Virus record (IMG/VR): IMGVR_UViG_3300035210_000132
Location: 156,596 to 199,134 of that record
Length of the DNA stretch: 42,539 bases
Origin: a virus
Strand: one strand, 5' to 3'
The position numbers and the translations under genes were made by a program. Below the pieces are notes generated by a model. That model was not told the origin of the DNA. It worked only from the letters and a program-made list of their open reading frames with translations, and did not search any database. Shown in pieces: positions 1 through 42,539 of this stretch (positions within the stretch are counted from its first letter, which is position 1; every line of letters starts with the position of its first letter).

Positions 1-1089
1 AGGAGTGGCCTCTGGTGAAGGAGGTTTACCTCCTGGTGGGGCTTGTGTTGGAGCTGCTTGTCCGGGACCTGCTGCGCCCTGGGGACCAGCTTTGGGGGTC
101 AGGACTTTCGGGCCCGTGCTCTGGCCGTCGATGGTTGGAGTGGCGCCATCGACACCTAGCTCCTGAGCTTGCTCTTGTTCAAGCTCCTGTCCCATCGCTT
201 TGATGCCTTGGTCGATCTTCTTACCGTCGACCTTCTGCAGCTCCTTGACGAACTTCACCATCTGCTTGGGGTCAGAGATATCCATCTGAATCCCCTGCTC
301 GAAGCGAGAAAGCTGCTCGGCATAGCGAGAGACTGTCTCTGGGTCCAGACTAGGTCCGACCTGCTGGATCCGTTCTTCTGGAGAAGGCGGAGCCGGGGGC
401 GGTTCAGGCATGCCTGTAGGAGGCAGGCCGCCATTCTCCTGGGCTCCTTGACCGTAAGCCCCTTGCTGAGACTGAATCAAGCTCTCTAGATTGCCTTCTT
501 CCGAAGGCGGGAGTTGCTCTGGTGCCATGGGAGAAGGCTTGAACCCAGGAGGCTGTTGGACCTGAGCTCCAGGCTGAGGGGGTTGCTGCATCCCGAGGGC
601 CTGTTGCATGGCCTGCTGTTGAGCAGGATCTTGCATCTGACCGGTCATCTCGGGGCCTTGTCCGGGAGCCTTGATCTGAGGAGGTTGCCCTTGGCCCTGT
701 CCAGGAGGCTTGGGACCTCCGGCGCCAGGTTGGGGGGCGCCCATGGCCATAACCGCCAGCTTGTGTAGACCCTTCAAGTACGGGGACCAGCCCCGGTCCT
801 TGAGAGCGTAGACGATGAGCTCATCTGGACTCACCCCACCCTGAGAAGCCGACTTCTCCATGGACCGAAGGGGGATGCCTGCGGCGGCCGAGAACAGGAT
901 GCGGTGAGCCCTATCCAGCGAGGCATGCTTGCTGAGGTAGGTGCCCAAGTAAGTCTGAAAACGTGCCTCTACCAAAGCCGCCTGAGGGTCAACACCAAGA
1001 GCCTGGGCAGCTTTGTAGAGGGTGGTTTCTGCTACAGGGAGACCCTCATCCCAGCGTCGAAAGACGGCCCCGGCCAGTTCTTTATCCAT
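1..1089 (-). CDS. Partial CDS: start at 1089, C-terminus beyond the window edge. N-terminal globular region MDKELAGAVFRRWDEGLPVAETTLYKAAQALGVDPQAALVEARF..., then a long Q/P/G-rich low-complexity tract. Hypothetical structural or tail-associated protein.
   Basis: I hand-translated the minus frame from the ATG at 1089-1087 and it stays open to the window edge. A stopless run-off ORF would not appear in the ORF track. It sits directly downstream of the 239-aa gene in the same orientation. The plus-strand ORFs over this span are short and R/L-rich, as expected for antisense artefacts. Confidence 0.55.
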   Translation of the reverse strand, partial: MDKELAGAVFRRWDEGLPVAETTLYKAAQALGVDPQAALVEARFQTYLGTYLSKHASLDRAHRILFSAAAGIPLRSMEKSASQGGVSPDELIVYALKDRGWSPYLKGLHKLAVMAMGAPQPGAGGPKPPGQGQGQPPQIKAPGQGPEMTGQMQDPAQQQAMQQALGMQQPPQPGAQVQQPPGFKPSPMAPEQLPPSEEGNLESLIQSQQGAYGQGAQENGGLPPTGMPEPPPAPPSPEERIQQVGPSLDPETVSRYAEQLSRFEQGIQMDISDPKQMVKFVKELQKVDGKKIDQGIKAMGQELEQEQAQELGVDGATPTIDGQSTGPKVLTPKAGPQGAAGPGQAAPTQAPPGGKPPSPEATP

Positions 1090-1110
1090 GAGAAACTCCC
1101 TGAGTTAAGA

Positions 1111-1830
1111 TCAGAAACCTGTCGCCGGATTAAAGGACTGATCCTTCAGAACAAGGCCCTTGACGGCTACCGGGACAGCTCTCTCGAACTGCACGGCACA
1201 GGATTCCTGAATCACCGTAGCACCTGAGTCAGTAGCGATCTGATGCGACGGAATGTAGCACGACTCCATGTAAATCGCACTGACCGTGGCTTCGTTCGAA
1301 TCCCGGAAGTACATGAGTAGGCCGATGGGCTGTGAGAAGAGGTCCGAGGCCAGGTTCAAGAAGATATTCTCGTACCCTGGTGGAATCTTCACATCGTGCT
1401 GGTTTGGGGCGTTGGTCAGCGAGCTCTTGAACACCGATTTGACGGTGACGCTTCCTTCCGTGTCAGCATAGTACGCGTACAGCATGCGCAAGAGGCTGGG
1501 CCCATGGTACATGACCCGGCTCAGCTGTAGCTGTCCCGTCGTGCGTCCTCCGATGAAGTAGGACCGCTCGGATCCAAGCTCCCAGAAACGGGAGAAGTTG
1601 CGGTTGTGTGAGAGGCCGACGTTCTGCACCACCCCGATGGGCATGGCCCAGTCTTTGGGGGCCGAGTCATCACCGCCCGTTGCAGCAGCAGCGGCAGCAA
1701 GACCGCCAATGTTGGTAAGACGTGGGGGGCCAGCCGCCAGGAGAAGAAACGCCCCCGACATGAACTGGCCATCGACCAGATTGGCATTGATGGGCCGCTC
1801 GTAAGGCTGCCATTCGGTTAGGGTCGCCAT
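1111..1830 (-). CDS. Hypothetical protein (239 aa), probably structural (tail or baseplate region).
   Basis: Complete ORF in the minus-strand operon, 13 nt downstream of the preceding gene. No recognisable motif. Confidence 0.5.
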   Translation of the reverse strand: MATLTEWQPYERPINANLVDGQFMSGAFLLLAAGPPRLTNIGGLAAAAAATGGDDSAPKDWAMPIGVVQNVGLSHNRNFSRFWELGSERSYFIGGRTTGQLQLSRVMYHGPSLLRMLYAYYADTEGSVTVKSVFKSSLTNAPNQHDVKIPPGYENIFLNLASDLFSQPIGLLMYFRDSNEATVSAIYMESCYIPSHQIATDSGATVIQESCAVQFERAVPVAVKGLVLKDQSFNPATGF

Positions 1831-1843
1831 ATCGGGCTCCTAC

Positions 1844-2422
1844 TTACGCCACCGGGCTGGCCAGGGCGACGTGGGCGTTGTACGCCGTCTGGATGTCGTT
1901 GATGTCAGTGTTGCACTTCGCCTGCGTGTTGGGCGAGGCGTTGGTGAGAGTAAAGCCAGTGCCACTGGTGCCTGTATCACTCGCGAAGTGCACCCCGGTT
2001 GCGTTACCGTGAGCCACGATGAAGGCAGCAGCGAGATCGCACCAAGCTTCGAGCGTAGTGAGATCGGTAGGGGCTCCCGCCTTGAGTGCGGTCACCGTGG
2101 CCCCCGTGTGGGCGATCTTGTGGGGAGCATCATGGGAAGCCGTGGCGCTGCCATCTGCTGCGTGAGTCAGAAGGGCCACATGCAGAGCCGTGGCGCGCAC
2201 AAGAGCATCGGATAGAACCGTTCCAGCGGTCAGAGCCGCACCGGTGACCGTCGGGTCGGCTTGTTGATGCACCGTCGGCTTGGAGATGGCCACGGCGTGC
2301 TTGGCAGCCAGAGTAGCTTGAGGATTCTCGCCATCCAAAATCTGGACGAGGAGTTCAACTACGTGATCTCCCCGTTCAGCAAGAGAGCGAAGTTGAGCGA
2401 GGGCATCTGTGCTTAGAGTCAC
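1844..2422 (-). CDS. Hypothetical protein (192 aa, Ala/Thr/His-rich). Possible tail tube-like protein, on position only.
   Basis: GTG start preceded by AGGAG 8 nt upstream. Immediately downstream of the putative sheath gene, which is the usual sheath-tube order. No sequence motif supports tube identity. Confidence 0.4.
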   Translation of the reverse strand: MTLSTDALAQLRSLAERGDHVVELLVQILDGENPQATLAAKHAVAISKPTVHQQADPTVTGAALTAGTVLSDALVRATALHVALLTHAADGSATASHDAPHKIAHTGATVTALKAGAPTDLTTLEAWCDLAAAFIVAHGNATGVHFASDTGTSGTGFTLTNASPNTQAKCNTDINDIQTAYNAHVALASPVA

Positions 2423-2462
2423 GGTTCCTTCTCCTAAATCTGAGAGCTAAAAGATGGTCTCA

Positions 2463-5400
2463 CTAGATAGAGATCGTAAGCCTAATGTAGTTGCAAGGGA
2501 AAGGAACATTCAGGGTAACGTCCACCAACACTGTGTCAGGAGCCGTCGAATCCTGAGCCAGGTTGTTGAGATCCCCACCTAGGATGACTCCCGCTTCAGC
2601 CAAGAAGCCCAACATGCCTTGGATAACCGACGAGAGGGTATCCAAGAACGGCGTGGTGATGTTGAAGGTACCGATGAACTTGCGCAGACCCACTCTCAGA
2701 AACTTGGCGCAGTAGTCGATGACCTTGGTGATGGAGTACTCACGGGTCTCGATCTGCGTGAGGTCCGTAGTCAGCTGGTGCCTAGAGATCAGAGGCGCTC
2801 CCGGAGCTTCTTGCACCAAGATGTAGGCGCCCCCAGCAGCCATGACGTTTAGCTGCTTGGGCGAGTAAGTGTCATTCGAGCCCACCACTCCCGTGAAACC
2901 TGTCATCGGCAGATTGGTGAAACCCTGCTGCGGAGGGTACTTCGCCGTCATGCCCGCGATGGCAGCGCAAGCGTAGAAGCCAGGAAGAAGCTCCTCAGTA
3001 CCACTGATCGACGCCTTGACCATGTCGGGGAAGACGTAGAGCATGCGACGCTGCTTGAAGGTTGAAGCCCTGGTCTGGACCGTGTCGGCCGTCAGGTCCT
3101 TATCGGGAAGAGTAGACCCAGGGATCAGCAGCTCATCTCCGCGCACCTTGAGAGACCAGTCAGCGTTGATGACACTAACGTTGAGGGGCGTGAGGCTGTA
3201 GAAGCTGTCGGCGTTCTGCCCGATAGTGAACGTCTGCGTGACGGTGACGAGCGTACCGTTTACCGCAGTCACGAGGTACCGACGTAGCTCACTTTCTACG
3301 GTTGTCTCTAGAAAGACCTGATCACGGTAGCTCAGTTCCAGGGGCTCGAGACCACGAGAGACCAAGCCAGCGTTAGGATTGGCATCGAGCACGAACTCGT
3401 TCTCGGTTGCCGTCGAGTTGCCGCTGAGACCACTGGACACCACGTCATCGACCGCCCGAAGAGGTACGGAAGGGCAAGTGATGACGATGCGCTCTCCCTT
3501 TTGCTCGGGGGCCGACATGGTCTCGACGTGCGTCTTGAAGATCTGATGCACGGTCTCGTCATCGGTGAGGGGCGCGATGGCGTAGACCTCTTCGGCCTCG
3601 ATCAGGTTGGCAGCCCTGGCGAAAGCTGCCGAGGTACCGTAGGGAGACCCAGCAGAGATCTCATCGACACCCAGACCGGCGCACTGCAGGGTCGGGGCGT
3701 TGATGAGCTGGAAGTACATGCCTAGGCCCAGGGGATTGTCCGAGCGCAGCGGGGAAAGGACGGTCTGCAGAGTCGCCAGATCCGAGATGCGCAGCATCCC
3801 AGGGTTCTTGGCCACTGGAGAGACATCCTTCCGCAGGCCCCGATATTGGATGTAGATGTCCGAGACCCCAGGGCTGAAGGGGCTACCCGTCAGCTGCGAG
3901 CGCAGGATCTCACCATTCAGGACTACGTTGCCCGAAACATCGAGGTAGAAGTCCGGGTTGGGGCGGCCCGACCCAAAAGACGAGCTACCCTGGACACTGA
4001 AGCCGAGAGCCGCGTTGGCCTTGACACTGCCTGCGTCTGTCACAACTTCGATCTTGGAGGCGTACCCCTTGATGGTAGAAGTCAAAACAAGGCTGGTACC
4101 TGCGCCGTTTACCGAAGCGACAGGCCAGCTCACCGCTTCGTTGATCGCTGCGACTGCATCAGGAAGAGAGTCGCTGGAGAAGAGGACTGAGTAAACTTTG
4201 GACCTATCATTCAGCTTGAACTTCAGGGTCAAGCCGTTGAGGTTCTCTTCTCCGAGATCGTAGGCCCCTCCCGTAAACAGAAGGGTGGTGGCTGCGGCTA
4301 CGCCGATCCCCGTAGAGCTCGATCCGATCCGCAGACCCACTAGGCTACCCTTGCCTACCGAAGTAAGCTTGAGCTTGTTCCCGACGTTCGAGATAGCAAA
4401 GTCGGTGGGCAGCGTGGTGCCATCCCAAGATGACGCTGTATTCAGAGCGGTCACCAAGTCGGTAATGGTCGCGATCGGGGTGCTGTCTGGGAAGGTGAAG
4501 GTCTTGCTCCCTGCGGTCCAGGTCAGCCCCCCATCCGAAGACCGTTCAACGACTAAGGTTCCTGTAGGAGTGAAGGGGAAGTTCTGCGTGCCTCCCAAGA
4601 GCGTAGCCGTGATGTCAACGAACTCCGAGTCCTTCCCCAGGCCCGTGTAGTTCGTACCCGCCACGAACCCAAGAGCGGTGAGAGCTGTCGAAGAACCCTG
4701 GAGCAAGAGTTGCTGATGTGCTCCAGTGATGTTGGTAGACAGGGCGAGCTTGGTACCCCCCTGATCGGTGTGAGCAAAGAACCCTGTGTGGGTCATGCCG
4801 TTTAGAGCGGTGACCACGTCGGCTACATTGGCAAACGAAGGACCACTGAACGTCATGACCTGGGTGTCGACCTCGACCCCGTTGACCACAAGATCGACCC
4901 TCAAGGTGAGCCCCGTGAGGGACACAGGATAAGTACCTGCTCCAGGAGCTTCTACTGTTCCCGTCGTGGCATCGCTTCCGATGGTTGTCCCTGCCAGTAC
5001 GGCAGCCGTAGGAACGGTCGAGGTCTTGAGGTTTTTGGCCATGAACCAACCGTAGCGAGGGGAGAAAGGTACCCCGGCGTAGACGGTGCTGACCTTGGAC
5101 TCGTCGTAGACCGCCGAGACCAGCTTGCCATTGGTATCGTAGACCGAGAGCTTGGCGTTGATGGTACCAAGCTTGAAGCGAGTAGCCTCTACCTTCATGA
5201 CCACAGCGCCGTTGGGCTTGACCCCGTTGGCGTAGAACTCGTCTCCCACCTTCACATCGATGGAGCCGTTACCTGTGAAGGTAAGACCGCTAGCCTGAAA
5301 AGTTCCGAAGCTACCCGTGGCATCGACGAAACCGAAAGCAGCACTCCCGTTGACGTAGGTCTCCAGAGCGTTCTGGACCACTCCGTCTTTCAGGTAGGCA

Positions 5401-6167
5401 CCCTTGGACCACTCGACCCATGGAGAGAGAGTCGTGTTGTTGTTCTGATCCTGGGCCCGGAAGCCCGAACCCTCGACCCGATACTCGACGTCCTTGCTGG
5501 CAAAGCCAAGGAGCAGATTGGCAGAACCTCCTGCCCGTACGGTGATCGAAGCCGAGACGCCCCAGAGCAGGGAAGCGATCTGCACCCTGGAGTTACTGCC
5601 TTCGATGACTATCGAGGCAACGTCCTCGCCTACGGCATTGTTGATCTGAGCAGCGATCTGCTCGTCCGTAAGCGTTCCTCCTCCGATCGATGCGAAGGTG
5701 ACCGCCACGTCCTGAGTGACGTTCAAGCGAGCAGCGATGTCGACCCCGAGAACTAGAGTCAGTCCATCTAGGGCCAAGCCTCCGGAGGTAGAGAAAGCCT
5801 TGGTGCGTACCGCAGGGCGGGTAGCTTTGTTGACCGAGGCCAGGAAAGACTCTCCAGGAGAGTGCTCGAGCTCCCGTAGAGCTCCACCGAACTGGAAGAA
5901 GGTCTTGATGGTGTCTTCTTCGACATCCACCTCAGCGATGTTCTTGCGTGGGGAGGGGAACGACGTCTGCGAGATCACTCTCGGCAGTTGCTCGTACGAC
6001 CCCTGCTTGGCAGAAGGGTTCAGGAGGCCATCCGCAGTGGTGACCTCAACGATCTCTTTGGCAGCTCCCACCACCAAAGGAACCAAAGTAGGACGGATGA
6101 TAGTCGGAGCCACCGACCGAATCTGTTGAATAACTTCGACGCCTGGTCTAGCAAGTTCGGCAGCCAT
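2463..6167 (-). CDS. Putative contractile tail sheath protein (1234 aa) with a very large Thr/Ser/Gly-rich middle region.
   Basis: The C-terminal ~200 aa (...QLNVMAAGGAYILVQEAPGAPLISRHQLTT...REYSITKVIDYCAKFLRVGL...FIGTFNITTPFLDTLSSVIQGMLGFLAEAGVILGG...DTVLVDVTLNVPFPCNYIRLTISI) fits my recollection of the conserved sheath C-terminal domain: V/I-N-V-x-R...GxGxxVWGARTL, YxNVRRL, and a terminal PAEFVIIxI-like strand. ATG at 6167 with GAGGAG RBS. The middle is T/S/G-rich with beta-strand-like repeats, consistent with inserted Ig-like domains. Confidence 0.45.
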   Translation of the reverse strand: MAAELARPGVEVIQQIRSVAPTIIRPTLVPLVVGAAKEIVEVTTADGLLNPSAKQGSYEQLPRVISQTSFPSPRKNIAEVDVEEDTIKTFFQFGGALRELEHSPGESFLASVNKATRPAVRTKAFSTSGGLALDGLTLVLGVDIAARLNVTQDVAVTFASIGGGTLTDEQIAAQINNAVGEDVASIVIEGSNSRVQIASLLWGVSASITVRAGGSANLLLGFASKDVEYRVEGSGFRAQDQNNNTTLSPWVEWSKGAYLKDGVVQNALETYVNGSAAFGFVDATGSFGTFQASGLTFTGNGSIDVKVGDEFYANGVKPNGAVVMKVEATRFKLGTINAKLSVYDTNGKLVSAVYDESKVSTVYAGVPFSPRYGWFMAKNLKTSTVPTAAVLAGTTIGSDATTGTVEAPGAGTYPVSLTGLTLRVDLVVNGVEVDTQVMTFSGPSFANVADVVTALNGMTHTGFFAHTDQGGTKLALSTNITGAHQQLLLQGSSTALTALGFVAGTNYTGLGKDSEFVDITATLLGGTQNFPFTPTGTLVVERSSDGGLTWTAGSKTFTFPDSTPIATITDLVTALNTASSWDGTTLPTDFAISNVGNKLKLTSVGKGSLVGLRIGSSSTGIGVAAATTLLFTGGAYDLGEENLNGLTLKFKLNDRSKVYSVLFSSDSLPDAVAAINEAVSWPVASVNGAGTSLVLTSTIKGYASKIEVVTDAGSVKANAALGFSVQGSSSFGSGRPNPDFYLDVSGNVVLNGEILRSQLTGSPFSPGVSDIYIQYRGLRKDVSPVAKNPGMLRISDLATLQTVLSPLRSDNPLGLGMYFQLINAPTLQCAGLGVDEISAGSPYGTSAAFARAANLIEAEEVYAIAPLTDDETVHQIFKTHVETMSAPEQKGERIVITCPSVPLRAVDDVVSSGLSGNSTATENEFVLDANPNAGLVSRGLEPLELSYRDQVFLETTVESELRRYLVTAVNGTLVTVTQTFTIGQNADSFYSLTPLNVSVINADWSLKVRGDELLIPGSTLPDKDLTADTVQTRASTFKQRRMLYVFPDMVKASISGTEELLPGFYACAAIAGMTAKYPPQQGFTNLPMTGFTGVVGSNDTYSPKQLNVMAAGGAYILVQEAPGAPLISRHQLTTDLTQIETREYSITKVIDYCAKFLRVGLRKFIGTFNITTPFLDTLSSVIQGMLGFLAEAGVILGGDLNNLAQDSTAPDTVLVDVTLNVPFPCNYIRLTISI

Positions 6168-6177
6168 GGCTTCTCCT

Positions 6178-6951
6178 CTACGTCTTCACTTTCTGAGTAA
6201 TCACTCCGACCCTCAAATTCCTAGCTTCTTGAGTGTCTATAATTCGACCACGAATGGTGGGAGGACTGACCTGAGCTCCGTATGTCCTCATTCCACCTGG
6301 GTGGGCTTGTCCTAGCGGCAAAAGAGCAGACTTGAGGGTAGCCTCAACACTGCTGAACAGGGAAGCATTGCTTGGTTCGTCTATCTCGGTCCACTGAAAG
6401 AAAAAGGGAGAGTAGACCGATACCATTACCCAAGAAGGGTCAGCTTCTCCGCCTACCATCGACCCAGGAGCAGACTCTGGCCCTATCGAGATCTCATCCC
6501 CTACTTTGTGCATGCCTCCGACGCGCTGAAGCATGGTCTTGAAAGTACGAAGATGGCGCATGACTATCCAGGCTATCCTCTGGGCCTCGACGCCATTCTT
6601 GGCGATAGCGTTGATCGTCATGGTGCAGGAGACTAGGTCGGTCCTCTCCTTGGCTCCCGTACGGAGGTTGATGCTCCGCATCTGGTCAAGGCTCAGATTG
6701 GCAAACTGACCAGGACCACGCATGGTCACCAGAGCAGGACGTTTCTCGATGGTCTCTCTGGGTATGGGTACTTGGTCAGTGATCGCGATCTCCGTAAGAC
6801 CTTCATCCGCACTCCACCGGTAACTTCCTTCCGGTAAAGCGTTGAAGAGGCCTTGGAGAAACAGCAGGTAGACTCTAGTGAAGTAGTAAAAAGGCTCTTC
6901 GCCTCTTCCCTGAGGTTCTACCTGACCACTGAAGACGCGCTCGTTAGGCAT
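6178..6951 (-). CDS. Hypothetical protein (257 aa).
   Basis: Complete ORF in the operon. No recognisable motif. Confidence 0.5.
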   Translation of the reverse strand: MPNERVFSGQVEPQGRGEEPFYYFTRVYLLFLQGLFNALPEGSYRWSADEGLTEIAITDQVPIPRETIEKRPALVTMRGPGQFANLSLDQMRSINLRTGAKERTDLVSCTMTINAIAKNGVEAQRIAWIVMRHLRTFKTMLQRVGGMHKVGDEISIGPESAPGSMVGGEADPSWVMVSVYSPFFFQWTEIDEPSNASLFSSVEATLKSALLPLGQAHPGGMRTYGAQVSPPTIRGRIIDTQEARNLRVGVITQKVKT

Positions 6952-7004
6952 CTATATTCTTCTTACTGATGCCCACACGAGTGTGGGAAGCGTTTAAGGG
7001 GGAG

Positions 7005-7892
7005 TTAGCGGACAGTGCCTCTAGGCGCAAAGCCGTAGGCAGCCATAATGTCGGTGTAGTCCTTTTCTCCGTCGACATGCTGCCGTAAGGTGAAGTTACG
7101 CTCGGAGCTGATCTCCAATTCTCTAAGGTCTGCAACATTCACCGGAAGCTTATATTCGACGTCACCCTTTGTGATCTTGGAGAGCAAGAGCTCTTGGTGC
7201 ACGACGGAGCGCAGCCTCTCCGTGGTCGTCACTTTCTCGACTCGCCACCGCTTATTTTCAGCTTCTATGAGAATATCTTTGGGCTTTACTTGTGGGAACG
7301 AAATAAGCCGGGCACTGGTCTGGTTGGGCTGGAGCTCTCCGTAAGGCGTAGCTTGAGAGGCATTGCCACTGGCATCAATTTGGACAAAACACTGTATCGG
7401 TGACAGATACCCCCCGAGAAAACCCGCATCGTAACAGTTGAGGCAGTTGCTCTTGGTCCTGCGCCCTGACACCCGATCCACGCACACGCAGTAAGCCCCG
7501 AAGCTCCTGACAGGGAACAGCCAGCACTTCCTGCCCACAAACTCCCGGAAGAGTACATCCTCGAGGCGGTTGATCTCCATGGCGATAAGGTCTGACTCCC
7601 CCTCTTGCGCCGTAGGCCCGAACGAGGCTTCTTCGTGTGTAACCTTGTCGACTACTTTGAGTAAGTAGTAGAGGTTTCTCCACTCGTGCTTGGAGGGAGC
7701 TGTGGTGTCACGGAAGTAGTATTGATCCTGGAACGGTCCTGCGATAACCGTCCACGGGCCGAAGGCCGACTCTGACCGGTACAGGTAGAAGTCGTACTGT
7801 CGGATGTTGCCGTCGAAGTTCGAGAGCTCCCAGAACAGATCAAGATGATCAAGATCCAGGGAACGGCAGTAGAAGCTGGTGACGTGCAGCAT
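7005..7892 (-). CDS. Hypothetical protein (295 aa) with a Cys cluster (CWLFPVRSFGAYCVCVDRVSGRRTKSNCLNCYDAGF), a possible zinc ribbon.
   Basis: Complete ORF abutting the upstream gene (stop of 7893..9965 at 7893, start at 7892). The Cys spacing C-x11-CxC-x12-CxxC was read directly. Confidence 0.5.
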   Translation of the reverse strand: MLHVTSFYCRSLDLDHLDLFWELSNFDGNIRQYDFYLYRSESAFGPWTVIAGPFQDQYYFRDTTAPSKHEWRNLYYLLKVVDKVTHEEASFGPTAQEGESDLIAMEINRLEDVLFREFVGRKCWLFPVRSFGAYCVCVDRVSGRRTKSNCLNCYDAGFLGGYLSPIQCFVQIDASGNASQATPYGELQPNQTSARLISFPQVKPKDILIEAENKRWRVEKVTTTERLRSVVHQELLLSKITKGDVEYKLPVNVADLRELEISSERNFTLRQHVDGEKDYTDIMAAYGFAPRGTVR

Positions 7893-9965
7893 TTATCTTA
7901 CTACGTAACCCTGCTTAGCCATCAACTGCAGCCAGGACCTGCTACTCGCAAGCTTCGCGAGCGCTCCTATAGGCAGTTTGGCTGCTCTTCCTGCAGCAGC
8001 AGCTCGCATGGGACGAAGGGTCGCAGCTTGTTGCATGGGTGTCATGGTCCTAGCTGGTAGCTGCTGCATGGGAGCGACTGGCCTTGGTGTCGGCTTAGGT
8101 GCAGAGGCTACAGCGGGGACTTGCATGGGTGACGTTCTGGCTGCTGCCGATACAGGAGCTCTCTCAGGAATTGGTGCTGATCTAGTTCTCATGGCTTCGG
8201 GAGGTGGAGGTGGTGGAATAGACGCACCGTTGAGCATGGGGGCTCGAACAACCCTGGGATCTACACTCTGAAGATGCGCGGGGCTCTGCATCATCCGGTT
8301 GTGCAGGGCCATTGGGATCTGGGGCTCTTGCGCGTAGCCTCTGGCCGTAGGCAGCTGCTGAAAAACTTGGCTAGCTCCTCGATACTGGGTGAGACCCCCA
8401 CCGGGGATCTCCAAGCCCATCTTCTCGAAGGCCATTTCCATGGCTAGCTTCTTGAGAGGACTGGCAGAGTAATACTCGGCTATCTTTATGGCACTGATTG
8501 TGGCGGGAAGCAGAGCGTGTCCTGCTCTGCGGACCGTCGGGCCGATAGCTTGCCCTGCCCTGCTCACCGTGGACTTGATAGCCTGTCCACCTCGAGCAAA
8601 GAAGCCTTGGGTCGAGGGCTTCTTGACGACAGAAGACCAATCAGCCCCATGAAGATCTCCAGGAGCTTTTACAACAGCCGCTGTCGGTGATGGTGTAGGT
8701 GCTGGGGCAGAAGCCGGGGCAGCAGCAGGAGGAGATGCTTGTGGTGCCGGCTTCACGGGGCCGGTACCTACGGCTTGGTTATTCTGACGCTCCCCCATCA
8801 TTCTTGCGAAGTTGGTTGGGGCTGAGGTCGGTCCTGCTGGAGAGGGGGCACCAGGAGCAGGTCTAGCTGCCTGCTGCTGAAGATGCCGTTTCTGTAGAGC
8901 AGCTGTTACTGGACCTGTTTGCTTAGCTGCTGTTGGCGCTGCTGCTGTTGGAGCAGCCTGGGCCGGGGCTTGTGCCACTACCGGAGCAGAAGCTGCTGTG
9001 GTTGCAGCTTGCGCCGCAGGCAAATTCACTTCTCTACGAAGAGCTGCCGGAGGAGCCGTCAGCCCGCTAGAAGAAGGAGGAGGTGCCGACCTCACTAAAG
9101 ATGGATCGGCAACTTCAGGGGCATGTATACCACTAGTTGCTGGTTGCGCTTGGGCCGCACGAAGAGCATCCCTTTGGGCTCTCTGTCCTTCAGAAAGCAT
9201 GTGATCAGGTAGTGGGTTATCTGCAGTTACCTGACCAAATCCTGCTGGAGTCTGGGTAGCTGCTGTGTTCGCCATGATCTCGTGGTGCTTGGCTGTCTGC
9301 GCTGCCTGTTCTCTTTGTGCTTTGAGATATTGGTTACGGCCAGCCACCTCTTCATCAGACATCATGGCGTACTGACGCGTAGGAGAGTCAGGGCTCATGC
9401 CGGAGATGCGCGACCGGATGCCTTCTTCCCCACCGGCCAGCTGACTAGCGCCGTAACCAACAGCACCTCCGATGAGCCCTCCCTCTACGTAATTCGATTC
9501 ACCGTTTTGGTCTTTTGGGGCAAGCGCCAAACCGCCAGCAACACCAAGGGCTGCCGGCCCCATCACTGGGTTCTTGTACAGAGCCCGTGCCCCTTGCTGG
9601 AGGATCGAAGGGGGGGTTATGGTAGCGGCCTTGGCAAACCCGGCCAAGTTCTTCTTGGTGGCTCCGAGGATGGCACTACCCGTTCCTAGAGCTCCAAGAC
9701 CTCTAGCGAAGGGGCTGTTCAAAGCTGACACTGCGCGAGAGCCTAGGCTCTTGGAGGCTTCTCCAACAGCACTGACCGCGGCCCCGCCTTCGGTACCTAG
9801 GTTGGCAAGTTTCTCCTGAAACTCGTCGACTTCTCCAGGACGATCAGAGACACCGAGCTCGAACGCCAGCTCGAGCAACTCACCATTAGGCAATTCTGCT
9901 AGCGACTGCTCCAAACCAGATTCATCAGAAGGAGGGAGCTCCGCTAGTTTGGTCAGCCAGTTCAT
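7893..9965 (-). CDS. Large low-complexity Ala/Pro/Gln-rich protein (690 aa) with Gly-zipper segments. Candidate internal virion or ejection protein, or tape-measure-like protein.
   Basis: Long ORF overlapping the upstream gene by 4 nt. Composition was read directly: runs of AAPTAAAP and PAPQASPPAAAPASAP, plus GGLIGGAVGYGASQLAGG. Protein-like N- and C-terminal ends. Confidence 0.55.
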   Translation of the reverse strand: MNWLTKLAELPPSDESGLEQSLAELPNGELLELAFELGVSDRPGEVDEFQEKLANLGTEGGAAVSAVGEASKSLGSRAVSALNSPFARGLGALGTGSAILGATKKNLAGFAKAATITPPSILQQGARALYKNPVMGPAALGVAGGLALAPKDQNGESNYVEGGLIGGAVGYGASQLAGGEEGIRSRISGMSPDSPTRQYAMMSDEEVAGRNQYLKAQREQAAQTAKHHEIMANTAATQTPAGFGQVTADNPLPDHMLSEGQRAQRDALRAAQAQPATSGIHAPEVADPSLVRSAPPPSSSGLTAPPAALRREVNLPAAQAATTAASAPVVAQAPAQAAPTAAAPTAAKQTGPVTAALQKRHLQQQAARPAPGAPSPAGPTSAPTNFARMMGERQNNQAVGTGPVKPAPQASPPAAAPASAPAPTPSPTAAVVKAPGDLHGADWSSVVKKPSTQGFFARGGQAIKSTVSRAGQAIGPTVRRAGHALLPATISAIKIAEYYSASPLKKLAMEMAFEKMGLEIPGGGLTQYRGASQVFQQLPTARGYAQEPQIPMALHNRMMQSPAHLQSVDPRVVRAPMLNGASIPPPPPPEAMRTRSAPIPERAPVSAAARTSPMQVPAVASAPKPTPRPVAPMQQLPARTMTPMQQAATLRPMRAAAAGRAAKLPIGALAKLASSRSWLQLMAKQGYVVR

Positions 9966-11539
9966 TTGGCACCTTTGACGACCATACCCAAAGCCCTGGC
10001 CAAGCCGTACCCCGCTCCAGCTCCTGCACCGCCCCCGATAAGAGAGGCTTTAATCGGATGCTCTCTAAAGGCCTTCGCCAGACCAAGAGCGAGCTCTTCC
10101 GACCGGTTGAGGACCTTGTGAGCTAGGCCATTTTCAGGCTTCCCCTTACGACCTTTAACCAGGCTGTCGAGCTTGTCTTCGTCCCAGCTCCTGCCTTCGC
10201 GATCCTCGTTAGGACTGGATCCGGCATAAGTCAGTCCCCCTCCAATTAGAGCCCCTAGCCCCATGAGAAGGGGGAGCTGGGAGCGCCCTCCGGAGTGACT
10301 GAGCGCTTGTGCTACTGCAGGGGTGTATGCCGGCGAAGCTATCTTCTCGAAGGCCTTCCTAAAACGTTGGATCACAGCGGCAGTCTTTTCAGGACGAGGA
10401 TAGACTGGGTAGTCCTTGGCTAGAGTCTTGACCTTGCTGACCAAGTCCTTCTTTTGTTCGGGAGTGTGTCCCTCCAAGAACTTTTGATGGTCCTCCCCAA
10501 ACATGTCAGACAGAGCCTTCTTGAAACGAGTACGACGAGCGTGAACATGCCCTCCCGCAACCCCTACAAGACCGCCGCCAACTCCACCGACGAGAGCTCC
10601 TCTGGTCCGGTTGTCCTCGTCCATGGCTCCGCCCGCCACGGCGCCTGGGACAGCTCCCATGGCAAAGTGCTTGGCCACCGGCTTGACCCAGTGATGACCT
10701 GCCGCTTCTTTGACCGTGTCGTGATAGACCGGCAGCTTGCTGGCCTCTTCATGGATTCCCTTGAGCTTGGCCATACGGTCGGGGTGAGAAGCGCTTGCCA
10801 GCTCCTTGACTGAAGTACCCTTCGCTTTCATGACGTCGCGATAGTTCTTCAGTCTTCCTTTGGCATGACCTCCCAGTACCGCTGCAGTTCCACCAACCAG
10901 ACCTCCCTTGACAGCGCCTCCGAGGGTACTGTCTCGGTCAGCGACTGCTCCCGCCACAGCACCGGGAGCTGCTCCCATCGCGAAGTGACGGGCCATGGGT
11001 TTGACCCAGGGATGAAGATCCGCTGCCCAGTTTGCTTGCTTGACTACAGGAGCCGCTGCAGGGGCTACCTCCGGAGCGGCTCCTGGAGCTACCGCAGGAT
11101 GCGGGTACAGAGGTTGGGTGGCGGCATGAGCTGTGGCCTTCTGCTTGAGGATCTCTTGTTCCGCAGCAGGCAGACCTGCAAAGCTCTCGCTGGTGTGGCC
11201 GTGTGCACCGAGAACGTGATTGAAGGCGTTGTCGGCCCTGAGATTGTGGGCATGCAGGTGCCCGATGCCGACGCCTGTGGCACCGCCAACAACAGCTCCT
11301 GTGAGGGCTCCTTGAACAGGATGCTGGTCACTCATAGCTGCTCCAGCAACAGCACCTGGAACAGCACCGTAGAGAGCATGACGCGCCATCGGGGCAACGT
11401 ACTCAGGAAGATGCGCTGCAGCTTCTCCCCACCCAGCAGCCTGCTTCTTCATGCGTACGAAGTGCTCGGCACCGGCCACGAGCTCCGAGAACTTCTCGTG
11501 GTCGTCCAAAAGCCCAGAGAAAAAATCTTTGTCATTCAT
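9962..11539 (-). CDS. Repeat protein (525 aa) with three tandem ~35-aa repeats (W/Y-V-K/A-P-M/V-A-R/K-H-F/A-A/L-M/Y-G-A-A/V-P-G-A-V-A-G-A/G...G-H-x-H-A) and further Gly-zipper segments. Candidate membrane-interacting virion or ejection protein.
   Basis: The three repeats were read directly: YVAPMARHALYGAVPGAVAGAAMSD, WVKPMARHFAMGAAPGAVAGAVADRD and WVKPVAKHFAMGAVPGAVAGGAMDED, each followed by a G-rich tract ending in GH-x-HA. The C-terminus has LLMGLGALIGGGLTYAG and LIGGGAGAGAGYGLARALG. Confidence 0.6.
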   Translation of the reverse strand: MNDKDFFSGLLDDHEKFSELVAGAEHFVRMKKQAAGWGEAAAHLPEYVAPMARHALYGAVPGAVAGAAMSDQHPVQGALTGAVVGGATGVGIGHLHAHNLRADNAFNHVLGAHGHTSESFAGLPAAEQEILKQKATAHAATQPLYPHPAVAPGAAPEVAPAAAPVVKQANWAADLHPWVKPMARHFAMGAAPGAVAGAVADRDSTLGGAVKGGLVGGTAAVLGGHAKGRLKNYRDVMKAKGTSVKELASASHPDRMAKLKGIHEEASKLPVYHDTVKEAAGHHWVKPVAKHFAMGAVPGAVAGGAMDEDNRTRGALVGGVGGGLVGVAGGHVHARRTRFKKALSDMFGEDHQKFLEGHTPEQKKDLVSKVKTLAKDYPVYPRPEKTAAVIQRFRKAFEKIASPAYTPAVAQALSHSGGRSQLPLLMGLGALIGGGLTYAGSSPNEDREGRSWDEDKLDSLVKGRKGKPENGLAHKVLNRSEELALGLAKAFREHPIKASLIGGGAGAGAGYGLARALGMVVKGAK

Positions 11540-11549
11540 GGAGGGCTCC

Positions 11550-11708
11550 CTACGCGATCATGTAGAAGAGGAAGTAGCTGCCACTGCTGTCGTGGATGAT
11601 GTTTACTATCGTGCTCACGTCAGAATTGTCCGCGACCACGTAGGCTTTTAGATCCAAGGGACTCGCGAACACTTTGACGCGGAACTTTGCTAGGGCGGCT
11701 GCGGCCAT
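11550..11708 (-). CDS. Small ORF (52 aa; MAAAALAKFRVKVFASPLDLKAYVVADNSDVSTIVNIIHDSSGSYFLFYMIA), hypothetical.
   Basis: Below the ORF-track size cut-off. ATG at 11708-11706 with AAGGAG about 9 nt upstream, in the same orientation as the operon. Fills most of the 240-nt gap between the 163-aa and 525-aa genes. Confidence 0.4.
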   Translation of the reverse strand: MAAAALAKFRVKVFASPLDLKAYVVADNSDVSTIVNIIHDSSGSYFLFYMIA

Positions 11709-11780
11709 ACTACATTCTCCTTCTTACTGAGCCAGCTGGGAAGCGGTAGCTTGAGAGCTAAAAACAATCAAGGCCGTTAC

Positions 11781-12272
11781 TTACCAGCCACCGTAAAAAC
11801 CACTTGTCCACATGTATTCGCTGGAAACTCCACCGCCCCAGCCGCCTTCGATGTTAAGGGCGATCTTGAGGTCCTTCTTCTTCTGTTCGTACTTACCAGA
11901 GAAGAGCTGGATCCAGGACTGCACCATGGGCGTTTTGTCACTGACTCCGACTTGGATGCCGCCGTCGGAGAAGTTCAGGTGGTTACGGGTCATAAGCAAG
12001 CCTACGGACTCGAGCAGAGAGACCACTGTTGCTCTCATCAGCAAGCTCTTGGAGGGAAAGTTGGTGAGTCCGTATCCTGTCATAGGAGGAGTGGAGTTGA
12101 AGTCATCGAGGGCATCGATGACTGCCCAGGCAATGAGACGATCCGAGTGCTCTTCCCCAGAGATCAAACGGTTCAAGGCCGGATAGTCACGCATGAAGGC
12201 CCTGACGATGCCGATGAACTGACTCAGTGCGATGTTGTTGCTAGGCACCGATCCAGAGTACAGGTCCGACAT
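11781..12272 (-). CDS. Hypothetical protein (163 aa), connector or tail-completion size class.
   Basis: Complete ORF with protein-like composition. The overlapping plus-strand ORFs (11751..12353 and 11812..12186) are judged antisense artefacts. Confidence 0.5.
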   Translation of the reverse strand: MSDLYSGSVPSNNIALSQFIGIVRAFMRDYPALNRLISGEEHSDRLIAWAVIDALDDFNSTPPMTGYGLTNFPSKSLLMRATVVSLLESVGLLMTRNHLNFSDGGIQVGVSDKTPMVQSWIQLFSGKYEQKKKDLKIALNIEGGWGGGVSSEYMWTSGFYGGW

Positions 12273-12275
12273 ACT

Positions 12276-12623
12276 TCACCTCCGACCGCGATCCGAAATC
12301 AGCCCTACTGGCTTTGGGGCATTTTCTACGACAGAAAGAGAGCGCTTTGGTAGATCCTGGGGTTCCTTGGAAGCTATTCGCTTGGCCTTCTCCTCGCTGC
12401 TGAGTTCCTTGCCTTTCCCTGATTTGGCGTTGGTGTACCAAGAAGGCACCTGGCCTATCGAGATGATGCCCCTAGCCTCGAGAGATCTGATCTTCTTGTC
12501 CACCAATCCCGCTGGAATCTTGAGCGTACCTCCTGGATCCAGGGTTTTGTTATAGATGTCCACTTGCGTAGGCGGATGCTTACTGCCCACCGCATCGGTG
12601 AGGTTTACGATCAGGACGACCAT
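12276..12623 (-). CDS. Hypothetical protein (115 aa).
   Basis: Complete ORF, 3 nt downstream of the preceding stop. Confidence 0.5.
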   Translation of the reverse strand: MVVLIVNLTDAVGSKHPPTQVDIYNKTLDPGGTLKIPAGLVDKKIRSLEARGIISIGQVPSWYTNAKSGKGKELSSEEKAKRIASKEPQDLPKRSLSVVENAPKPVGLISDRGRR

Positions 12624-12632
12624 AGAAACCTC

Positions 12633-13043
12633 CTAGAACATCTTCTTCTTGCCTACAGGCTTCTTGGGCTCCGAAGGAGGCTCGGGGAAGGAATCCGAGA
12701 AAGTTTTCTCGTGAGTGGCTACCCGCTCGGCGACCGCATCATCTGTCATAGGAAGGAACGAGTGCTCTGGGGCGACTTGATCAGTTACAGGAGATGAGGT
12801 CTCTGCAGGAACTTCTGCTACAGGAGAAGGACCTTCCTTCTTCGTCAGTTGGACCATACCCTTCTTCGCCCAGCTGTCGAACATGTGCCTGTTGCGATCG
12901 TACTGGTCATCGCTGATCTCTACGGTCATACCAGCCCTAAGTACCTGGCCAGCAATAGAAGGCTCGTAGACGAACTGAGTCGCCACCCGGTGAAGATGAG
13001 CCTTGCTACGATCTTGTGTGGTGTTCTTAACGAGGTACGCCAT
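12633..13043 (-). CDS. Hypothetical protein (~136 aa from MAYLVKN...), possible head-tail adaptor. First gene after the capsid-gene terminator.
   Basis: The ORF track starts it at 13049, but the AGGGAGG RBS abuts that ATG. The second ATG at 13043 has 6-nt spacing, so that start is preferred. Confidence 0.5.
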   Translation of the reverse strand: MAYLVKNTTQDRSKAHLHRVATQFVYEPSIAGQVLRAGMTVEISDDQYDRNRHMFDSWAKKGMVQLTKKEGPSPVAEVPAETSSPVTDQVAPEHSFLPMTDDAVAERVATHEKTFSDSFPEPPSEPKKPVGKKKMF

Positions 13044-13128
13044 CAACATCCTCCCTGGTCTGGTAGCTAAGAAAGGCGCAGAGGCCTTTCTCTGAAATTA
13101 GCCAAGTTTACTCTTCTCAGCCTCATGA

Positions 13129-13155
13129 GGGCACTGGCCAAAGTGCCCTTTTCTG
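13129..13155 (+). terminator. Plus-orientation hairpin GGGCACT-ggccaa-AGTGCCC followed by TTTTCTG. Back-to-back partner of the minus-strand terminator.
   Basis: 7-bp perfect stem and T tract read directly. No plus-strand gene lies upstream, so it may only insulate against antisense read-through. Confidence 0.35.
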
Positions 13156-13192
13156 AAATGAAAAGGGGAAGTAATCTCTCGACTACTTCCCC
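13150..13192 (-). terminator. Rho-independent terminator downstream of the candidate major capsid gene.
   Basis: On the minus strand: GGGGAAGUA-(10-nt loop)-UACUUCCCC followed by UUUUCAUUUC. 9-bp perfect stem, about 50 nt after the capsid gene stop at 13242. Confidence 0.6.
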
Positions 13193-13241
13193 CTTAGCTC
13201 ACGAATCAGGCTTGGGTGCCAACTACCCAAACATCAGTGAC

Positions 13242-14357
13242 CTAAAACTGGCTGACGTCGGGGAACTTGAGGCCAGCATCGACACGGTTGTTCATCGCAC
13301 CGAGCTGATCCTCGTCCATGGGCAGCTTGGTCGCGTAGCCTGTGGAGACCGCTCCTGTGGTCACCGAGCCCGAGTAGAGCTCGAGCTTGCGGATCGAAGC
13401 GATATTGATGACGGCCAGCGCGATGTCCATCCAGGACTGCCAGGTGATGAGGTTGGCGACCTTATCGATGTAGAACTTCGTGTTATTGAGCACGTAGCTC
13501 TTACCGAGGAACTCCGGCGCCGTGAAGATGTAGATGTTGCCGGTGCGGAGGATGTCGGTCTTGATGGTACGGATCATCTTGCGGCCGAGGATGGTGTTGT
13601 ACTTGTAGCCATCGACCGCCGTCTCCGACTGCATCTTGTCACCGAAGTCCGAGAGGGTCCACGCGAGAATATCGTCGTAGTCCGGCTCGGTGATGACGAA
13701 GCGCTCCGAACGAAGGCGCTCGTTATCGAGGATCTTGAAGAGGTTCACGAAGTCGGGACGAAGCACGGGGTGAACCGTGAAGTCGTCGGCCGCTGCAGTG
13801 AGAGCTCCGGTGCCCTTGATGACGCTCTTCTTGACCGTGGCGGCATAGGTAGAGGTCTTGAGGGCGGTAGCGACGTTGCCGTTCGCTTCCTTCTGCAGGG
13901 CCTGAACCGCCGACTCGGCGTGACGGAGGAACTCGCGGTCCTTGATCTCCTGGAGATCCTTGACCGAGTTGTCCTCGATGATCTTGGTGATCGGCATCTC
14001 GTAGGCGAGGAGCTCCTGCTCCGTCTTCTCGAACTTCTCCGAGGAGATGGTGAAGAAGGGGACCTCGGCACGAGGAGCGCGGATGAACCTAGCCGTGGGC
14101 TGACCCCGGAAGGTCAGGGTCATGGCGCGAGACTGCGGCTCGATGTCAACGATCTTGACGAGCGTGTCGTGATTCACCGAACGCTGGCACTCGGCGCGGG
14201 TGATGGGCTCGGGCGGGATGATCTTGTCCACGAAGCAAACTTCGCGGAGACGATCACGGATGTAGACCGAGCCCATGGCGGCGATCTTCTCTTTCCCTTC
14301 GGAAGAGTCGAGCCGCTGGGAGAACATGTCATTCAGTACTCTAGCCGGAACGCTCAT
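13242..14357 (-). CDS. Candidate major capsid protein (371 aa).
   Basis: Size, strong AAGGAG RBS, position after the scaffold-like genes, and the strong terminator immediately downstream are all typical of a highly expressed capsid gene. No definitive motif was read. The long antisense plus ORF 13125..14882 is rejected. Confidence 0.4.
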   Translation of the reverse strand: MSVPARVLNDMFSQRLDSSEGKEKIAAMGSVYIRDRLREVCFVDKIIPPEPITRAECQRSVNHDTLVKIVDIEPQSRAMTLTFRGQPTARFIRAPRAEVPFFTISSEKFEKTEQELLAYEMPITKIIEDNSVKDLQEIKDREFLRHAESAVQALQKEANGNVATALKTSTYAATVKKSVIKGTGALTAAADDFTVHPVLRPDFVNLFKILDNERLRSERFVITEPDYDDILAWTLSDFGDKMQSETAVDGYKYNTILGRKMIRTIKTDILRTGNIYIFTAPEFLGKSYVLNNTKFYIDKVANLITWQSWMDIALAVINIASIRKLELYSGSVTTGAVSTGYATKLPMDEDQLGAMNNRVDAGLKFPDVSQF

Positions 14358-14393
14358 TTACTTTCTCCTTCTAACCGGAACTGCGTCCCGGGG

Positions 14394-14876
14394 TTAGACG
14401 TGCTTCCACACGCCGCCAACGAACGGCACCAGGTAGCGAACCTTGCCACCACCAGGGAGGCGGGTGACCCACCCGACCGTGAGGTGCTCGCCGCCACCAG
14501 CACCGAGCTTGGCGAGACCGCGCTTGACTGCACCACCGATGGTCACATCCTGGATGACCAGGGCGTTGCCGACAGCCATACCCGTCAGGTCACAGATCGA
14601 GGTCTCGGCTTCGTAACCACCGATGAAGAGCACGGTGGTCTTACCGATCGCCTGGGTATCGTAGCGACCGCGCTCGGACCAGCACTGGAAAGCTGGACCG
14701 GCCTGCTCACCGCTACCACGCTGGAGCTTGTAGTTTGCACTGAGCTCGAGCCACTCGCCATCCAGGATCGGGTTGGCGTTGATGGGATTGAGAAGCGTCA
14801 CGTCTTCGAGGTAGAAGTCGCGCCGCTGGACAGGCATTACTTCAGAAACGAGTTGCAGGTACGGGGCGGTAGACAT
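14394..14876 (-). CDS. Hypothetical protein (160 aa) between the scaffold-like and capsid genes. Possible capsid decoration or auxiliary protein.
   Basis: Complete ORF with Gly-rich beta-like composition. Assignment rests on position only. Confidence 0.45.
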   Translation of the reverse strand: MSTAPYLQLVSEVMPVQRRDFYLEDVTLLNPINANPILDGEWLELSANYKLQRGSGEQAGPAFQCWSERGRYDTQAIGKTTVLFIGGYEAETSICDLTGMAVGNALVIQDVTIGGAVKRGLAKLGAGGGEHLTVGWVTRLPGGGKVRYLVPFVGGVWKHV

Positions 14877-14907
14877 CTCTAATCTCCTTGATCGTCAGCG
14901 GTACGGG

Positions 14908-15252
14908 TTATTCCCCCATGATCCCGACAGCGAATTCGTCTTCCGCGTTGCTGGGATTTCCGGGGTCATCGGAGAGTGCAGCCAGCTTGATCTGCGGGGC
15001 AGACAGCTGAATGGCCTTCTCCACTACGTCCAGATCGTCGTTGTCCATCAGGGTCTCGACCTTCTGGGCGTACGAAGAGTCAGGGTCAAGGTTCTTGGCT
15101 TCCATGTCGGAAGCAATCTGCTCGACGCGAGCCCTCTTCTCGTAGAAAGCCACTTTCTCTTTCAGGGTGTAGATCTCCGCCTGTTGAGCGCGGAGTGTGG
15201 GGCCGACCTGGCGCAGGACTTCGGCCACCTTGGTGCTGCTGAGTTTGTTCAT
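14908..15252 (-). CDS. Scaffold-like acidic coiled-coil protein (~114 aa from MNKLSSTKVAEV...).
   Basis: The ORF track extends it to 15312, overlapping the upstream gene. The ATG at 15252 has a GAGGAG RBS 8 nt upstream and follows the upstream stop at 15275. Composition (EIYTLKEKVAFYEKRARVEQIASDMEAK..., acidic C-terminus) and its position just before the capsid gene suggest a scaffold. Confidence 0.45.
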   Translation of the reverse strand: MNKLSSTKVAEVLRQVGPTLRAQQAEIYTLKEKVAFYEKRARVEQIASDMEAKNLDPDSSYAQKVETLMDNDDLDVVEKAIQLSAPQIKLAALSDDPGNPSNAEDEFAVGIMGE

Positions 15253-15274
15253 GGTCGTCGTCTCCTCGCCTTCC

Positions 15275-16555
15275 TTAGATCCCACTATCCTTCTCGACTG
15301 TCGCGTTGCCATCGCCTTGTGCGGCCGACAATGTGGCCTTCAGCTTGCAGACTCTGCATTCTCCGGCTCCGCCGCAGTTGCAGCCATCCGCGCCTGCTCC
15401 GGCGTCAGCCATGTGCGGCATGCCGCTCATGGACCTAGCACCGCCCATCATGCCGGCTGCTGGACCGGGAGGCTTCATAGCTCCCATCCCACCCATGCCG
15501 TTCATCATGGCAGTCTTCTCGGATCCACTTCCCTTGATCGCGCTCTTGAGGTGACAGTAGCTGCACCCACCTTTGTTTCCACATTGGCAGCCCGCCTGCG
15601 CAATCTTCTGGAGGGCTTCCTTCGCCGCTGCGATCTTCACCCCGGCCTTGCCGGTGTTCCGCAGGTTGTCTTTGAGAGTCGGGTCCTTCTTGGCAGAAAG
15701 CGCCGGCTCATCGAGAACTTCTTTGAGTTGGGTCTTAACAGGACCCTTAGCCTCTCGCTTCGTGGCGTTGATAGCTGCCGAGTTTGAAGCGATCAGCTTG
15801 CGGGCCTGGTTACCGAAGCCTCCAGCGGCATCTCCCGACTGACGGGGCGAAGCCTGGGTAGCATCGGTAGTGGTAAGAGTCTGCCCTGTGGTACCAGCAG
15901 AGATGTTGGCCTTGAGGACATCCTCACCGGCTAGCTTCGAGAGCAGGCGGCGGCGCATGGCTGCAGCAGCCTGCTTGATGGTGGGACCGGCAACCAGCGG
16001 GCCTTTCTCTGGATACTTTCCTGTTGGGGAGATGCCTCCGCCACCAGGAGCATCGTGCAGGTCATTGTCCATCTGGGTTTTGCCCCCAGGTAGACCCCCA
16101 GTAGACAGGGATGACCCAGCTTGTGAGCCAGCCGAGTTGTTGCTGCTAGCAGGGACCTTGCGGTACACCTGCTTGCCTCCGATGGACTTGCTGACTGGAA
16201 GAGCACCAGCTCCCAGACCAGGTCCAACAGCAGCTTCTTCGGCAACCTTCTGGAGCAGGCCACGAGCCGGGAAGCCGATGGAGTCGAGGTTGTTAGCGAT
16301 GAAGTCACATGTAGACGCCAACTTCTGGATGAACTCTTCGGTCGAGCCCGCCGAAGCCCGCTTCTCCGCCTCTTCCTCGGAGGGCGTCGGGACATGTCCA
16401 TGCTCCTGCTTCTCATAAGCAAGGAGCTTCTTCACCTTCTTGTCCTGGGACTGATCTTCTGCCAGCTTCTCCGTCGCCCTGTTGAGGACGTTCTTGATCA
16501 TGTCCTGAAGGGGAAGGCTGTGCGCGAGCTTGTTCATCGATGCTTCTCCTGTCAC
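15275..16555 (-). CDS. Hypothetical protein (426 aa) with duplicated Cys4 knuckles (GCQCGNKGGCSYCHLKS and GCNCGGAGECRVCKLKA) flanking a Met/Gly-rich tract. Putative metal-binding morphogenesis or virion protein.
   Basis: Motifs read directly in the C-terminal 80 aa. The tract between them is MMNGMGGMGAMKPPGPAAGMMGGARSMSGMPHM. The N-terminal half is a charged coiled-coil-like region. Confidence 0.55.
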   Translation of the reverse strand: MTGEASMNKLAHSLPLQDMIKNVLNRATEKLAEDQSQDKKVKKLLAYEKQEHGHVPTPSEEEAEKRASAGSTEEFIQKLASTCDFIANNLDSIGFPARGLLQKVAEEAAVGPGLGAGALPVSKSIGGKQVYRKVPASSNNSAGSQAGSSLSTGGLPGGKTQMDNDLHDAPGGGGISPTGKYPEKGPLVAGPTIKQAAAAMRRRLLSKLAGEDVLKANISAGTTGQTLTTTDATQASPRQSGDAAGGFGNQARKLIASNSAAINATKREAKGPVKTQLKEVLDEPALSAKKDPTLKDNLRNTGKAGVKIAAAKEALQKIAQAGCQCGNKGGCSYCHLKSAIKGSGSEKTAMMNGMGGMGAMKPPGPAAGMMGGARSMSGMPHMADAGAGADGCNCGGAGECRVCKLKATLSAAQGDGNATVEKDSGI

Positions 16556-16818
16556 CCACGCACCGTGGGCGCATTCGCTATTGGTCGACCCATACCCTGT
16601 GGAGCAGGTGGCATAGCAGGAGGAGCAGCTGCCGGCCCTCTCGCTGCGTGAGGCACTGCTTTTATTGCACTGACGGTGGACGGACGCCCTGCACGAGCTG
16701 AAGGACCAAGACTGAAATTCGCGATCTTTTGAAGCTCGTCAGAGAAACCACCAATACAGACCAAGCTAAGGCCAGAGGTCTTGGTCTCTACTGAGGGCTG
16801 CTCTAGGGTAGGCTTCAT
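16552..16818 (-). CDS. Hypothetical small protein (88 aa).
   Basis: Complete ORF overlapping the downstream gene start by 4 nt. Confidence 0.4.
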   Translation of the reverse strand: MKPTLEQPSVETKTSGLSLVCIGGFSDELQKIANFSLGPSARAGRPSTVSAIKAVPHAARGPAAAPPAMPPAPQGMGRPIANAPTVRG

Positions 16819-16844
16819 GCCATCACAGGATGGTTAAGGTGTAA

Positions 16845-16887
16845 GGGAGAGGGAGACTCTCTGGTTGAGGGAAAATCTCCCTCTCCC
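16845..16887 (-). terminator. Strong hairpin (12-bp perfect stem GGGAGAGGGAGA / TCTCCCTCTCCC, 19-nt loop) between the 286-aa and 88-aa genes. Possible intra-operon attenuator or terminator.
   Basis: Inverted repeat read directly. On the minus strand it is followed by the moderately U-rich UUACACCUUAACC. Confidence 0.4.
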
Positions 16888-16900
16888 AAACACGAACTGG

Positions 16901-17761
16901 TTAGCCTACGTCGTAGCCGTTCTCTTGGAGGATCTCGAGAGCCCGGTCATTGAGAGCTCCATCGAAGTCCTCGTCTCCCTCGTACGCATCACCCTCAGCG
17001 TTGTCCAGGATCTCTTGAGCGCGGATCTCAGCAAGCTTCTCGAAGGCCGAGGCGCGCTTCTCCTTACCTCCACCTAGGGCGCGGTAGCCGCCGTACCCAG
17101 CAGCAGCAAGACCGCCGTAGGCTCCGAGGGTCTTGCCGACGCCCTTGGCGAGGGTACGATTGGCAGCAGAGCGCAGCTTCGTAGCGTGAGCTCCGGTAGC
17201 TGCCCTTCTGCCGTGAAGACCGCGGCGGATGTCCTTCCCGACGAGGGCCCTTCCGACACTCTTGCCACCACTGGACAGGGCGCCTCCCACGCGCTTGCCG
17301 AGGGCAGAGATCCGCTCCTTCGCCTCTCTAGCCACCATGCGAGCCCGTCCCGGAGCCTTGGGACCATACTGCTCCCCCGCCCCTCCCCGGAACCCGTCGG
17401 GCTTGGCCTTCGTGCTGCTGTCGTGGTCCATGACCATCTCGCCGATCTTCTGCATCTCCTGCGTGTAGCTGTGCGCCATCACGCGGCCGAGGAAGTCGGC
17501 CTCCTCGAACTTGGCCTGCGCCTCCTTCTGGAGGTCCTCTTCCGAGTACTCGCCATCGGCCTCGTAGCCCTGCTCCTCTCCCTCATCGCTCAGCACTTCG
17601 TCGGAGAGAGCCTGGAGCTCCTCTTCACTGAGGCCCGAGAGATCAACACCCTCTTCCTCCGCGAGCTTCTGGAGGAGGTGATATTGGGCAGTCTTCTCGA
17701 GATCGTCCGAGCCACCGCCAGTGCCGTAGACTTGAGCCAGCCAGGGATCCATGTTCGACAT
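16901..17761 (-). CDS. Acidic protein (286 aa): D/E-rich N- and C-termini with a basic Gly-rich middle. Scaffold-like or internal head protein.
   Basis: Composition read directly (EEEGVDLSGLSEEELQALSDEVLSDEGEEQGYEADGEYSEEDL...). RBS AAGGAG upstream. Follows the protease-domain gene. Confidence 0.5.
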   Translation of the reverse strand: MSNMDPWLAQVYGTGGGSDDLEKTAQYHLLQKLAEEEGVDLSGLSEEELQALSDEVLSDEGEEQGYEADGEYSEEDLQKEAQAKFEEADFLGRVMAHSYTQEMQKIGEMVMDHDSSTKAKPDGFRGGAGEQYGPKAPGRARMVAREAKERISALGKRVGGALSSGGKSVGRALVGKDIRRGLHGRRAATGAHATKLRSAANRTLAKGVGKTLGAYGGLAAAGYGGYRALGGGKEKRASAFEKLAEIRAQEILDNAEGDAYEGDEDFDGALNDRALEILQENGYDVG

Positions 17762-17817
17762 TTCTTCTATCTCCTTGTTTCAGTCTAGAAGCGCTGTCTT
17801 CGAGATGGTCGTCATCT

Positions 17818-20800
17818 CTAGGCTGCCTCAAGAACTGCGCCCATCTGGGCCAGGGACGCCACCACACCGGCATTGGAGAGGTGCAGGTCCCTATCAGTGT
17901 ATGCCCCTGCTAGATACGCAAGCGAATCGGGGCCGAGTACGCTTGCTGACGAGACCTTGTCGATCCCACAGGCGAAGGCCTCTGCCAGGCTCCCTCCAAA
18001 AAAATTAGAGCAGAGCTGGGGATCGGAGGTCAGGAACAGCGAAATCTGGTTGGCCTTCTTGAGAAGAGCGCGACGGTAGCCGTTGTAGGCTGCCGCCAGC
18101 TTCTTCATGATCGGAGTGTCTGAGGTGTGCGGGGAAGGCTTACTAGCATGCCTTAGCTTGGAGGATCGAGCCCGAAGTGGTCCTTCGGCAGCGCTGCGAT
18201 CTCTACCAAAACCTAGGGAGGTTAGCAGGCTCTTCAGTCTTTGATCGACATGCTTGGCCCCGACGGGGATGGCATCGTCGACTTCGTCGGAGGGCCCGAA
18301 GGTCATGTGCTTGCGATCCAGGTCATCTGCTAGCTGCCGGTCACCCATCTGGATCAGGACAATCCGCTGAAACTCACGAGGCTTCAAAACGATACCCATC
18401 ATACCTGTGGTCGAGCAGGCTGTGCCAAGAGGTAATTTGCCCATTCGATCAAGCACGTCATTGGGTAGGTCGCGTTCTGAGCTTTCTAGCCGAGGCAGGG
18501 TCTTTTTGGTAAAGGGACCTGCTGGTATATCTTTAAGTATCTCGCTGAGCTTCTTGTGGGAAGCGTATTTTTCCGGAGTAATCCCAAAGATCGCCGAAGC
18601 TTCCTTCTCTAAGGAAGGAGCAGGCTTCTTCTCTTTGCCATCGCCGTTGTCCCCAAAGAGAGCTTGTAGGGCAGAAACCTCGACTTCATGAATCTCCCCG
18701 AAGTGCTCCTTGGCCCCTCCCATATGATGATCATAGGAGGCCCTAGCAGCAGCTTCCGAGGGATAGCCGATCATCACCTTGTTCTCATCGAAGGAGCCGT
18801 CCTTCTTGAGCTGCTTGATGACGTAGGCCTTCTTGGCGCTCTTGTCGGGGCCCAGGTAGACGTCGATCTCTTCACCATCGGCGTCCTTGGTTCCGGGGAT
18901 GTAGCCGTAGTGCGCCTTCATGAAGCGCTTGTACTTGACGACGCCGTTCTTCTTGTACTGCCGGGTCTCGCCCTTTTTCCACTCGATGTGGATGGGGACG
19001 TCCTGGTGTAACACCTTCTCCTTGATGGGGTCGTTGGCCGTTTTCTCCTTGCGGGTGGCCTTCTGCCGATCTCGATCCTGCTTCTCCTTCAGCTTCTGCG
19101 GATGGTCCTGGAAGTACTGGAGCATGTCCCCACAGGCCAGCTTGGCCATCTGGACAGCCTGCTGGAGAGCTGATCCAAGTTTCTCTGCCTGTCCCGAGGC
19201 ATCGATGTTGCGCTCTGGTTCGGCATCAGGGGTGCTGGTGCTCTTCTCGTACTCGGTGTAGAGCTTCTTGGTGCTCTTCTTTTTCTTCTCTTCGTCGCCC
19301 ATGAGCTCTTGCTTCATGCTCTGGAAAAGCGACGCAACTTTGGGTAGCCCCCCAACAGGAGGAGGAACACCTTCCCCGCGCAGTACGTTGGGACCTCTCA
19401 CCCGTTGAAATCGGAAGGGGTTGGCGAGGGGCTTGTACTCCGAGAGAGCTGGGGGAATCGCCGGAGCGTCAACTACCTTCTCATAGAAAGGGGAGTCGCT
19501 GACAGCACTCGTGCCTTGTCCCCTATACGGCCGAGGAAGCTCGGCGTGACCTCTTGGATCAACGGCTATGTGGTGTGTCCAGGGACCCTGCGCTCCTGGA
19601 GGGATCTTCCCTAGATCGTAGGCCCGCAGATTTTGAGGCACTACTCGTTTCTTAGCGGGCCCTACGTACCCTCCTGAGACTGAAGGGATGCCGCTGAACC
19701 ACCTAGGGCCTTCGCCAACATCGGCCCCAGGAACACTACCTCGGTACGCAAGACTCTCCGGATGAACTCCCGGGTGCTGAGCCGCCATTTCCGGAGTCAG
19801 TGTCTCAAGATTTGGAAGTTCAACCACATCGTTGGGAGAGTGCCGACCGGAGGCCATGATCTGCTCGGTTCTCGGATCTCGCGCATGCTGCACCTGAGCA
19901 AGCAGCTTCTTGTCGTACCAAGGCGCTGAGGGATAATTCGTCCTTTCGAGGGCCTCTGCTGGTCCGTAGGCGCGAGATCTCAGAAGACGGACAGTGGCGT
20001 CACTATGATCCCTTACGTACTCAGGGTAAGCAACGTTGGTAGCCGGGGAGAGCATCCGGTTGGCAATGGCCTGGCCTTCTGGACCGGTCGAGAGAATACC
20101 CTTGATGTGCTTTGTCGCAGACGCCCCTTGACCAGGAACGGTCTTAGAGGCAGCGGCAACGATGCGAGCCATCTGCTTCTGCCCTACAGCGGCCTTCAGA
20201 ATCGAGGCGTACTTCGTGGAAGGCGCTACAGTTCTGTAGTCATGGGTCTGAGTCAGAGGACCTGCCCCAGCACGATCTAGGTACGGAGGCTTAGAGACAA
20301 CTGCCCTACGTACAGTAGAAAGAGGCGAGGAGATAGCGCCAGGAGCTTTAACTGCAGGCAGAACCGCCGTCGTGGCTCCAGGAGAAGCAGGGCGCCAAGG
20401 AATAGAGGCAAGCTTCGCCATCACCTTGGCGGTCTTGTCTGCACCGATGAAGACGAAGGAGATGTCGAAGAACTTGGGGGTATCGTTCCTGACTCCGACC
20501 TTGCGTCCATCCGGGAGGATCTTGTTCATCATCGACTTCGCATGACTACAATAGTCACTGCGAGTCCTAGACTTGTTCTCACAGATGGTGCAAACGTCGT
20601 AGGGCACTTTGCAGCCCATCGACACGTCTGGATACTCGCCGTTCTCGATGCGCTCGATGAGATCGTAGGCGTCGAACTTCTTGCAGAGGGCCCTATCCAG
20701 GTAGATGACGAGCTCCACCCGGTGCATCTTCGGATTCCAGACAGCCAGCTCAACCCTACCAAAGGCCTTCGATGGATCCTTGTTGCTATGGTGCTTGTAA

Positions 20801-21159
20801 GGGAAGGCGTTCATGAAAGTGGGGAAGCCATAGTCCCACCGCTTGCCTACTTCGCGCATCTCCTCAGGAGAGAGCTGGTTCCAGTTGGGAGGCGCATGGA
20901 GAAGCGACTTCTCGGTAAAGATGTCCCCGTTGACGTTCTGGCCCCAGTACTCCGAGGCTCCCATGGCGTTGACGAGGACATAGATCCCTGCTGGCGTAGG
21001 ACGAACCGTACCTACAAAGTCCTGCACTGCGGGGTGTAGCTTCGAGCGCATCTCTTGAGAGGCAGCAGTCTTCTCGAGACCTTTGCCCACGAAGAGAGGA
21101 AGGCAGTTGATGTGCCCCTGCTCGTCAATACCCTTGAAGTGGCAGTACTTGATCATCAT
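17818..21159 (-). CDS. Large multidomain morphogenesis protein (1113 aa). The N-terminal ~250 aa resemble an HK97-family prohead serine protease. The remainder is uncharacterised and includes a lysine-rich linker and a segment VPIHIEWKKGETRQYKKNGVVKYKRFMKAHYGYIPGTKDADGEEIDVYLG.
   Basis: The N-terminus (...FPYKHHSNKDPSKAFGRVELAV...DVSMGCKVPYDVCTIC...) matches the recalled S78 pattern: a His in a nHd....iGkV context and a Ser in an SxG context. Translationally coupled to the upstream gene with a 9-nt gap. Confidence 0.4.
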   Translation of the reverse strand: MMIKYCHFKGIDEQGHINCLPLFVGKGLEKTAASQEMRSKLHPAVQDFVGTVRPTPAGIYVLVNAMGASEYWGQNVNGDIFTEKSLLHAPPNWNQLSPEEMREVGKRWDYGFPTFMNAFPYKHHSNKDPSKAFGRVELAVWNPKMHRVELVIYLDRALCKKFDAYDLIERIENGEYPDVSMGCKVPYDVCTICENKSRTRSDYCSHAKSMMNKILPDGRKVGVRNDTPKFFDISFVFIGADKTAKVMAKLASIPWRPASPGATTAVLPAVKAPGAISSPLSTVRRAVVSKPPYLDRAGAGPLTQTHDYRTVAPSTKYASILKAAVGQKQMARIVAAASKTVPGQGASATKHIKGILSTGPEGQAIANRMLSPATNVAYPEYVRDHSDATVRLLRSRAYGPAEALERTNYPSAPWYDKKLLAQVQHARDPRTEQIMASGRHSPNDVVELPNLETLTPEMAAQHPGVHPESLAYRGSVPGADVGEGPRWFSGIPSVSGGYVGPAKKRVVPQNLRAYDLGKIPPGAQGPWTHHIAVDPRGHAELPRPYRGQGTSAVSDSPFYEKVVDAPAIPPALSEYKPLANPFRFQRVRGPNVLRGEGVPPPVGGLPKVASLFQSMKQELMGDEEKKKKSTKKLYTEYEKSTSTPDAEPERNIDASGQAEKLGSALQQAVQMAKLACGDMLQYFQDHPQKLKEKQDRDRQKATRKEKTANDPIKEKVLHQDVPIHIEWKKGETRQYKKNGVVKYKRFMKAHYGYIPGTKDADGEEIDVYLGPDKSAKKAYVIKQLKKDGSFDENKVMIGYPSEAAARASYDHHMGGAKEHFGEIHEVEVSALQALFGDNGDGKEKKPAPSLEKEASAIFGITPEKYASHKKLSEILKDIPAGPFTKKTLPRLESSERDLPNDVLDRMGKLPLGTACSTTGMMGIVLKPREFQRIVLIQMGDRQLADDLDRKHMTFGPSDEVDDAIPVGAKHVDQRLKSLLTSLGFGRDRSAAEGPLRARSSKLRHASKPSPHTSDTPIMKKLAAAYNGYRRALLKKANQISLFLTSDPQLCSNFFGGSLAEAFACGIDKVSSASVLGPDSLAYLAGAYTDRDLHLSNAGVVASLAQMGAVLEAA

Positions 21160-21168
21160 TGTAGGAGG

Positions 21169-22272
21169 CTAACGCTGCCCTTTACGAAAACGTCCGAAAG
21201 TGGGGCCTTTAGTGGCTCCGCCACCAAAATGAGTTGACCCCCTTGAAGCTGAGATACCGGGCCCAGGGTTATAGCCCAACTCTCTCTCCCGCTTCGTGAT
21301 ATCCAAGGCACGGAGGACACTTCGGTACTTTTCCTCTGCCATGTCTCTCTCTTCCTGAGTTTTAGCCCGCTCCAGGTCATCTTTAGCTTTAGCAGCCTGA
21401 GCACTAAACAAGCCTTTCTGCTCAGTTTGATGGTCAGGCTTTCCCCGGGCTGCTGAAAGATCGAATTCATGAAGTGCGGCCCGGCGTTTCTCTTCTTCGC
21501 CCTTCCAGCCGTGCTCAGTAACCTTACGGGCCTCTTCACCAGGAGCGTAACCATACTCCTGCTTCATCTTGTTGATCTGGAGCTGCTTGTGCTCCTTCTC
21601 GGCGTCGGTCTCCCACGGACGGGAGATGGCCTGGAGCTTCTTGGCGTCCGTCAAGTTCTTGCGAGCACCCACCAGATCAGTGAGTTGCTTGAGATCGAAC
21701 TCGCCCAGCGAGGCTTGTCTGCGTACGAAGGACCCAGCAACCGTCGGATCCCCAGCGAACTCGGGGTTGAACTTGTGGAGAGCCGCGAAGGCGTTCTGCA
21801 CTTCCTTGGGCTTGAGATCCTTTAGGTCAGGATTCTCCTTCATCATGTTCTTGAAGTTGTAGCTCTTGGTGATGCCCCGCTTGGCGACATCGTAGAGATC
21901 ACCAGCGAGCGACATGGCCATGCCGGTCAGGGCCGTGCCCCCGACAGCACCAGCAGCACCAAAGAAGCCGGCTTTCTTGATGAGGTGATCCATCTCCTGA
22001 GCCACTTCGGTGCGAAAGGGGCTGGTCCTGATCACCTCGGCAGCTTTGACGAGGAACTGGTACTTGTCAGGAGCCACTTGGGCCACTTTGTTCATCATGC
22101 TGTTTTCCACCGCTTGGCTCCCGCCTGGATAAAACCCAGCTTCATTGTCTGGGACTTTGTCGAGCCCCTTCTTCACACGGTATACGCCATCTGCAGCCAG
22201 CCCTCCCGCCAACATACGCTTGGCAGGGATCTGGGAGAGGCCTTGTTGGATGAGGCTCTGCGTTCCAGCCAT
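21169..22272 (-). CDS. Hypothetical protein (367 aa) with a Gly-zipper segment (GFFGAAGAVGGTALTGMAMSLAG) and a charged coiled-coil C-terminus.
   Basis: Complete ORF, 3 nt downstream of the upstream stop. Confidence 0.5.
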   Translation of the reverse strand: MAGTQSLIQQGLSQIPAKRMLAGGLAADGVYRVKKGLDKVPDNEAGFYPGGSQAVENSMMNKVAQVAPDKYQFLVKAAEVIRTSPFRTEVAQEMDHLIKKAGFFGAAGAVGGTALTGMAMSLAGDLYDVAKRGITKSYNFKNMMKENPDLKDLKPKEVQNAFAALHKFNPEFAGDPTVAGSFVRRQASLGEFDLKQLTDLVGARKNLTDAKKLQAISRPWETDAEKEHKQLQINKMKQEYGYAPGEEARKVTEHGWKGEEEKRRAALHEFDLSAARGKPDHQTEQKGLFSAQAAKAKDDLERAKTQEERDMAEEKYRSVLRALDITKRERELGYNPGPGISASRGSTHFGGGATKGPTFGRFRKGQR

Positions 22273-22274
22273 GG

Positions 22275-23279
22275 CTAGGCTTTCGGCCTACCAGGAGAGA
22301 ACCGCTTACCTCTTCCTGTGACTAGCTTCTTGAGCTGAGAAGTGATGGCGCCAGATTTCTTGCCTGCAGAACGAAGGATCCCGGAAGTCTTGGTGAGCTC
22401 TTCCTCTACTTCGTCTAGAGCCGTACGGGCACGAAGCACTTCCTGAGCGGCCTTCTGCATGCCGGCCCAAGCCTGGATGAGAGGGTGCCGTAGATTAACC
22501 AGCCTCCCTGCCGTCTTGGTCATCGAGGTCTTGAGCAGCTCGGGACCCAGTTCCACAGACAAGCGCTTGGTGATGGGAAGTAAGACTGCTGCCAGGACCG
22601 TGCGGCTGGCAACTTTGTCTAGAGCTCCAACCACACCACTTAGACCAGCCCCTTCGGGGCGCAGGATCTCCTGGGAAACCAGACGGTAGAAGTCGCCCTT
22701 GGCCCCTTCTAGGACACCAGAGAAACTCTCGTGGGCTTCTGCAAGCTTCTCCTTGGTGGCCCGAAGCTTGAGGTGGGTATCGAAGACATCGTCGATCGGG
22801 TCGGTGTGGAGGGTGTGGTGTACCGAAGCGTTCTTCTCTTGTCCTGTGACTCCGCCTTCGGCGTTGACGGCAAATTGATCATTGAACTGCTGCTGCGCGT
22901 CATCAGGGAAGGCCGACTCTTTGGGCTCGGCACGGTAGTCCGACATGCCGCTGCTCAGAGGCTTGCCATCGTGCCCAGGAGAACCCCCATCTTTCAGGTC
23001 TCGCAGTACTACCCCTGGATCTGCGACATCGAAGTGGATATTCTTGTCCTCACTGTTCTGAAACAGGTCTTGGAAGGTGACATTGTTGGCGAACTCAACG
23101 ACCCGGCGGATGTGTTCGTTCCCAAGCTCAGGGTGCTTGGCGATGACATCTTTCACTGCTTGGTTGAGGGGGATGCCTTTTTGAAACATCTGAGCGGCTT
23201 TGTGCCCCAACATCTCGAGAACTTCAGGCTGCACTTGTGACGTTTCTGGTTGCGAGAGAAGATCCTCGAAGATGTTCAT
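22275..23279 (-). CDS. Hypothetical protein (334 aa). First gene of the leftward morphogenesis operon.
   Basis: Complete ORF. GGAGG about 11 nt upstream of the ATG at 23279. Diverges from the plus-strand HTH gene. Confidence 0.5.
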   Translation of the reverse strand: MNIFEDLLSQPETSQVQPEVLEMLGHKAAQMFQKGIPLNQAVKDVIAKHPELGNEHIRRVVEFANNVTFQDLFQNSEDKNIHFDVADPGVVLRDLKDGGSPGHDGKPLSSGMSDYRAEPKESAFPDDAQQQFNDQFAVNAEGGVTGQEKNASVHHTLHTDPIDDVFDTHLKLRATKEKLAEAHESFSGVLEGAKGDFYRLVSQEILRPEGAGLSGVVGALDKVASRTVLAAVLLPITKRLSVELGPELLKTSMTKTAGRLVNLRHPLIQAWAGMQKAAQEVLRARTALDEVEEELTKTSGILRSAGKKSGAITSQLKKLVTGRGKRFSPGRPKA

Positions 23280-23280
23280 G

Positions 23281-23344
23281 AGGGTAGAGCCTCCAGGGTA
23301 TACCCTAGCCTAAGAGGCTGGGAAGACTATGGGAAGTACAATCG
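23281..23344. promoter_or_regulatory. Divergent control region (65 nt) containing a 12-bp perfect palindrome AGGGTATACCCT (23295-23306), a second AGGGTA copy at 23281, and AGCCT-aag-AGGCT (23307-23319). Candidate operator.
   Basis: Palindromes read directly between divergent gene starts. The adjacent plus gene encodes an HTH protein. Confidence 0.4.
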
Positions 23345-24010
23345 ATGAGTAACTACATCACGAAAGAGAAAGCTGCAGAGATCCTCGACTGTTCGATCAA
23401 ATCCGTGTACCGCTACGCCAAGCGGGGCTTGATACGCACAAAGTACGAGGGGAAGAAGTTTTTTGTCAGTGAGGAGGATCTACACTCTCTGACCAAGGGG
23501 CGCAGGGATGTGATGAATTCCCCCTACACAAGGGATGTCATCAACATGCTAGTCCTGGACATGCAGACGGTGAAAACGCAGATGGCCACCGTGCTACGCA
23601 TCCTGAACATCAACTATGTGCCTTTGGGGTTGAGCGAGCACGAGTACCTGAACTTCTACCAGAGCGCCATACAGATGAGCACGGAAGGCTGGTCACCTCA
23701 TGTCGAGGACCAGTGGGCGGACTACTTTGTCCGGCTAAAGATAGAGGACTTGAACTCTATGGAGCGCATTACGGGGGATGAGCATCCCTGGAGACCTATT
23801 TTGAAGCTGGCTGCTAGTATGCACCTTCGTCCCTGGAACACAAGGCTGCGGGATCTCCTGGGATCGGGTAGGAGCAACGTCCATCAGGTGGCAGGAATGT
23901 GGTCAGTTCTTAAAGAACGCAGCCAGAAAGAGTTCCATATGCTCGTAGATCGAGATTCTGCCCCCTCGAGAAAGCTCATCAGGAAGCTAGCCAAGGACCA
24001 GGATCAGTAG
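23345..24010 (+). CDS. DNA-binding protein (221 aa) with an N-terminal excisionase/MerR-type helix-turn-helix and an uncharacterised C-terminal domain. Candidate regulator or small-terminase-like protein.
   Basis: The N-terminus ITKEKAAEILDCSIKSVYRYAKRGLIRTKYEGKKFFVSEEDL matches the HTH_17/Xis-family pattern. The gene looks AT-richer than the flanking operons. Confidence 0.6.
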   Translation: MSNYITKEKAAEILDCSIKSVYRYAKRGLIRTKYEGKKFFVSEEDLHSLTKGRRDVMNSPYTRDVINMLVLDMQTVKTQMATVLRILNINYVPLGLSEHEYLNFYQSAIQMSTEGWSPHVEDQWADYFVRLKIEDLNSMERITGDEHPWRPILKLAASMHLRPWNTRLRDLLGSGRSNVHQVAGMWSVLKERSQKEFHMLVDRDSAPSRKLIRKLAKDQDQ

Positions 24011-24049
24011 GCTAAAAATAGGCCAAAAAGGAGGATATAAGAAGATTGA

Positions 24050-24616
24050 GTGGATACAGACGTGTATCTGCGAAACCCCCTCTCTGGAGGCCTCATGGAT
24101 CACCATGTCCCGAGTGTCAATAGTGACCAGACACCCCAAACCCCCCAAACCCCTCTGCCCACTGCGGCAAACCCGTTCACCGAGCTGAGCCAGAATCTGG
24201 CGAACCTGGCGGCCCAGGTGGCCCGGCAGCACCAGGACTTCTCTGTGCTGAAGGGCTTTGTCGAGGCGCTGGCCAAGAACCAGCAGGCTGCCCCGGCTCC
24301 GGCTCCGGCCCCGGCTCCGGTCCTCGACGAGGCGCGCATCCGCGCCATCGCCGGAGCGGAAGTGGAGCTGAGGATCGGAAACCTCGACCGGCGCATCAAG
24401 GACGAGGTGGGAGCCGAGATGGTCAACCTGAAGGTTGACCTGCACCGGTACACGGACAAGGAGTTGGACCGCAGGCTCGAACAGCTGCGGTCGATGGTCG
24501 CCCAGGAGGGGCAGCACCCGGGGTTCTGGGACTCGGCCGTGCAAGGGTCGGGGTTCCTGTTCCCCATCGCCCTCGGCGGCGGTGCGGCGTACGCTGTCAA
24601 GAAGATCTTCTTCTAG
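24050..24616 (+). CDS. Tail-anchored membrane protein (188 aa by the GTG start; alternative ATG at 24095). Q/T/P-rich N-terminus, (PA)n linker, coiled-coil, C-terminal transmembrane helix GFLFPIALGGGAAYAVKKIFF.
   Basis: C-terminal hydrophobic helix followed by KKIFF-stop was read directly. AGGAGG lies upstream at 24029-24034. Contains a (CCGGCT)5 hexamer tract. Confidence 0.55.
   Translation: MDTDVYLRNPLSGGLMDHHVPSVNSDQTPQTPQTPLPTAANPFTELSQNLANLAAQVARQHQDFSVLKGFVEALAKNQQAAPAPAPAPAPVLDEARIRAIAGAEVELRIGNLDRRIKDEVGAEMVNLKVDLHRYTDKELDRRLEQLRSMVAQEGQHPGFWDSAVQGSGFLFPIALGGGAAYAVKKIFF
24292..24321. repeat. Imperfect hexanucleotide tandem repeat (CCGGCT)x5 encoding PAPAPAPAPV.
   Basis: Read directly as ccggct ccggct ccggcc ccggct ccggtc. 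Confidence 0.7.
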
Positions 24617-24636
24617 ACCGGCCTAAAGCACTTCGT

Positions 24637-24671
24637 AAAGGGGCCCGGCAATATGCTGGGTCCCTTTTTTT
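24637..24671. terminator. Bidirectional rho-independent terminator between the convergent membrane-protein gene and the terminase gene.
   Basis: AAAGGGGCCC...GGGTCCCTTT stem with one G:U wobble, followed by TTTTTTT. The A tract upstream makes it symmetric. The terminase stop codon (24670-24672) overlaps the T tract. Confidence 0.6.
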
Positions 24672-27564
24672 AGCTCCTAGGTGTATGGGCTGAGTTGGGA
24701 GCGATGACATCAGGGCGAGGGTTGCGGATCATCGAAGCCAGGAAGCACACCAAGATGGCGTGGAAGGTATCGTCGGTAGAGTTGGGGGACTTCTTGTAGA
24801 CGTTCTGGCGCAGCTGCTCAGAATATTCCGAAAAAATATTCAGCATGTCGGACCCAAAGGGATTCTGGAATTGCTCCCAATTGGGGAACCGGAAGACGTT
24901 GCGACGCTTGATGGCGTTGAAGACATCCGACATGACCTCGGTCCTATGCACCAGGAAGCGCTTGAGGCCATCCTGCCACTGGACCTTCGTCGAGGGCTGC
25001 GAGTACTGGTACTTGACAATTCTCTGAAAACCAAAACGCCGGGTGAGCTCATCGTTGGGCCAGAAACCACCACCGTAGTCACAGCCCACCAGCTGCACGT
25101 TGTACTGGTGGATCAGCTTGGAGATCTCGTCGATTTGAATCTCTGGCTCCGACTCCCGACCCTCGTAGCGGTGCACGTAGAAGATGGAGAACTTGCCGTC
25201 ACCCATGTAGCATCCCAGGGTGAGAATAGTGTACGTACGTTCTCCTGTGTTCCCTTGGTAGGCGATGCAGCCATTCCTCTCAGTGACGATGTACCCGGAG
25301 GGCACGGTGCAGCAGTAGACCTTGCCGTTGTAAGGAACCTTCTCGATTCTCGTGCTGGGAGAGTTGAAGTGGTGATCCTGACCCCGAGACCACAGGACTC
25401 TCCAACGAGCCTTGCGGCCTTCCGATGCAGGCTTGTGCAAAACGAGCTTCGCTCGTAGCCCGAGCTTGATACACATCTCCTGGAAGTCTTCGCAGAGGCC
25501 CTTCGAGGTCGAATAGTAGGCTCCGTTGTAGTTCCCGGTCCTCGTATCGACGTGCCCGTCACCCAACATCATGGCCCAGAACAAGATGGAAAGCTGACGA
25601 CTCGAGAGTTCCAGGAACTGACGAGGGATCCTCTTCGTGTCGCCGGTGCGACCGACGTTTTTATCTACCCAGTCCCAGAACTGCTTGCCGCAGATGGTCC
25701 AGTTAACGTCCCCAGTCTTGGGGTTCGGGAACTCTGAGAACGGGATGTCATTACGACGGAAGCACTCTCGGATCTGAGCCACTCTCTCGGCGTTGACGGT
25801 TTCGCGCTGGGAGAGCTTGATGCAGTAGGGCTTTCCTTCTCTCAAGCAGAGACCGCCCTCGGACAGGTAGTACCCGAGGAACTCCAGCCATCCATCCATG
25901 CGGAACAGCGCATCCGAACTTCCCTGATAACCAGGAGACGTAGGCAGACCTGGAAGAACGAAAGCATCTTCTTCCTTGCCGAGCCAGATCACGGATCCGG
26001 CGAACTTCACGTGACCTCCACGCTCAGCAACTTCTCCGGCCGACTCCGTGACCCAGTCTTGCCACTCTCCGCCAGCTTGGGGCCGCACCCTCATCCGATG
26101 GGTGTGGGTGAGCATCATGTCGATGTTCTTCGACTTGAAGTGGAGAAGCGGCTGATCCCAGTCCCTGACCGTTCTGACTTTAGGAGTGACGTAGGACATT
26201 TCCCGCGTGGCTGGATCCCACTGCGCGACTTTGTCCTCGTCCGTCAAATCCTTGAAGTGAACGAACCCTCTAGGGGTGAGGATTTTGGTCTGTTCATCAT
26301 GGCAGCCCCAGTCAATTCCCGCATAGACAGGAAAAGCACCGCCGATGAAGTTGCGTATCTGTTCTTGATATTCCGTGGTCAGGAGCAAGCGGCTATCGCA
26401 GTTGTCAACCACGTCCTGACGAGTAAGAGGCCGGGTACCAGAGTCATATGACAGCCCCAACACTTCATTGTAGAAGCTCGGGCGCGAGTAGGTCTTCTGC
26501 TTCTGCAGGATGTCTTGATGGCCCACCCAGGGCACCATCAGCTGGGGGATGCGGTAGCCCTCGTAGGGACGGGGGATCTTCAGGTCCGGGTTCAGCGACA
26601 CCCACTGCGCCATGGGATCGCTGGCGGTGATGGCCTTCTTGCACTTCTCGCAGATCAGGCTCTCCGGACCGATGTGGTCTTCCGTGAGGATGTTCCAGTA
26701 GACTCGGGTGACCTTGCCGCCCCCTTGGATGCTGTGCCGATGGCAGGGCACGGCCCACTCGTTCTGGGTCGAGAAGTTCACCCAATAGTACTCCATGGTG
26801 TTGTCGAGAGACTTGGGCGTTCCTGAATAGATGAACAAACCTCCCTTGTGCTCCTCCCCGTTGATCATGAGCACAGAGTGGGAGGCACACTCCTCGATGA
26901 CGGGGATGTTGTCGGTGAGCAGGTCCTGAAGCTCATCCAAGCAAATCACGTCAGCCGGGATACCACGAACACGGTCGGCGTTCAGGTACGAGTAGCGCAG
27001 CGTGATCTGGCTGCGGTTGATGAACTTCTTCAAGAAGACGTTGTCGCTGAGCTTGGTGGTGGTCCAAGACTTGAGGTACGGTGAGGTCTCGATGGGTTCT
27101 TTGAGCCTGTCTTGTGAGAACACCTTGGTCTGCATGTTCGTGGGAGCGACATACAGGGAGTTCAGGGCGGTGTTGATGCAGGAGTAGGAGAGGAGCTTGT
27201 TGCCCAGCATGGTCGACTTTTCGACCTGCCGACCGCACTTGAGGAGGATATTCTTGGCTGGGGTGTCGTAGATCTGCTTTAGGTAGTGCCGATCGGCGAA
27301 AGAGAAGGGCTTGTACGTCTGCGACTTCTTGTCCGGCATCATGATGGCGAACTGCGTGAACTCAGAAGGAGTGATAGAAACCATCTCCCCCATCTTCTGG
27401 TTCAAGAACTCGACATCGAAGGTATCTTCTGGGTCAGCCTCGACATCCCACTCTTCAGGGAGGTTGATGCTGTGGTAATTCCGATCGTCGTAAGTAACTG
27501 TATGGTGTTCTTGTTCCCGTTCCCAACTTGACCGATCTTCTATGATCTCGAACGCCATAGACAC
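24670..27564 (-). CDS. terL: Terminase large subunit (964-aa precursor; ~612-aa mature protein after intein removal).
   Basis: Deviant Walker A KCGRQVEKST and Walker B ICLDE in the N-terminal ATPase domain. Nuclease motif AGIDWG with the extein resuming TGERTYTILTLG (RNase H-like beta strands). C-terminal region typical of TerL. The coding sequence is interrupted by an intein. Confidence 0.88.
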   Translation of the reverse strand: MSMAFEIIEDRSSWEREQEHHTVTYDDRNYHSINLPEEWDVEADPEDTFDVEFLNQKMGEMVSITPSEFTQFAIMMPDKKSQTYKPFSFADRHYLKQIYDTPAKNILLKCGRQVEKSTMLGNKLLSYSCINTALNSLYVAPTNMQTKVFSQDRLKEPIETSPYLKSWTTTKLSDNVFLKKFINRSQITLRYSYLNADRVRGIPADVICLDELQDLLTDNIPVIEECASHSVLMINGEEHKGGLFIYSGTPKSLDNTMEYYWVNFSTQNEWAVPCHRHSIQGGGKVTRVYWNILTEDHIGPESLICEKCKKAITASDPMAQWVSLNPDLKIPRPYEGYRIPQLMVPWVGHQDILQKQKTYSRPSFYNEVLGLSYDSGTRPLTRQDVVDNCDSRLLLTTEYQEQIRNFIGGAFPVYAGIDWGCHDEQTKILTPRGFVHFKDLTDEDKVAQWDPATREMSYVTPKVRTVRDWDQPLLHFKSKNIDMMLTHTHRMRVRPQAGGEWQDWVTESAGEVAERGGHVKFAGSVIWLGKEEDAFVLPGLPTSPGYQGSSDALFRMDGWLEFLGYYLSEGGLCLREGKPYCIKLSQRETVNAERVAQIRECFRRNDIPFSEFPNPKTGDVNWTICGKQFWDWVDKNVGRTGDTKRIPRQFLELSSRQLSILFWAMMLGDGHVDTRTGNYNGAYYSTSKGLCEDFQEMCIKLGLRAKLVLHKPASEGRKARWRVLWSRGQDHHFNSPSTRIEKVPYNGKVYCCTVPSGYIVTERNGCIAYQGNTGERTYTILTLGCYMGDGKFSIFYVHRYEGRESEPEIQIDEISKLIHQYNVQLVGCDYGGGFWPNDELTRRFGFQRIVKYQYSQPSTKVQWQDGLKRFLVHRTEVMSDVFNAIKRRNVFRFPNWEQFQNPFGSDMLNIFSEYSEQLRQNVYKKSPNSTDDTFHAILVCFLASMIRNPRPDVIAPNSAHTPRS
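25249..27304 (-). mobile_element. Intein (~352 aa, TerL residues 421-772) with an embedded LAGLIDADG homing endonuclease, inserted right after the catalytic GIDWG nuclease motif.
   Basis: Intein block A (C-HDEQTKILTPRGFVHFKDL), block B (MMLTHTHRM), two LAGLIDADG-like motifs (LEFLGYYLSEGGL and ILFWAMMLGDGHV), block F (VYCCTVPSGYIVTERNG) and a C-terminal ...CIAYQGN followed by Thr at +1. The penultimate residue is Gly instead of the usual His. Confidence 0.78.
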
Positions 27565-27593
27565 AACCCTACAGCAAGCTTAGACTTTTTGCA

Positions 27594-27893
27594 ATGCACC
27601 CCAAGCTCGCATGGATCCCAGGACTCCAAGAAGCCCTTAACGGAGCTATGGGGATTTCAATTGTAGCGACCGTCGAAGATCATGTAGATCCTCTGAAGAA
27701 GTTGGTGGTGCTGACGTTCAGCGAGGAGATTAGAAAAGGCGAGTATCAACCTATCCAGCATCTGGCGCAGGGCTTCGCCAAGGCCAATGACTGTGTCCTC
27801 GAGCGCATCCGTCGTAGGCCCAAAGCCTTGGTCCTGGAGATCCTAACCAAGCGAAGACTGGGGCCCATCAGTGACAAGAACCCCCTTTCCTAG
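27594..27893 (+). CDS. Hypothetical protein (99 aa), first gene of the plus-strand islet. Start uncertain (alternative MGISIVATV...).
   Basis: Complete ORF. No clear SD for the first ATG; a GGAG precedes the internal ATG. Confidence 0.4.
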   Translation: MHPKLAWIPGLQEALNGAMGISIVATVEDHVDPLKKLVVLTFSEEIRKGEYQPIQHLAQGFAKANDCVLERIRRRPKALVLEILTKRRLGPISDKNPLS

Positions 27894-27920
27894 AGATAAG
27901 GCACTACCAGGAGGAGTTAC

Positions 27921-28646
27921 ATGTCTTTTCTCATCTGCGGCATGGATGAGGTCGGTCGAGGAGCTTTAGCAGGCCCCCTCATCGCCGTAGCCGCCATGTT
28001 CGACGGAGAGCGAGAAGAAGAGAGCTGGAAGCGCGAGCACAGCCCCATCGAGGGCGTCAACGACTCGAAGGCCATCTCTACCCACGCCAAGCGCCTAGAA
28101 GTGTACCATCGTATTTTACGTAGCAAGCATCTTGTGGACTTTGGTATCGGAGAGATCTCCGCTGCTGAGATCAACGCAAAGGGCATCACCCAAGCTAACT
28201 TTTACGCCTTTCATAATGCGGTCTATGACACCAAGCCTGAGGCCCAGTGGTTACTGTTAGACGGGGACATCCCTTGTGGAAGCTGGCGCTACAGTGCGCA
28301 AGATTTTAGGCCCAAGGGGGATTCCTATTGGTGGCCAGTAGGAGCAGCCAGTATCCTGGCAAAAGTGATCCGGGATCGGTACATGATGGAGGTCGCCAAG
28401 GAGTTCCCTGACTATGGCTTCGAGAGCCACGTAGGTTATGGCACCAAGGTACACGAAGAGGCTCTGAGACGGCTGGGTCCGACGGTATACCATCGCACGC
28501 AGTTCATCCAAAAAATCTTGGGAGGAAGTTCGTATGATCAGTCGCTACCTGAACATGGTCCAAGAGTTCAACCGAGCCATCCAAGCCCCCAGAGGATGGG
28601 AAGCAAAAGGGCTCCGAGGGAAGCTCATCGTAGAAGAAGCGGGTGA
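27921..28646 (+). CDS. rnhB: Ribonuclease HII (241 aa).
   Basis: Motifs read directly and aligned to bacterial RnhB: GMDEVGRGALAGPL (DEVGRG), NDSKAIS, LLDGD, KGDS...ASILAKVIRD, FPDYGFESHVGYG, YHRTQF. AGGAGG RBS. The 3' end overlaps the next gene by 113 nt. Confidence 0.9.
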   Translation: MSFLICGMDEVGRGALAGPLIAVAAMFDGEREEESWKREHSPIEGVNDSKAISTHAKRLEVYHRILRSKHLVDFGIGEISAAEINAKGITQANFYAFHNAVYDTKPEAQWLLLDGDIPCGSWRYSAQDFRPKGDSYWWPVGAASILAKVIRDRYMMEVAKEFPDYGFESHVGYGTKVHEEALRRLGPTVYHRTQFIQKILGGSSYDQSLPEHGPRVQPSHPSPQRMGSKRAPREAHRRRSG

Positions 28647-29121
28647 GCTCCTGCATGCACTTCACGCGAAAGACCCCATCGCTCTGATCGACGGTATCTG
28701 TGATCTGCTCTATGTACTCTACGGAGCGGCGGACACCTTTGATCTCCCTCTAGGACGTATTGCCGAAGAAGACCTGCAACCTCGCATCCCTGCGCTGTCC
28801 TTCGAAGAGATCCAGGAGAATGCCAAAGACTTCCAGTCCACCATCGCCGGGGTGCTAGCCGACATCCAGATGCAGAATATCGGGATGCTTTTGGCTGGCC
28901 TACGTGATGCCATCGGAGGTTGCTGGTTGATCGCCAGTGAGGGCCTGGGCCTAGCCCTTGGACCCTTCTTCGAAGAAGTCCACCGCACCAACATGCTGAA
29001 GGTGACCGGCCCTGTCAGAGCCGATGGTAAGAAGCTCAAACCCGAAGGGTGGATCGGGCCTCGCATCGAGGACATGTACGCGAAGCGAAAAGGCATGCCG
29101 TGCCCAGAGGGTACTCCTTAG
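28534..29121 (+). CDS. mazG: MazG-like all-alpha nucleoside triphosphate pyrophosphohydrolase (195 aa).
   Basis: Acidic metal-binding helix motif KLIVEEAGELLHALHAKDP, a second conserved acidic helix (EEDLQ...FEEIQE), and phage house-cleaning context. GGAGG RBS. Confidence 0.55.
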   Translation: MISRYLNMVQEFNRAIQAPRGWEAKGLRGKLIVEEAGELLHALHAKDPIALIDGICDLLYVLYGAADTFDLPLGRIAEEDLQPRIPALSFEEIQENAKDFQSTIAGVLADIQMQNIGMLLAGLRDAIGGCWLIASEGLGLALGPFFEEVHRTNMLKVTGPVRADGKKLKPEGWIGPRIEDMYAKRKGMPCPEGTP

Positions 29122-29131
29122 GAGCAGTTCG

Positions 29132-29356
29132 ATGGCCGATCCTAAGGGGAAGGGTAAGAAAGAAGACCTGATCCCCACCAAACCACTACGTCCACTTCAC
29201 AACGATCCCGACTTCCATGCTTTCCGCCTCGAGTACAAGGTCGATCTGAAGACGGGCATCATTTATGTCACGTACGTCTGTTCCGACTGTGCACTCCGCC
29301 ATGTCGAGGTGCATGCTCCGGTTAAGAATTTTCATGCCCCCCTTAAAAAGGACTAA
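29132..29356 (+). CDS. Small protein (74 aa; MADPKGKGKKEDLIP...YVCSDCALRHVEVH) with a basic N-terminus and a CxxC motif.
   Basis: The ORF track starts it at 29024, inside mazG. The ATG at 29132 has an AGGAG RBS and begins right after the mazG stop. Confidence 0.45.
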   Translation: MADPKGKGKKEDLIPTKPLRPLHNDPDFHAFRLEYKVDLKTGIIYVTYVCSDCALRHVEVHAPVKNFHAPLKKD

Positions 29357-29359
29357 CGG

Positions 29360-29962
29360 ATGAAGAGCTTGGTCGTTGTCTGTGACCTCGACAGCATTGT
29401 CATCGATCTTCTTGGCCCCTGGTTAGACTGGTACAACAGCAAGTGGAAAGACTCTCTTACTGTGGATGACCTCGTCCAATACGACATCCACAAAATCGTC
29501 AACCCAGATTGTGGTACCCAGATCTACGACTTCCTACACGACAGCCCAGAACGCTATCGAAAACTGCCCCCTATTCAAGGGGCGGTCGCATCGCTGAAGC
29601 TCTTGCAAGATGCCGGGCATGATCTCATTCTAGCCTCTGCCGTACTGGGGGACACTGCTGGCGAGAAGTTCCGTTGGTGCCACCAGAACTTGCCGTTCCT
29701 ACCTACACAAAACCTCATGGTTGGGGCACGGAAAGAACGCATCTGGGGCGATATCTTCATCGACGATGCCCCCAAAAACTTACTGGCGTACCGAGCGTGC
29801 TGGTCCGAGGCTACGTTGATGTCGATCATGTACCCCTACAACCGCCACATGACGGCTCACGTCGATGTGCATGCCGACGGGTACCTAGACACAGGAAAAG
29901 CCTGGAGTGAGATAGTGAAGGCGATTCAAGATATCGCCGAGTATGATGAGCAGAATACGTAG
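29360..29962 (+). CDS. HAD-superfamily 5'(3')-deoxyribonucleotidase-like protein (200 aa).
   Basis: Motif I VVVCDLDSIVIDL (DxD), a mid motif LPPIQGAVASLKLL, and motif IV GDIFIDDAP. These align with mitochondrial/cytosolic dNT-1/2 (VLVDMDGVLADF ... LIDDRP). Confidence 0.65.
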   Translation: MKSLVVVCDLDSIVIDLLGPWLDWYNSKWKDSLTVDDLVQYDIHKIVNPDCGTQIYDFLHDSPERYRKLPPIQGAVASLKLLQDAGHDLILASAVLGDTAGEKFRWCHQNLPFLPTQNLMVGARKERIWGDIFIDDAPKNLLAYRACWSEATLMSIMYPYNRHMTAHVDVHADGYLDTGKAWSEIVKAIQDIAEYDEQNT

Positions 29963-29968
29963 AAGAAG

Positions 29969-29991
29969 AGAAAGACCGCCCTGGTCTTTCT
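29969..29991. terminator. Hairpin terminator between the convergent nucleotidase gene and the minus-strand operon end.
   Basis: AGAAAGACC-gccct-GGTCTTTCT, a 9-bp perfect stem immediately after the TAG at 29960-29962. Pyrimidine/U-rich flank on the minus-strand side. Confidence 0.5.
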
Positions 29992-29997
29992 TAGCGA

Positions 29998-30285
29998 TCA
30001 GACAGCGTAAGGGCCGTACGGAGAGGCTTGTTCCTGGGCTACGACAGAGGGCACATAGTTCAGGGCAGCTGCTCGGTCACGCTCTCTCTGAGTCTGATGG
30101 ATACTCTTCACCTGGTTCCCTACGAAACCTGCCGTTCCTCCGATGGCTGCTCCCGCACCAGTACCGATGACCTTCCCTGCCACTGAGTTAGGAGCCGCAA
30201 GGAAACCCCCTACGGCTCCTACGGTACCGGCAAGTGCGATCTTGGTGAGCTCGTCACGGAAGCCTTGGATCATGGCCAAGCGCAT
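29998..30285 (-). CDS. Small Gly-zipper membrane protein (95 aa), last gene of the RNAP-led operon. Holin-like or pore-forming candidate.
   Basis: IALAGTVGAVGGFLAAPNSVAGKVIGTGAGAAIGGTAGFVG read directly (repeated GxxxG/A), with a charged C-terminus. Confidence 0.45.
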   Translation of the reverse strand: MRLAMIQGFRDELTKIALAGTVGAVGGFLAAPNSVAGKVIGTGAGAAIGGTAGFVGNQVKSIHQTQRERDRAAALNYVPSVVAQEQASPYGPYAV

Positions 30286-30683
30286 CAGCTGATCCTTTTG
30301 TCTAGGGCGTCGAATACCTGGATCACGAGAGGGTCTGCCATCGGGTTACCGGCGTAGCCGATCACCTTGACTGCCCAGGAGTTGAGCTCCTCAGCGAACG
30401 CAGCTTGGATCCGATCCTCGAGCTTGAAGACTTCCAGGAAGGCTGCAGCTAGCTTCTCCTCGAAGTGTAAAATCTCTGTCTCAAGGAAGAAGTGATAGAT
30501 GTAGTCATCCCCTCGCTGGGCTACTTCGGCCACATACATCTTCCGGTCGGTACGGTAGAACTCCAAGGGAGCGAATGGAGTCGGTGGCGCCAGCTTGACC
30601 ACTTCATCGGATACATTAGGACGGGTCTTCGCCCCTGCCTCAACCCGAGCCATCCAGTCCTGGTACGCGTTGGTCTCGATCAT
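30285..30683 (-). CDS. Hypothetical protein (132 aa).
   Basis: Complete ORF, 4-nt overlap with the upstream gene. Confidence 0.5.
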   Translation of the reverse strand: MIETNAYQDWMARVEAGAKTRPNVSDEVVKLAPPTPFAPLEFYRTDRKMYVAEVAQRGDDYIYHFFLETEILHFEEKLAAAFLEVFKLEDRIQAAFAEELNSWAVKVIGYAGNPMADPLVIQVFDALDKRIS

Positions 30684-31549
30684 ACCTCAACCTCATCAGA
30701 AGGAGCCTCAAGCATCTTGACGCCTGAGTTGGAGTAATTGCCGTCCGGGGCCAGCTCCCTCATACCTGGAGGGGTCTTCTTGCTGTGCTGCATGCGGAAC
30801 TGTTCGAAGGCCTTGAGCGAATCTTTCAAAGCTCCATCAGCTTGGGAGAGCTGCATGTCCAAGAGAGTAGCCGACCGGGCCAGGGCGGAGAATGCCTTTG
30901 TACGGCTGAGCCCGTGCTCCTTGGTCTTCCACTCCCTGAAGTCGAAGTACACGCCTTCCAACATGTCTTTGAGGATGGTCTTCGAGTCGATGGACTGCTG
31001 GAAGCCCATCTTGTGGAGAGCCATGGCTGGGCCCACCTGAATGATCGACAGCGTGTTCTGGCGCTGAGTGTCGTAGTCTTTCAGTAGCTGTGACCAGTCT
31101 TCCACAGTGAGTCTAGCGACATTCCAGTAGTAGTGCCCGTAGGCCTCGATGCCCTCACTCGTGAAGAACTCCCCCAAACGAGCATTGGCCTTCTTGGCGA
31201 TCTCTTTAGGATCCATGCGGCCCAGCAAGAGGTTCTCGACAATAGGACGAGCTCGTAGGTTGATTACCAAGAGCTGCGCTTCTCGGGAGGGCTTGTCTGG
31301 GTTGTGTAGTCCGTAGATACCTTCCGCCCTCATGAACCTCACAGACTCTCTGTGATAGCGATTGTTGGGCTGGAAGTTAGAAGGCCGTCTCGAGTTGAGG
31401 TCGGCTCGCAGCCACATGAGGTAGTCTTGCTCTGGCAAGGGGAAGCCCAGAGAGACTAGGGTCGTAGCAACCCACTGATCCTGCCCTGACTGAGGATGGC
31501 TCGAGGTCATGAGGAACTTGCAGAAGTTCGCGCTAGGATGCGGGATCAT
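30680..31549 (-). CDS. Hypothetical protein (~289 aa from MIPHPSANF...).
   Basis: The ORF track begins at 31582. The ATG at 31549 has an AGGAGG RBS 5 nt upstream and forms an ATGA overlap with the C39 peptidase stop. Confidence 0.5.
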   Translation of the reverse strand: MIPHPSANFCKFLMTSSHPQSGQDQWVATTLVSLGFPLPEQDYLMWLRADLNSRRPSNFQPNNRYHRESVRFMRAEGIYGLHNPDKPSREAQLLVINLRARPIVENLLLGRMDPKEIAKKANARLGEFFTSEGIEAYGHYYWNVARLTVEDWSQLLKDYDTQRQNTLSIIQVGPAMALHKMGFQQSIDSKTILKDMLEGVYFDFREWKTKEHGLSRTKAFSALARSATLLDMQLSQADGALKDSLKAFEQFRMQHSKKTPPGMRELAPDGNYSNSGVKMLEAPSDEVEV

Positions 31550-32079
31550 GTGGCCTCCTGGGGCAGGATCACAATACCCCACTTATGGACTACCTCGTGT
31601 GGAGGTTCCATCTTATGATCCCACCATCGCGACTCCATCTCTGTTAGTGGGATGGTGCGTTGGTTACTGGGTGTGTTTGGATCCATGAGGTGGGCCTGTA
31701 CCTGATCCATAGACACCAACACGACATAGTGGCCCTTGCCCGGATGGTTCCAACTCTGTACGTCACAAATGATGGGTATTTGCTGGTCCAGCAAGATCTT
31801 GGCTTGCTTTAGAGAGTCGAAGCTGTACTCAAAGGCATCAAGCCCATACTGCCGAGCAGCTTCAGCAATCTCCGTGACCTCGGCACCTCTACCAGGACGA
31901 GCACCGATCAACTGCACCGCGGCCTCTTCTTCGATAGGAATGCCGTAGTGCTCAAGCACCGCCTTGAAGCACGCAGCGGAACAAGTCCACTGGGTCTTCT
32001 GCTGGTAGGGGCTGACCTTGGCGATCTTCTCGAGCTCGCTCAGGTGCTGTGTAGCTAGAATGTCACGGAGAATGCCCAT
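31546..32079 (-). CDS. Standalone peptidase C39-family (double-glycine/bacteriocin-processing-type) papain-like cysteine peptidase (177 aa).
   Basis: The full domain pattern was read directly: oxyanion Gln and catalytic Cys in SPYQQKTQWTCSAACFKAVLEHYG (C39 Q-x6-CG-x-A-x-L), then NHPGKGHYVVLVSMDQ...HLMDP (His, Asp, DP). Confidence 0.72.
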   Translation of the reverse strand: MGILRDILATQHLSELEKIAKVSPYQQKTQWTCSAACFKAVLEHYGIPIEEEAAVQLIGARPGRGAEVTEIAEAARQYGLDAFEYSFDSLKQAKILLDQQIPIICDVQSWNHPGKGHYVVLVSMDQVQAHLMDPNTPSNQRTIPLTEMESRWWDHKMEPPHEVVHKWGIVILPQEAT

Positions 32080-32081
32080 AT

Positions 32082-34292
32082 CTAGCTGGCTTCGCCTTGC
32101 TGCAGTGACCGCAGACCTTCGATGACCGACTCCATGCCTCGCATGGATCTCTCGATCGCACCTTCGTCGACCTGGGACATGCCCAGACGTGAGGCCACGA
32201 GAGTCTCGGCCAGCTTCTGCGAAGCCGAATCGAGCTCGGGCAAGTAGTTGGCGAAGGTGTTGATGTTGTCTGGATTCAGGAAGTTCAGAGACAGGACCTT
32301 GTCAGCCGTCTCTCCGTCTTCTAGAGCGGCAGCTTCCTTCACCAGGTTCTTCTTCAAGTGGTACGGGAAGCCCGCAAGGCTCTTGGCCGCCCGCTTCACC
32401 ATCTGCTTATGCACGTGAGCAAGAGGCACAATGGGCAGCATCCCACCAACTTTTACCAGACCTTGCTCCTGTGAGCGGCGAAGCACGTCACGAGCCTGGA
32501 ACTGGTTCAAGCCCATGCCTACGAGGAGAAACTCTGCCTCAGCATGCTTGAGGAACTGCTTCTGTTCCTTGGCGACCTTGTCTAGAGGTTGGCCTTGCAG
32601 AGAGAAGTCATCGTTCCCTGTAGAGGCCACGTTCACACTTGCCGGGGAGGCCTTGGCCTCCTGGATTTGCTCTACGTCTAGAGGTTGCTTGGCGAGGAAC
32701 AAGGGCTCGCCCTGAAGGGGGCACCAGTGGACGGTATCGGGAAGAGCATACTCATCATCACTGAGCTGATGGATCTCCTGGAGCCCTGGAGAGATAGAAA
32801 GCGAGACTGGCTCTCCGAACATGTTCTCGGCATGAAGCTGGACTCCTCCACTTGGGTCTTGTCCCTGAGCATGCACGACGACAGGCAGAAGGGCAGAGCT
32901 GACTCCGTTGACGTCACAGAGGACTGCCCCTTCTCCTTGTGCCTCACTGAGGTGAGTGGTTTGAGGGGGAGGCACTTCATCTTGTACAGGAGACCCGGCA
33001 ATCTCTTCTTGGACTGCGTAGCCTTGCTCCCCAATGAAGAGGAAGAGCCCCATCGGCTGCTCACTCATATCGACGACAGGGAAGACGTGGCCTACCATCT
33101 CCTCGTTGGTCTCCATGCTTTGAACCTTGTAGACACCTGCCTCCGTGACAGGCACGTAGCCACCAGGAGTAGGAGGGGTCATAGGCTTCTGGGTACCTAG
33201 AGTTGCAGTAGCCCCCGGCTGCATGCCTCCGACGTCATGGCCAGTCATCTGTGAGGCTTGCTCGGGACCCACTTCGCCTTCCTGCGGCATAAAGGCTCCG
33301 GAGTTGGCCCACTTGACCTTGAAATTGCCTGAGGCCAACTTCTGGATCTGCACCACAGTAGGCTTGATGCGATCTACGATCGCCTCGGCTGTCTTCTGCA
33401 GGGCCAGCGTAGGGGCCTGAGCAACTTTCATGGCCATCTCTGAAAATGTCGGGTTGGCAGCTGCTGCGTTACGGAGCTCCTTGTCCTCAGCAATCTGATC
33501 GACGAACTCGTCGGCATCCGTCTCTTGGATGGTGTCAGAGATAGCATCAAGAAGAGAAGAGCCCTTGGCCATGCCGTTCATGTTCGGGTTAGCCGCCGCT
33601 TCGGAGTGCATCCTGCTGATGTAGGCCCTTCTTGCCTGCTCTGCTGGAAGGGCTCCTGCGGTCTTGGTCTGGTCCATCAACTGATCGACAAGAGGAGCGG
33701 CCTTGTCGGCCAGGAGATGATACACTCTCGATTTGGGGGTGTTGAAGAGCGGCTTTCCCCGCAGAGGGTTCTCGTAGGCCTCGGCATCCTCAGCCATCTT
33801 GCCCATACCCATAGTATCGGATCCCAGAGAACCCATGCCATAGTTGGTGCGCATGGGAGGGTAGAGCTGGTCGGTCAAACCCTTGTCTGAAGGTTTGCGC
33901 ACCGAAGGCTCGAAGGTCGAAGTCCGGAAGAGCTTCTCCCTGACCCGCTTCTCTGTCAGGGGGTAAACCCCTTTGCCATCCATGAAGACATCAAAAGGAG
34001 CCAGCATCCGCTCCTTGACGATGATGGGGATGCGCAGCGTGGGTAGCTTCTCTTGATCTCCAGCAGGGGCCTGACTCTTGTTGGTGATCTGAGCTGAACC
34101 GAAGGCGAAGCCCTTTTCGGCATCGACCCGGTCAACGATCACATTGACAGCATAATCACCAAGGAAGGGTACCTGCTTGAATACCTCGGACGCGATCTCG
34201 CGCTGCCAGACTTCGGGAGAGTCCGAGAGCTTGACGGGCATCGCTACTTTGGTGAAGGTGAGCTTGTGATCGAGGAAAAGAGACACCGTCAT
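32082..34292 (-). CDS. Large hypothetical virion protein (736 aa). Baseplate hub-like or portal-like by size and context only.
   Basis: Complete ORF coupled by ATGA overlap to the spike gene upstream. No diagnostic motif. Confidence 0.45.
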   Translation of the reverse strand: MTVSLFLDHKLTFTKVAMPVKLSDSPEVWQREIASEVFKQVPFLGDYAVNVIVDRVDAEKGFAFGSAQITNKSQAPAGDQEKLPTLRIPIIVKERMLAPFDVFMDGKGVYPLTEKRVREKLFRTSTFEPSVRKPSDKGLTDQLYPPMRTNYGMGSLGSDTMGMGKMAEDAEAYENPLRGKPLFNTPKSRVYHLLADKAAPLVDQLMDQTKTAGALPAEQARRAYISRMHSEAAANPNMNGMAKGSSLLDAISDTIQETDADEFVDQIAEDKELRNAAAANPTFSEMAMKVAQAPTLALQKTAEAIVDRIKPTVVQIQKLASGNFKVKWANSGAFMPQEGEVGPEQASQMTGHDVGGMQPGATATLGTQKPMTPPTPGGYVPVTEAGVYKVQSMETNEEMVGHVFPVVDMSEQPMGLFLFIGEQGYAVQEEIAGSPVQDEVPPPQTTHLSEAQGEGAVLCDVNGVSSALLPVVVHAQGQDPSGGVQLHAENMFGEPVSLSISPGLQEIHQLSDDEYALPDTVHWCPLQGEPLFLAKQPLDVEQIQEAKASPASVNVASTGNDDFSLQGQPLDKVAKEQKQFLKHAEAEFLLVGMGLNQFQARDVLRRSQEQGLVKVGGMLPIVPLAHVHKQMVKRAAKSLAGFPYHLKKNLVKEAAALEDGETADKVLSLNFLNPDNINTFANYLPELDSASQKLAETLVASRLGMSQVDEGAIERSMRGMESVIEGLRSLQQGEAS

Positions 34293-35413
34293 GCTTTCAC
34301 GTCCTTGGACTTGTAGATAATGGGAGGAAGAAGAGCGGGGCTCTTGGCAGCCGGCCCGACACCTAGCAAGAGAGCCGTTACTTGGTTGATCCAGGCCGAG
34401 AGCTGCCCGTTATCGATCACCACCGGAGCCATAGCCGCTCCCAGTTGGACCGCGCCTCCTGACAAGGCAGCGCCACCACTACCGAGTACGAGCTGACCTG
34501 CACCACTAACTAAAGAGATAGTGGGAGCGCCAAAATTGGCGGCACTGCCTGCTGTGACTTTCAGGTCGGTGGCTACAGTCAACTTGGCGCTCTTCTTTAC
34601 CGTAGCAGACAGTTGGCCAGAGATAGCCAAGGTTACATCTCCCTCTACTGTCCAGTTGATGTCCCCGGCTTTAGAAATGGTGAGATTGGTCTTGACACTG
34701 CCGCCGCCGCTGTCTCGAGTAACGAGACTCAGGATAGTTTTACTACCTCCCCCATGGGAACCGATTTTCAGGACCGCCAGAGGGGCCTGGTTCGGGTCAT
34801 CGGCATGCTCTTTACAGGAGATCGTTAGGTGCGTGAGGCTCTTGCCATCGCCACTATCCTCGATACGGTCTACTTCCCAGCTCAAGTCCCCCCCAGGAGT
34901 GGTGAGCTGGTAGTTCTCAGCAAAGTCGCGGATGATATTCCTGATAGGGATATAGACCCGCTGGCAGATGGGAGTGGCTCCTATCTGGACGATCCCGCCT
35001 CGGCGTAGGTACAAGAAGTTCGCATCTCGGGTCGAGAGGTGCAAATCGCCACTGTTCAGGCGCTCACGACCACTTCGGTACGACCCCTTCTCGTGTACGG
35101 TGGTCCAGCCCAGGACAAAGGCATCACGACCCGTATCAGAGCTCTTGCACACCCAGCAAGTAGAGCCCAACTCAGGAGCGAAGTTGATGCCCTCGCCGTT
35201 GTTCTGGTGGACGTAGGGCACCATATACGGAATGTCATAGTGGCTTGAGTGGGGGTAGGCCTCGTAGCGAACCGCCACCGTGAAGTTACCGGTGTTGACC
35301 GCAATGATCTGAGCCCGATGAACCTCAGCAGGTTTCGCCCCAGGAGAGGCGGCTGACTCAGAACGAGGCGGGGTTACTCCTCCCGCTTTAGCTATCTCAG
35401 GGGATTCGGCCAT
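34289..35413 (-). CDS. Baseplate central spike protein (374 aa), P2 gpV / Mu gp45-like: N-terminal OB-fold plus C-terminal beta-helix needle.
   Basis: The N-terminal segment GNFTVAVRY...PELGSTCWVCKSSDTGRDAFVLGWTT fits the gpV OB-domain pattern (P.vGd.V.V.f..Gd....vlG). The C-terminal half is a repetitive short-strand Gly/Ser/Thr/Val beta-helix (VKTNLTISKAGDINWTVEGDVTLAISGQLSATVKKSAKLTVATDLKVTAGSA...). Confidence 0.5.
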   Translation of the reverse strand: MAESPEIAKAGGVTPPRSESAASPGAKPAEVHRAQIIAVNTGNFTVAVRYEAYPHSSHYDIPYMVPYVHQNNGEGINFAPELGSTCWVCKSSDTGRDAFVLGWTTVHEKGSYRSGRERLNSGDLHLSTRDANFLYLRRGGIVQIGATPICQRVYIPIRNIIRDFAENYQLTTPGGDLSWEVDRIEDSGDGKSLTHLTISCKEHADDPNQAPLAVLKIGSHGGGSKTILSLVTRDSGGGSVKTNLTISKAGDINWTVEGDVTLAISGQLSATVKKSAKLTVATDLKVTAGSAANFGAPTISLVSGAGQLVLGSGGAALSGGAVQLGAAMAPVVIDNGQLSAWINQVTALLLGVGPAAKSPALLPPIIYKSKDVKA

Positions 35414-35416
35414 GGC

Positions 35417-38400
35417 TTAATAGTAGTGCGGCCTTTCTTTCGTGCCCAAGCCAAATTCGCTCCCACGCGCGTAAGCTGGGATCGGGTTACTCCCGTGCAG
35501 GTCTGTCTTCCAACCCTTTGCCGTACCCTCGAGAAGAGTGTGACGGAGCTCCTGGAAATTCAGGCGGGCCAGCCAGTCTTCGTGCTGATCCCTAGCCATC
35601 TGCTCCGCTCCTCTCAGGATCGGTTCATGGAGGATAGGCTTGCCTCCAGACTTGAGGTTCTTGTTGAAGTCCTCGACCACGCTTCTCTGAGCAAAGTCTC
35701 CATGAAGATGCTCTGAGTCTCCTGGATCTTTCACCTGTGTGATGTTGGTCAAGGCGCGAACCACGGTTTCGATGTTACGCCGCTTTACCCGGGCATCCTT
35801 GTAGACCGAGGTGTGGAGCTGATCTGTCAGGAAGTTCTGCACTTGATGAATGTCAGTATACTTGAGGAGGTCTCTTGGATTAATAAGACCGTCAGAGAGA
35901 GCTTCGCCTTTCTTGACGTCCATCCCAGTTTTCAAGGGCTGTCCCTCATACATCGGCTCACGCTGGGCCGAGATGAAGTGCTTCTCTCCTCCCACAAAAA
36001 TGTTCCAGCCATTGGTGGCTATGTCTTTCTCTATCTTCTGGATAGGGCCAGAAGCGCGAGAAAGCACGGCGGCGTTGCGTAACACCTTGGGCATCTCGAG
36101 CAACTGATTCAAGCGATCGAACTTGGTCAAAGATCCCCCTCCCTTGGAAGAGGCCACACCACCTGTGTGGAAGCTATCCATGGCCAACTGGGTTGCGGGC
36201 TCTCCCATGGCATGCCCAGCAATGACCCCAATGTTGGCACCCACCTCGTGAGTGTTCCCACTCTCGTTGAGGCCGTAACACTTGGCGCAAATGCCTTGGT
36301 GGTGAGCACACTTCAGAGGAGAGCGCACCACCACTTTGTCGATGTTGTGCTTCTTGAGAGTGGCTAGTAGGTTGCCGTCTATCAAAGACCCTGCTGCGAT
36401 GCTCTGGCCTCCGGGAAGCTTCACAGGAGCCGCCAAGTAGCGATCGGCGACGTCGTCCTCGGAGGTATGCAGCATGATGCCTTGGGTAGTGCCGCAGTCC
36501 TTGGACTCGATCATGTTGGGGATGACAACGTTGACAATTTCCTTGGTCAAACGCCCAGGCTCCGAGGTCCCTTCTACCTTCTGGATAGTGCCCTTGCGTG
36601 CTCCATGCATGGCCGTCCAGTAGTCTCCTGTGTCCAGGCCCTCAGAGTAAGACTTCTTCACAGGCGTAGTAAGCACATTCCCTAAAGCATCTTGCATGAG
36701 CATTGGAGCGATCGTCATCTGACGAAACTGGTCCATACTGCTACGTGCCCCAGAGTTCACCATCATGTAGGCATTGTTCTGAGACTTCTCGAAGAGAGGT
36801 CGTGTGTCCCTGACCATGTCCGAGGTAGCCTGTGTGTAGATGCCTATGACACGTTCTTTCTTCTGCTCGGGAGCAAGCTTGCTGTCACTGTGTATCTTGG
36901 CCACTTCGGCGTCGGCCTTGCGCAGAATGGCGTCACGGATTTCTTTGTGAACAGTCAAGTCGCTAAGGTTCAAGGTCGACCCCAGCTCGTAGCTGTACTG
37001 GTTACCTAGATTCTTCAGGTTATCAACAGTGACGGGGAAGTTCTTCGGGTCTTCCTTGGCAATGCGCCCTAGTAAGTTGTGCACCCCAAAACGCTTCTCG
37101 TCTTTCTTGTCTGTACGCTTGACGAACACGAAGTTAGGGTCTTGGAACAGACCGATGATCGCCGGGTCATGGCGAATTGATTCTGGTAGGTGCTCAGAGA
37201 TCAACTCGCGCCCTAGGGTAGTCTTCTTGCTTGCGATGCTCACTACGTCGTTGACGTGCAAAGCGCTCTGCGCTTGTGCCTTCTTGGCTTCTGCTAGCGT
37301 ATGAAAGCTCTTCCCTGTCTCCTTGCCCCACTTCGAGAGCATGTGCAGCCCTAGCATTGACTCGTGGTCAGGCGCATACATGATCCCGCCTGTGGTGCTG
37401 GAGAACAAGTTGTTCGACGGAAACATCTTGTGCGCCTCTTTGACGGCATCGTCCCCAAGGGGAACGAAGGCAGACATAGCATCGCCATCAAAGTCAGCGT
37501 TGTAGCCCGTGCATACCAGGGGATGGATCTTGATGGCTCGGCCTTCTACCAGCTTGGGCTTGAAGGCCATAACCCCAAACTTGTGGAGCACGGGGTCGCG
37601 CTTGAGTAGAATGGGCCGTTTGTCCATCGCTGCTTGCAGGGAGTGCCATGCAATCTTGGAACCTTGCTTGATCTCTTTCAGGGCCTGAATCGGGTCGTAG
37701 CCACTGAACTGCATCTCCCTGACCACGAACGGCTTGTAGAGCTCCATCGCTGAGTCTTTCGGGATGCCTACGTGATCCAGATCCATAGAAGGTTCTGGGA
37801 TGATGGTCGAGCGCATCGATAGCTCTTGCCGTCGCTTCATGAGCTTCTTCTGGAAGTAACCTTCTTTGGGAGAGGTCCCAGAAATGGTGTCCAGAATGCC
37901 CTTCATCTTGCGGTTGGACTCGTAGAGGGGCTTACCTCCAGGAAGTCCAGCTAGACCTCGGGTGTACTCGTAGAGATCTTCCCTGAGATCCTTCAGGCCC
38001 TCGTCGCCGAGCTCCTTCGGGGCCTCTTTGTACTGCTTGATGACGTGCCCGAGCGACTTGTAGTAGTAGTTGATGTCGTCTGGACGGAGGGCTCCGTCTG
38101 GCATGGGGACGATGGGGCGGTAGACAGGAGGCAGAACAGGTATGTGGTTCAGCATGTAAGCCTCCGTTGGCTTCATGCCGATACCGTCCAGGGCTTGCAG
38201 GAACTTGGTCTTGCGGTTGGCTTTGTCTAGCTGTGAGCCGCGAAGAGAGCCTAGGCTGGCCTTAACCTTTACCAGCTCCTCCTTGACGTTGATCTTCGCC
38301 AAGAGGCTATTGATCGCTGCCCCTCCGGTCTTGCCATCGATAGAAGTGTGGCCTCTAGCTATTTCCTCGAACTCATCGAACTTAAGACCCGTAAGAACAA

Positions 38401-41400
38401 CAGCTGGACCAGGGTGCTTGTTAGTCCCAACAAAGACCGGGTTAGGGACCGGCTCTGGGAGCGATATATGTGACCACTTAAGTCCCTTCCCCACATCATT
38501 TGGCAGCCCTCCTGTGATCTTGGGGTCAAAGAGACCCCTCTCCAGTTCCTTGGCATCTTTGCCTCGAAGCACGCGTCCGGCGTCTAGCAACTGGCCATTC
38601 GACATGGAGAGAATACCACTGTCTGTCAAAGGCTGGAGGACCAAACTGTTGCCCTCCTTTTTGACATTGACCCCTAGCCCGGTAAGCATCGCCTCGAACT
38701 TCTTGTAGGCGAAGGGGATCTGGGGAGGGGGAAGGGGTTGGCCGGTCTGCACCCGCTGCCAGAAATCGATGTGCTCTGCTGGGTTGTTACGATCTCCTGT
38801 ATGCTGCTCTGCCTTGTAGGTGGCCATCTCGCGAAGGTTAGCTCGAGCTCCGTGAGCCAGCATCGCATAGAGCTCTAACTGGCCCATTGCCTGTCCAGGG
38901 TGCTCGGCCCCTGTGCCCTTCGGAGATCTGTCCAACGAGTAGTTAGGCCCGTTGGAGCGTACCGACATCTTCTTCTCGACCTGATGCTTGAGCTTGAGGA
39001 TGTACTGGTTGCCTTGAAAGATCTCCCCTAACTTCTTGCCAGTGGCCCCATCGAACAAGGTCTCGGTGTCTGAAATGTTGTGGGCCTTGAGCTCATCTTT
39101 GATCTTCTGGGTATAGTCGGTACCATCACCGCTGAAGTTCTGGATGAGGTAGGGCTTTCCTGTCTTCTGCGCGATCTTGGCAGCAGCTGTCTCGAGAAGC
39201 TGACCTAGGTTGATGCGAGAAGACACCCCCGAAGGGTTGAGCAGCATCTGGACGTGCTCCCCATCAGGGCCACCGATGCGGGGCATCTCGTGATCGGGGA
39301 TGATCTTCGTGATGATACCTTTGTTGCCATGACGACCTACGATCTTGTCGCCAATCTCCGTGGGCTCTAGGGTCTTGACATGAACCGTGACTTCTTTGCC
39401 GTTCGGGTTCTTCGTGACCTTGACGACTTCTCCTTCGTGCTGGTTGTCCCAGACCACGGACTTGTCCCGGATGGCGAAGAGCTTCTTGTCTAGGCGGCTA
39501 ACGGCGCGAGCGCTCTCGCCTGTAAGATCTCGCTTGCCTATAGCAGCAAGCAAAACATCACCAGGCATGACCTTCTGTCCTACTTGAATCACCCCATCAT
39601 CACCAAGCTTGTTCATCTGCTCTTTGGTGAGTTGGCTAGCTGTAGTCGAGGCGAAGGCGACGAACTTCTTCTTGTCGAGGAAGTCTTTCTCCGGATCGAT
39701 CTCGATGCTGTGCCGGTGCACGTGCTCCGAGGTCAGCTTCTTGGCCCCTGACTCGGAGATGACCACCCCGTCCTCGAAGTTGTAGCCTTTGTAGGGCATG
39801 TAAGCGACGCGAATGTTGGTACCTAGAGAAAGCACACCATCCTTGGTGAAGTTCGAGTCAGCGATGACCTGGCCCTTCTTCACAGCATCACCAACCTTCA
39901 CATTCAGGTCGGAGTGCATACAGGTCTTCGTGTCATTCAGGGGGAAGTGGTTGTAGACCTGTATCTCATGCTTCTTGCCATCATGACTCTGAAGCACTAA
40001 CGAGGAAGGATAGCCGTTAACGGGGTCTTTCTTGATGGCTGCCACGTGACCATCGAAGGGGGACTCGTGGGACCAAGGAGTGCCAACGATCCTTTCCCAG
40101 GATTGGCCAGAGCCTGATTTGACCTGTACTTGAGGCTGCTCCCGATAGTGCAGACCGATGGCCTGGGACAGCTGCTTCGAGGCCACCATGGTACGATTGC
40201 CTTGATCGTTCTGCAGGAACGGGATGAGATTGGTGCTCTCATCGAAGAGCTGGTTCGCTGACATGAGCACGTAGCGTCCCTGGGAGAAGGGCTTCTCTAC
40301 GATCTCGTGGGTCTTTGGGTCCTGCATCTTGACTGCGGAAGCTATCGGGGTCGGTTTGCCCTTCACCCACTTCACCTGGTCAGGAAGGACGATCTGTCCT
40401 GTGTGCAGCTCTGCGGGAGTGACTCGTATCTGCTTACCGGTCTGCAGGTCGTGTACGAGGGTGGTGACCTCGTTGCCTTCTTTACGAACTCCTAGAGGTA
40501 GGTGCAGGGTGATCCCAGTACGACCATCAGGAGTGTGCACTGGATCAAGAAAGCCAAGATGCGAAGGGTCGATGATCTGCATCTCCGCCGTGACCGTCTG
40601 CTCGTTCTTGATGCCGCCTTCATCGGGAGCGATAATGGTAGTGACTCGGTGGTTCGACAGCATCTCCAGGGGATTGACCTGTTCTGGGGTCCTGGCTGTC
40701 TGGGACTTGGAAAAGTACTCGTGGATCGGTTTGGCGAAGAACTCCCCCGCGATGATGTCGCGTACTTTGACTTGCCGATCTATGTTGTTGCTGACCTTCT
40801 GCCGAATGGCAGCTTTGGTCTGAGGCTTGACTAGCTTCTCGTGCAAGAAGTCATCGAGAGAGTGCAGCTGCTTGAAGATGAGAGAATCGCGATTGTCCTG
40901 AGGGATATCCCCACGAGCCACCTCGAGGATACGCTTGGAAGCTAAAAGAAGAGCCTCCCCGGTCACACTGGTGATGGGCTTACCCAGAGTTGCCTTGGTG
41001 GTCTCAGGCAACAGCTTGGCTGCATCAAAAGTAGACCAGATAGCCGCTAGCTTGTCATCGTGCTTGTCAGATACGGCCTTGACTCCTCGAGTGGCCATCT
41101 TGTCGTAGAGGTCAGAAGCTTGTTGCTGGACTTGCTTGTCGTTCTTGAGGTTGGCCTTGTAAATCGCATCGCCCCAAGTCTTCTTCATCTCCTCATCGGA
41201 GACCCCGAGGTTTCTGAGCATGGAGTACAACGGGTAGTTGCTGCTCTCGAACTTGAGGTGGAAAGACTTCTTCTCGGGATCGAAAGGGATGTATACTCTC
41301 GAGGACTTGGCGAGGGGGGTGGCCAAGTTGAACTCAGCCTGCATCTTGCCGTTTTGCTTGATGTGAGCGTAGACCCCAGAGCGTAGTCGCCAGACGTTGT

Positions 41401-41734
41401 CGACCTGCTTCTCCGTGCCATTGACGATGTAGCTGTAGCGCTGAGTGGGCTTGGGCAAGGTGAAGAGCTTGATCTTCTGCCTATCGATCTCCTTTCCTGT
41501 CTCTTTATCAACAAGCCCCACCTCACCATAGACCGTTGCCCCCCAAGTGCGGCCAAGGGCCTTGGCTTCTTCTTGTGACTTGAGATCGGCAGTTACTGCG
41601 CCCTTCTCATCAAAAGAAATATCGTGAAGGACAAGAGAGTTTTTACGACCCTCGATAGGAAAGTTCTCCTTGATGCCCGCGCTGACGCGAGTGCGGAGAT
41701 CTTCCCAGGTTTTGTCAATTAGACTTAAAGCCAC
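35417..41734 (-). CDS. rpoBC: Single-chain multisubunit-type RNA polymerase (2105 aa): bacterial beta homolog (residues ~1-1000) fused in-frame to a beta-prime homolog (~1001-2105). The beta-prime N-terminal zinc-finger region is absent.
   Basis: Beta motifs read directly: YIVNGTEKQV, LNPSGVSSRINLGQLLET, GDKIVGRHGNKGIITKI (GRHGNKG at 39317-39337), YILKLKHQVEKKMSVRSNGPNYSLDRSP...GQLELYAMLAHGARANLREM. Beta-prime motifs: MLNHIPVLPPVYRPIVPMPDG, RSTIIPEPSMDLDHVGIPKDSAMELYKPFV, PILLKRDPVLHKFGVMAFKPKLVEGRAIKIHPLVCTGYNADFDGDAMSAFVPL (NADFDGD at 37481-37501), and the C-terminal Zn site CGTTQG...CAHHQGICAKCYG. GTG start with AGGAG 7 nt upstream. Confidence 0.93.
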   Translation of the reverse strand: MALSLIDKTWEDLRTRVSAGIKENFPIEGRKNSLVLHDISFDEKGAVTADLKSQEEAKALGRTWGATVYGEVGLVDKETGKEIDRQKIKLFTLPKPTQRYSYIVNGTEKQVDNVWRLRSGVYAHIKQNGKMQAEFNLATPLAKSSRVYIPFDPEKKSFHLKFESSNYPLYSMLRNLGVSDEEMKKTWGDAIYKANLKNDKQVQQQASDLYDKMATRGVKAVSDKHDDKLAAIWSTFDAAKLLPETTKATLGKPITSVTGEALLLASKRILEVARGDIPQDNRDSLIFKQLHSLDDFLHEKLVKPQTKAAIRQKVSNNIDRQVKVRDIIAGEFFAKPIHEYFSKSQTARTPEQVNPLEMLSNHRVTTIIAPDEGGIKNEQTVTAEMQIIDPSHLGFLDPVHTPDGRTGITLHLPLGVRKEGNEVTTLVHDLQTGKQIRVTPAELHTGQIVLPDQVKWVKGKPTPIASAVKMQDPKTHEIVEKPFSQGRYVLMSANQLFDESTNLIPFLQNDQGNRTMVASKQLSQAIGLHYREQPQVQVKSGSGQSWERIVGTPWSHESPFDGHVAAIKKDPVNGYPSSLVLQSHDGKKHEIQVYNHFPLNDTKTCMHSDLNVKVGDAVKKGQVIADSNFTKDGVLSLGTNIRVAYMPYKGYNFEDGVVISESGAKKLTSEHVHRHSIEIDPEKDFLDKKKFVAFASTTASQLTKEQMNKLGDDGVIQVGQKVMPGDVLLAAIGKRDLTGESARAVSRLDKKLFAIRDKSVVWDNQHEGEVVKVTKNPNGKEVTVHVKTLEPTEIGDKIVGRHGNKGIITKIIPDHEMPRIGGPDGEHVQMLLNPSGVSSRINLGQLLETAAAKIAQKTGKPYLIQNFSGDGTDYTQKIKDELKAHNISDTETLFDGATGKKLGEIFQGNQYILKLKHQVEKKMSVRSNGPNYSLDRSPKGTGAEHPGQAMGQLELYAMLAHGARANLREMATYKAEQHTGDRNNPAEHIDFWQRVQTGQPLPPPQIPFAYKKFEAMLTGLGVNVKKEGNSLVLQPLTDSGILSMSNGQLLDAGRVLRGKDAKELERGLFDPKITGGLPNDVGKGLKWSHISLPEPVPNPVFVGTNKHPGPAVVLTGLKFDEFEEIARGHTSIDGKTGGAAINSLLAKINVKEELVKVKASLGSLRGSQLDKANRKTKFLQALDGIGMKPTEAYMLNHIPVLPPVYRPIVPMPDGALRPDDINYYYKSLGHVIKQYKEAPKELGDEGLKDLREDLYEYTRGLAGLPGGKPLYESNRKMKGILDTISGTSPKEGYFQKKLMKRRQELSMRSTIIPEPSMDLDHVGIPKDSAMELYKPFVVREMQFSGYDPIQALKEIKQGSKIAWHSLQAAMDKRPILLKRDPVLHKFGVMAFKPKLVEGRAIKIHPLVCTGYNADFDGDAMSAFVPLGDDAVKEAHKMFPSNNLFSSTTGGIMYAPDHESMLGLHMLSKWGKETGKSFHTLAEAKKAQAQSALHVNDVVSIASKKTTLGRELISEHLPESIRHDPAIIGLFQDPNFVFVKRTDKKDEKRFGVHNLLGRIAKEDPKNFPVTVDNLKNLGNQYSYELGSTLNLSDLTVHKEIRDAILRKADAEVAKIHSDSKLAPEQKKERVIGIYTQATSDMVRDTRPLFEKSQNNAYMMVNSGARSSMDQFRQMTIAPMLMQDALGNVLTTPVKKSYSEGLDTGDYWTAMHGARKGTIQKVEGTSEPGRLTKEIVNVVIPNMIESKDCGTTQGIMLHTSEDDVADRYLAAPVKLPGGQSIAAGSLIDGNLLATLKKHNIDKVVVRSPLKCAHHQGICAKCYGLNESGNTHEVGANIGVIAGHAMGEPATQLAMDSFHTGGVASSKGGGSLTKFDRLNQLLEMPKVLRNAAVLSRASGPIQKIEKDIATNGWNIFVGGEKHFISAQREPMYEGQPLKTGMDVKKGEALSDGLINPRDLLKYTDIHQVQNFLTDQLHTSVYKDARVKRRNIETVVRALTNITQVKDPGDSEHLHGDFAQRSVVEDFNKNLKSGGKPILHEPILRGAEQMARDQHEDWLARLNFQELRHTLLEGTAKGWKTDLHGSNPIPAYARGSEFGLGTKERPHYY

Positions 41735-41898
41735 CCGTGCGCTCCTGCTGTGAGGTTCCGGTTATGTACGAGGTCGAACAGCCCTACATCTAAGCGCTAA
41801 GACGATCCTCGGGCCGCTTCGACCAATATCAGAGTAGGTGTAAGCCGTCGTGGGAGTCAACAAAAACAAAGACTTTTATGTCATAAGTAGACTGAACT

Positions 41899-41920
41899 AC
41901 CCTCTACATAGTGGGTAGTT
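41899..41920. promoter_or_regulatory. Inverted repeat CTACCC-(10 nt)-GGGTAG in the divergent region upstream of the RNAP operon. Candidate operator.
   Basis: Read directly (ctaccctctacatagtgggtag). Lies within the ~470-nt non-coding gap between the RNAP start and the rightward genes. Confidence 0.35.
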
Positions 41921-41938
41921 GGAAAGGTCAGAGCGCAG

Positions 41939-42073
41939 ATGAGCGACGCGTATGTTTTTAGGGCGGCGGAGGGTGGACCTGAGGATGAAGAAGACGACAG
42001 CAGCAGCACCTACGAAGATCGTGTGGACGATGCCCTGACCGGCGATTCCGACTCGAGTACGGAGGATGACTAG
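41939..42073 (+). CDS. Small highly acidic protein (44 aa; MSDAYVFRAAEGGPEDEEDDSSSTYEDRVDDALTGDSDSSTEDD). Speculatively a DNA-mimic or early anti-host candidate.
   Basis: ATG at 41939 with GGAAAGG about 12 nt upstream and TAG at 42071-42073. Below the track size cut-off. About 45% D/E/S. Confidence 0.35.
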   Translation: MSDAYVFRAAEGGPEDEEDDSSSTYEDRVDDALTGDSDSSTEDD

Positions 42074-42208
42074 GAACATGTGGAGATTGAAGCTATACGC
42101 CTTGATGATCATCCATCAAATACTTGGCTACATCATCCAATCGATGATGCAGAACTACGCTCAGTTGGCGTAACCCATGGAGGAGGGAAATAAGGAAGCG
42201 TTCTGCCG

Positions 42209-42539
42209 TCTCCTGTTCATGTCCAACGGAGGCAGGATGACGGAAGCGGGCAAGCCCGACCCGAACTTCAGGGCTCGGGGCATGTGCTCGGATCCGTACG
42301 ACTGCTTTAGTTGCAACGTGATGCAAGCCGAGCTGGCCAGGCACCCCCCTGGGCAGGTTATCTGGGTATGCCCAGATTGTATCAAAGTCGCAGTCACCAA
42401 ATCAAAAGATGGCGGGCTTCCTTATCTACTCCCTGGGCACTACAGCGAGGGGCAGTGCCAATTGCGCACCTGCTCCCGACCGGCAAGGACAGAAGAAGGG
42501 GTCGAGCTACCGCCTGGGTATTCCCGATTTCTCCAACTG
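42209..42539 (+). CDS. Partial Cys-rich protein (>=110 aa, runs off the right edge): ...CSDPYDCFSCNV...WVCPDCIKV...EGQCQLRTCSRP. Putative zinc-finger protein.
   Basis: Open frame from the ATG at 42209 (or 42227) to the window end. No stop, so it is absent from the ORF track. The overlapping minus-strand ORFs are short and artefact-like. Confidence 0.4.

Follow-up and report, generated by a model that had tools for sequence, protein, structure and literature searches.

An intein with a LAGLIDADG homing endonuclease domain in the nuclease domain of a phage large terminase

Introduction

In the window analyzed here, the whole 42,539-nucleotide stretch covering positions 156,596 to 199,134 of IMG/VR virus record IMGVR_UViG_3300035210_000132, the gene for the large terminase subunit (TerL) contains a segment of 352 amino acids that ends in Gly-Asn. 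The locus raises the questions of whether this segment is an intein, where exactly it begins and ends, by which class of mechanism it would splice, and whether its endonuclease would still home. Positions below are those of the window, and all features lie on the minus strand.

Results and discussion

Boundaries of the intein within TerL

The TerL precursor is encoded at 24670 to 27564 in the program-made list of open reading frames (ORFs) and comprises 964 amino acids counted from GTG; the ATG at 27558 appears more likely to be the start codon, since the N termini of homologs read MPFQII or MAFEIV. The ORF matched Pfam GpA_ATPase over residues 99 to 315 with a score over the cutoff (E = 2e-10) and PHROG 675, terminase large subunit (E = 1e-57), and its ATPase motifs are GRQVEKST (Walker A) and DELQD (Walker B). 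The gene belongs to an uncultured tailed phage, and the best TerL match across 50,697 phage records was only 27% identical.

Alignment with intein-free TerL proteins, an approach proposed in the preliminary description, was carried out and confirmed the splice junctions. Five such homologs, approximately 70% identical, read GIDWG-TGENTY gaplessly, and the boundaries of the intein are therefore exact. The gap amounts to 352 residues and matches residue for residue in all five, so that the insertion is no chance pattern. The intein occupies residues 421 to 772 of the ORF (25249 to 26304), from Cys1 (TGC, 26304 to 26302) to Asn352 (AAC, 25251 to 25249), with the junctions GIDWG/CHDEQTKI on the N side and CIAYQGN/TGERTYTILTLG on the C side. 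In the same alignment, the N-extein (residues 1 to 420; 26305 to 27564) contains the ATPase domain and the first nuclease strand and ends in PVYAGIDWG, while the C-extein runs from TGERTYTILTLG to the stop codon (24670 to 25248), opens with TGERTY, and contains the remainder of the nuclease domain; its first residue, Thr+1, is encoded by ACA at 25246 to 25248. TerL after splicing would have 612 amino acids. The interval first given for the intein, 25249 to 27304, was right at its start and 1,000 nucleotides too high at its end: positions 26305 to 27304 are N-extein and lie outside the intein, and the correct end, 26304, agrees with the length of 352 residues given in the same description. That description of a Cys1-to-Asn intein of 352 residues with a +1 Thr was itself borne out, both by the exact gap and by the HINT and LAGLIDADG fold presented below. 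The segment is a genuine, well-preserved, predicted self-splicing intein with a homing endonuclease, but an ordinary one. GC content was 0.55 to 0.60 within the intein and 0.50 to 0.55 in most flanking windows; as the contrast is unclear, composition was rejected as a sign of recent acquisition.

Position of the insertion within the nuclease domain

The N-side junction lies two residues past Asp418 (GAC, 26311 to 26313), an invariant residue that closes nuclease strand beta-1 on its C-terminal side and is presumed to be catalytic and metal binding. Its alignment column, which corresponds to D423 of the intein-free homolog P0105, was invariant in 70 sequences. In the model of P0105, residues 418 to 423 form the strand with which the core of the RNase H-like domain begins, and the invariant acids D423, D482, and D584/D585 (P0105 numbering) lie where expected, at the ends of strands and helices. 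The model of the spliced, intein-free product showed the whole TerL fold and matched T4 gp17, HK97, Sf6, and D6E. From topology, invariance, and these whole-fold matches, we infer that Asp418 is the catalytic Asp; the analogue for this residue and the adjoining loop is D294 and loop L0 of G20c (PMC5389553). PDB sequences searched with a profile built from the TerL alignment yielded intein matches alone and no residue-level alignment of the nuclease, no PDB relative was found with the TerL of Geobacillus phage GBK1 (27% identical) as a bridge, and a Pfam search of an intein-free homolog gave no nuclease-domain match even at E ≤ 10. The preliminary placement of the insertion behind the Asp of the GIDWG motif in the nuclease domain of TerL therefore holds as to position, with the catalytic role of that Asp a presumption. 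Since the intein breaks the loop after the presumed first catalytic Asp, the unspliced TerL precursor should be without a correctly built nuclease site.

Comparison with known TerL intein sites had also been suggested. The mycobacteriophage and actinobacteriophage TerL inteins (PMC5050341; preprint 10.1101/2025.01.02.630785) are likewise LAGLIDADG inteins adjoining TerL catalytic motifs. All seven published mycobacteriophage sites, however, are in the ATPase domain (PMC5050341), whereas the window intein interrupts the nuclease domain; in the preprint, sites in the nuclease domain go unmentioned, and the two described in detail belong to the ATPase domain. The host proteins also differ, being gpA-like here and of the Terminase_1/6 type in those phages, and no close sequence relationship between the inteins was detectable.

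Endonuclease domain and structure model

The AlphaFold model of the intein had a pLDDT of 96.5 and a pTM of 0.93. Foldseek matched it to TliVMA (7qsu), PhoVMA (7qst), PI-SceI, PI-PfuI, and PI-TkoII (E = 3e-16 to 1e-9; probability 1.00 for PI-SceI, VMA, PI-PfuI, and PI-TkoII). These best fold matches share the architecture of a two-motif LAGLIDADG endonuclease inserted into a HINT domain; they are only 9 to 14% identical to the window intein, have His in the canonical penultimate position and Asp at F:4, and reside in cellular genes (V-ATPase, RNR, and PolB). The free LAGLIDADG enzymes I-DmoI, I-SceI, and I-Tsp061I were also matched.

The endonuclease domain, delimited by the fold matches and by Pfam LAGLIDADG_3 (25.6 bits against a cutoff of 22.5), extends over approximately residues 111 to 315 of the intein (25360 to 25974). 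The two LAGLIDADG motifs claimed at the outset are real: in the secondary structure of the model, motif 1 is the helix at 136 to 149 (MDGWLEFLGYYLSE-GG; 25852 to 25899), with Glu149 as the putative catalytic residue, and motif 2 is the helix at 235 to 249 (RQLSILFWAMMLGD-G; 25555 to 25602), with Asp249 in the same predicted role. Each helix ends in the acidic residue and is followed by beta strands in the model, as in a two-motif monomeric core. Position 149 was Glu in 100/105 clade members, and position 249 was Asp in 103/105. The endonuclease looks functional.

Distribution, selection, and homing

An intein was present at the same TerL site in 115 of the 120 best homologs, nearly all of them ending in QGN followed by Thr or Ser, while the five proteins lacking it cluster closely, with 83 to 89% mutual identity. 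Mean pairwise identity was 61% for the endonuclease domain, equal to that of the HINT-N half, and 55% for the extein, and the intein was more similar than the extein in 92% of 3,741 pairs. Intein and extein identities were positively correlated (r ∼0.5), with discordant pairs in both directions, such as 54% (extein) with 85% (intein) and 86% (extein) with 61% (intein). A divergent intein lineage (P0013, 41% identity) was found at the same TerL site. In comparison with the nearest relative (locus L002), dN was 0.078 for the intein and 0.18 to 0.21 for the exteins, and amino acid identity was 88% versus 71 to 77%. Judged from the sequences, the intein is under purifying selection. Synonymous sites in the same comparison were saturated (pS 0.64 to 0.89), and recent transfer is therefore not cleanly separable from stronger constraint; synonymous divergence was rejected as a transfer clock for the same reason. 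The endonuclease also seems to have passed from one TerL lineage to another.

For the TerL inteins of mycobacteriophages, both splicing and endonuclease cleavage of intein-less alleles have been demonstrated (Kelley et al. 2016, PMC5050341). The endonuclease described here, through Glu149 and Asp249, would similarly cut an intein-less terL at the site coding for GIDWG/TGE during coinfection, and repair would copy the intein in. Homing of this kind would lead to the near-fixation in this TerL clade and would explain why intein and extein similarities disagree. A reading that we consider unlikely, while giving it more weight than the other alternatives, is that the intein splices and no longer homes, either as a fixed, vertically inherited passenger or as a co-opted DNA-binding domain. 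With 115 of the 120 closest homologs already occupied, few empty targets are left; near-fixation is equally expected of a vertically inherited intein that has ceased to home; the positive correlation of identities points the same way; and the tight intein-free group is explicable by a single loss or by one lineage that was never invaded. In the standard homing-cycle model, the endonuclease decays after fixation. Against loss of homing, purifying selection acts on the endonuclease domain as a whole and on its two LAGLIDADG acids (61% mean identity versus 55% for the extein); in addition, some intein and extein pairs are strongly discordant, and another intein lineage occupies this TerL site. 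The occurrence of related inteins across portal, RNA polymerase, and PolB genes argues in the same direction.

Splicing domain and the Gly-Asn ending

The N-terminal HINT half (residues 1 to 110; 25975 to 26304), recognized by conservation and by a match to the AceL NrdHF intein (6zgq; E = 3e-6), contains block A (C1-H-D-E) and block B. The block B core, T66-H-T-H69-R70-M71 (26092 to 26109), provides Thr at B:7, His at B:10, Arg at B:11, and Met at B:12; T66, H69, R70, and M71 align with S65, H68, R69, and M70 of AceL NrdHF, in agreement with the published numbering (PMC7891396). Block F, V329-Y-C331-C332-T-V-P335-S-G337-Y338-I-V-T-E-R343-N-G345 (25270 to 25320), has Cys331 at F:4 and Tyr338 at F:13, with no His, and its alignment to Mja KlbA (2jmz) sets IYD opposite VYC. 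Block G, C346-I-A-Y349-Q350-G351-N352 (25249 to 25269), carries the penultimate Gly and the terminal Asn. As the preliminary description had expected of an intein, blocks A, B, F, and G were conserved across family members. Invariant residues in 90 intein sequences were C1, H69, E149, Y330, C331, R343, and N352, together with V334, G337, T341, E342, and G345 in block F; T66, R70, M71, and D249 (each in ≥90%), Q350, and G351 were nearly invariant. Cys1 was present in 114/114 family members and 117/117 clade representatives, and the +1 residue was Thr or Ser in every TerL homolog carrying the intein (Thr in the window). The Pfam Intein_splicing model gave no match to the window protein. The invariant Cys331 had gone unremarked in the preliminary description and is mechanistically the more interesting residue than the Gly-Asn ending.

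The Gly-Asn C terminus was correctly described as present, but it is not noteworthy as a variant. The ending QGN was found in 109/114 family members and a penultimate Gly in 116/117 clade representatives; the clade as a whole, metagenomic phage inteins with 374 cluster representatives at E ≤ 1e-30, is marked by Cys1, Cys at F:4, Gly-Asn, and Thr or Ser at +1. Cys was the F:4 residue in 110/117 representatives (Ser, Asp, or Ala in about seven), Thr or Ser the +1 residue in 111/117, and T66 was retained in 104/105 clade members. Gly-Asn is therefore the norm for a large phage intein group and has published precedents. AceL NrdHF ends in G145-N146, its splicing is abolished by G145H, and its R69 (B:11) contacts the C-scissile carbonyl (PMC7891396). 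The RDF intein of mycobacteriophage Bethlehem gp51 has a penultimate Gly and splices fast, and replacement of this Gly by His makes it slower (PMC5050341); it is a class 1 intein in another host protein. Phage class 1 inteins among the mycobacteriophage and actinobacteriophage sets (PMC5050341; 10.1101/2025.01.02.630785) often have no penultimate His, as here. The best intein match among cultured phages in a tblastn search was approximately 25% identical; these nearest relatives, full-length matches to the nucleotidyltransferase inteins of Cluster C1 mycobacteriophages (E ∼1e-17 to 1e-19), are distant in sequence and reside in another host protein.

Class 1 or class 3 splicing

Precise insertion, Cys1, the TxxH of block B (T66/H69), Asn352 followed by a hydroxyl +1 residue, and the HINT fold are all features of class 1; only the penultimate position (G:6) departs, being Gly351 in place of His. 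The penultimate His of class 1 inteins is frequent, not obligatory. The segment is thus probably a full-length, functional class 1 intein in terL with an embedded two-motif LAGLIDADG homing endonuclease. In the 964-residue translated precursor, Cys1, with block B Thr66 and His69, would form a thioester at Gly420; Thr+1 would attack this thioester to give a branched ester; cyclization of Asn352 would release the intein; and the exteins would be ligated as GIDWG-TGERTY, like the intein-free relatives. Arg70 (B:11) most likely replaces the missing penultimate His, as was found experimentally in the related AceL NrdHF, and the kinked block F (C331, P335, and G337) would account for the missing block F His. 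We infer the splicing steps, the endonuclease activity, and the inactivity of the precursor from conserved residues.

AceL NrdHF (PDB 6zgq; Hoffmann et al. 2020, PMC7891396) was the sole significant sequence match among solved structures (E = 3e-6 over approximately 100 residues). Both inteins, each of phage or metagenome origin, have H-R-M in block B with Met at B:12, Cys at F:4, the Pro/Gly kink in block F, no block F His, no penultimate His, and Gly-Asn followed by a hydroxyl +1 residue. AceL NrdHF, however, starts with Ala, has Thr at G:5, is experimentally class 3, is naturally split with no in-frame endonuclease, and resides in a ribonucleotide reductase gene, whereas in the window intein Cys1 is invariant, G:5 is Gln, and B:7 is Thr, and the intein is unsplit and includes a LAGLIDADG domain.

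Membership in class 3, raised by this match and by the Cys at F:4, was rejected. The position 1 nucleophile, absent in class 3, is here the invariant Cys1, and of the class 3 triplet Trp (B:12)/Cys (F:4)/Thr (G:5), the window intein has Met71/Cys331/Gln350, with Cys alone matching and two of three positions failing. The +1 Thr or Ser agrees with class 3 but is not specific to it. Class 1 is favored over class 3 because Cys1 occurs in 117/117 representatives while F:4 varies in about seven; three traits typical of class 3, namely the invariant Cys331 at F:4, the Thr or Ser at +1, and the class 3 assignment of the best solved-structure match, make Cys1 no more than the probable nucleophile of the first step.

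A class 3-like or hybrid route, in which Cys331 forms the first thioester (branched intermediate) and Cys1 is kept for another purpose, e.g., a redox-sensitive Cys1-Cys331 disulfide, is improbable. Such a route would fit the constancy of Cys331 (invariant in the 90 family members and Cys in 110/117 clade representatives), the +1 Thr or Ser in 111/117, a trait of almost every class 3 intein (PMC2807308), the class 3 nature of AceL NrdHF, and the few inteins with the class 3 triplet that start with Ser or Cys. It is opposed by Cys1, which is never dispensable (117/117) while F:4 may be Ser, Asp, or Ala; by Met in place of Trp at B:12 and Gln in place of Thr at G:5; by the class 1 TxxH in block B; and by the general frequency of Cys at F:4, where it is the second commonest residue among inteins overall (PMC4031507). 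With similarly small likelihood, Cys1 and Cys331 together with Gly-Asn and Thr or Ser at +1 may be the hallmark of a large, uncharacterized phage intein subclass between class 1 and class 3. If so, the thioester might be relayed from Cys1 to Cys331 ahead of its transfer to the hydroxyl residue at +1; alternatively, a Cys1-Cys331 disulfide would make splicing redox conditional and gate maturation of the packaging nuclease.

That the segment is instead a regular TerL domain specific to this lineage, or a defunct remnant retained in the mature protein, has practically no likelihood: its presence in almost all close homologs and the missing Pfam Intein_splicing match would suit this reading, but the residue-exact gap in the intein-free homologs, the conservation of every splice-junction residue, the HINT fold and PI-SceI-like architecture, the insertion within the active-site loop of an essential nuclease, and the same intein type (Cys1 to Gly-Asn, then Thr or Ser) in unrelated host proteins all speak against it.

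Implications

The terL gene should be annotated as a 612-residue spliced terminase plus a 352-residue intein. Current understanding of inteins or terminases is unchanged by the finding. A TerL intein insertion in the nuclease domain, adjoining the presumed catalytic Asp, is now documented, and the site conforms to the general preference of inteins for the most conserved catalytic motifs. The endonuclease marks terL as a likely hotspot of gene exchange between coinfecting phages. The signature of Cys1, Cys at F:4, Gly-Asn, and Thr or Ser at +1 unites metagenomic phage inteins in a very large clade whose nearest characterized relative is an atypical class 3 intein, and this Gly-Asn clade would be a sensible choice for a mechanistic study and might yield new splicing tools.

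Boundaries and identity of the TerL intein

The large terminase (TerL) gene occupied 24670..27564 on the minus strand and encoded 964 amino acids from a GTG start. The open reading frame (ORF) was identified as TerL on the basis of a match above cut-off to Pfam GpA_ATPase (residues 99 to 315) and a match to PHROG 675, "terminase large subunit" (E=1e-57), the latter in two stretches that broke off and restarted at the proposed intein junctions. Since the homologs begin with MPFQII or MAFEIV, the ATG at 27558, two codons past the GTG, appears to be the likelier start. The GTG was the choice of the ORF lister (start region 27556..27564, minus strand); the ATG would give 962 amino acids and shift all residue numbers by two.

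The intein spanned 25249..26304 on the minus strand and comprised 352 amino acids, from Cys at residue 421 of the host ORF, directly after GIDWG, to Asn at residue 772, the end of YQGN/T (a slash marks a splice junction). The codons were read directly as TGC for Cys1 (26304-26302), AAC for Asn352 (25251-25249), and ACA for Thr+1 (25248-25246). The preliminary description had placed the element at 25249-27304; its start was correct, but its end was 1000 nt too high and should read 26304. The remaining parts of that observation were accurate.

When ~5.8 billion proteins were searched, 2246 relatives were detected at E<=1e-5, and the best 120 were compared. Five of these were intein free (620-623 amino acids, ~70% identical to the window TerL), with the junction ...PVYAGIDWG-TGENTYTV..., and each aligned with a single gap that matched the 352 residues exactly, confirming the splice junctions at residue level. 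The other 115 carried an insertion at the same site, 113 of them cleanly delimited, and nearly all inserts started with CHD(E/D) and ended with YQGN, followed by Thr or Ser. At the related locus L001, the intein-less site read ...GCCGGTATCGACTGGGGT/ACTGGTGAGAACACGTAC...; intein-free alleles were identical at 45/60 nt across the junction, and the target coding sequence was kept. An AlphaFold model of the intein, built from 90 sequences (pLDDT 96.5, pTM 0.93), gave as best PDB fold matches the bifunctional inteins TliVMA, PhoVMA, PI-SceI, PI-PfuI, and PI-TkoII (E 3e-16 to 1e-9), while its central domain matched I-DmoI, I-SceI, and I-Tsp061I.

Position of the insertion within the nuclease domain

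The model of P0105, an intein-free homolog (pLDDT 85), matched the full-length terminases of T4, HK97, Sf6, T7, and D6E. In this model the GIDWG Asp (D423 in P0105, D418 in the window) closes strand 418-423, the first strand past the ATPase domain. D423 was invariant among 70 sequences, as were D482, which closes strand 476-482, and D584/D585, located where the final long helix begins (P0105 numbering). In the G20c terminase nuclease, D294, D347, and D429 are essential metal ligands, and loop L0 (295-301), directly past D294, contributes to the active site (PMC5389553). By topology, the intein would therefore lie in the L0-equivalent loop, two residues past the first metal ligand. The earlier statement that it splits the nuclease active site agreed with the model topology and the Asp invariance; as profile/PDB-sequence, relay-homolog, and Pfam searches yielded no residue-level alignment of the TerL nuclease part to a solved nuclease, we infer the equivalence of the catalytic Asp from topology.

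Mobility

Two LAGLIDADG motifs had been described, and both helices were found to end in the expected acids, which were conserved. Mean identity was 61% in both the endonuclease region and the N-terminal splicing half and 55% in the terminase. Relative to L002, the nearest relative with available DNA sequence, dN was 0.078 for the intein and 0.18-0.21 for the exteins. Intein and extein similarity correlated only moderately (r about 0.5), with discordant pairs in both directions (extein 54% and intein 85%; extein 86% and intein 61%). P0013, a homolog of 958 amino acids, carried at the same GIDWG/TGE site an intein (CYSEDT...AQSGN) only 41% identical to that of the window, although its TerL was 70% identical; two intein lineages therefore compete for this site.

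These patterns of conservation and discordance, taken from sequence comparison, are consistent with continuing or recent homing. A mostly vertical history, which the saturation of synonymous sites and the near-fixation of the intein among TerL homologs would allow, is unlikely; the conserved acids, the conserved domain, and the discordant pairs favor the proposal that the element is probably still mobile.

Splice-site residues and the Gly-Asn ending

The block B assignment was checked against AceL NrdHF, an intein of solved structure, in which the matching residues were S65/H68/R69/M70 in the numbering of that paper; block F was assigned by alignment to the Mja KlbA intein, in which VYC pairs with IYD. 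Conservation of blocks A, B, F, and G was borne out across the family: Cys1 (C-H-D-E, block A position 1), His69 (B:10), Cys331 (F:4), and Asn352 (G:7) were invariant, and Thr66 (B:7), Arg70 (B:11), Met71 (B:12), Gln350 (G:5), and Gly351 (G:6) were conserved at 90% or more. Position +1 was Thr in the window and Thr or Ser in all homologs. The F:13 position held Tyr338 rather than His (no conservation score). Judged by its residues, the intein thus contains everything obligatory for class 1 and lacks both His residues that usually assist Asn cyclization.

The Gly-Asn C terminus was present as described but was not peculiar to this copy, as 109/114 inteins at the TerL site ended in QGN. An exhaustive intein-only search of 1.84 billion cluster representatives gave 374 matches at E<=1e-30, and the clade was counted on 117 full-length matches (some residues scored in 105). 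Cys at the first position and the C-terminal Asn were found in 117/117, penultimate Gly in 116/117, Thr or Ser at +1 in 111/117, Cys at F:4 in 110/117, and Lys/Arg at B:11 in 74/105; Thr B:7, His B:10, Met B:12, and both LAGLIDADG acids were kept, and Arg343 was invariant. The TerL D(W/Y)G site accounted for only 12 of the 117, and the rest occurred in other phage-type genes, including portal proteins (at a recurrent NRA/.../TA site), fused beta/beta-prime RNA polymerase, family B DNA polymerase, and DUF559 nuclease-domain proteins.

Phage class 1 inteins often lack the penultimate His, and in the Bethlehem gp51 RDF intein, which has penultimate Gly and splices fast, a Gly-to-His change slowed splicing (PMC5050341). 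The AceL NrdHF intein ends in G145-N146; G145H abolishes activity, as the larger side chain of His is expected to collide with Arg69 (B:11), which hydrogen-bonds the C-scissile carbonyl and whose replacement (R69A) slows splicing, and the absent block F His is explained by a Pro-Gly kink (PMC7891396). Because the window intein shares with AceL NrdHF the H-R-M of block B and the C...P.G of block F, Arg70 by analogy probably stands in for the missing His.

On its sequence, the intein was filed as class 1. A class 3-like or relay mechanism, to which Cys at F:4, Thr/Ser at +1, and a class 3 intein as best sequence match among solved structures might point, is improbable, given that Cys1 was kept in 117/117 representatives whereas about seven had Ser, Asp, or Ala at F:4, that two of three signature positions fail (Met at B:12, Gln at G:5), that block B is of the class 1 TxxH type, and that among inteins in general only one residue is more frequent than Cys at F:4 (PMC4031507).

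Genome context

The order around terL was RNase HII, a small ORF, terL, a small ORF, and an HTH protein, and terL gene order was conserved in intein-free and two-intein relatives. The ORF downstream of terL (24050..24616, plus strand) coincided with a local GC peak (0.62-0.69) and encoded a stretch of low complexity rich in Pro, Ala, and Gln (PQTPQTPLP, APAPAPAPAP); related loci also had ORFs at this position. A tail-sheath-like protein (2463..6167, minus strand, 1234 amino acids, the last 200 matching a tail sheath family) and a fused multisubunit-type RNA polymerase (35417..41734, minus strand, 2105 amino acids) place the window in a large genome, that of a contractile-tailed phage. Lengths of up to 200 kb were seen among related contigs. 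The polymerase joins beta-type domains (Rpb2_3/6/7, residues 351-1025) to beta-prime-type domains (Rpb1_2/4/5, residues 1367-2007); P0193, a related fused polymerase elsewhere, contains an intein of the same clade as that of the window. An InPase (PF18823) protein (17818..21159, minus strand, 1113 amino acids) matched minor head and virion protein families, and no tRNA genes were found in the window.

Comparison with other TerL inteins

Further inteins were observed among the 120 homologs. A second intein of ~420 amino acids lay in the Walker A P-loop of 21/120 (P0001, P0002, P0015, P0016, and others), at GRQVEK/ST (window residues 116/117 equivalent), with a canonical HN/ST C terminus. Its apparent first residue varied between Thr, Ser, and Cys; either the boundary is shifted or the nucleophile at the N terminus is not constant, in which case these inteins may belong to class 3. 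A third site, at the Walker B motif, IPADVI/C(L)DELQ (window residues 207/208 equivalent), was occupied in P0004 and P0006 by an intein ending ...SGQ/C, with C-terminal Gln instead of Asn and penultimate Gly. Four homologs used a fourth site, FLNADR/C...HN/T or C, and P0030 held three inteins within one TerL (1627 amino acids).

Terminase is the commonest intein host gene in actinobacteriophages (PMC5050341; 10.1101/2025.01.02.630785), and TerLs with two inteins have been reported in crAss-like phages. All seven mycobacteriophage TerL insertion sites are in the ATPase domain (PMC5050341), as are both sites detailed in a 2025 survey, which does not mention a nuclease-domain site (10.1101/2025.01.02.630785). 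The window intein, in the nuclease domain beside the presumed catalytic Asp, therefore occupies a different insertion point from these published sites. No published description of a nuclease-domain TerL site was found in literature of partial coverage, and TerL and intein searches returned no close relative in cultured phages. Hundreds of copies are already present in public metagenomes, some labeled "intein/homing endonuclease" by JGI. What is new is the insertion site; the kind of element is well known.

Follow-up and report, generated by a model that had tools for sequence, protein, structure and literature searches.

An RNase HII gene overlooked in a jumbo-phage contig lies in a nucleotide-metabolism cassette that is most likely a conserved part of its lineage

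The window analysed here, that is, the whole 42.5-kb stretch of DNA that was studied, is a piece of a 199,134-bp jumbo-phage contig, and five plus-strand ORFs were found in it at positions 27594–29962, just where the first-pass annotation had put them. This islet is bounded by the divergent start of the terminase and by a terminator hairpin, as that annotation had also correctly claimed, and comprises the following features:

27559–27593, no strand assigned: divergent gap between the terminase and i99, 35 nt, without a Shine-Dalgarno sequence
27594–27893, plus strand: i99, lineage-specific protein of 99 aa, the first cassette gene throughout
27921–28646, plus strand: rnhB, bacterial-type RNase HII of 241 aa (Pfam PF01351, RNase_HII, E 3e-30)
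28534–28646, plus strand: same-strand overlap of 113 nt between the 3' end of rnhB and the 5' end of the pyrophosphohydrolase gene
28534–29121, plus strand: DR2231-like all-alpha NTP pyrophosphohydrolase (MazG/HisE superfamily) of 195 aa (Pfam PRA-PH/MazG-like, E 7e-11)
29132–29356, plus strand: basic CxxC/His mini-protein of 74 aa, with its ATG after AGGAG
29360–29962, plus strand: NT5C-family (HAD) 5'(3')-deoxyribonucleotidase of 200 aa (Pfam PF06941, E 1e-31)
29969–29991, no strand assigned: hairpin from the terminator scan, with a 9–10-bp stem and a 5-nt loop

The genes of the islet are tightly packed, with Shine-Dalgarno sequences upstream of four of the five, and most likely make up one transcription unit, all in the same direction (i99, rnhB, the DR2231-like pyrophosphohydrolase, the CxxC mini-protein, and NT5C). 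The identities initially proposed for the products were borne out: an RNase HII, an NTP pyrophosphohydrolase of the MazG superfamily, a CxxC mini-protein, and a dNMP 5'(3')-nucleotidase. The islet had been described as an interruption of an otherwise minus-strand structural genome. Its orientation is indeed opposite to that of its neighbours, but a second plus-strand patch, consisting of the gene for an HTH_17 protein (23345–24010) and of an ORF at 24095–24616, lies across the terminase, and "structural genome" does not suit a window that represents only a fraction of the contig.

Regarding the boundaries, alignment with relatives placed the terminase start (minus strand) at the ATG of position 27558 and not at the GTG of position 27564, so that the divergent gap measures 35 nt. 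The relatives L003 and L008 have gaps of 35–38 nt here, and L010 has one of just 12 nt. The 35-nt gap yielded no credible promoter; it is too short for conventional ones and would not hold two of ordinary size. A sigma-70-like 9/12 match at 27558–27586 is at the frequency expected by chance and is not conserved. At the other end, the hairpin reached −15.3 kcal/mol (z −3.6, plus strand), and hairpins of different sequence were present at the equivalent position in L003 (−20.8) and L008 (−17.8, then UUUU). It separates the convergent cassette from the minus-strand operon running from the RNAP to g95 and probably acts as an intrinsic terminator in both directions.

The rnhB product matched Pfam family PF01351 with 106 bits (cutoff 25.8) over aa 6–197 of the 199-position model, the NCBIfam equivalog NF000595 with a score of 169.7 (cutoff 167), and RNase HII of the PDB with an E value of 7e-24. 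Its catalytic domain corresponds to aa 4–197 (27930–28511), and residues D9, E10, D114, D134, K50, and Y173, together with the G12-R13-G14 stretch, are invariant or nearly so in an alignment of 14 sequences of the rnhB clade, with the DEDD residues, the GRG, and Y173 matching those of solved bacterial enzymes in position. The full catalytic domain, including the junction-sensing Tyr, is shared with bacterial RnhB (5y9p, 7uwe, 3o3f), from which the protein described here differs in being phage-encoded and in a unique C-terminal tail of 39 aa. Identities within the phage clade were 44–63%, and they ranged from 35 to 42% for the bacterial-type RNase HII loci and phage-database matches retrieved. 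The gene is absent from the public gene calls for this genome, where it was missed because of its unusually long same-strand overlap with the next gene. RNase HII had been considered an unusual phage cargo, and this view was borne out, as a match was detected in only 20 of 50,697 phage records, several of which look like bacterial DNA. The RNase H1 of phiKZ-like (group 1) phages and the RNase H of T4 (FEN) have the same proposed job of primer/RNA removal, in this case in a large phage with a transcription apparatus of its own (PMC7824862); however, rnhB encodes a type 2 RNase H, from a family unrelated to theirs, whereas the phiKZ-like enzyme is of type 1 and that of T4 is a FEN nuclease.

The homologues of rnhB are 198–215 aa long and cover only 81–86% of this ORF. 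The remaining tail (from 28527), rich in Pro, Ser, and Arg, is read in an alternative frame of the gene that follows, lacks homologues, and is probably inert and disordered. It accompanies the 113-nt overlap, the length of which was confirmed. An ATGA is present at 28534–28537, the TGA of which is not in the rnhB frame, and five relatives (L003, L007, L010, L176, L177) show at this junction a 4-nt ATGA/GTGA overlap, with overlaps of 1 nt in L008, 11 nt in L178, and 29 nt in L006, whereas the two genes do not overlap at all in some others. In the sublineage of the phage studied here, the rnhB frame would cross the ancestral ATGA stop/start junction out of phase, from which the long overlap would result, and would then continue, in an alternative frame of the following gene, until it meets a stop codon, generating the 39-aa tail. 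A frameshift of sequencing or assembly could produce the same picture, in which case the true rnhB would end at the TGA of 28534–28537 after around 205 aa, like in those five relatives; one extra base anywhere in 28510–28534 restores this stop, a run of six A residues lies at 28510–28515, and the absence of homologues of the tail fits too. However, the C-termini of the clade back the present frame through "KILGG" and the A run (consensus F-[IV]-x-K-[IY]-[VLM]-G, with ...QGILGG... in the closest homologue), and L006, the nearest relative, which comes from a different assembly, reads past its own ATGA in that phase too, the spacer differing by 3 nt. In addition, the Logan assembly of SRR10968280 shows no difference along 20.6 kb, although the same reads may underlie both assemblies. 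An artefact at the 3' end of rnhB, for which a re-check had been suggested, is therefore unlikely.

The second enzyme matched phrog_671 ("nucleotide pyrophosphohydrolase") with an E value of 9e-24 and the structure of the MazG-like enzyme DR2231 of Deinococcus radiodurans in the PDB with E values of 4e-11 (single sequence) and 7e-22 (family profile). The residues of its metal-binding motif EExxE...(E/D)xxD (E34, E35, E38, D53, D57) are invariant in 14–17 family members. The AF2 model is all-helical (pLDDT 95), and in a Foldseek search with it the top 25 PDB matches were all DR2231 chains, with probabilities of 0.97–1.0 and target-normalised TM scores of at most 0.65, and no other fold family was retrieved from the PDB. 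DR2231 (2yeu, 5hva) has in common with this enzyme the EExxE...(E/D)xxD helices and the C-terminal motif EVHR(T/A)N...GP.R.DGK.LKPEGW. In contrast, the identity between them is around 25%, E79 of DR2231 is an Asp here, some members of the clade carry an additional C-terminal zinc ribbon, and only the phage enzyme has a helical insertion of ~65 aa (aa 72–137, two extra helices), which could alter its specificity. Homologues of this long form with ~30% identity are found in Pseudomonas siphophages. DR2231 has been credited with "exclusive activity on dUTP" (Mota et al. 2016, FEBS J 283:4274, as cited in PMC10014863), and from this homologue of ~25% identity we infer that the phage enzyme may hydrolyse dUTP to dUMP and PPi.

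A relation with MazZ, and with it a role in the handling of modified nucleotides, had also been proposed for this protein. MazZ of cyanophage S-2L and of phiVC8-type Z-genome phages is another all-alpha NTP-PPase of this superfamily and has the EExxE helix, but it is only 105 aa long, and no match to it was significant at the level of sequence, profile, or fold. Its structure 7ODY was not retrieved with the family profile even at E ≤ 10, hhalign against S-2L MazZ gave a probability of 22.5% over 40 columns, and MazZ was absent among the fold matches of the structural search. Regarding purZ- and datZ-like genes, tblastn with S-2L PurZ and DatZ against the window and the loci L013 and L014 (~17 kb of flanks) did not find them, the best E values being 1.2–1.8, in a search that covered ~60 kb of the contig. 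Similarly, no Adenylsucc_synt or HD match was detected by Pfam on 27 of the 33 modelled genes of the window, the other six being ORFs of 115–173 aa located at 11781–13049, 14394–15312, and 24095–24616. As judged from sequence and predicted fold, the pyrophosphohydrolase belongs with the dUTP-specific DR2231 and not with MazZ, and, on the ~60 kb searched, the islet is not a Z-base system.

The NT5C protein matched PF06941 with 110.6 bits (cutoff 24.8) and, in the PDB, 3bwv and the mitochondrial and cytosolic deoxyribonucleotidases, with E values from 2.5e-7 to 1e-4; the JGI annotation also names it 5'(3')-deoxyribonucleotidase. The nucleophile motif D9-L-D11 lies in "CDLDS" (aa 8–12), and D135-D136 in "IDDAPKN" (aa 134–140), both aligning with 3bwv and 2jao. 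The mammalian cdN/mdN and Bacillus SPbeta/phi3T enzymes share its HAD fold signature, DxD nucleophile, and DD motif, although identity to any characterised member is only 25–30%. SPbeta-like and several large phages encode homologues, and the fixed tie of NT5C to rnhB and a DR2231-like pyrophosphohydrolase is specific to this lineage.

The other two genes encode small proteins. No match was found for i99 in Pfam, PHROG, or NCBIfam, and its 37 homologues, all of ~100 aa, are every one encoded on contigs of this phage lineage. Its AF2 model (pLDDT 90.5) has an alpha-beta-beta-alpha-beta-beta topology, with weak or borderline fold matches in the PDB and BFVD (best E values of 0.03 and 0.0011, TM ~0.5) that are functionally uninformative. 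The longest ORF of the CxxC gene starts at 29024, and the ATG at 29132 is favoured by its AGGAG Shine-Dalgarno sequence and by the N-termini of its homologues. The mini-protein, which probably binds zinc, had no family match in Pfam, PHROG, or NCBIfam and only seven relatives among 1.84 billion representatives, some of them carrying tandem repeats of Y-[IV]-C-x-x-C-x-x-x-H-V. The place of this gene in the cassette varies among relatives, or the gene is missing; in L006, its homologue (44% identity) sits between rnhB and the pyrophosphohydrolase gene.

The relatives belong to an uncultured jumbo-phage lineage whose hallmarks are a fused beta-beta' RNA polymerase, a gpA-type terminase with an intein, and a protein with an InPase domain. 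Apart from L001, the most distant one, all complete relatives examined carried i99, rnhB, and the pyrophosphohydrolase gene at the same junction, and NT5C was present in all but two (L010 and L001). The single most conserved gene is rnhB, the only one of the cassette kept in L001, where the pyrophosphohydrolase and NT5C are absent. The cassette occupies the same place in L003 (four genes), in a 39.5-kb contig from SRR8554898, in L007, L008/L009, L176, L177, and L178, and, without NT5C, in L010/L011. Identities to the relatives were 52–60% for rnhB, 38–49% for the pyrophosphohydrolase, 41–48% for NT5C, and 43–71% for i99, values that track those of the flanking core genes (36–43% for g132, 51–66% for g289, 60–67% for C39). 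The plus-strand orientation is conserved as well, as is the second patch across terL. Between the conserved cassette genes, the relatives insert varying numbers of extra ones, including those for an R2K ATP-grasp, an AAA ATPase, a Tad2-like protein, and an RNA ligase.

These data bear on the claim that the islet is an accessory, moron-like module, recently and horizontally acquired between the terminase and the RNAP operon for an optional fitness benefit. Its opposite strand, the extra genes that make the interval a hot spot in relatives, and the shifting or missing CxxC gene would fit such an origin, and the islet was rightly perceived as AT-richer. However, the difference is small: its GC is 0.543, 2.3 points below the window mean (0.566 ± 0.016 in 2.4-kb windows; 5.7th percentile, ~1.4 SD), and lies within the spread of the flanks. 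The pooled codon log-likelihood falls at the 9.5th percentile of same-size blocks, and the z-scores per gene, from −0.9 to −2.9 in a genome range of −8.7 to +6.4, are no outliers; as all five are mildly negative, the islet may differ slightly in expression class or history. Because composition and codon usage stay within this spread and the genes keep their position in relatives, the moron reading fails and is very unlikely; patchy presence holds only for the CxxC gene and the relatives' extra genes. The cassette is core with a variable insertion zone, most likely a vertically inherited, conserved part of the lineage.

As to its function, the initial proposal of dNTP sanitising or ribonucleotide excision still offers the best account. 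From sequence comparison, the conserved cassette probably serves primer/ribonucleotide removal and the clearance of dUTP and dNMPs for phage DNA; its three enzymes are intact and keep every catalytic residue, and a class II ribonucleotide reductase is encoded just outside the window. RNase HII would nick RNA–DNA junctions and single embedded ribonucleotides, leading to the removal of primers and misincorporated rNMPs, a task that falls to RNase H1 or FEN nucleases elsewhere among large phages; RNase H1 for primer removal is present in all group-1 jumbo phages with multisubunit RNAPs (PMC7824862). The DR2231-like enzyme would cut dUTP, or another unwanted dNTP, to dNMP and PPi, and NT5C would dephosphorylate dNMPs, characterised members of its family preferring dUMP and dTMP. 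Together with the class II reductase, these enzymes would shape and clean both the precursor pool and the product DNA.

Two other functions were considered. Thymine-replacing phages, such as Bacillus phages with hydroxymethyluracil or uracil DNA, encode a pair formed by an NTP pyrophosphohydrolase and a dNMP 5'-nucleotidase. The pairing found here matches theirs, so the two enzymes could act as a dTTP/dUTPase and a dTMPase, or an analogous couple, purging one normal nucleotide in favour of a modified base, as MazZ and DatZ do in Z-genome phages. Degradation of unmodified NTPs has been proposed for MazG-like enzymes of jumbo phages (PMC7824862), the long form has the siphophage homologues mentioned above, and the ~60 kb read belong to a contig of 199 kb. 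On the other hand, the superfamily motif is all that is shared with MazZ, PurZ and DatZ were not found in those ~60 kb, and the nearest homologue with a known activity is a house-cleaning enzyme specific for dUTP. In addition, neither the scanned window genes (27/33) nor the 20-kb loci of ten relatives gave any thymidylate-synthase-like, deaminase, or kinase Pfam match, and in 80 unrelated viral loci the pyrophosphohydrolase appears without NT5C. Such a purging pair is thus improbable. We regard as equally doubtful its extension to the exclusion arm of a base-replacement pathway (e.g., thymine/uracil substitution), with the biosynthetic arm elsewhere in the contig and RNase HII kept because host repair cannot handle or reach modified DNA.

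The cassette could also take part in replication initiation, with R-loops or primers made by the phage RNAP at an origin being processed by RNase HII into 3'-OH primers, in a ColE1-like manner, and the nucleotide enzymes co-located by chance. The persistence of rnhB in L001 without its two partner enzymes and the RNAP encoded by the lineage are compatible with this, and Iyer et al. suggest for jumbo phages bearing RNase H1 that replication may be primed by their multisubunit RNAPs (PMC7824862). However, this scheme is purely inferential: bacterial RNase HII cleaves best at junctions and single rNMPs, the classical R-loop processor being RNase HI, and the surroundings of the cassette showed no origin-like repeats. 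We consider this role highly improbable for the cassette, and primer/ribonucleotide removal together with dUTP/dNMP clearance remains the preferred function.

In conclusion, the cassette enzymes are members of already known kinds, and none of these findings overturns current understanding, but an annotation gap is corrected, as an intact RNase HII gene was missing from the public gene calls of this genome. In relatives, candidate counter-defence genes, such as those for the Tad2-like protein and the RNA ligase, have repeatedly been inserted into the interval that holds the cassette. A type 2 RNase H, which cultured phages almost entirely lack, is fixed in a widespread uncultured jumbo-phage lineage with a fused beta-beta' RNAP, and rnhB is a lead on how primers and ribonucleotides may be removed in such phages without RNase H1 or a FEN nuclease.

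The cassette comprises five plus-strand ORFs, with terL (terminase large subunit) on one side and, on the other, the minus-strand operon that starts with the 2105-aa RNA polymerase (RNAP). The ORFs and the hairpin that closes them were found between these boundaries as the first-pass annotation had drawn them:

24670–27558, minus strand, terL, start at ATG 27558 according to alignment with relatives
27594–27893, plus strand, i99, lineage-specific protein, 99 aa
27921–28646, plus strand, rnhB (RNase HII), 241 aa; 9388–10113 in L012, the Logan contig identical to the window
28534–29121, plus strand, DR2231-like NTP pyrophosphohydrolase (PPase), 195 aa
29132–29356, plus strand, CxxC protein, 74 aa
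29360–29962, plus strand, NT5C, 5'(3')-deoxyribonucleotidase, 200 aa
29969–29991, hairpin at the 3' end of the cassette, −15.3 kcal/mol, z −3.6

A GGAGG-type Shine-Dalgarno sequence preceded four of the five genes, and the spacings between successive genes were 27, −113, 10, and 3 nt. The hairpin is common to the cassette and the convergent gene 29998–30285, and two contigs of related phages (L003 and L008) presented hairpins of different sequence at the same junction. At the opposite end, the divergent terL/i99 gap (27559–27593) is of 35 nt and has no Shine-Dalgarno sequence, being of 12 nt in another relative, L010 (8474–8485); as it is so short, terL and i99 must be driven by promoters located within coding sequence or of an unconventional kind. 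L003 and L008 showed GTG starts at this junction. A leaderless mRNA from TAGACA-17-TAGACT (27558–27586) was rejected, as the match is at chance level (3 found, 3.4 expected) and is also contradicted by the GTG starts of the relatives and by their non-conserved gaps.

The rest of the window, previously described as all minus-strand, contains a second plus-strand patch (23345–24616) on the other side of terL, which is kept in relatives and encodes a 221-aa HTH_17 protein (23345–24010), perhaps a small terminase or else a regulator, and a 173-aa ORF (24095–24616). This patch is closed by a terminator convergent with terL, a strong hairpin followed by a T-run (24637–24667, −25.9 kcal/mol, z −4.2). 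The term "structural genome" did not suit the window either, its proteins being recorded on a 199,134-bp JGI contig. Regarding the minus-strand genes, the gpA-type TerL (962 aa) is split by a LAGLIDADG intein of ~357 aa (insertion site ...GIDWG/C...YQGN/TGE...); none is present in the L003 homologue (605 aa), and one or two in L001, L008, and L010. The 1113-aa protein at 17818–21159, possibly a virion or ejected protein, carries an InPase domain (PF18823, inorganic pyrophosphatase) at aa 708–833 and occupies the same position in all relatives. Within the RNAP-to-g95 operon, the gene at 31546–32079 encodes a 177-aa protein with a C39-family papain-like peptidase domain, kept in all relatives and often longer there (300–350 aa). 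The RNAP itself (35417–41734, minus strand) is a single ORF in which beta-like (Rpb2 domains 3, 6, and 7) and beta'-like (Rpb1 domains 1–5) modules of multisubunit RNA polymerase are fused, with inteins in the gene of relatives (2624 aa in L008, 3705 aa in L010). The ~800 nt upstream of it (41735–42539) had no ORF above 83 aa, a slightly low GC, and no significant repeats, Rfam families, or tRNAs, and Rfam and tRNA scans of the whole window found none. Finally, ~1.3 kb past the right end of the window, a class II (B12-type) ribonucleotide reductase (RNR) of 1219 aa, carrying an intein and an HNH domain, was detected in the flanking contig L013 (2161–5820); thus, the phage has more nucleotide-metabolism genes outside the window.

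Pfam, structure, and motif matches upheld the three enzyme identities proposed before: RNase HII, a MazG-superfamily NTP-PPase, and a dNMP 5'(3')-nucleotidase. RNase HII matched its Pfam family (E 3e-30, aa 6–197), exceeded the NCBIfam equivalog cut-off, and matched bacterial RNase HII structures (E 7e-24); D9, E10, D114, D134, the GRG motif, K50, and Y173 show no or almost no variation within its clade. When metagenomes were scanned with the RNase HII alignment (generic back-translated patterns), the RNase HII loci retrieved were at 35–42% identity and are probably bacterial and not of this phage lineage. The PPase matched Pfam PRA-PH (E 7e-11) and phrog_671, its only solved relatives being DR2231 from Deinococcus (E 4e-11 from the single sequence, 7e-22 from the family profile) and one uncharacterised NTP-PPase. 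Its AF2 model is all-helical (pLDDT 95) and retrieved only DR2231 chains from the PDB, with no variation at the five acidic metal ligands; unlike DR2231, the family contains a ~65-aa insertion (aa 72–137). An earlier review counts DR2231 as MazG-like and says that it can cleave dUTP (PMC5122711), and the title of a 2016 paper by Mota et al., referenced in PMC10014863, reports that it acts exclusively on dUTP. An IMG/VR scan with the PPase alignment revealed 80 unrelated viral loci, with NT5C, rnhB, i99, and CxxC genes all absent nearby; the PPase is a common stand-alone gene in phages. NT5C (Pfam E 1e-31) shows the DxD and DD motifs, matches solved 5'(3')-deoxyribonucleotidases, and has homologues in SPbeta-like and several large phages.

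No family could be assigned to i99, and this phage lineage accounts for all 37 of its homologues; its confident model has an alpha-beta-beta-alpha-beta-beta topology, for which fold searches gave only a weak ferredoxin-like or permuted-S6 resemblance and no informative structural neighbour. For the CxxC protein, only 7 relatives could be detected in a set of 1.84 billion representatives, and two of these repeat its small Cys/His motif in tandem. Its homology to the C-terminal zinc ribbon found on some PPases (L003, P0129, P0131) found no support, as no alignment was obtained; the ligand order is CxxC..H in the CxxC protein versus H..H.CxxC in the fused ribbon.

Gene order was identical in every related contig seen, comprising L003 (IMG/VR), a 39.5-kb Logan contig, L007, L008/L009, L010/L011, L176–L178, and L001: terL on the minus strand, i99-rnhB-...-PPase-...-NT5C on the plus strand, and then the minus-strand block g95, g132, g289, C39 peptidase, g736, g374, and fused RNAP. 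NT5C is missing in L010/L011, rnhB is the sole cassette gene kept in the distant L001, and in L006 the CxxC gene has moved between rnhB and PPase. Cassette proteins have diverged as fast as those of the flanking genes. Additional genes were found between the conserved ones in relatives (L007 1285–1566; L177 8144–9046; L008 10612–11391; L010 10624–11880), encoding a Tad2-like protein (PF11195, anti-Thoeris family), an RNA ligase (PF09414), an R2K ATP-grasp, and an AAA ATPase; the interval acts as an insertion hot spot, possibly for counter-defence genes. The cassette is conserved with a flexible interior, the version in the window being near-minimal. As for composition, its GC is somewhat lower than in equal-sized windows, as had been noted by eye (0.543 versus 0.566 ± 0.016; GC3 0.643 versus 0.671), but at the 5.7th percentile it is no outlier; pooled codon fit lies at the 9.5th percentile, and per-gene codon z-scores (−0.9 to −2.9) are well within the genome range (−8.7 to +6.4). 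This uniform composition, together with conservation in place, indicates that the cassette is core rather than the accessory, moron-like islet initially proposed.

The 113-nt overlap between rnhB and the PPase gene, already pointed out as unusually long, is present in the sequence. The best 120 RNase HII homologues are of ~198–215 aa and span only 81–86% of the 241-aa ORF, so the last 39 residues are unique to this genome. In L003, L007, L010, L176, and L177 the rnhB stop and the next start share a 4-nt ATGA/GTGA overlap, of 1 nt in L008 and 11 nt in L178, whereas the TGA of the window's ATGA (28534–28537) is in the −1 frame relative to rnhB. A sequencing or assembly frameshift, as previously suspected, is improbable: the current frame across the A6 run is backed by the C-terminal consensus of the clade and by its closest homologue (...QGILGGKDERQATRQR); L006, the closest homologue and a separate assembly, runs past its own ATGA in the phase seen here and continues 29 nt into the next gene; and over 20.6 kb, this site included, the window does not differ from the Logan assembly of SRR10968280, although that assembly may share reads with the JGI one. 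An error in A6 itself (28510–28515), where an extra A would give ...KNLGRKFV* ending at ATGA, was rejected: K-[IY]-[VLM]-G is conserved across homologues, and the nearest of them has ILGG in the current frame. A programmed −1/+1 frameshift was likewise discarded, with no 0-frame X XXY YYZ heptamer, in-frame stop, or hungry codon. How far rnhB overlaps its neighbour simply depends on where the alternative frame of the following gene, whichever it is, first meets a stop. A 15-billion-protein collection lacks the 241-aa ORF although it includes the neighbouring proteins of this contig, and the Logan gene calls for L012 omit it too, likely because gene callers disallow such long same-strand overlaps; the limit in Prodigal is ~60 nt.

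Altogether, the analysis showed that three intact enzymes are encoded in a single, tightly coupled unit, which is maintained across a lineage of jumbo phages that has an RNAP of its own and an RNR nearby. In the proposed mechanism, RNase HII would remove primers and embedded ribonucleotides from phage DNA, the PPase would clear dUTP or another unwanted dNTP, and NT5C would dephosphorylate dNMPs. In phiKZ-like jumbo phages the job of primer or RNA removal has been ascribed to RNase H1, and in T4 to FEN (PMC7824862).

The suggested link to Z-genome phages was not borne out, and a place for the PPase in the MazZ family was rejected. MazZ (7ODY) was not retrieved by the PPase family profile at E ≤ 10, hhalign against S-2L MazZ (gene from MW334946) aligned only the shared EExxE helix with 22% probability, and the fold search led to DR2231 instead. 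Searches by tblastn with S-2L PurZ, DatZ, and MazZ in the window plus ~17 kb of flanks gave a best E of 0.3, so no purZ/datZ-like genes appeared there, and adenylosuccinate-synthetase or HD-domain Pfam matches were absent from the 27 of 33 window genes scanned, the other six being small ORFs of 115–173 aa. With about 60 kb of the 199-kb contig covered, exclusion of canonical nucleotides in favour of a modified genome is quite unlikely, and R-loop primer processing by RNase HII together with the phage RNAP still more so. A true moron is equally hard to credit for genes conserved in place, with flank-like divergence and composition within the genomic spread. The data favour none of these three explanations.

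The RNAP is only ~30% identical to its nearest cultured homologues, from a few large phages (Vibrio phages D181, D148, and D69, and Salmonella phage Arash), and the region had no blastn match in a set of 50,697 phage records. No relatives were found in GTDB genomes scanned with i99 and terL, which therefore offered no host or prophage clue. The lineage may or may not fall within the multisubunit-RNAP-encoding Caudovirales of Weinheimer and Aylward (PMC7481178), whose terminases match another Pfam family.

In conclusion, the cassette enzymes are ordinary members of known families, and the first-pass annotation was sound in its gene assignments and incorrect in its evolutionary label. It was also right that RNase HII is unusual in phages, as the bacterial-type enzyme matched only 20 of the 50,697 records, several of them evidently bacterial sequence; in contrast to this rarity in sequenced phages, RNase HII is fixed in this uncultured lineage.

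What the first reader, a model, noticed from the sequence alone, without database searches (positions are those of the whole stretch)
35417..41734. Compact fused beta/beta-prime RNA polymerase (2105 aa) encoded in a phage structural operon
Both catalytic signatures of cellular multisubunit RNAPs sit in one ORF: GRHGNKG (beta) and NADFDGD (beta-prime). Long stretches near-identical to bacterial RpoB and RpoC are visible by eye. Fusion of rpoB-rpoC is rare even in bacteria, which I recall only for Helicobacter and Wolbachia lineages, where the fusion exceeds 2800 aa. This one is about 25% shorter than beta plus beta-prime. It lacks the beta-prime N-terminal CxxC...CxxC zinc finger: GLFDPKITGG replaces GLFCARIFGP...C.C. 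It appears to lack the large lineage-specific insertions but keeps the C-terminal beta-prime Zn site. Its conservation is far higher than the highly diverged crAss/YonO-type phage RNAPs, suggesting a recent capture and streamlining of a host rpoBC. No alpha, omega or sigma genes are visible in the window.
Basis: seen in the sequence. Interest (0 to 1): 0.9.

Follow-up and report, generated by a model that had tools for sequence, protein, structure and literature searches.

The report
Single-chain beta-beta' RNA polymerase of phages
A large uncultured phage encodes both catalytic subunits of a bacterial-type RNA polymerase as one 2105-residue protein; it belongs to a large, old, phage-only family that comes with its own conserved promoter-like DNA motif, and it was not recently taken from a host.

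Summary
Window 35417-41734 (-) is one uninterrupted 2105-aa ORF with a full beta module (aa 1-1024), a conserved 16-aa junction and a beta' module (aa 1041-2105). GRHGNKG, NADFDGD, the bridge helix, the trigger loop and the second Zn site are present. The beta' N-terminal Zn ribbon and the lineage-specific insertions are absent.

The protein is 27% identical to bacterial beta+beta', whereas bacterial phyla are at least 47% identical to one another. It falls in a 100%-bootstrap clade of fusion-bearing phage polymerases outside all 68 bacteria sampled. This argues against a recent capture of host rpoBC. The junction is shared by 629 protein clusters (50% identity), on contigs of up to about 220 kb. 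Conserved neighbours are a tail spike, a 736-aa protein of unknown function and a GpA-type terminase.

I also found a strand-specific motif, TCAnnnTTCTTAT(A/G)CC. It lies upstream of the polymerase gene in most relatives and recurs elsewhere (19 sense, 0 antisense, 0.2 expected). It probably marks the family's promoters.

The most likely function is host-independent transcription. Virion delivery is plausible but unproven. I rate this a new variant of a known kind, of moderate to high interest.

The parts
35417..41734 (-). Fused beta-beta' RNA polymerase ORF (2105 aa, GTG start, stop at 35417-35419)
38663..41734 (-). beta-like module, aa 1-1024. It aligns to almost the whole of a minimal bacterial beta (cyanobacterial 8syi_C residues 68-1047). 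beta SI1 and SI2 are absent.
40631..40711 (-). Equivalent of rifampicin cluster I (aa 342-368), 7/27 identical to E. coli. The aligned changes are Q513R, F514T, D516E, H526N, R529V and S531T.
   Evidence: alignment; resistance is an inference
39317..39337 (-). GRHGNKG, the active-site motif of the beta double-psi barrel (aa 800-806). Positions 1-6 are invariant in 33 of 33 family members; the final G is identical in 28 of 33.
38615..38662 (-). Junction KKEGNSLVLQPLTDSG (aa 1025-1040) joining the beta C-terminus to beta'. Its length is constant and the PLTD(K)G motif is conserved across the family.
35420..38614 (-). beta'-like module, aa 1041-2105. It aligns to B. subtilis and C. difficile beta' from about residue 113-165 to the C-terminus. 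SI3 is absent.
38480..38521 (-). Site of the missing beta' N-terminal Zn ribbon (aa 1072-1085). About 27 residues, including all four Cys, are deleted.
37481..37501 (-). NADFDGD, the Mg-binding motif (aa 1412-1418). ADFDGD is invariant in 33 of 33 family members; the N is identical in 31 of 33.
36521..36631 (-). Bridge helix equivalent (aa 1702-1738), 13/37 identical to E. coli.
36278..36496 (-). Second (C-terminal) beta' Zn site: C1747, C1809, C1816, C1819, all invariant in 33 of 33.
36146..36238 (-). Trigger loop (aa 1833-1863). The GEPATQ motif and the trigger-loop His are kept and there is no SI3 insertion.
41878..41895 (-). Promoter-like motif TCAGTCTACTTATGACAT (14.0 bits), 144 nt upstream of the GTG start. 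CTTATG.C is invariant in the two closest relatives.
41735..41877 (-). Putative 5' leader, with invariant islands shared with L003 and L019 (among them GG.CC.A.GA..G.TC...GCGC and GGAGCGCAC.GGTG).
34289..35413 (-). 374-aa gpV/VgrG-like central tail spike. It starts 3 nt after the polymerase stop codon and is linked to the polymerase in 41 of 81 related loci.
32082..34292 (-). 736-aa conserved protein of unknown fold and function. Its start overlaps the spike gene by 4 nt. It is linked to the polymerase in 48 of 81 loci.
31546..32079 (-). C39-family papain-like peptidase (177 aa) in the same operon.
30680..31582 (-). 300-aa conserved protein of unknown function in the same operon (31 of 81 loci).
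24670..27564 (-). GpA-type terminase large subunit (964 aa) with a LAGLIDADG-like insertion. It is linked to the polymerase in 44 of 81 loci.
24032..24049 (-). Second and strongest motif copy in the window, TCAATCTTCTTATATCCT (17.9 bits). It lies in a 39-nt gap and points towards the leftward operon that starts at 23279. It overlaps the reverse complement of a ribosome-binding site, so treat it with caution.

Best explanation
**What it is.** The ORF encodes an active, single-polypeptide DNA-dependent RNA polymerase of the cellular two-barrel type. A complete minimal beta module and a complete minimal beta' module are joined by a short conserved junction.

**Where it belongs.** It is a member of a very large and old family found only in phages. 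These are contractile-tailed phages on contigs of up to about 220 kb, known almost only from metagenomes. It is not a recently acquired host gene.

**How it probably works (shown or inferred).**
- Shown: all catalytic elements are conserved.
- Inferred from established knowledge: the beta C-terminus and the beta' N-terminus are adjacent in bacterial RNAP, and fused versions work (natural in Helicobacter, engineered in E. coli). The covalent link probably replaces the assembly role of the alpha dimer.
- Inferred from alignment: the Zn ribbon is gone. The host-sigma contact surfaces (clamp helices, flap-tip helix) and the rifampicin pocket have diverged. The enzyme is therefore expected to work without host sigma-70 and to resist rifampicin.
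- Inferred from motif statistics: it transcribes phage genes from a family-specific promoter, about TCAnnnTTCTTAT(A/G)CC. One copy sits 144 nt upstream of its own gene. It may act alone or with an unidentified phage factor.

**Delivery, unresolved.** I lean towards packaging in the virion and injection to start transcription (about 0.45-0.5). The gene heads a tail-spike operon and sits behind its own family promoter. This step is not shown.
For: **Domain content and catalytic motifs.**

**Family size and conserved junction.** At least 120 clusters at 90% identity of about 2050-2130 aa. 629 clusters at 50% identity match across the junction at E<=1e-10. 56 full fusions and 19 beta+beta'N fusions among 83 phage loci.

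**Distance from bacteria.** 26.7-30.4% identity to bacteria, against at least 46.8% among bacteria. The neighbour-joining clade has 100/100 support.

**Phage context and conserved linkage.** Spike, 736-aa protein, 300-aa protein and GpA-type terminase.

**Diverged host-interaction surfaces.** Clamp helices 9/47 identical, with R275I, R278Y and A302Y. The flap-tip hydrophobic patch L901/L902/I905/F906 becomes R/A/R/L. Rifampicin cluster I is 7/27 identical.

**Promoter-like motif.**
- CTTAT is on the sense strand in 47 of 64 upstream regions, against 2 of 64 for its reverse complement.
- In a held-out test on 1.54 Mb outside the polymerase-upstream windows, hits of at least 18 bits were 19 sense and 0 antisense, with 0.2 expected.
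- 34 of 44 strong sites lie outside same-strand ORFs (background 19%), with a median of 67 nt to the next start codon.
- Sigma-70-type promoters are not enriched in this part of the window: 7 found, 6.2 expected.
Against: - No biochemical or proteomic data exist for this family in what I could search.
- Only 42.5 kb of a 199-kb genome was available. A second polymerase, or a sigma-like or alpha-like gene, could lie elsewhere.
- The link between motif and polymerase is correlative. The motif could be read by host RNAP with a phage factor, or it could act on the other strand: 15 of 44 strong sites have a divergent ORF start within 200 nt.
- Within the window itself the motif is not enriched by count: 3 hits of at least 10 bits, 8.6 expected.
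- The clamp-helix and flap alignments lie in poorly conserved regions and may be imprecise.
- The tree is a neighbour-joining tree without an archaeal or eukaryotic outgroup, and long-branch effects are possible.
Confidence: 0.8

Rival explanations
1. The enzyme is not packaged in the virion. Host RNAP makes it after infection, and it then transcribes middle and late (structural) genes, as in T7. The motif would be a middle/late promoter. Its copy in front of the polymerase gene would only boost expression.
For: - Only one polymerase gene is seen per locus.
- The gene heads a long block that runs into structural genes.
- The motif also lies upstream of other co-directional genes.
- A TTGAC element conserved in two of three close relatives lies about 20 nt downstream of the motif. 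It could be part of a host-type promoter.
Against: - No convincing sigma-70-type promoter lies upstream of the gene. The only promoter-like match on its strand upstream of the start lies about 640 nt away, and such matches are at chance level overall.
- The gene is tightly linked to the tail spike gene, separated by 3 nt, in a late-type operon.
- Known phage polymerases encoded among structural genes are virion enzymes: N4, crAss-like gp66 and the P23-45 tape-measure fusion (10.1101/2022.12.01.518664; the rest from my own knowledge).
Confidence: 0.35
2. One reading: a host rpoB-rpoC pair, or a fused host rpoBC, was captured recently and then streamlined.
For: Every beta and beta' Pfam domain is recognisable, and bacterial beta' chains are the best matches in the PDB.
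Against: - 27% identity to all bacteria sampled, from Bacillota, Actinomycetota, Chloroflexota, Atribacterota, Patescibacteria and Pseudomonadota. No lineage is closer than 30.4% on trimmed columns.
- The phage clade is separate, with 100/100 bootstrap support.
- Family members are only 43-71% identical to one another, yet share the junction.
Confidence: 0.03
3. The phage protein is a replacement core that still uses host sigma factors, and perhaps host alpha and omega. It would redirect host-type transcription rather than run an independent programme.
For: - The clamp-helix coiled coil and the flap are retained in length.
- No phage sigma was found, so a borrowed sigma would fill the gap.
Against: - The sigma-contact residues on the clamp helices and the flap-tip patch are not conserved.
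- The conserved motif does not resemble -35/-10 elements, and it is shared by very divergent phages recovered from many different metagenomes.
- Sigma-70-like promoters are not enriched.
Confidence: 0.1
4. The window is part of a bacterial chromosome, for example of a CPR bacterium with a naturally fused rpoBC, and the ORF is the host's own polymerase.
For: A Candidatus Paceibacterota genome assembled from a metagenome does carry a fused 2284-aa rpoBC (L133).
Against: - That bacterial fusion is 28% identical to the query by BLASTP. On the trimmed columns it averages 54.5% identity to other bacteria and 27.3% to the fused phage enzymes, so it groups with bacteria.
- The window holds a terminase, a sheath-like protein, a spike and a polyvalent virion-type protein, and no ribosomal-protein, nus or tRNA genes.
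- Relatives lie on IMG/VR viral contigs of 100-220 kb.
Confidence: 0.01

Closest known systems
mReC: multisubunit-RNAP-encoding Caudovirales (Weinheimer & Aylward 2020, PMC7481178)
   Same: These are tailed phages from metagenomes. Their beta/beta' homologues are recognisable with cellular profiles, carry NADFDGD, and branch outside cellular lineages. Some contigs exceed 200 kb.
   Different: - In mReC, beta (about 1000-1490 aa) and beta' (about 890-1300 aa) are listed as separate proteins. Fusion is mentioned only for crAssphage.
- The mReC terminases are PF03237 (17 hits) with none in PF05876. The terminase here is PF05876.
- Three mReC-like loci with separate subunits (L080, L081, L083) are only about 24% identical to the fused clade and form their own clade.
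Salmonella phage Arash gp206/gp216 and Vibrio phages D69, D148 and D181 (isolated phages of 180-187 kb)
   Same: They have the same beta-to-beta' junction, the same loss of the Zn ribbon and about 30-32% identity. In the neighbour-joining tree they fall inside the fusion-bearing clade.
   Different: - beta is fused only to the N-terminal part of beta', through the catalytic motif (1525-1527 aa). The C-terminal 600 aa of beta' is a separate gene.
- The catalytic motifs vary in D69 (GLHGNKG, AADYDGD).
- The gene follows the portal gene rather than heading a spike operon.
- The proteins are annotated only as 'RNA polymerase subunit beta' or 'hypothetical'.
Natural bacterial RpoBC fusions (Helicobacter and Wolbachia, from my own knowledge; the Ca. 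Paceibacterota genome L133 seen here)
   Same: beta and beta' are covalently joined in the same order.
   Different: - The bacterial fusions are ordinary bacterial sequences. L133 averages 54.5% identity to other bacteria.
- They keep the Zn ribbon and work with alpha, omega and sigma (my own knowledge).
- They lie among housekeeping genes.
crAss-like phage gp66 and YonO: single-chain two-barrel phage RNAPs
   Same: One polypeptide carries both catalytic barrels. The protein is phage-encoded, and in crAss-like phages it is encoded among virion genes and delivered with the virion (my own knowledge; cited in PMC7481178).
   Different: Those enzymes are so divergent that cellular profiles do not detect them (PMC7481178). 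This protein matches all beta and beta' Pfam domains and aligns end to end with bacterial subunits.
phiKZ/AR9-type jumbo-phage virion and non-virion RNAPs (PMC7598289, PMC7824862)
   Same: They are phage multisubunit-type polymerases without alpha, omega or sigma, and they recognise their own promoters.
   Different: There, beta and beta' are each split into two or three polypeptides, with an extra specificity subunit. Here everything is fused. Similarity to their PHROG families is weak (E 1e-10 to 1e-23).

Membership tests
Cellular-type two-barrel RNAP (bacterial beta/beta' architecture) | beta double-psi barrel with the GRHGNKG lysine motif | tested here: met
   aa 800-806. Positions 1-6 are invariant in 33 of 33 and the final G is identical in 28 of 33. 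Rpb2_6 has E 2e-62.
Cellular-type two-barrel RNAP (bacterial beta/beta' architecture) | beta' double-psi barrel with the NADFDGD Mg-binding motif | tested here: met
   aa 1412-1418. ADFDGD is invariant in 33 of 33 and the N is identical in 31 of 33.
Cellular-type two-barrel RNAP (bacterial beta/beta' architecture) | Bridge helix, trigger loop, lid, rudder, switch 2 and clamp helices are present | tested here: met
   All can be aligned to Salmonella and Enterococcus beta'. The rudder is shorter.
Cellular-type two-barrel RNAP (bacterial beta/beta' architecture) | beta' N-terminal Zn ribbon (four Cys) | tested here: not met
   Deleted. There is no Cys in this region in 32 of 33 family members.
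Cellular-type two-barrel RNAP (bacterial beta/beta' architecture) | Second beta' Zn site (four Cys) | tested here: met
   C1747, C1809, C1816 and C1819 are invariant.
Cellular-type two-barrel RNAP (bacterial beta/beta' architecture) | Works with alpha2, omega and sigma subunits | tested here: inconclusive
   No alpha, omega or sigma Pfam domain is present in 35 ORFs of the window, or among the called genes of L003 and L087. About 157 kb of the genome was not seen.
mReC (Weinheimer & Aylward 2020) | Tailed-phage contig encoding beta and beta' homologues detectable with cellular profiles, with NADxDGD | tested here: met
mReC (Weinheimer & Aylward 2020) | beta and beta' are separate proteins of at least 800 aa each | tested here: not met
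   A single 2105-aa ORF here. The mReC tables list separate protein identifiers and lengths.
mReC (Weinheimer & Aylward 2020) | Terminase of family PF03237/VOG01069 and a gp23-like capsid protein (PF07068) | tested here: not met
   The terminase here is PF05876/phrog_675. No PF07068 hit occurs in the window.
mReC (Weinheimer & Aylward 2020) | The RNAP falls inside the monophyletic mReC clade | tested here: inconclusive
   Three mReC-like loci with separate subunits form their own clade, about 24% identical to the fused clade.
crAss gp66 / YonO-type single-chain RNAPs | Both barrels in one polypeptide | tested here: met
crAss gp66 / YonO-type single-chain RNAPs | Extreme divergence: no detectable similarity to the cellular beta/beta' profiles; only short sequence motifs are shared | tested here: not met
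   Eight Pfam beta/beta' domains match, and the protein aligns end to end with bacterial subunits.
crAss gp66 / YonO-type single-chain RNAPs | Packaged in the virion and injected (gp66) | not testable with these tools
   Only gene context is available: the tail spike gene is immediately downstream.
phiKZ/AR9-type jumbo-phage RNAPs | beta and beta' each split into several polypeptides, in two paralogous sets | tested here: not met
   One fused ORF, and one set per locus within +/-10 kb.
Bacterial natural RpoBC fusions | The sequence nests within bacterial RpoB/RpoC diversity and lies among housekeeping genes | tested here: not met
   26.7-30.4% identity to bacteria, and a phage gene context.

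The most novel reading that the evidence does not exclude
The fused beta-beta' enzymes would be a third major lineage of phage multisubunit-type polymerases: self-sufficient, single-chain enzymes that need no sigma or alpha. They would be carried in the virion next to the tail spike and injected. They would start a host-independent, rifampicin-resistant transcription programme from a conserved promoter of about 15 nt, TCAnnnTTCTTAT(A/G)CC, in a very large clade of roughly 200-kb environmental phages. The conserved 736-aa neighbour might be a new specificity or delivery factor. The lineage would have split from bacterial RNAP before the bacterial phyla diverged.
Probability: 0.3. Interest if true: 0.8.

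Novelty: new variant of a known kind. Interest (0 to 1): 0.6.

Why it matters
Bacterial-type polymerases are thought to need the alpha dimer to assemble and a sigma factor to start. Here is a natural, abundant, full-length beta-beta' enzyme that is a single chain, has lost the Zn ribbon, and has no visible alpha, omega or sigma partner. It would be a compact model for asking what the minimal cellular-type polymerase needs.

The family-wide promoter-like motif gives a template that can be tested directly. The family also offers a long, well-conserved phylogenetic marker for a large and almost uncultured group of roughly 200-kb phages, including a few isolates with a partly fused form. Finally, it extends the known routes by which phages escape dependence on host transcription.

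Tried and rejected
**Searches that found nothing**
- Exact-sequence look-up of the polymerase (P0001): not on record. The neighbouring 736-aa protein did locate a second assembly.
- Single-protein scan of viral contigs: nothing. The alignment-based scan worked.
- The genome-contig scan used generic patterns and returned only bacterial rpoBC loci. That was useful for the tree but says nothing about prophages or hosts.
- tblastn of the 374-aa and 736-aa neighbours against isolated phages: no match.
- The 300-aa and 426-aa proteins against the PDB: nothing. I could not identify a capsid gene.
- No tRNAs and no Rfam family.
- Literature searches for phage Arash, for fused beta-beta' phage polymerases and for rpoBC in jumbo phages found no description of this family. 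The library holds only open-access papers.

**Ideas considered and dropped**
- Sigma-70-type promoters occur at chance level.
- The exact 12-mer TGAGAGCTAAAA occurs twice in intergenic DNA, but it is not significant when mismatches are allowed.
- Recent host capture, a bacterial chromosome and an inactive relic were all rejected on the evidence above.

Full report
**1. The observation**

Window 35417-41734 (-) is a single uninterrupted ORF of 2105 codons. It starts with GTG, and a GGAG lies 8 nt upstream. A separately deposited assembly (Logan, SRR10968280) has a gene of the same length in the same context. A frameshift artefact is therefore unlikely.

Pfam finds Rpb2 domains 3, 6 and 7 followed by Rpb1 domains 1-5 in one chain. 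The strongest hit is Rpb2_6 at E 2e-62. GRHGNKG is at aa 800-806 and NADFDGD at aa 1412-1418.

**2. Anatomy**

- *beta half.* A search of the PDB with the N-terminal half aligns aa 54-1017 to residues 68-1047 of a 1100-residue cyanobacterial beta.
- *beta' half.* The C-terminal half aligns to B. subtilis and C. difficile beta' from about residue 113-165 to the end.
- *Junction.* I aligned the protein with Salmonella and Enterococcus beta+beta' and with the Vibrio phage D69 proteins, then mapped features in E. coli numbering. The beta module ends near aa 1024. A 16-residue junction (KKEGNSLVLQPLTDSG) follows, and beta' homology starts at I1041.
- *Missing parts.* The beta' Zn ribbon (C70/C72/C85/C88) is deleted, and so are beta SI1, beta SI2 and beta' SI3.
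- *Retained parts.* Lid, clamp helices, a shortened rudder, switch 2, the bridge helix (13/37 identical), the trigger loop with its His (18/33 identical) and the second Zn site.
- *Conservation across the family.* Across 33 family members the four Cys of the second Zn site are invariant and the two catalytic motifs nearly so (the last G of GRHGNKG is identical in 28 of 33, the N of NADFDGD in 31 of 33). The junction has constant length and a conserved PLTD(K)G motif. The region that replaces the Zn ribbon has no Cys in 32 of 33.
- *Size.* The protein is 23% shorter than Salmonella beta+beta' but only 13% shorter than Enterococcus. 'Compact' therefore mostly means that the lineage-specific insertions are absent.

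**3. Not a recent capture**

Identity to Salmonella beta+beta' is 27.2% and to Enterococcus 27.1%. Those two bacteria are 56.7% identical to each other.

A scan of bacterial genomes returned rpoBC loci from many phyla, none more than 32% identical in its best-matching segment. On 1891 trimmed columns of a 101-sequence alignment the results were:

| Comparison | Identity |
|---|---|
| Query to any of 68 bacteria | 26.7-30.4% |
| Bacterium to bacterium | minimum 46.8%, median 63.3% |

In a neighbour-joining tree with 100 bootstraps:
- All fusion-bearing phage enzymes form one clade (100), separate from all bacteria (100).
- The partly fused form is a clade (93) nested among the fully fused ones.
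- Three phage loci with separate subunits form a third group (97).

The tree method is simple and there is no outgroup. Even so, the identity gap alone rules out a recent host origin and points to no donor.

**4. A large family**

- The 90%-identity database holds at least 120 clusters of about 2050-2130 aa that are 43-71% identical to the query. They lie on contigs of up to about 220 kb. Many carry inteins and reach 2450-3370 aa. The query's own contig is 199,134 bp.
- A 181-aa probe spanning the junction matched 629 clusters at 50% identity with E<=1e-10. In the 150 best hits listed, nearly all match as one stretch across the junction, mostly in proteins of about 2000-3700 aa.
- Of 83 phage loci, 56 have the full fusion and 19 have beta fused to the N-terminal two-thirds of beta'. 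Four have separate genes and four are fragments.
- The partly fused form occurs in isolated phages: Salmonella phage Arash (gp206 plus gp216) and Vibrio phages D69, D148 and D181. There the gene follows the portal gene.

**5. Relation to what is known**

Weinheimer & Aylward (PMC7481178) described tailed phages with deep-branching beta and beta' (mReC).
- Their tables list the two subunits as separate proteins.
- Their terminases are PF03237, with none in PF05876.
- Their capsid proteins are gp23-like.
- 'Fused' appears in the paper only in connection with crAssphage.

The terminase in this window is PF05876. The mReC-like loci I recovered are only about 24% identical to the fused clade.

Reviews of jumbo-phage polymerases (PMC7598289, PMC7824862) do not mention this architecture. 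Five further literature searches found no description.

I therefore treat it as a new variant of a known kind. Bacterial-like polymerases in phages are known. This fused lineage without the Zn ribbon is, as far as I could find, undescribed.

**6. Context**

- The window is phage DNA. It holds a GpA-type terminase with a LAGLIDADG-like insertion, a 1234-aa protein with a sheath-like C-terminus, and a 1113-aa protein with an InPase domain of the kind found in minor head and polyvalent proteins. It also holds RNase HII, MazG-like and NT5C genes and a C39 peptidase.
- The polymerase heads a tightly packed block. The next gene starts 3 nt after its stop codon, and the one after that overlaps by 4 nt.
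- An AlphaFold model of the 374-aa downstream protein (pLDDT 68) matches VgrG, contractile-injection-system spikes, P2 gpV, the R2 pyocin spike and Mu baseplate proteins. Foldseek E-values are 2e-6 to 1e-3 with probability 1.0, but TM-scores are low. This agrees with a weak PHROG baseplate hit.
- Within 10 kb of the polymerase in 81 related loci, the spike occurs in 41, a 736-aa protein in 48, a 300-aa protein in 31 and the terminase in 44. The closest relative shows the same gene order.
- The 736-aa protein has no recognisable family or fold.

**7. A promoter-like motif**

I compared the 250 nt upstream of the polymerase start codon in 64 non-redundant loci.
- CTTAT is on the sense strand in 47 of them, and its reverse complement in 2.
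- The refined matrix is C-A-n-n-n-T-n-C-T-T-A-T-n-C-C.
- In the window it lies at 41878-41895 (-), 144 nt upstream of the GTG. CTTATG.C is one of the few invariant islands shared with the two closest relatives.
- I then ran a held-out test on 1.54 Mb of related loci, excluding the training regions. Hits of at least 18 bits were 19 sense and 0 antisense, with 0.2 expected. Hits of at least 16 bits were 26 and 5, with 2.8 expected.
- Of the 44 strong sense-strand sites (which include the sites upstream of the polymerase gene), 34 lie outside same-strand ORFs, against a background of 19%. The median distance to the next start codon is 67 nt. Some lie between co-directional genes.
- Sigma-70-type promoters are at chance level here.

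A motif that is conserved among phages whose polymerases are only 35-69% identical is best explained by recognition through phage-encoded machinery. That is an inference.

Two caveats apply. The motif is not enriched by count inside this window. Its second copy, at 24032-24049, overlaps the reverse complement of a ribosome-binding site.

**8. How it most likely works**

- *Shown.* A complete and conserved catalytic core in one chain, in a phage, within an old fused family.
- *Inferred from established knowledge.* In bacterial RNAP the beta C-terminus and the beta' N-terminus are adjacent, and fusions work. The link can therefore replace alpha-assisted assembly.
- *Inferred from alignment.* Host sigma-70 contacts are not preserved on the clamp helices (R275I, R278Y, A302Y) or on the flap-tip patch (L901/L902/I905/F906 become R/A/R/L). 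The rifampicin pocket is changed at six classic positions. This predicts independence from host sigma and resistance to rifampicin.
- *Inferred from context.* The gene sits behind the family motif and heads a tail-spike operon. Other phage polymerases encoded among virion genes are virion enzymes. I therefore lean towards delivery with the virion (about 0.45-0.5) over an enzyme that is never packaged (about 0.35).

**9. Verdict**

The feature is a member of a large, apparently uncharacterised family of single-chain bacterial-type phage polymerases with an associated promoter-like motif. Interest is 0.6.

Noticed in passing
window 41878-41895 (-) and 24032-24049 (-); loci L003-L083: A strand-specific motif, about TCAnnnTTCTTAT(A/G)CC, lies upstream of the fused polymerase gene in most relatives. 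It recurs elsewhere in those genomes, mostly in intergenic DNA 15-70 nt upstream of co-directional genes. The held-out count at 18 bits or more is 19 sense and 0 antisense, with 0.2 expected.
   Followed up: yes
[not shown]
   Followed up: yes
window 24670-27564 (-): The terminase large subunit is 964 aa. It has a GpA-type ATPase domain at aa 99-315 and a LAGLIDADG-like domain at aa 667-728. This is probably an intein or a homing-endonuclease insertion.
   Followed up: no
proteins P0002, P0017, P0024, P0052, P0056, P0068 and others; L087 1-1293: Many homologues of the fused polymerase are 2450-3370 aa long and carry intein or homing-endonuclease domains (PF14528, PF05204, PF14890). The class II ribonucleotide reductase just upstream of the polymerase in this same phage also carries an intein. 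These phages appear rich in inteins.
   Followed up: no
L133 (Candidatus Paceibacterota MAG, DATJQA010000074.1): A CPR bacterium has a naturally fused rpoBC of 2284 aa. Its sequence is of the ordinary bacterial type (on average 54.5% identical to other bacteria; 28% to the query by BLASTP). This is a bacterial fusion outside the Helicobacter and Wolbachia cases.
   Followed up: partly
L001 (Salmonella phage Arash gp206, gp216); L002 (Vibrio phage D69 VPHD69_0261, _0264): Isolated phages of 180-187 kb carry beta fused to the N-terminal part of beta' (1525-1527 aa), with a separate beta' C-terminal gene, directly downstream of the portal gene. In the Vibrio records the proteins are annotated only as hypothetical.
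   Followed up: partly
window 17818-21159 (-): A 1113-aa protein has an InPase domain (PF18823, E 3e-32). It matches PHROGs annotated as minor head, virion-structural or DarB-like proteins. It resembles the large polyvalent proteins that some phages inject along with their DNA.
   Followed up: no
window 2463-6167 (-): A 1234-aa protein whose last 200 residues match a tail sheath PHROG (phrog_279, E 1e-12). It would be an unusually long sheath-like protein.
   Followed up: no
window 27921-29962 (+): A cassette on the opposite strand encodes RNase HII, a MazG-like pyrophosphohydrolase and an NT5C 5'-nucleotidase, between the polymerase operon and the terminase gene. All three genes are also present in L003, in the same position and order.
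   Followed up: no
window 41735-41877 (-); L003 and L019 upstream regions: The roughly 140-nt leader between the motif and the GTG start has several invariant islands in three phages, although the surrounding sequence has diverged. It might be a structured or regulatory leader. There is no Rfam match.
   Followed up: partly
window 2441-2452 and 11752-11763 (+): The exact 12-mer TGAGAGCTAAAA occurs in two intergenic gaps between minus-strand genes. It is not significant once mismatches are allowed (4 found, 2.9 expected).
   Followed up: partly
window 31546-32079 (-): A C39-family papain-like peptidase (177 aa; 351 aa in L003) lies in the polymerase-spike operon. It could be a maturation protease or a lytic enzyme associated with the tail.
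   Followed up: no
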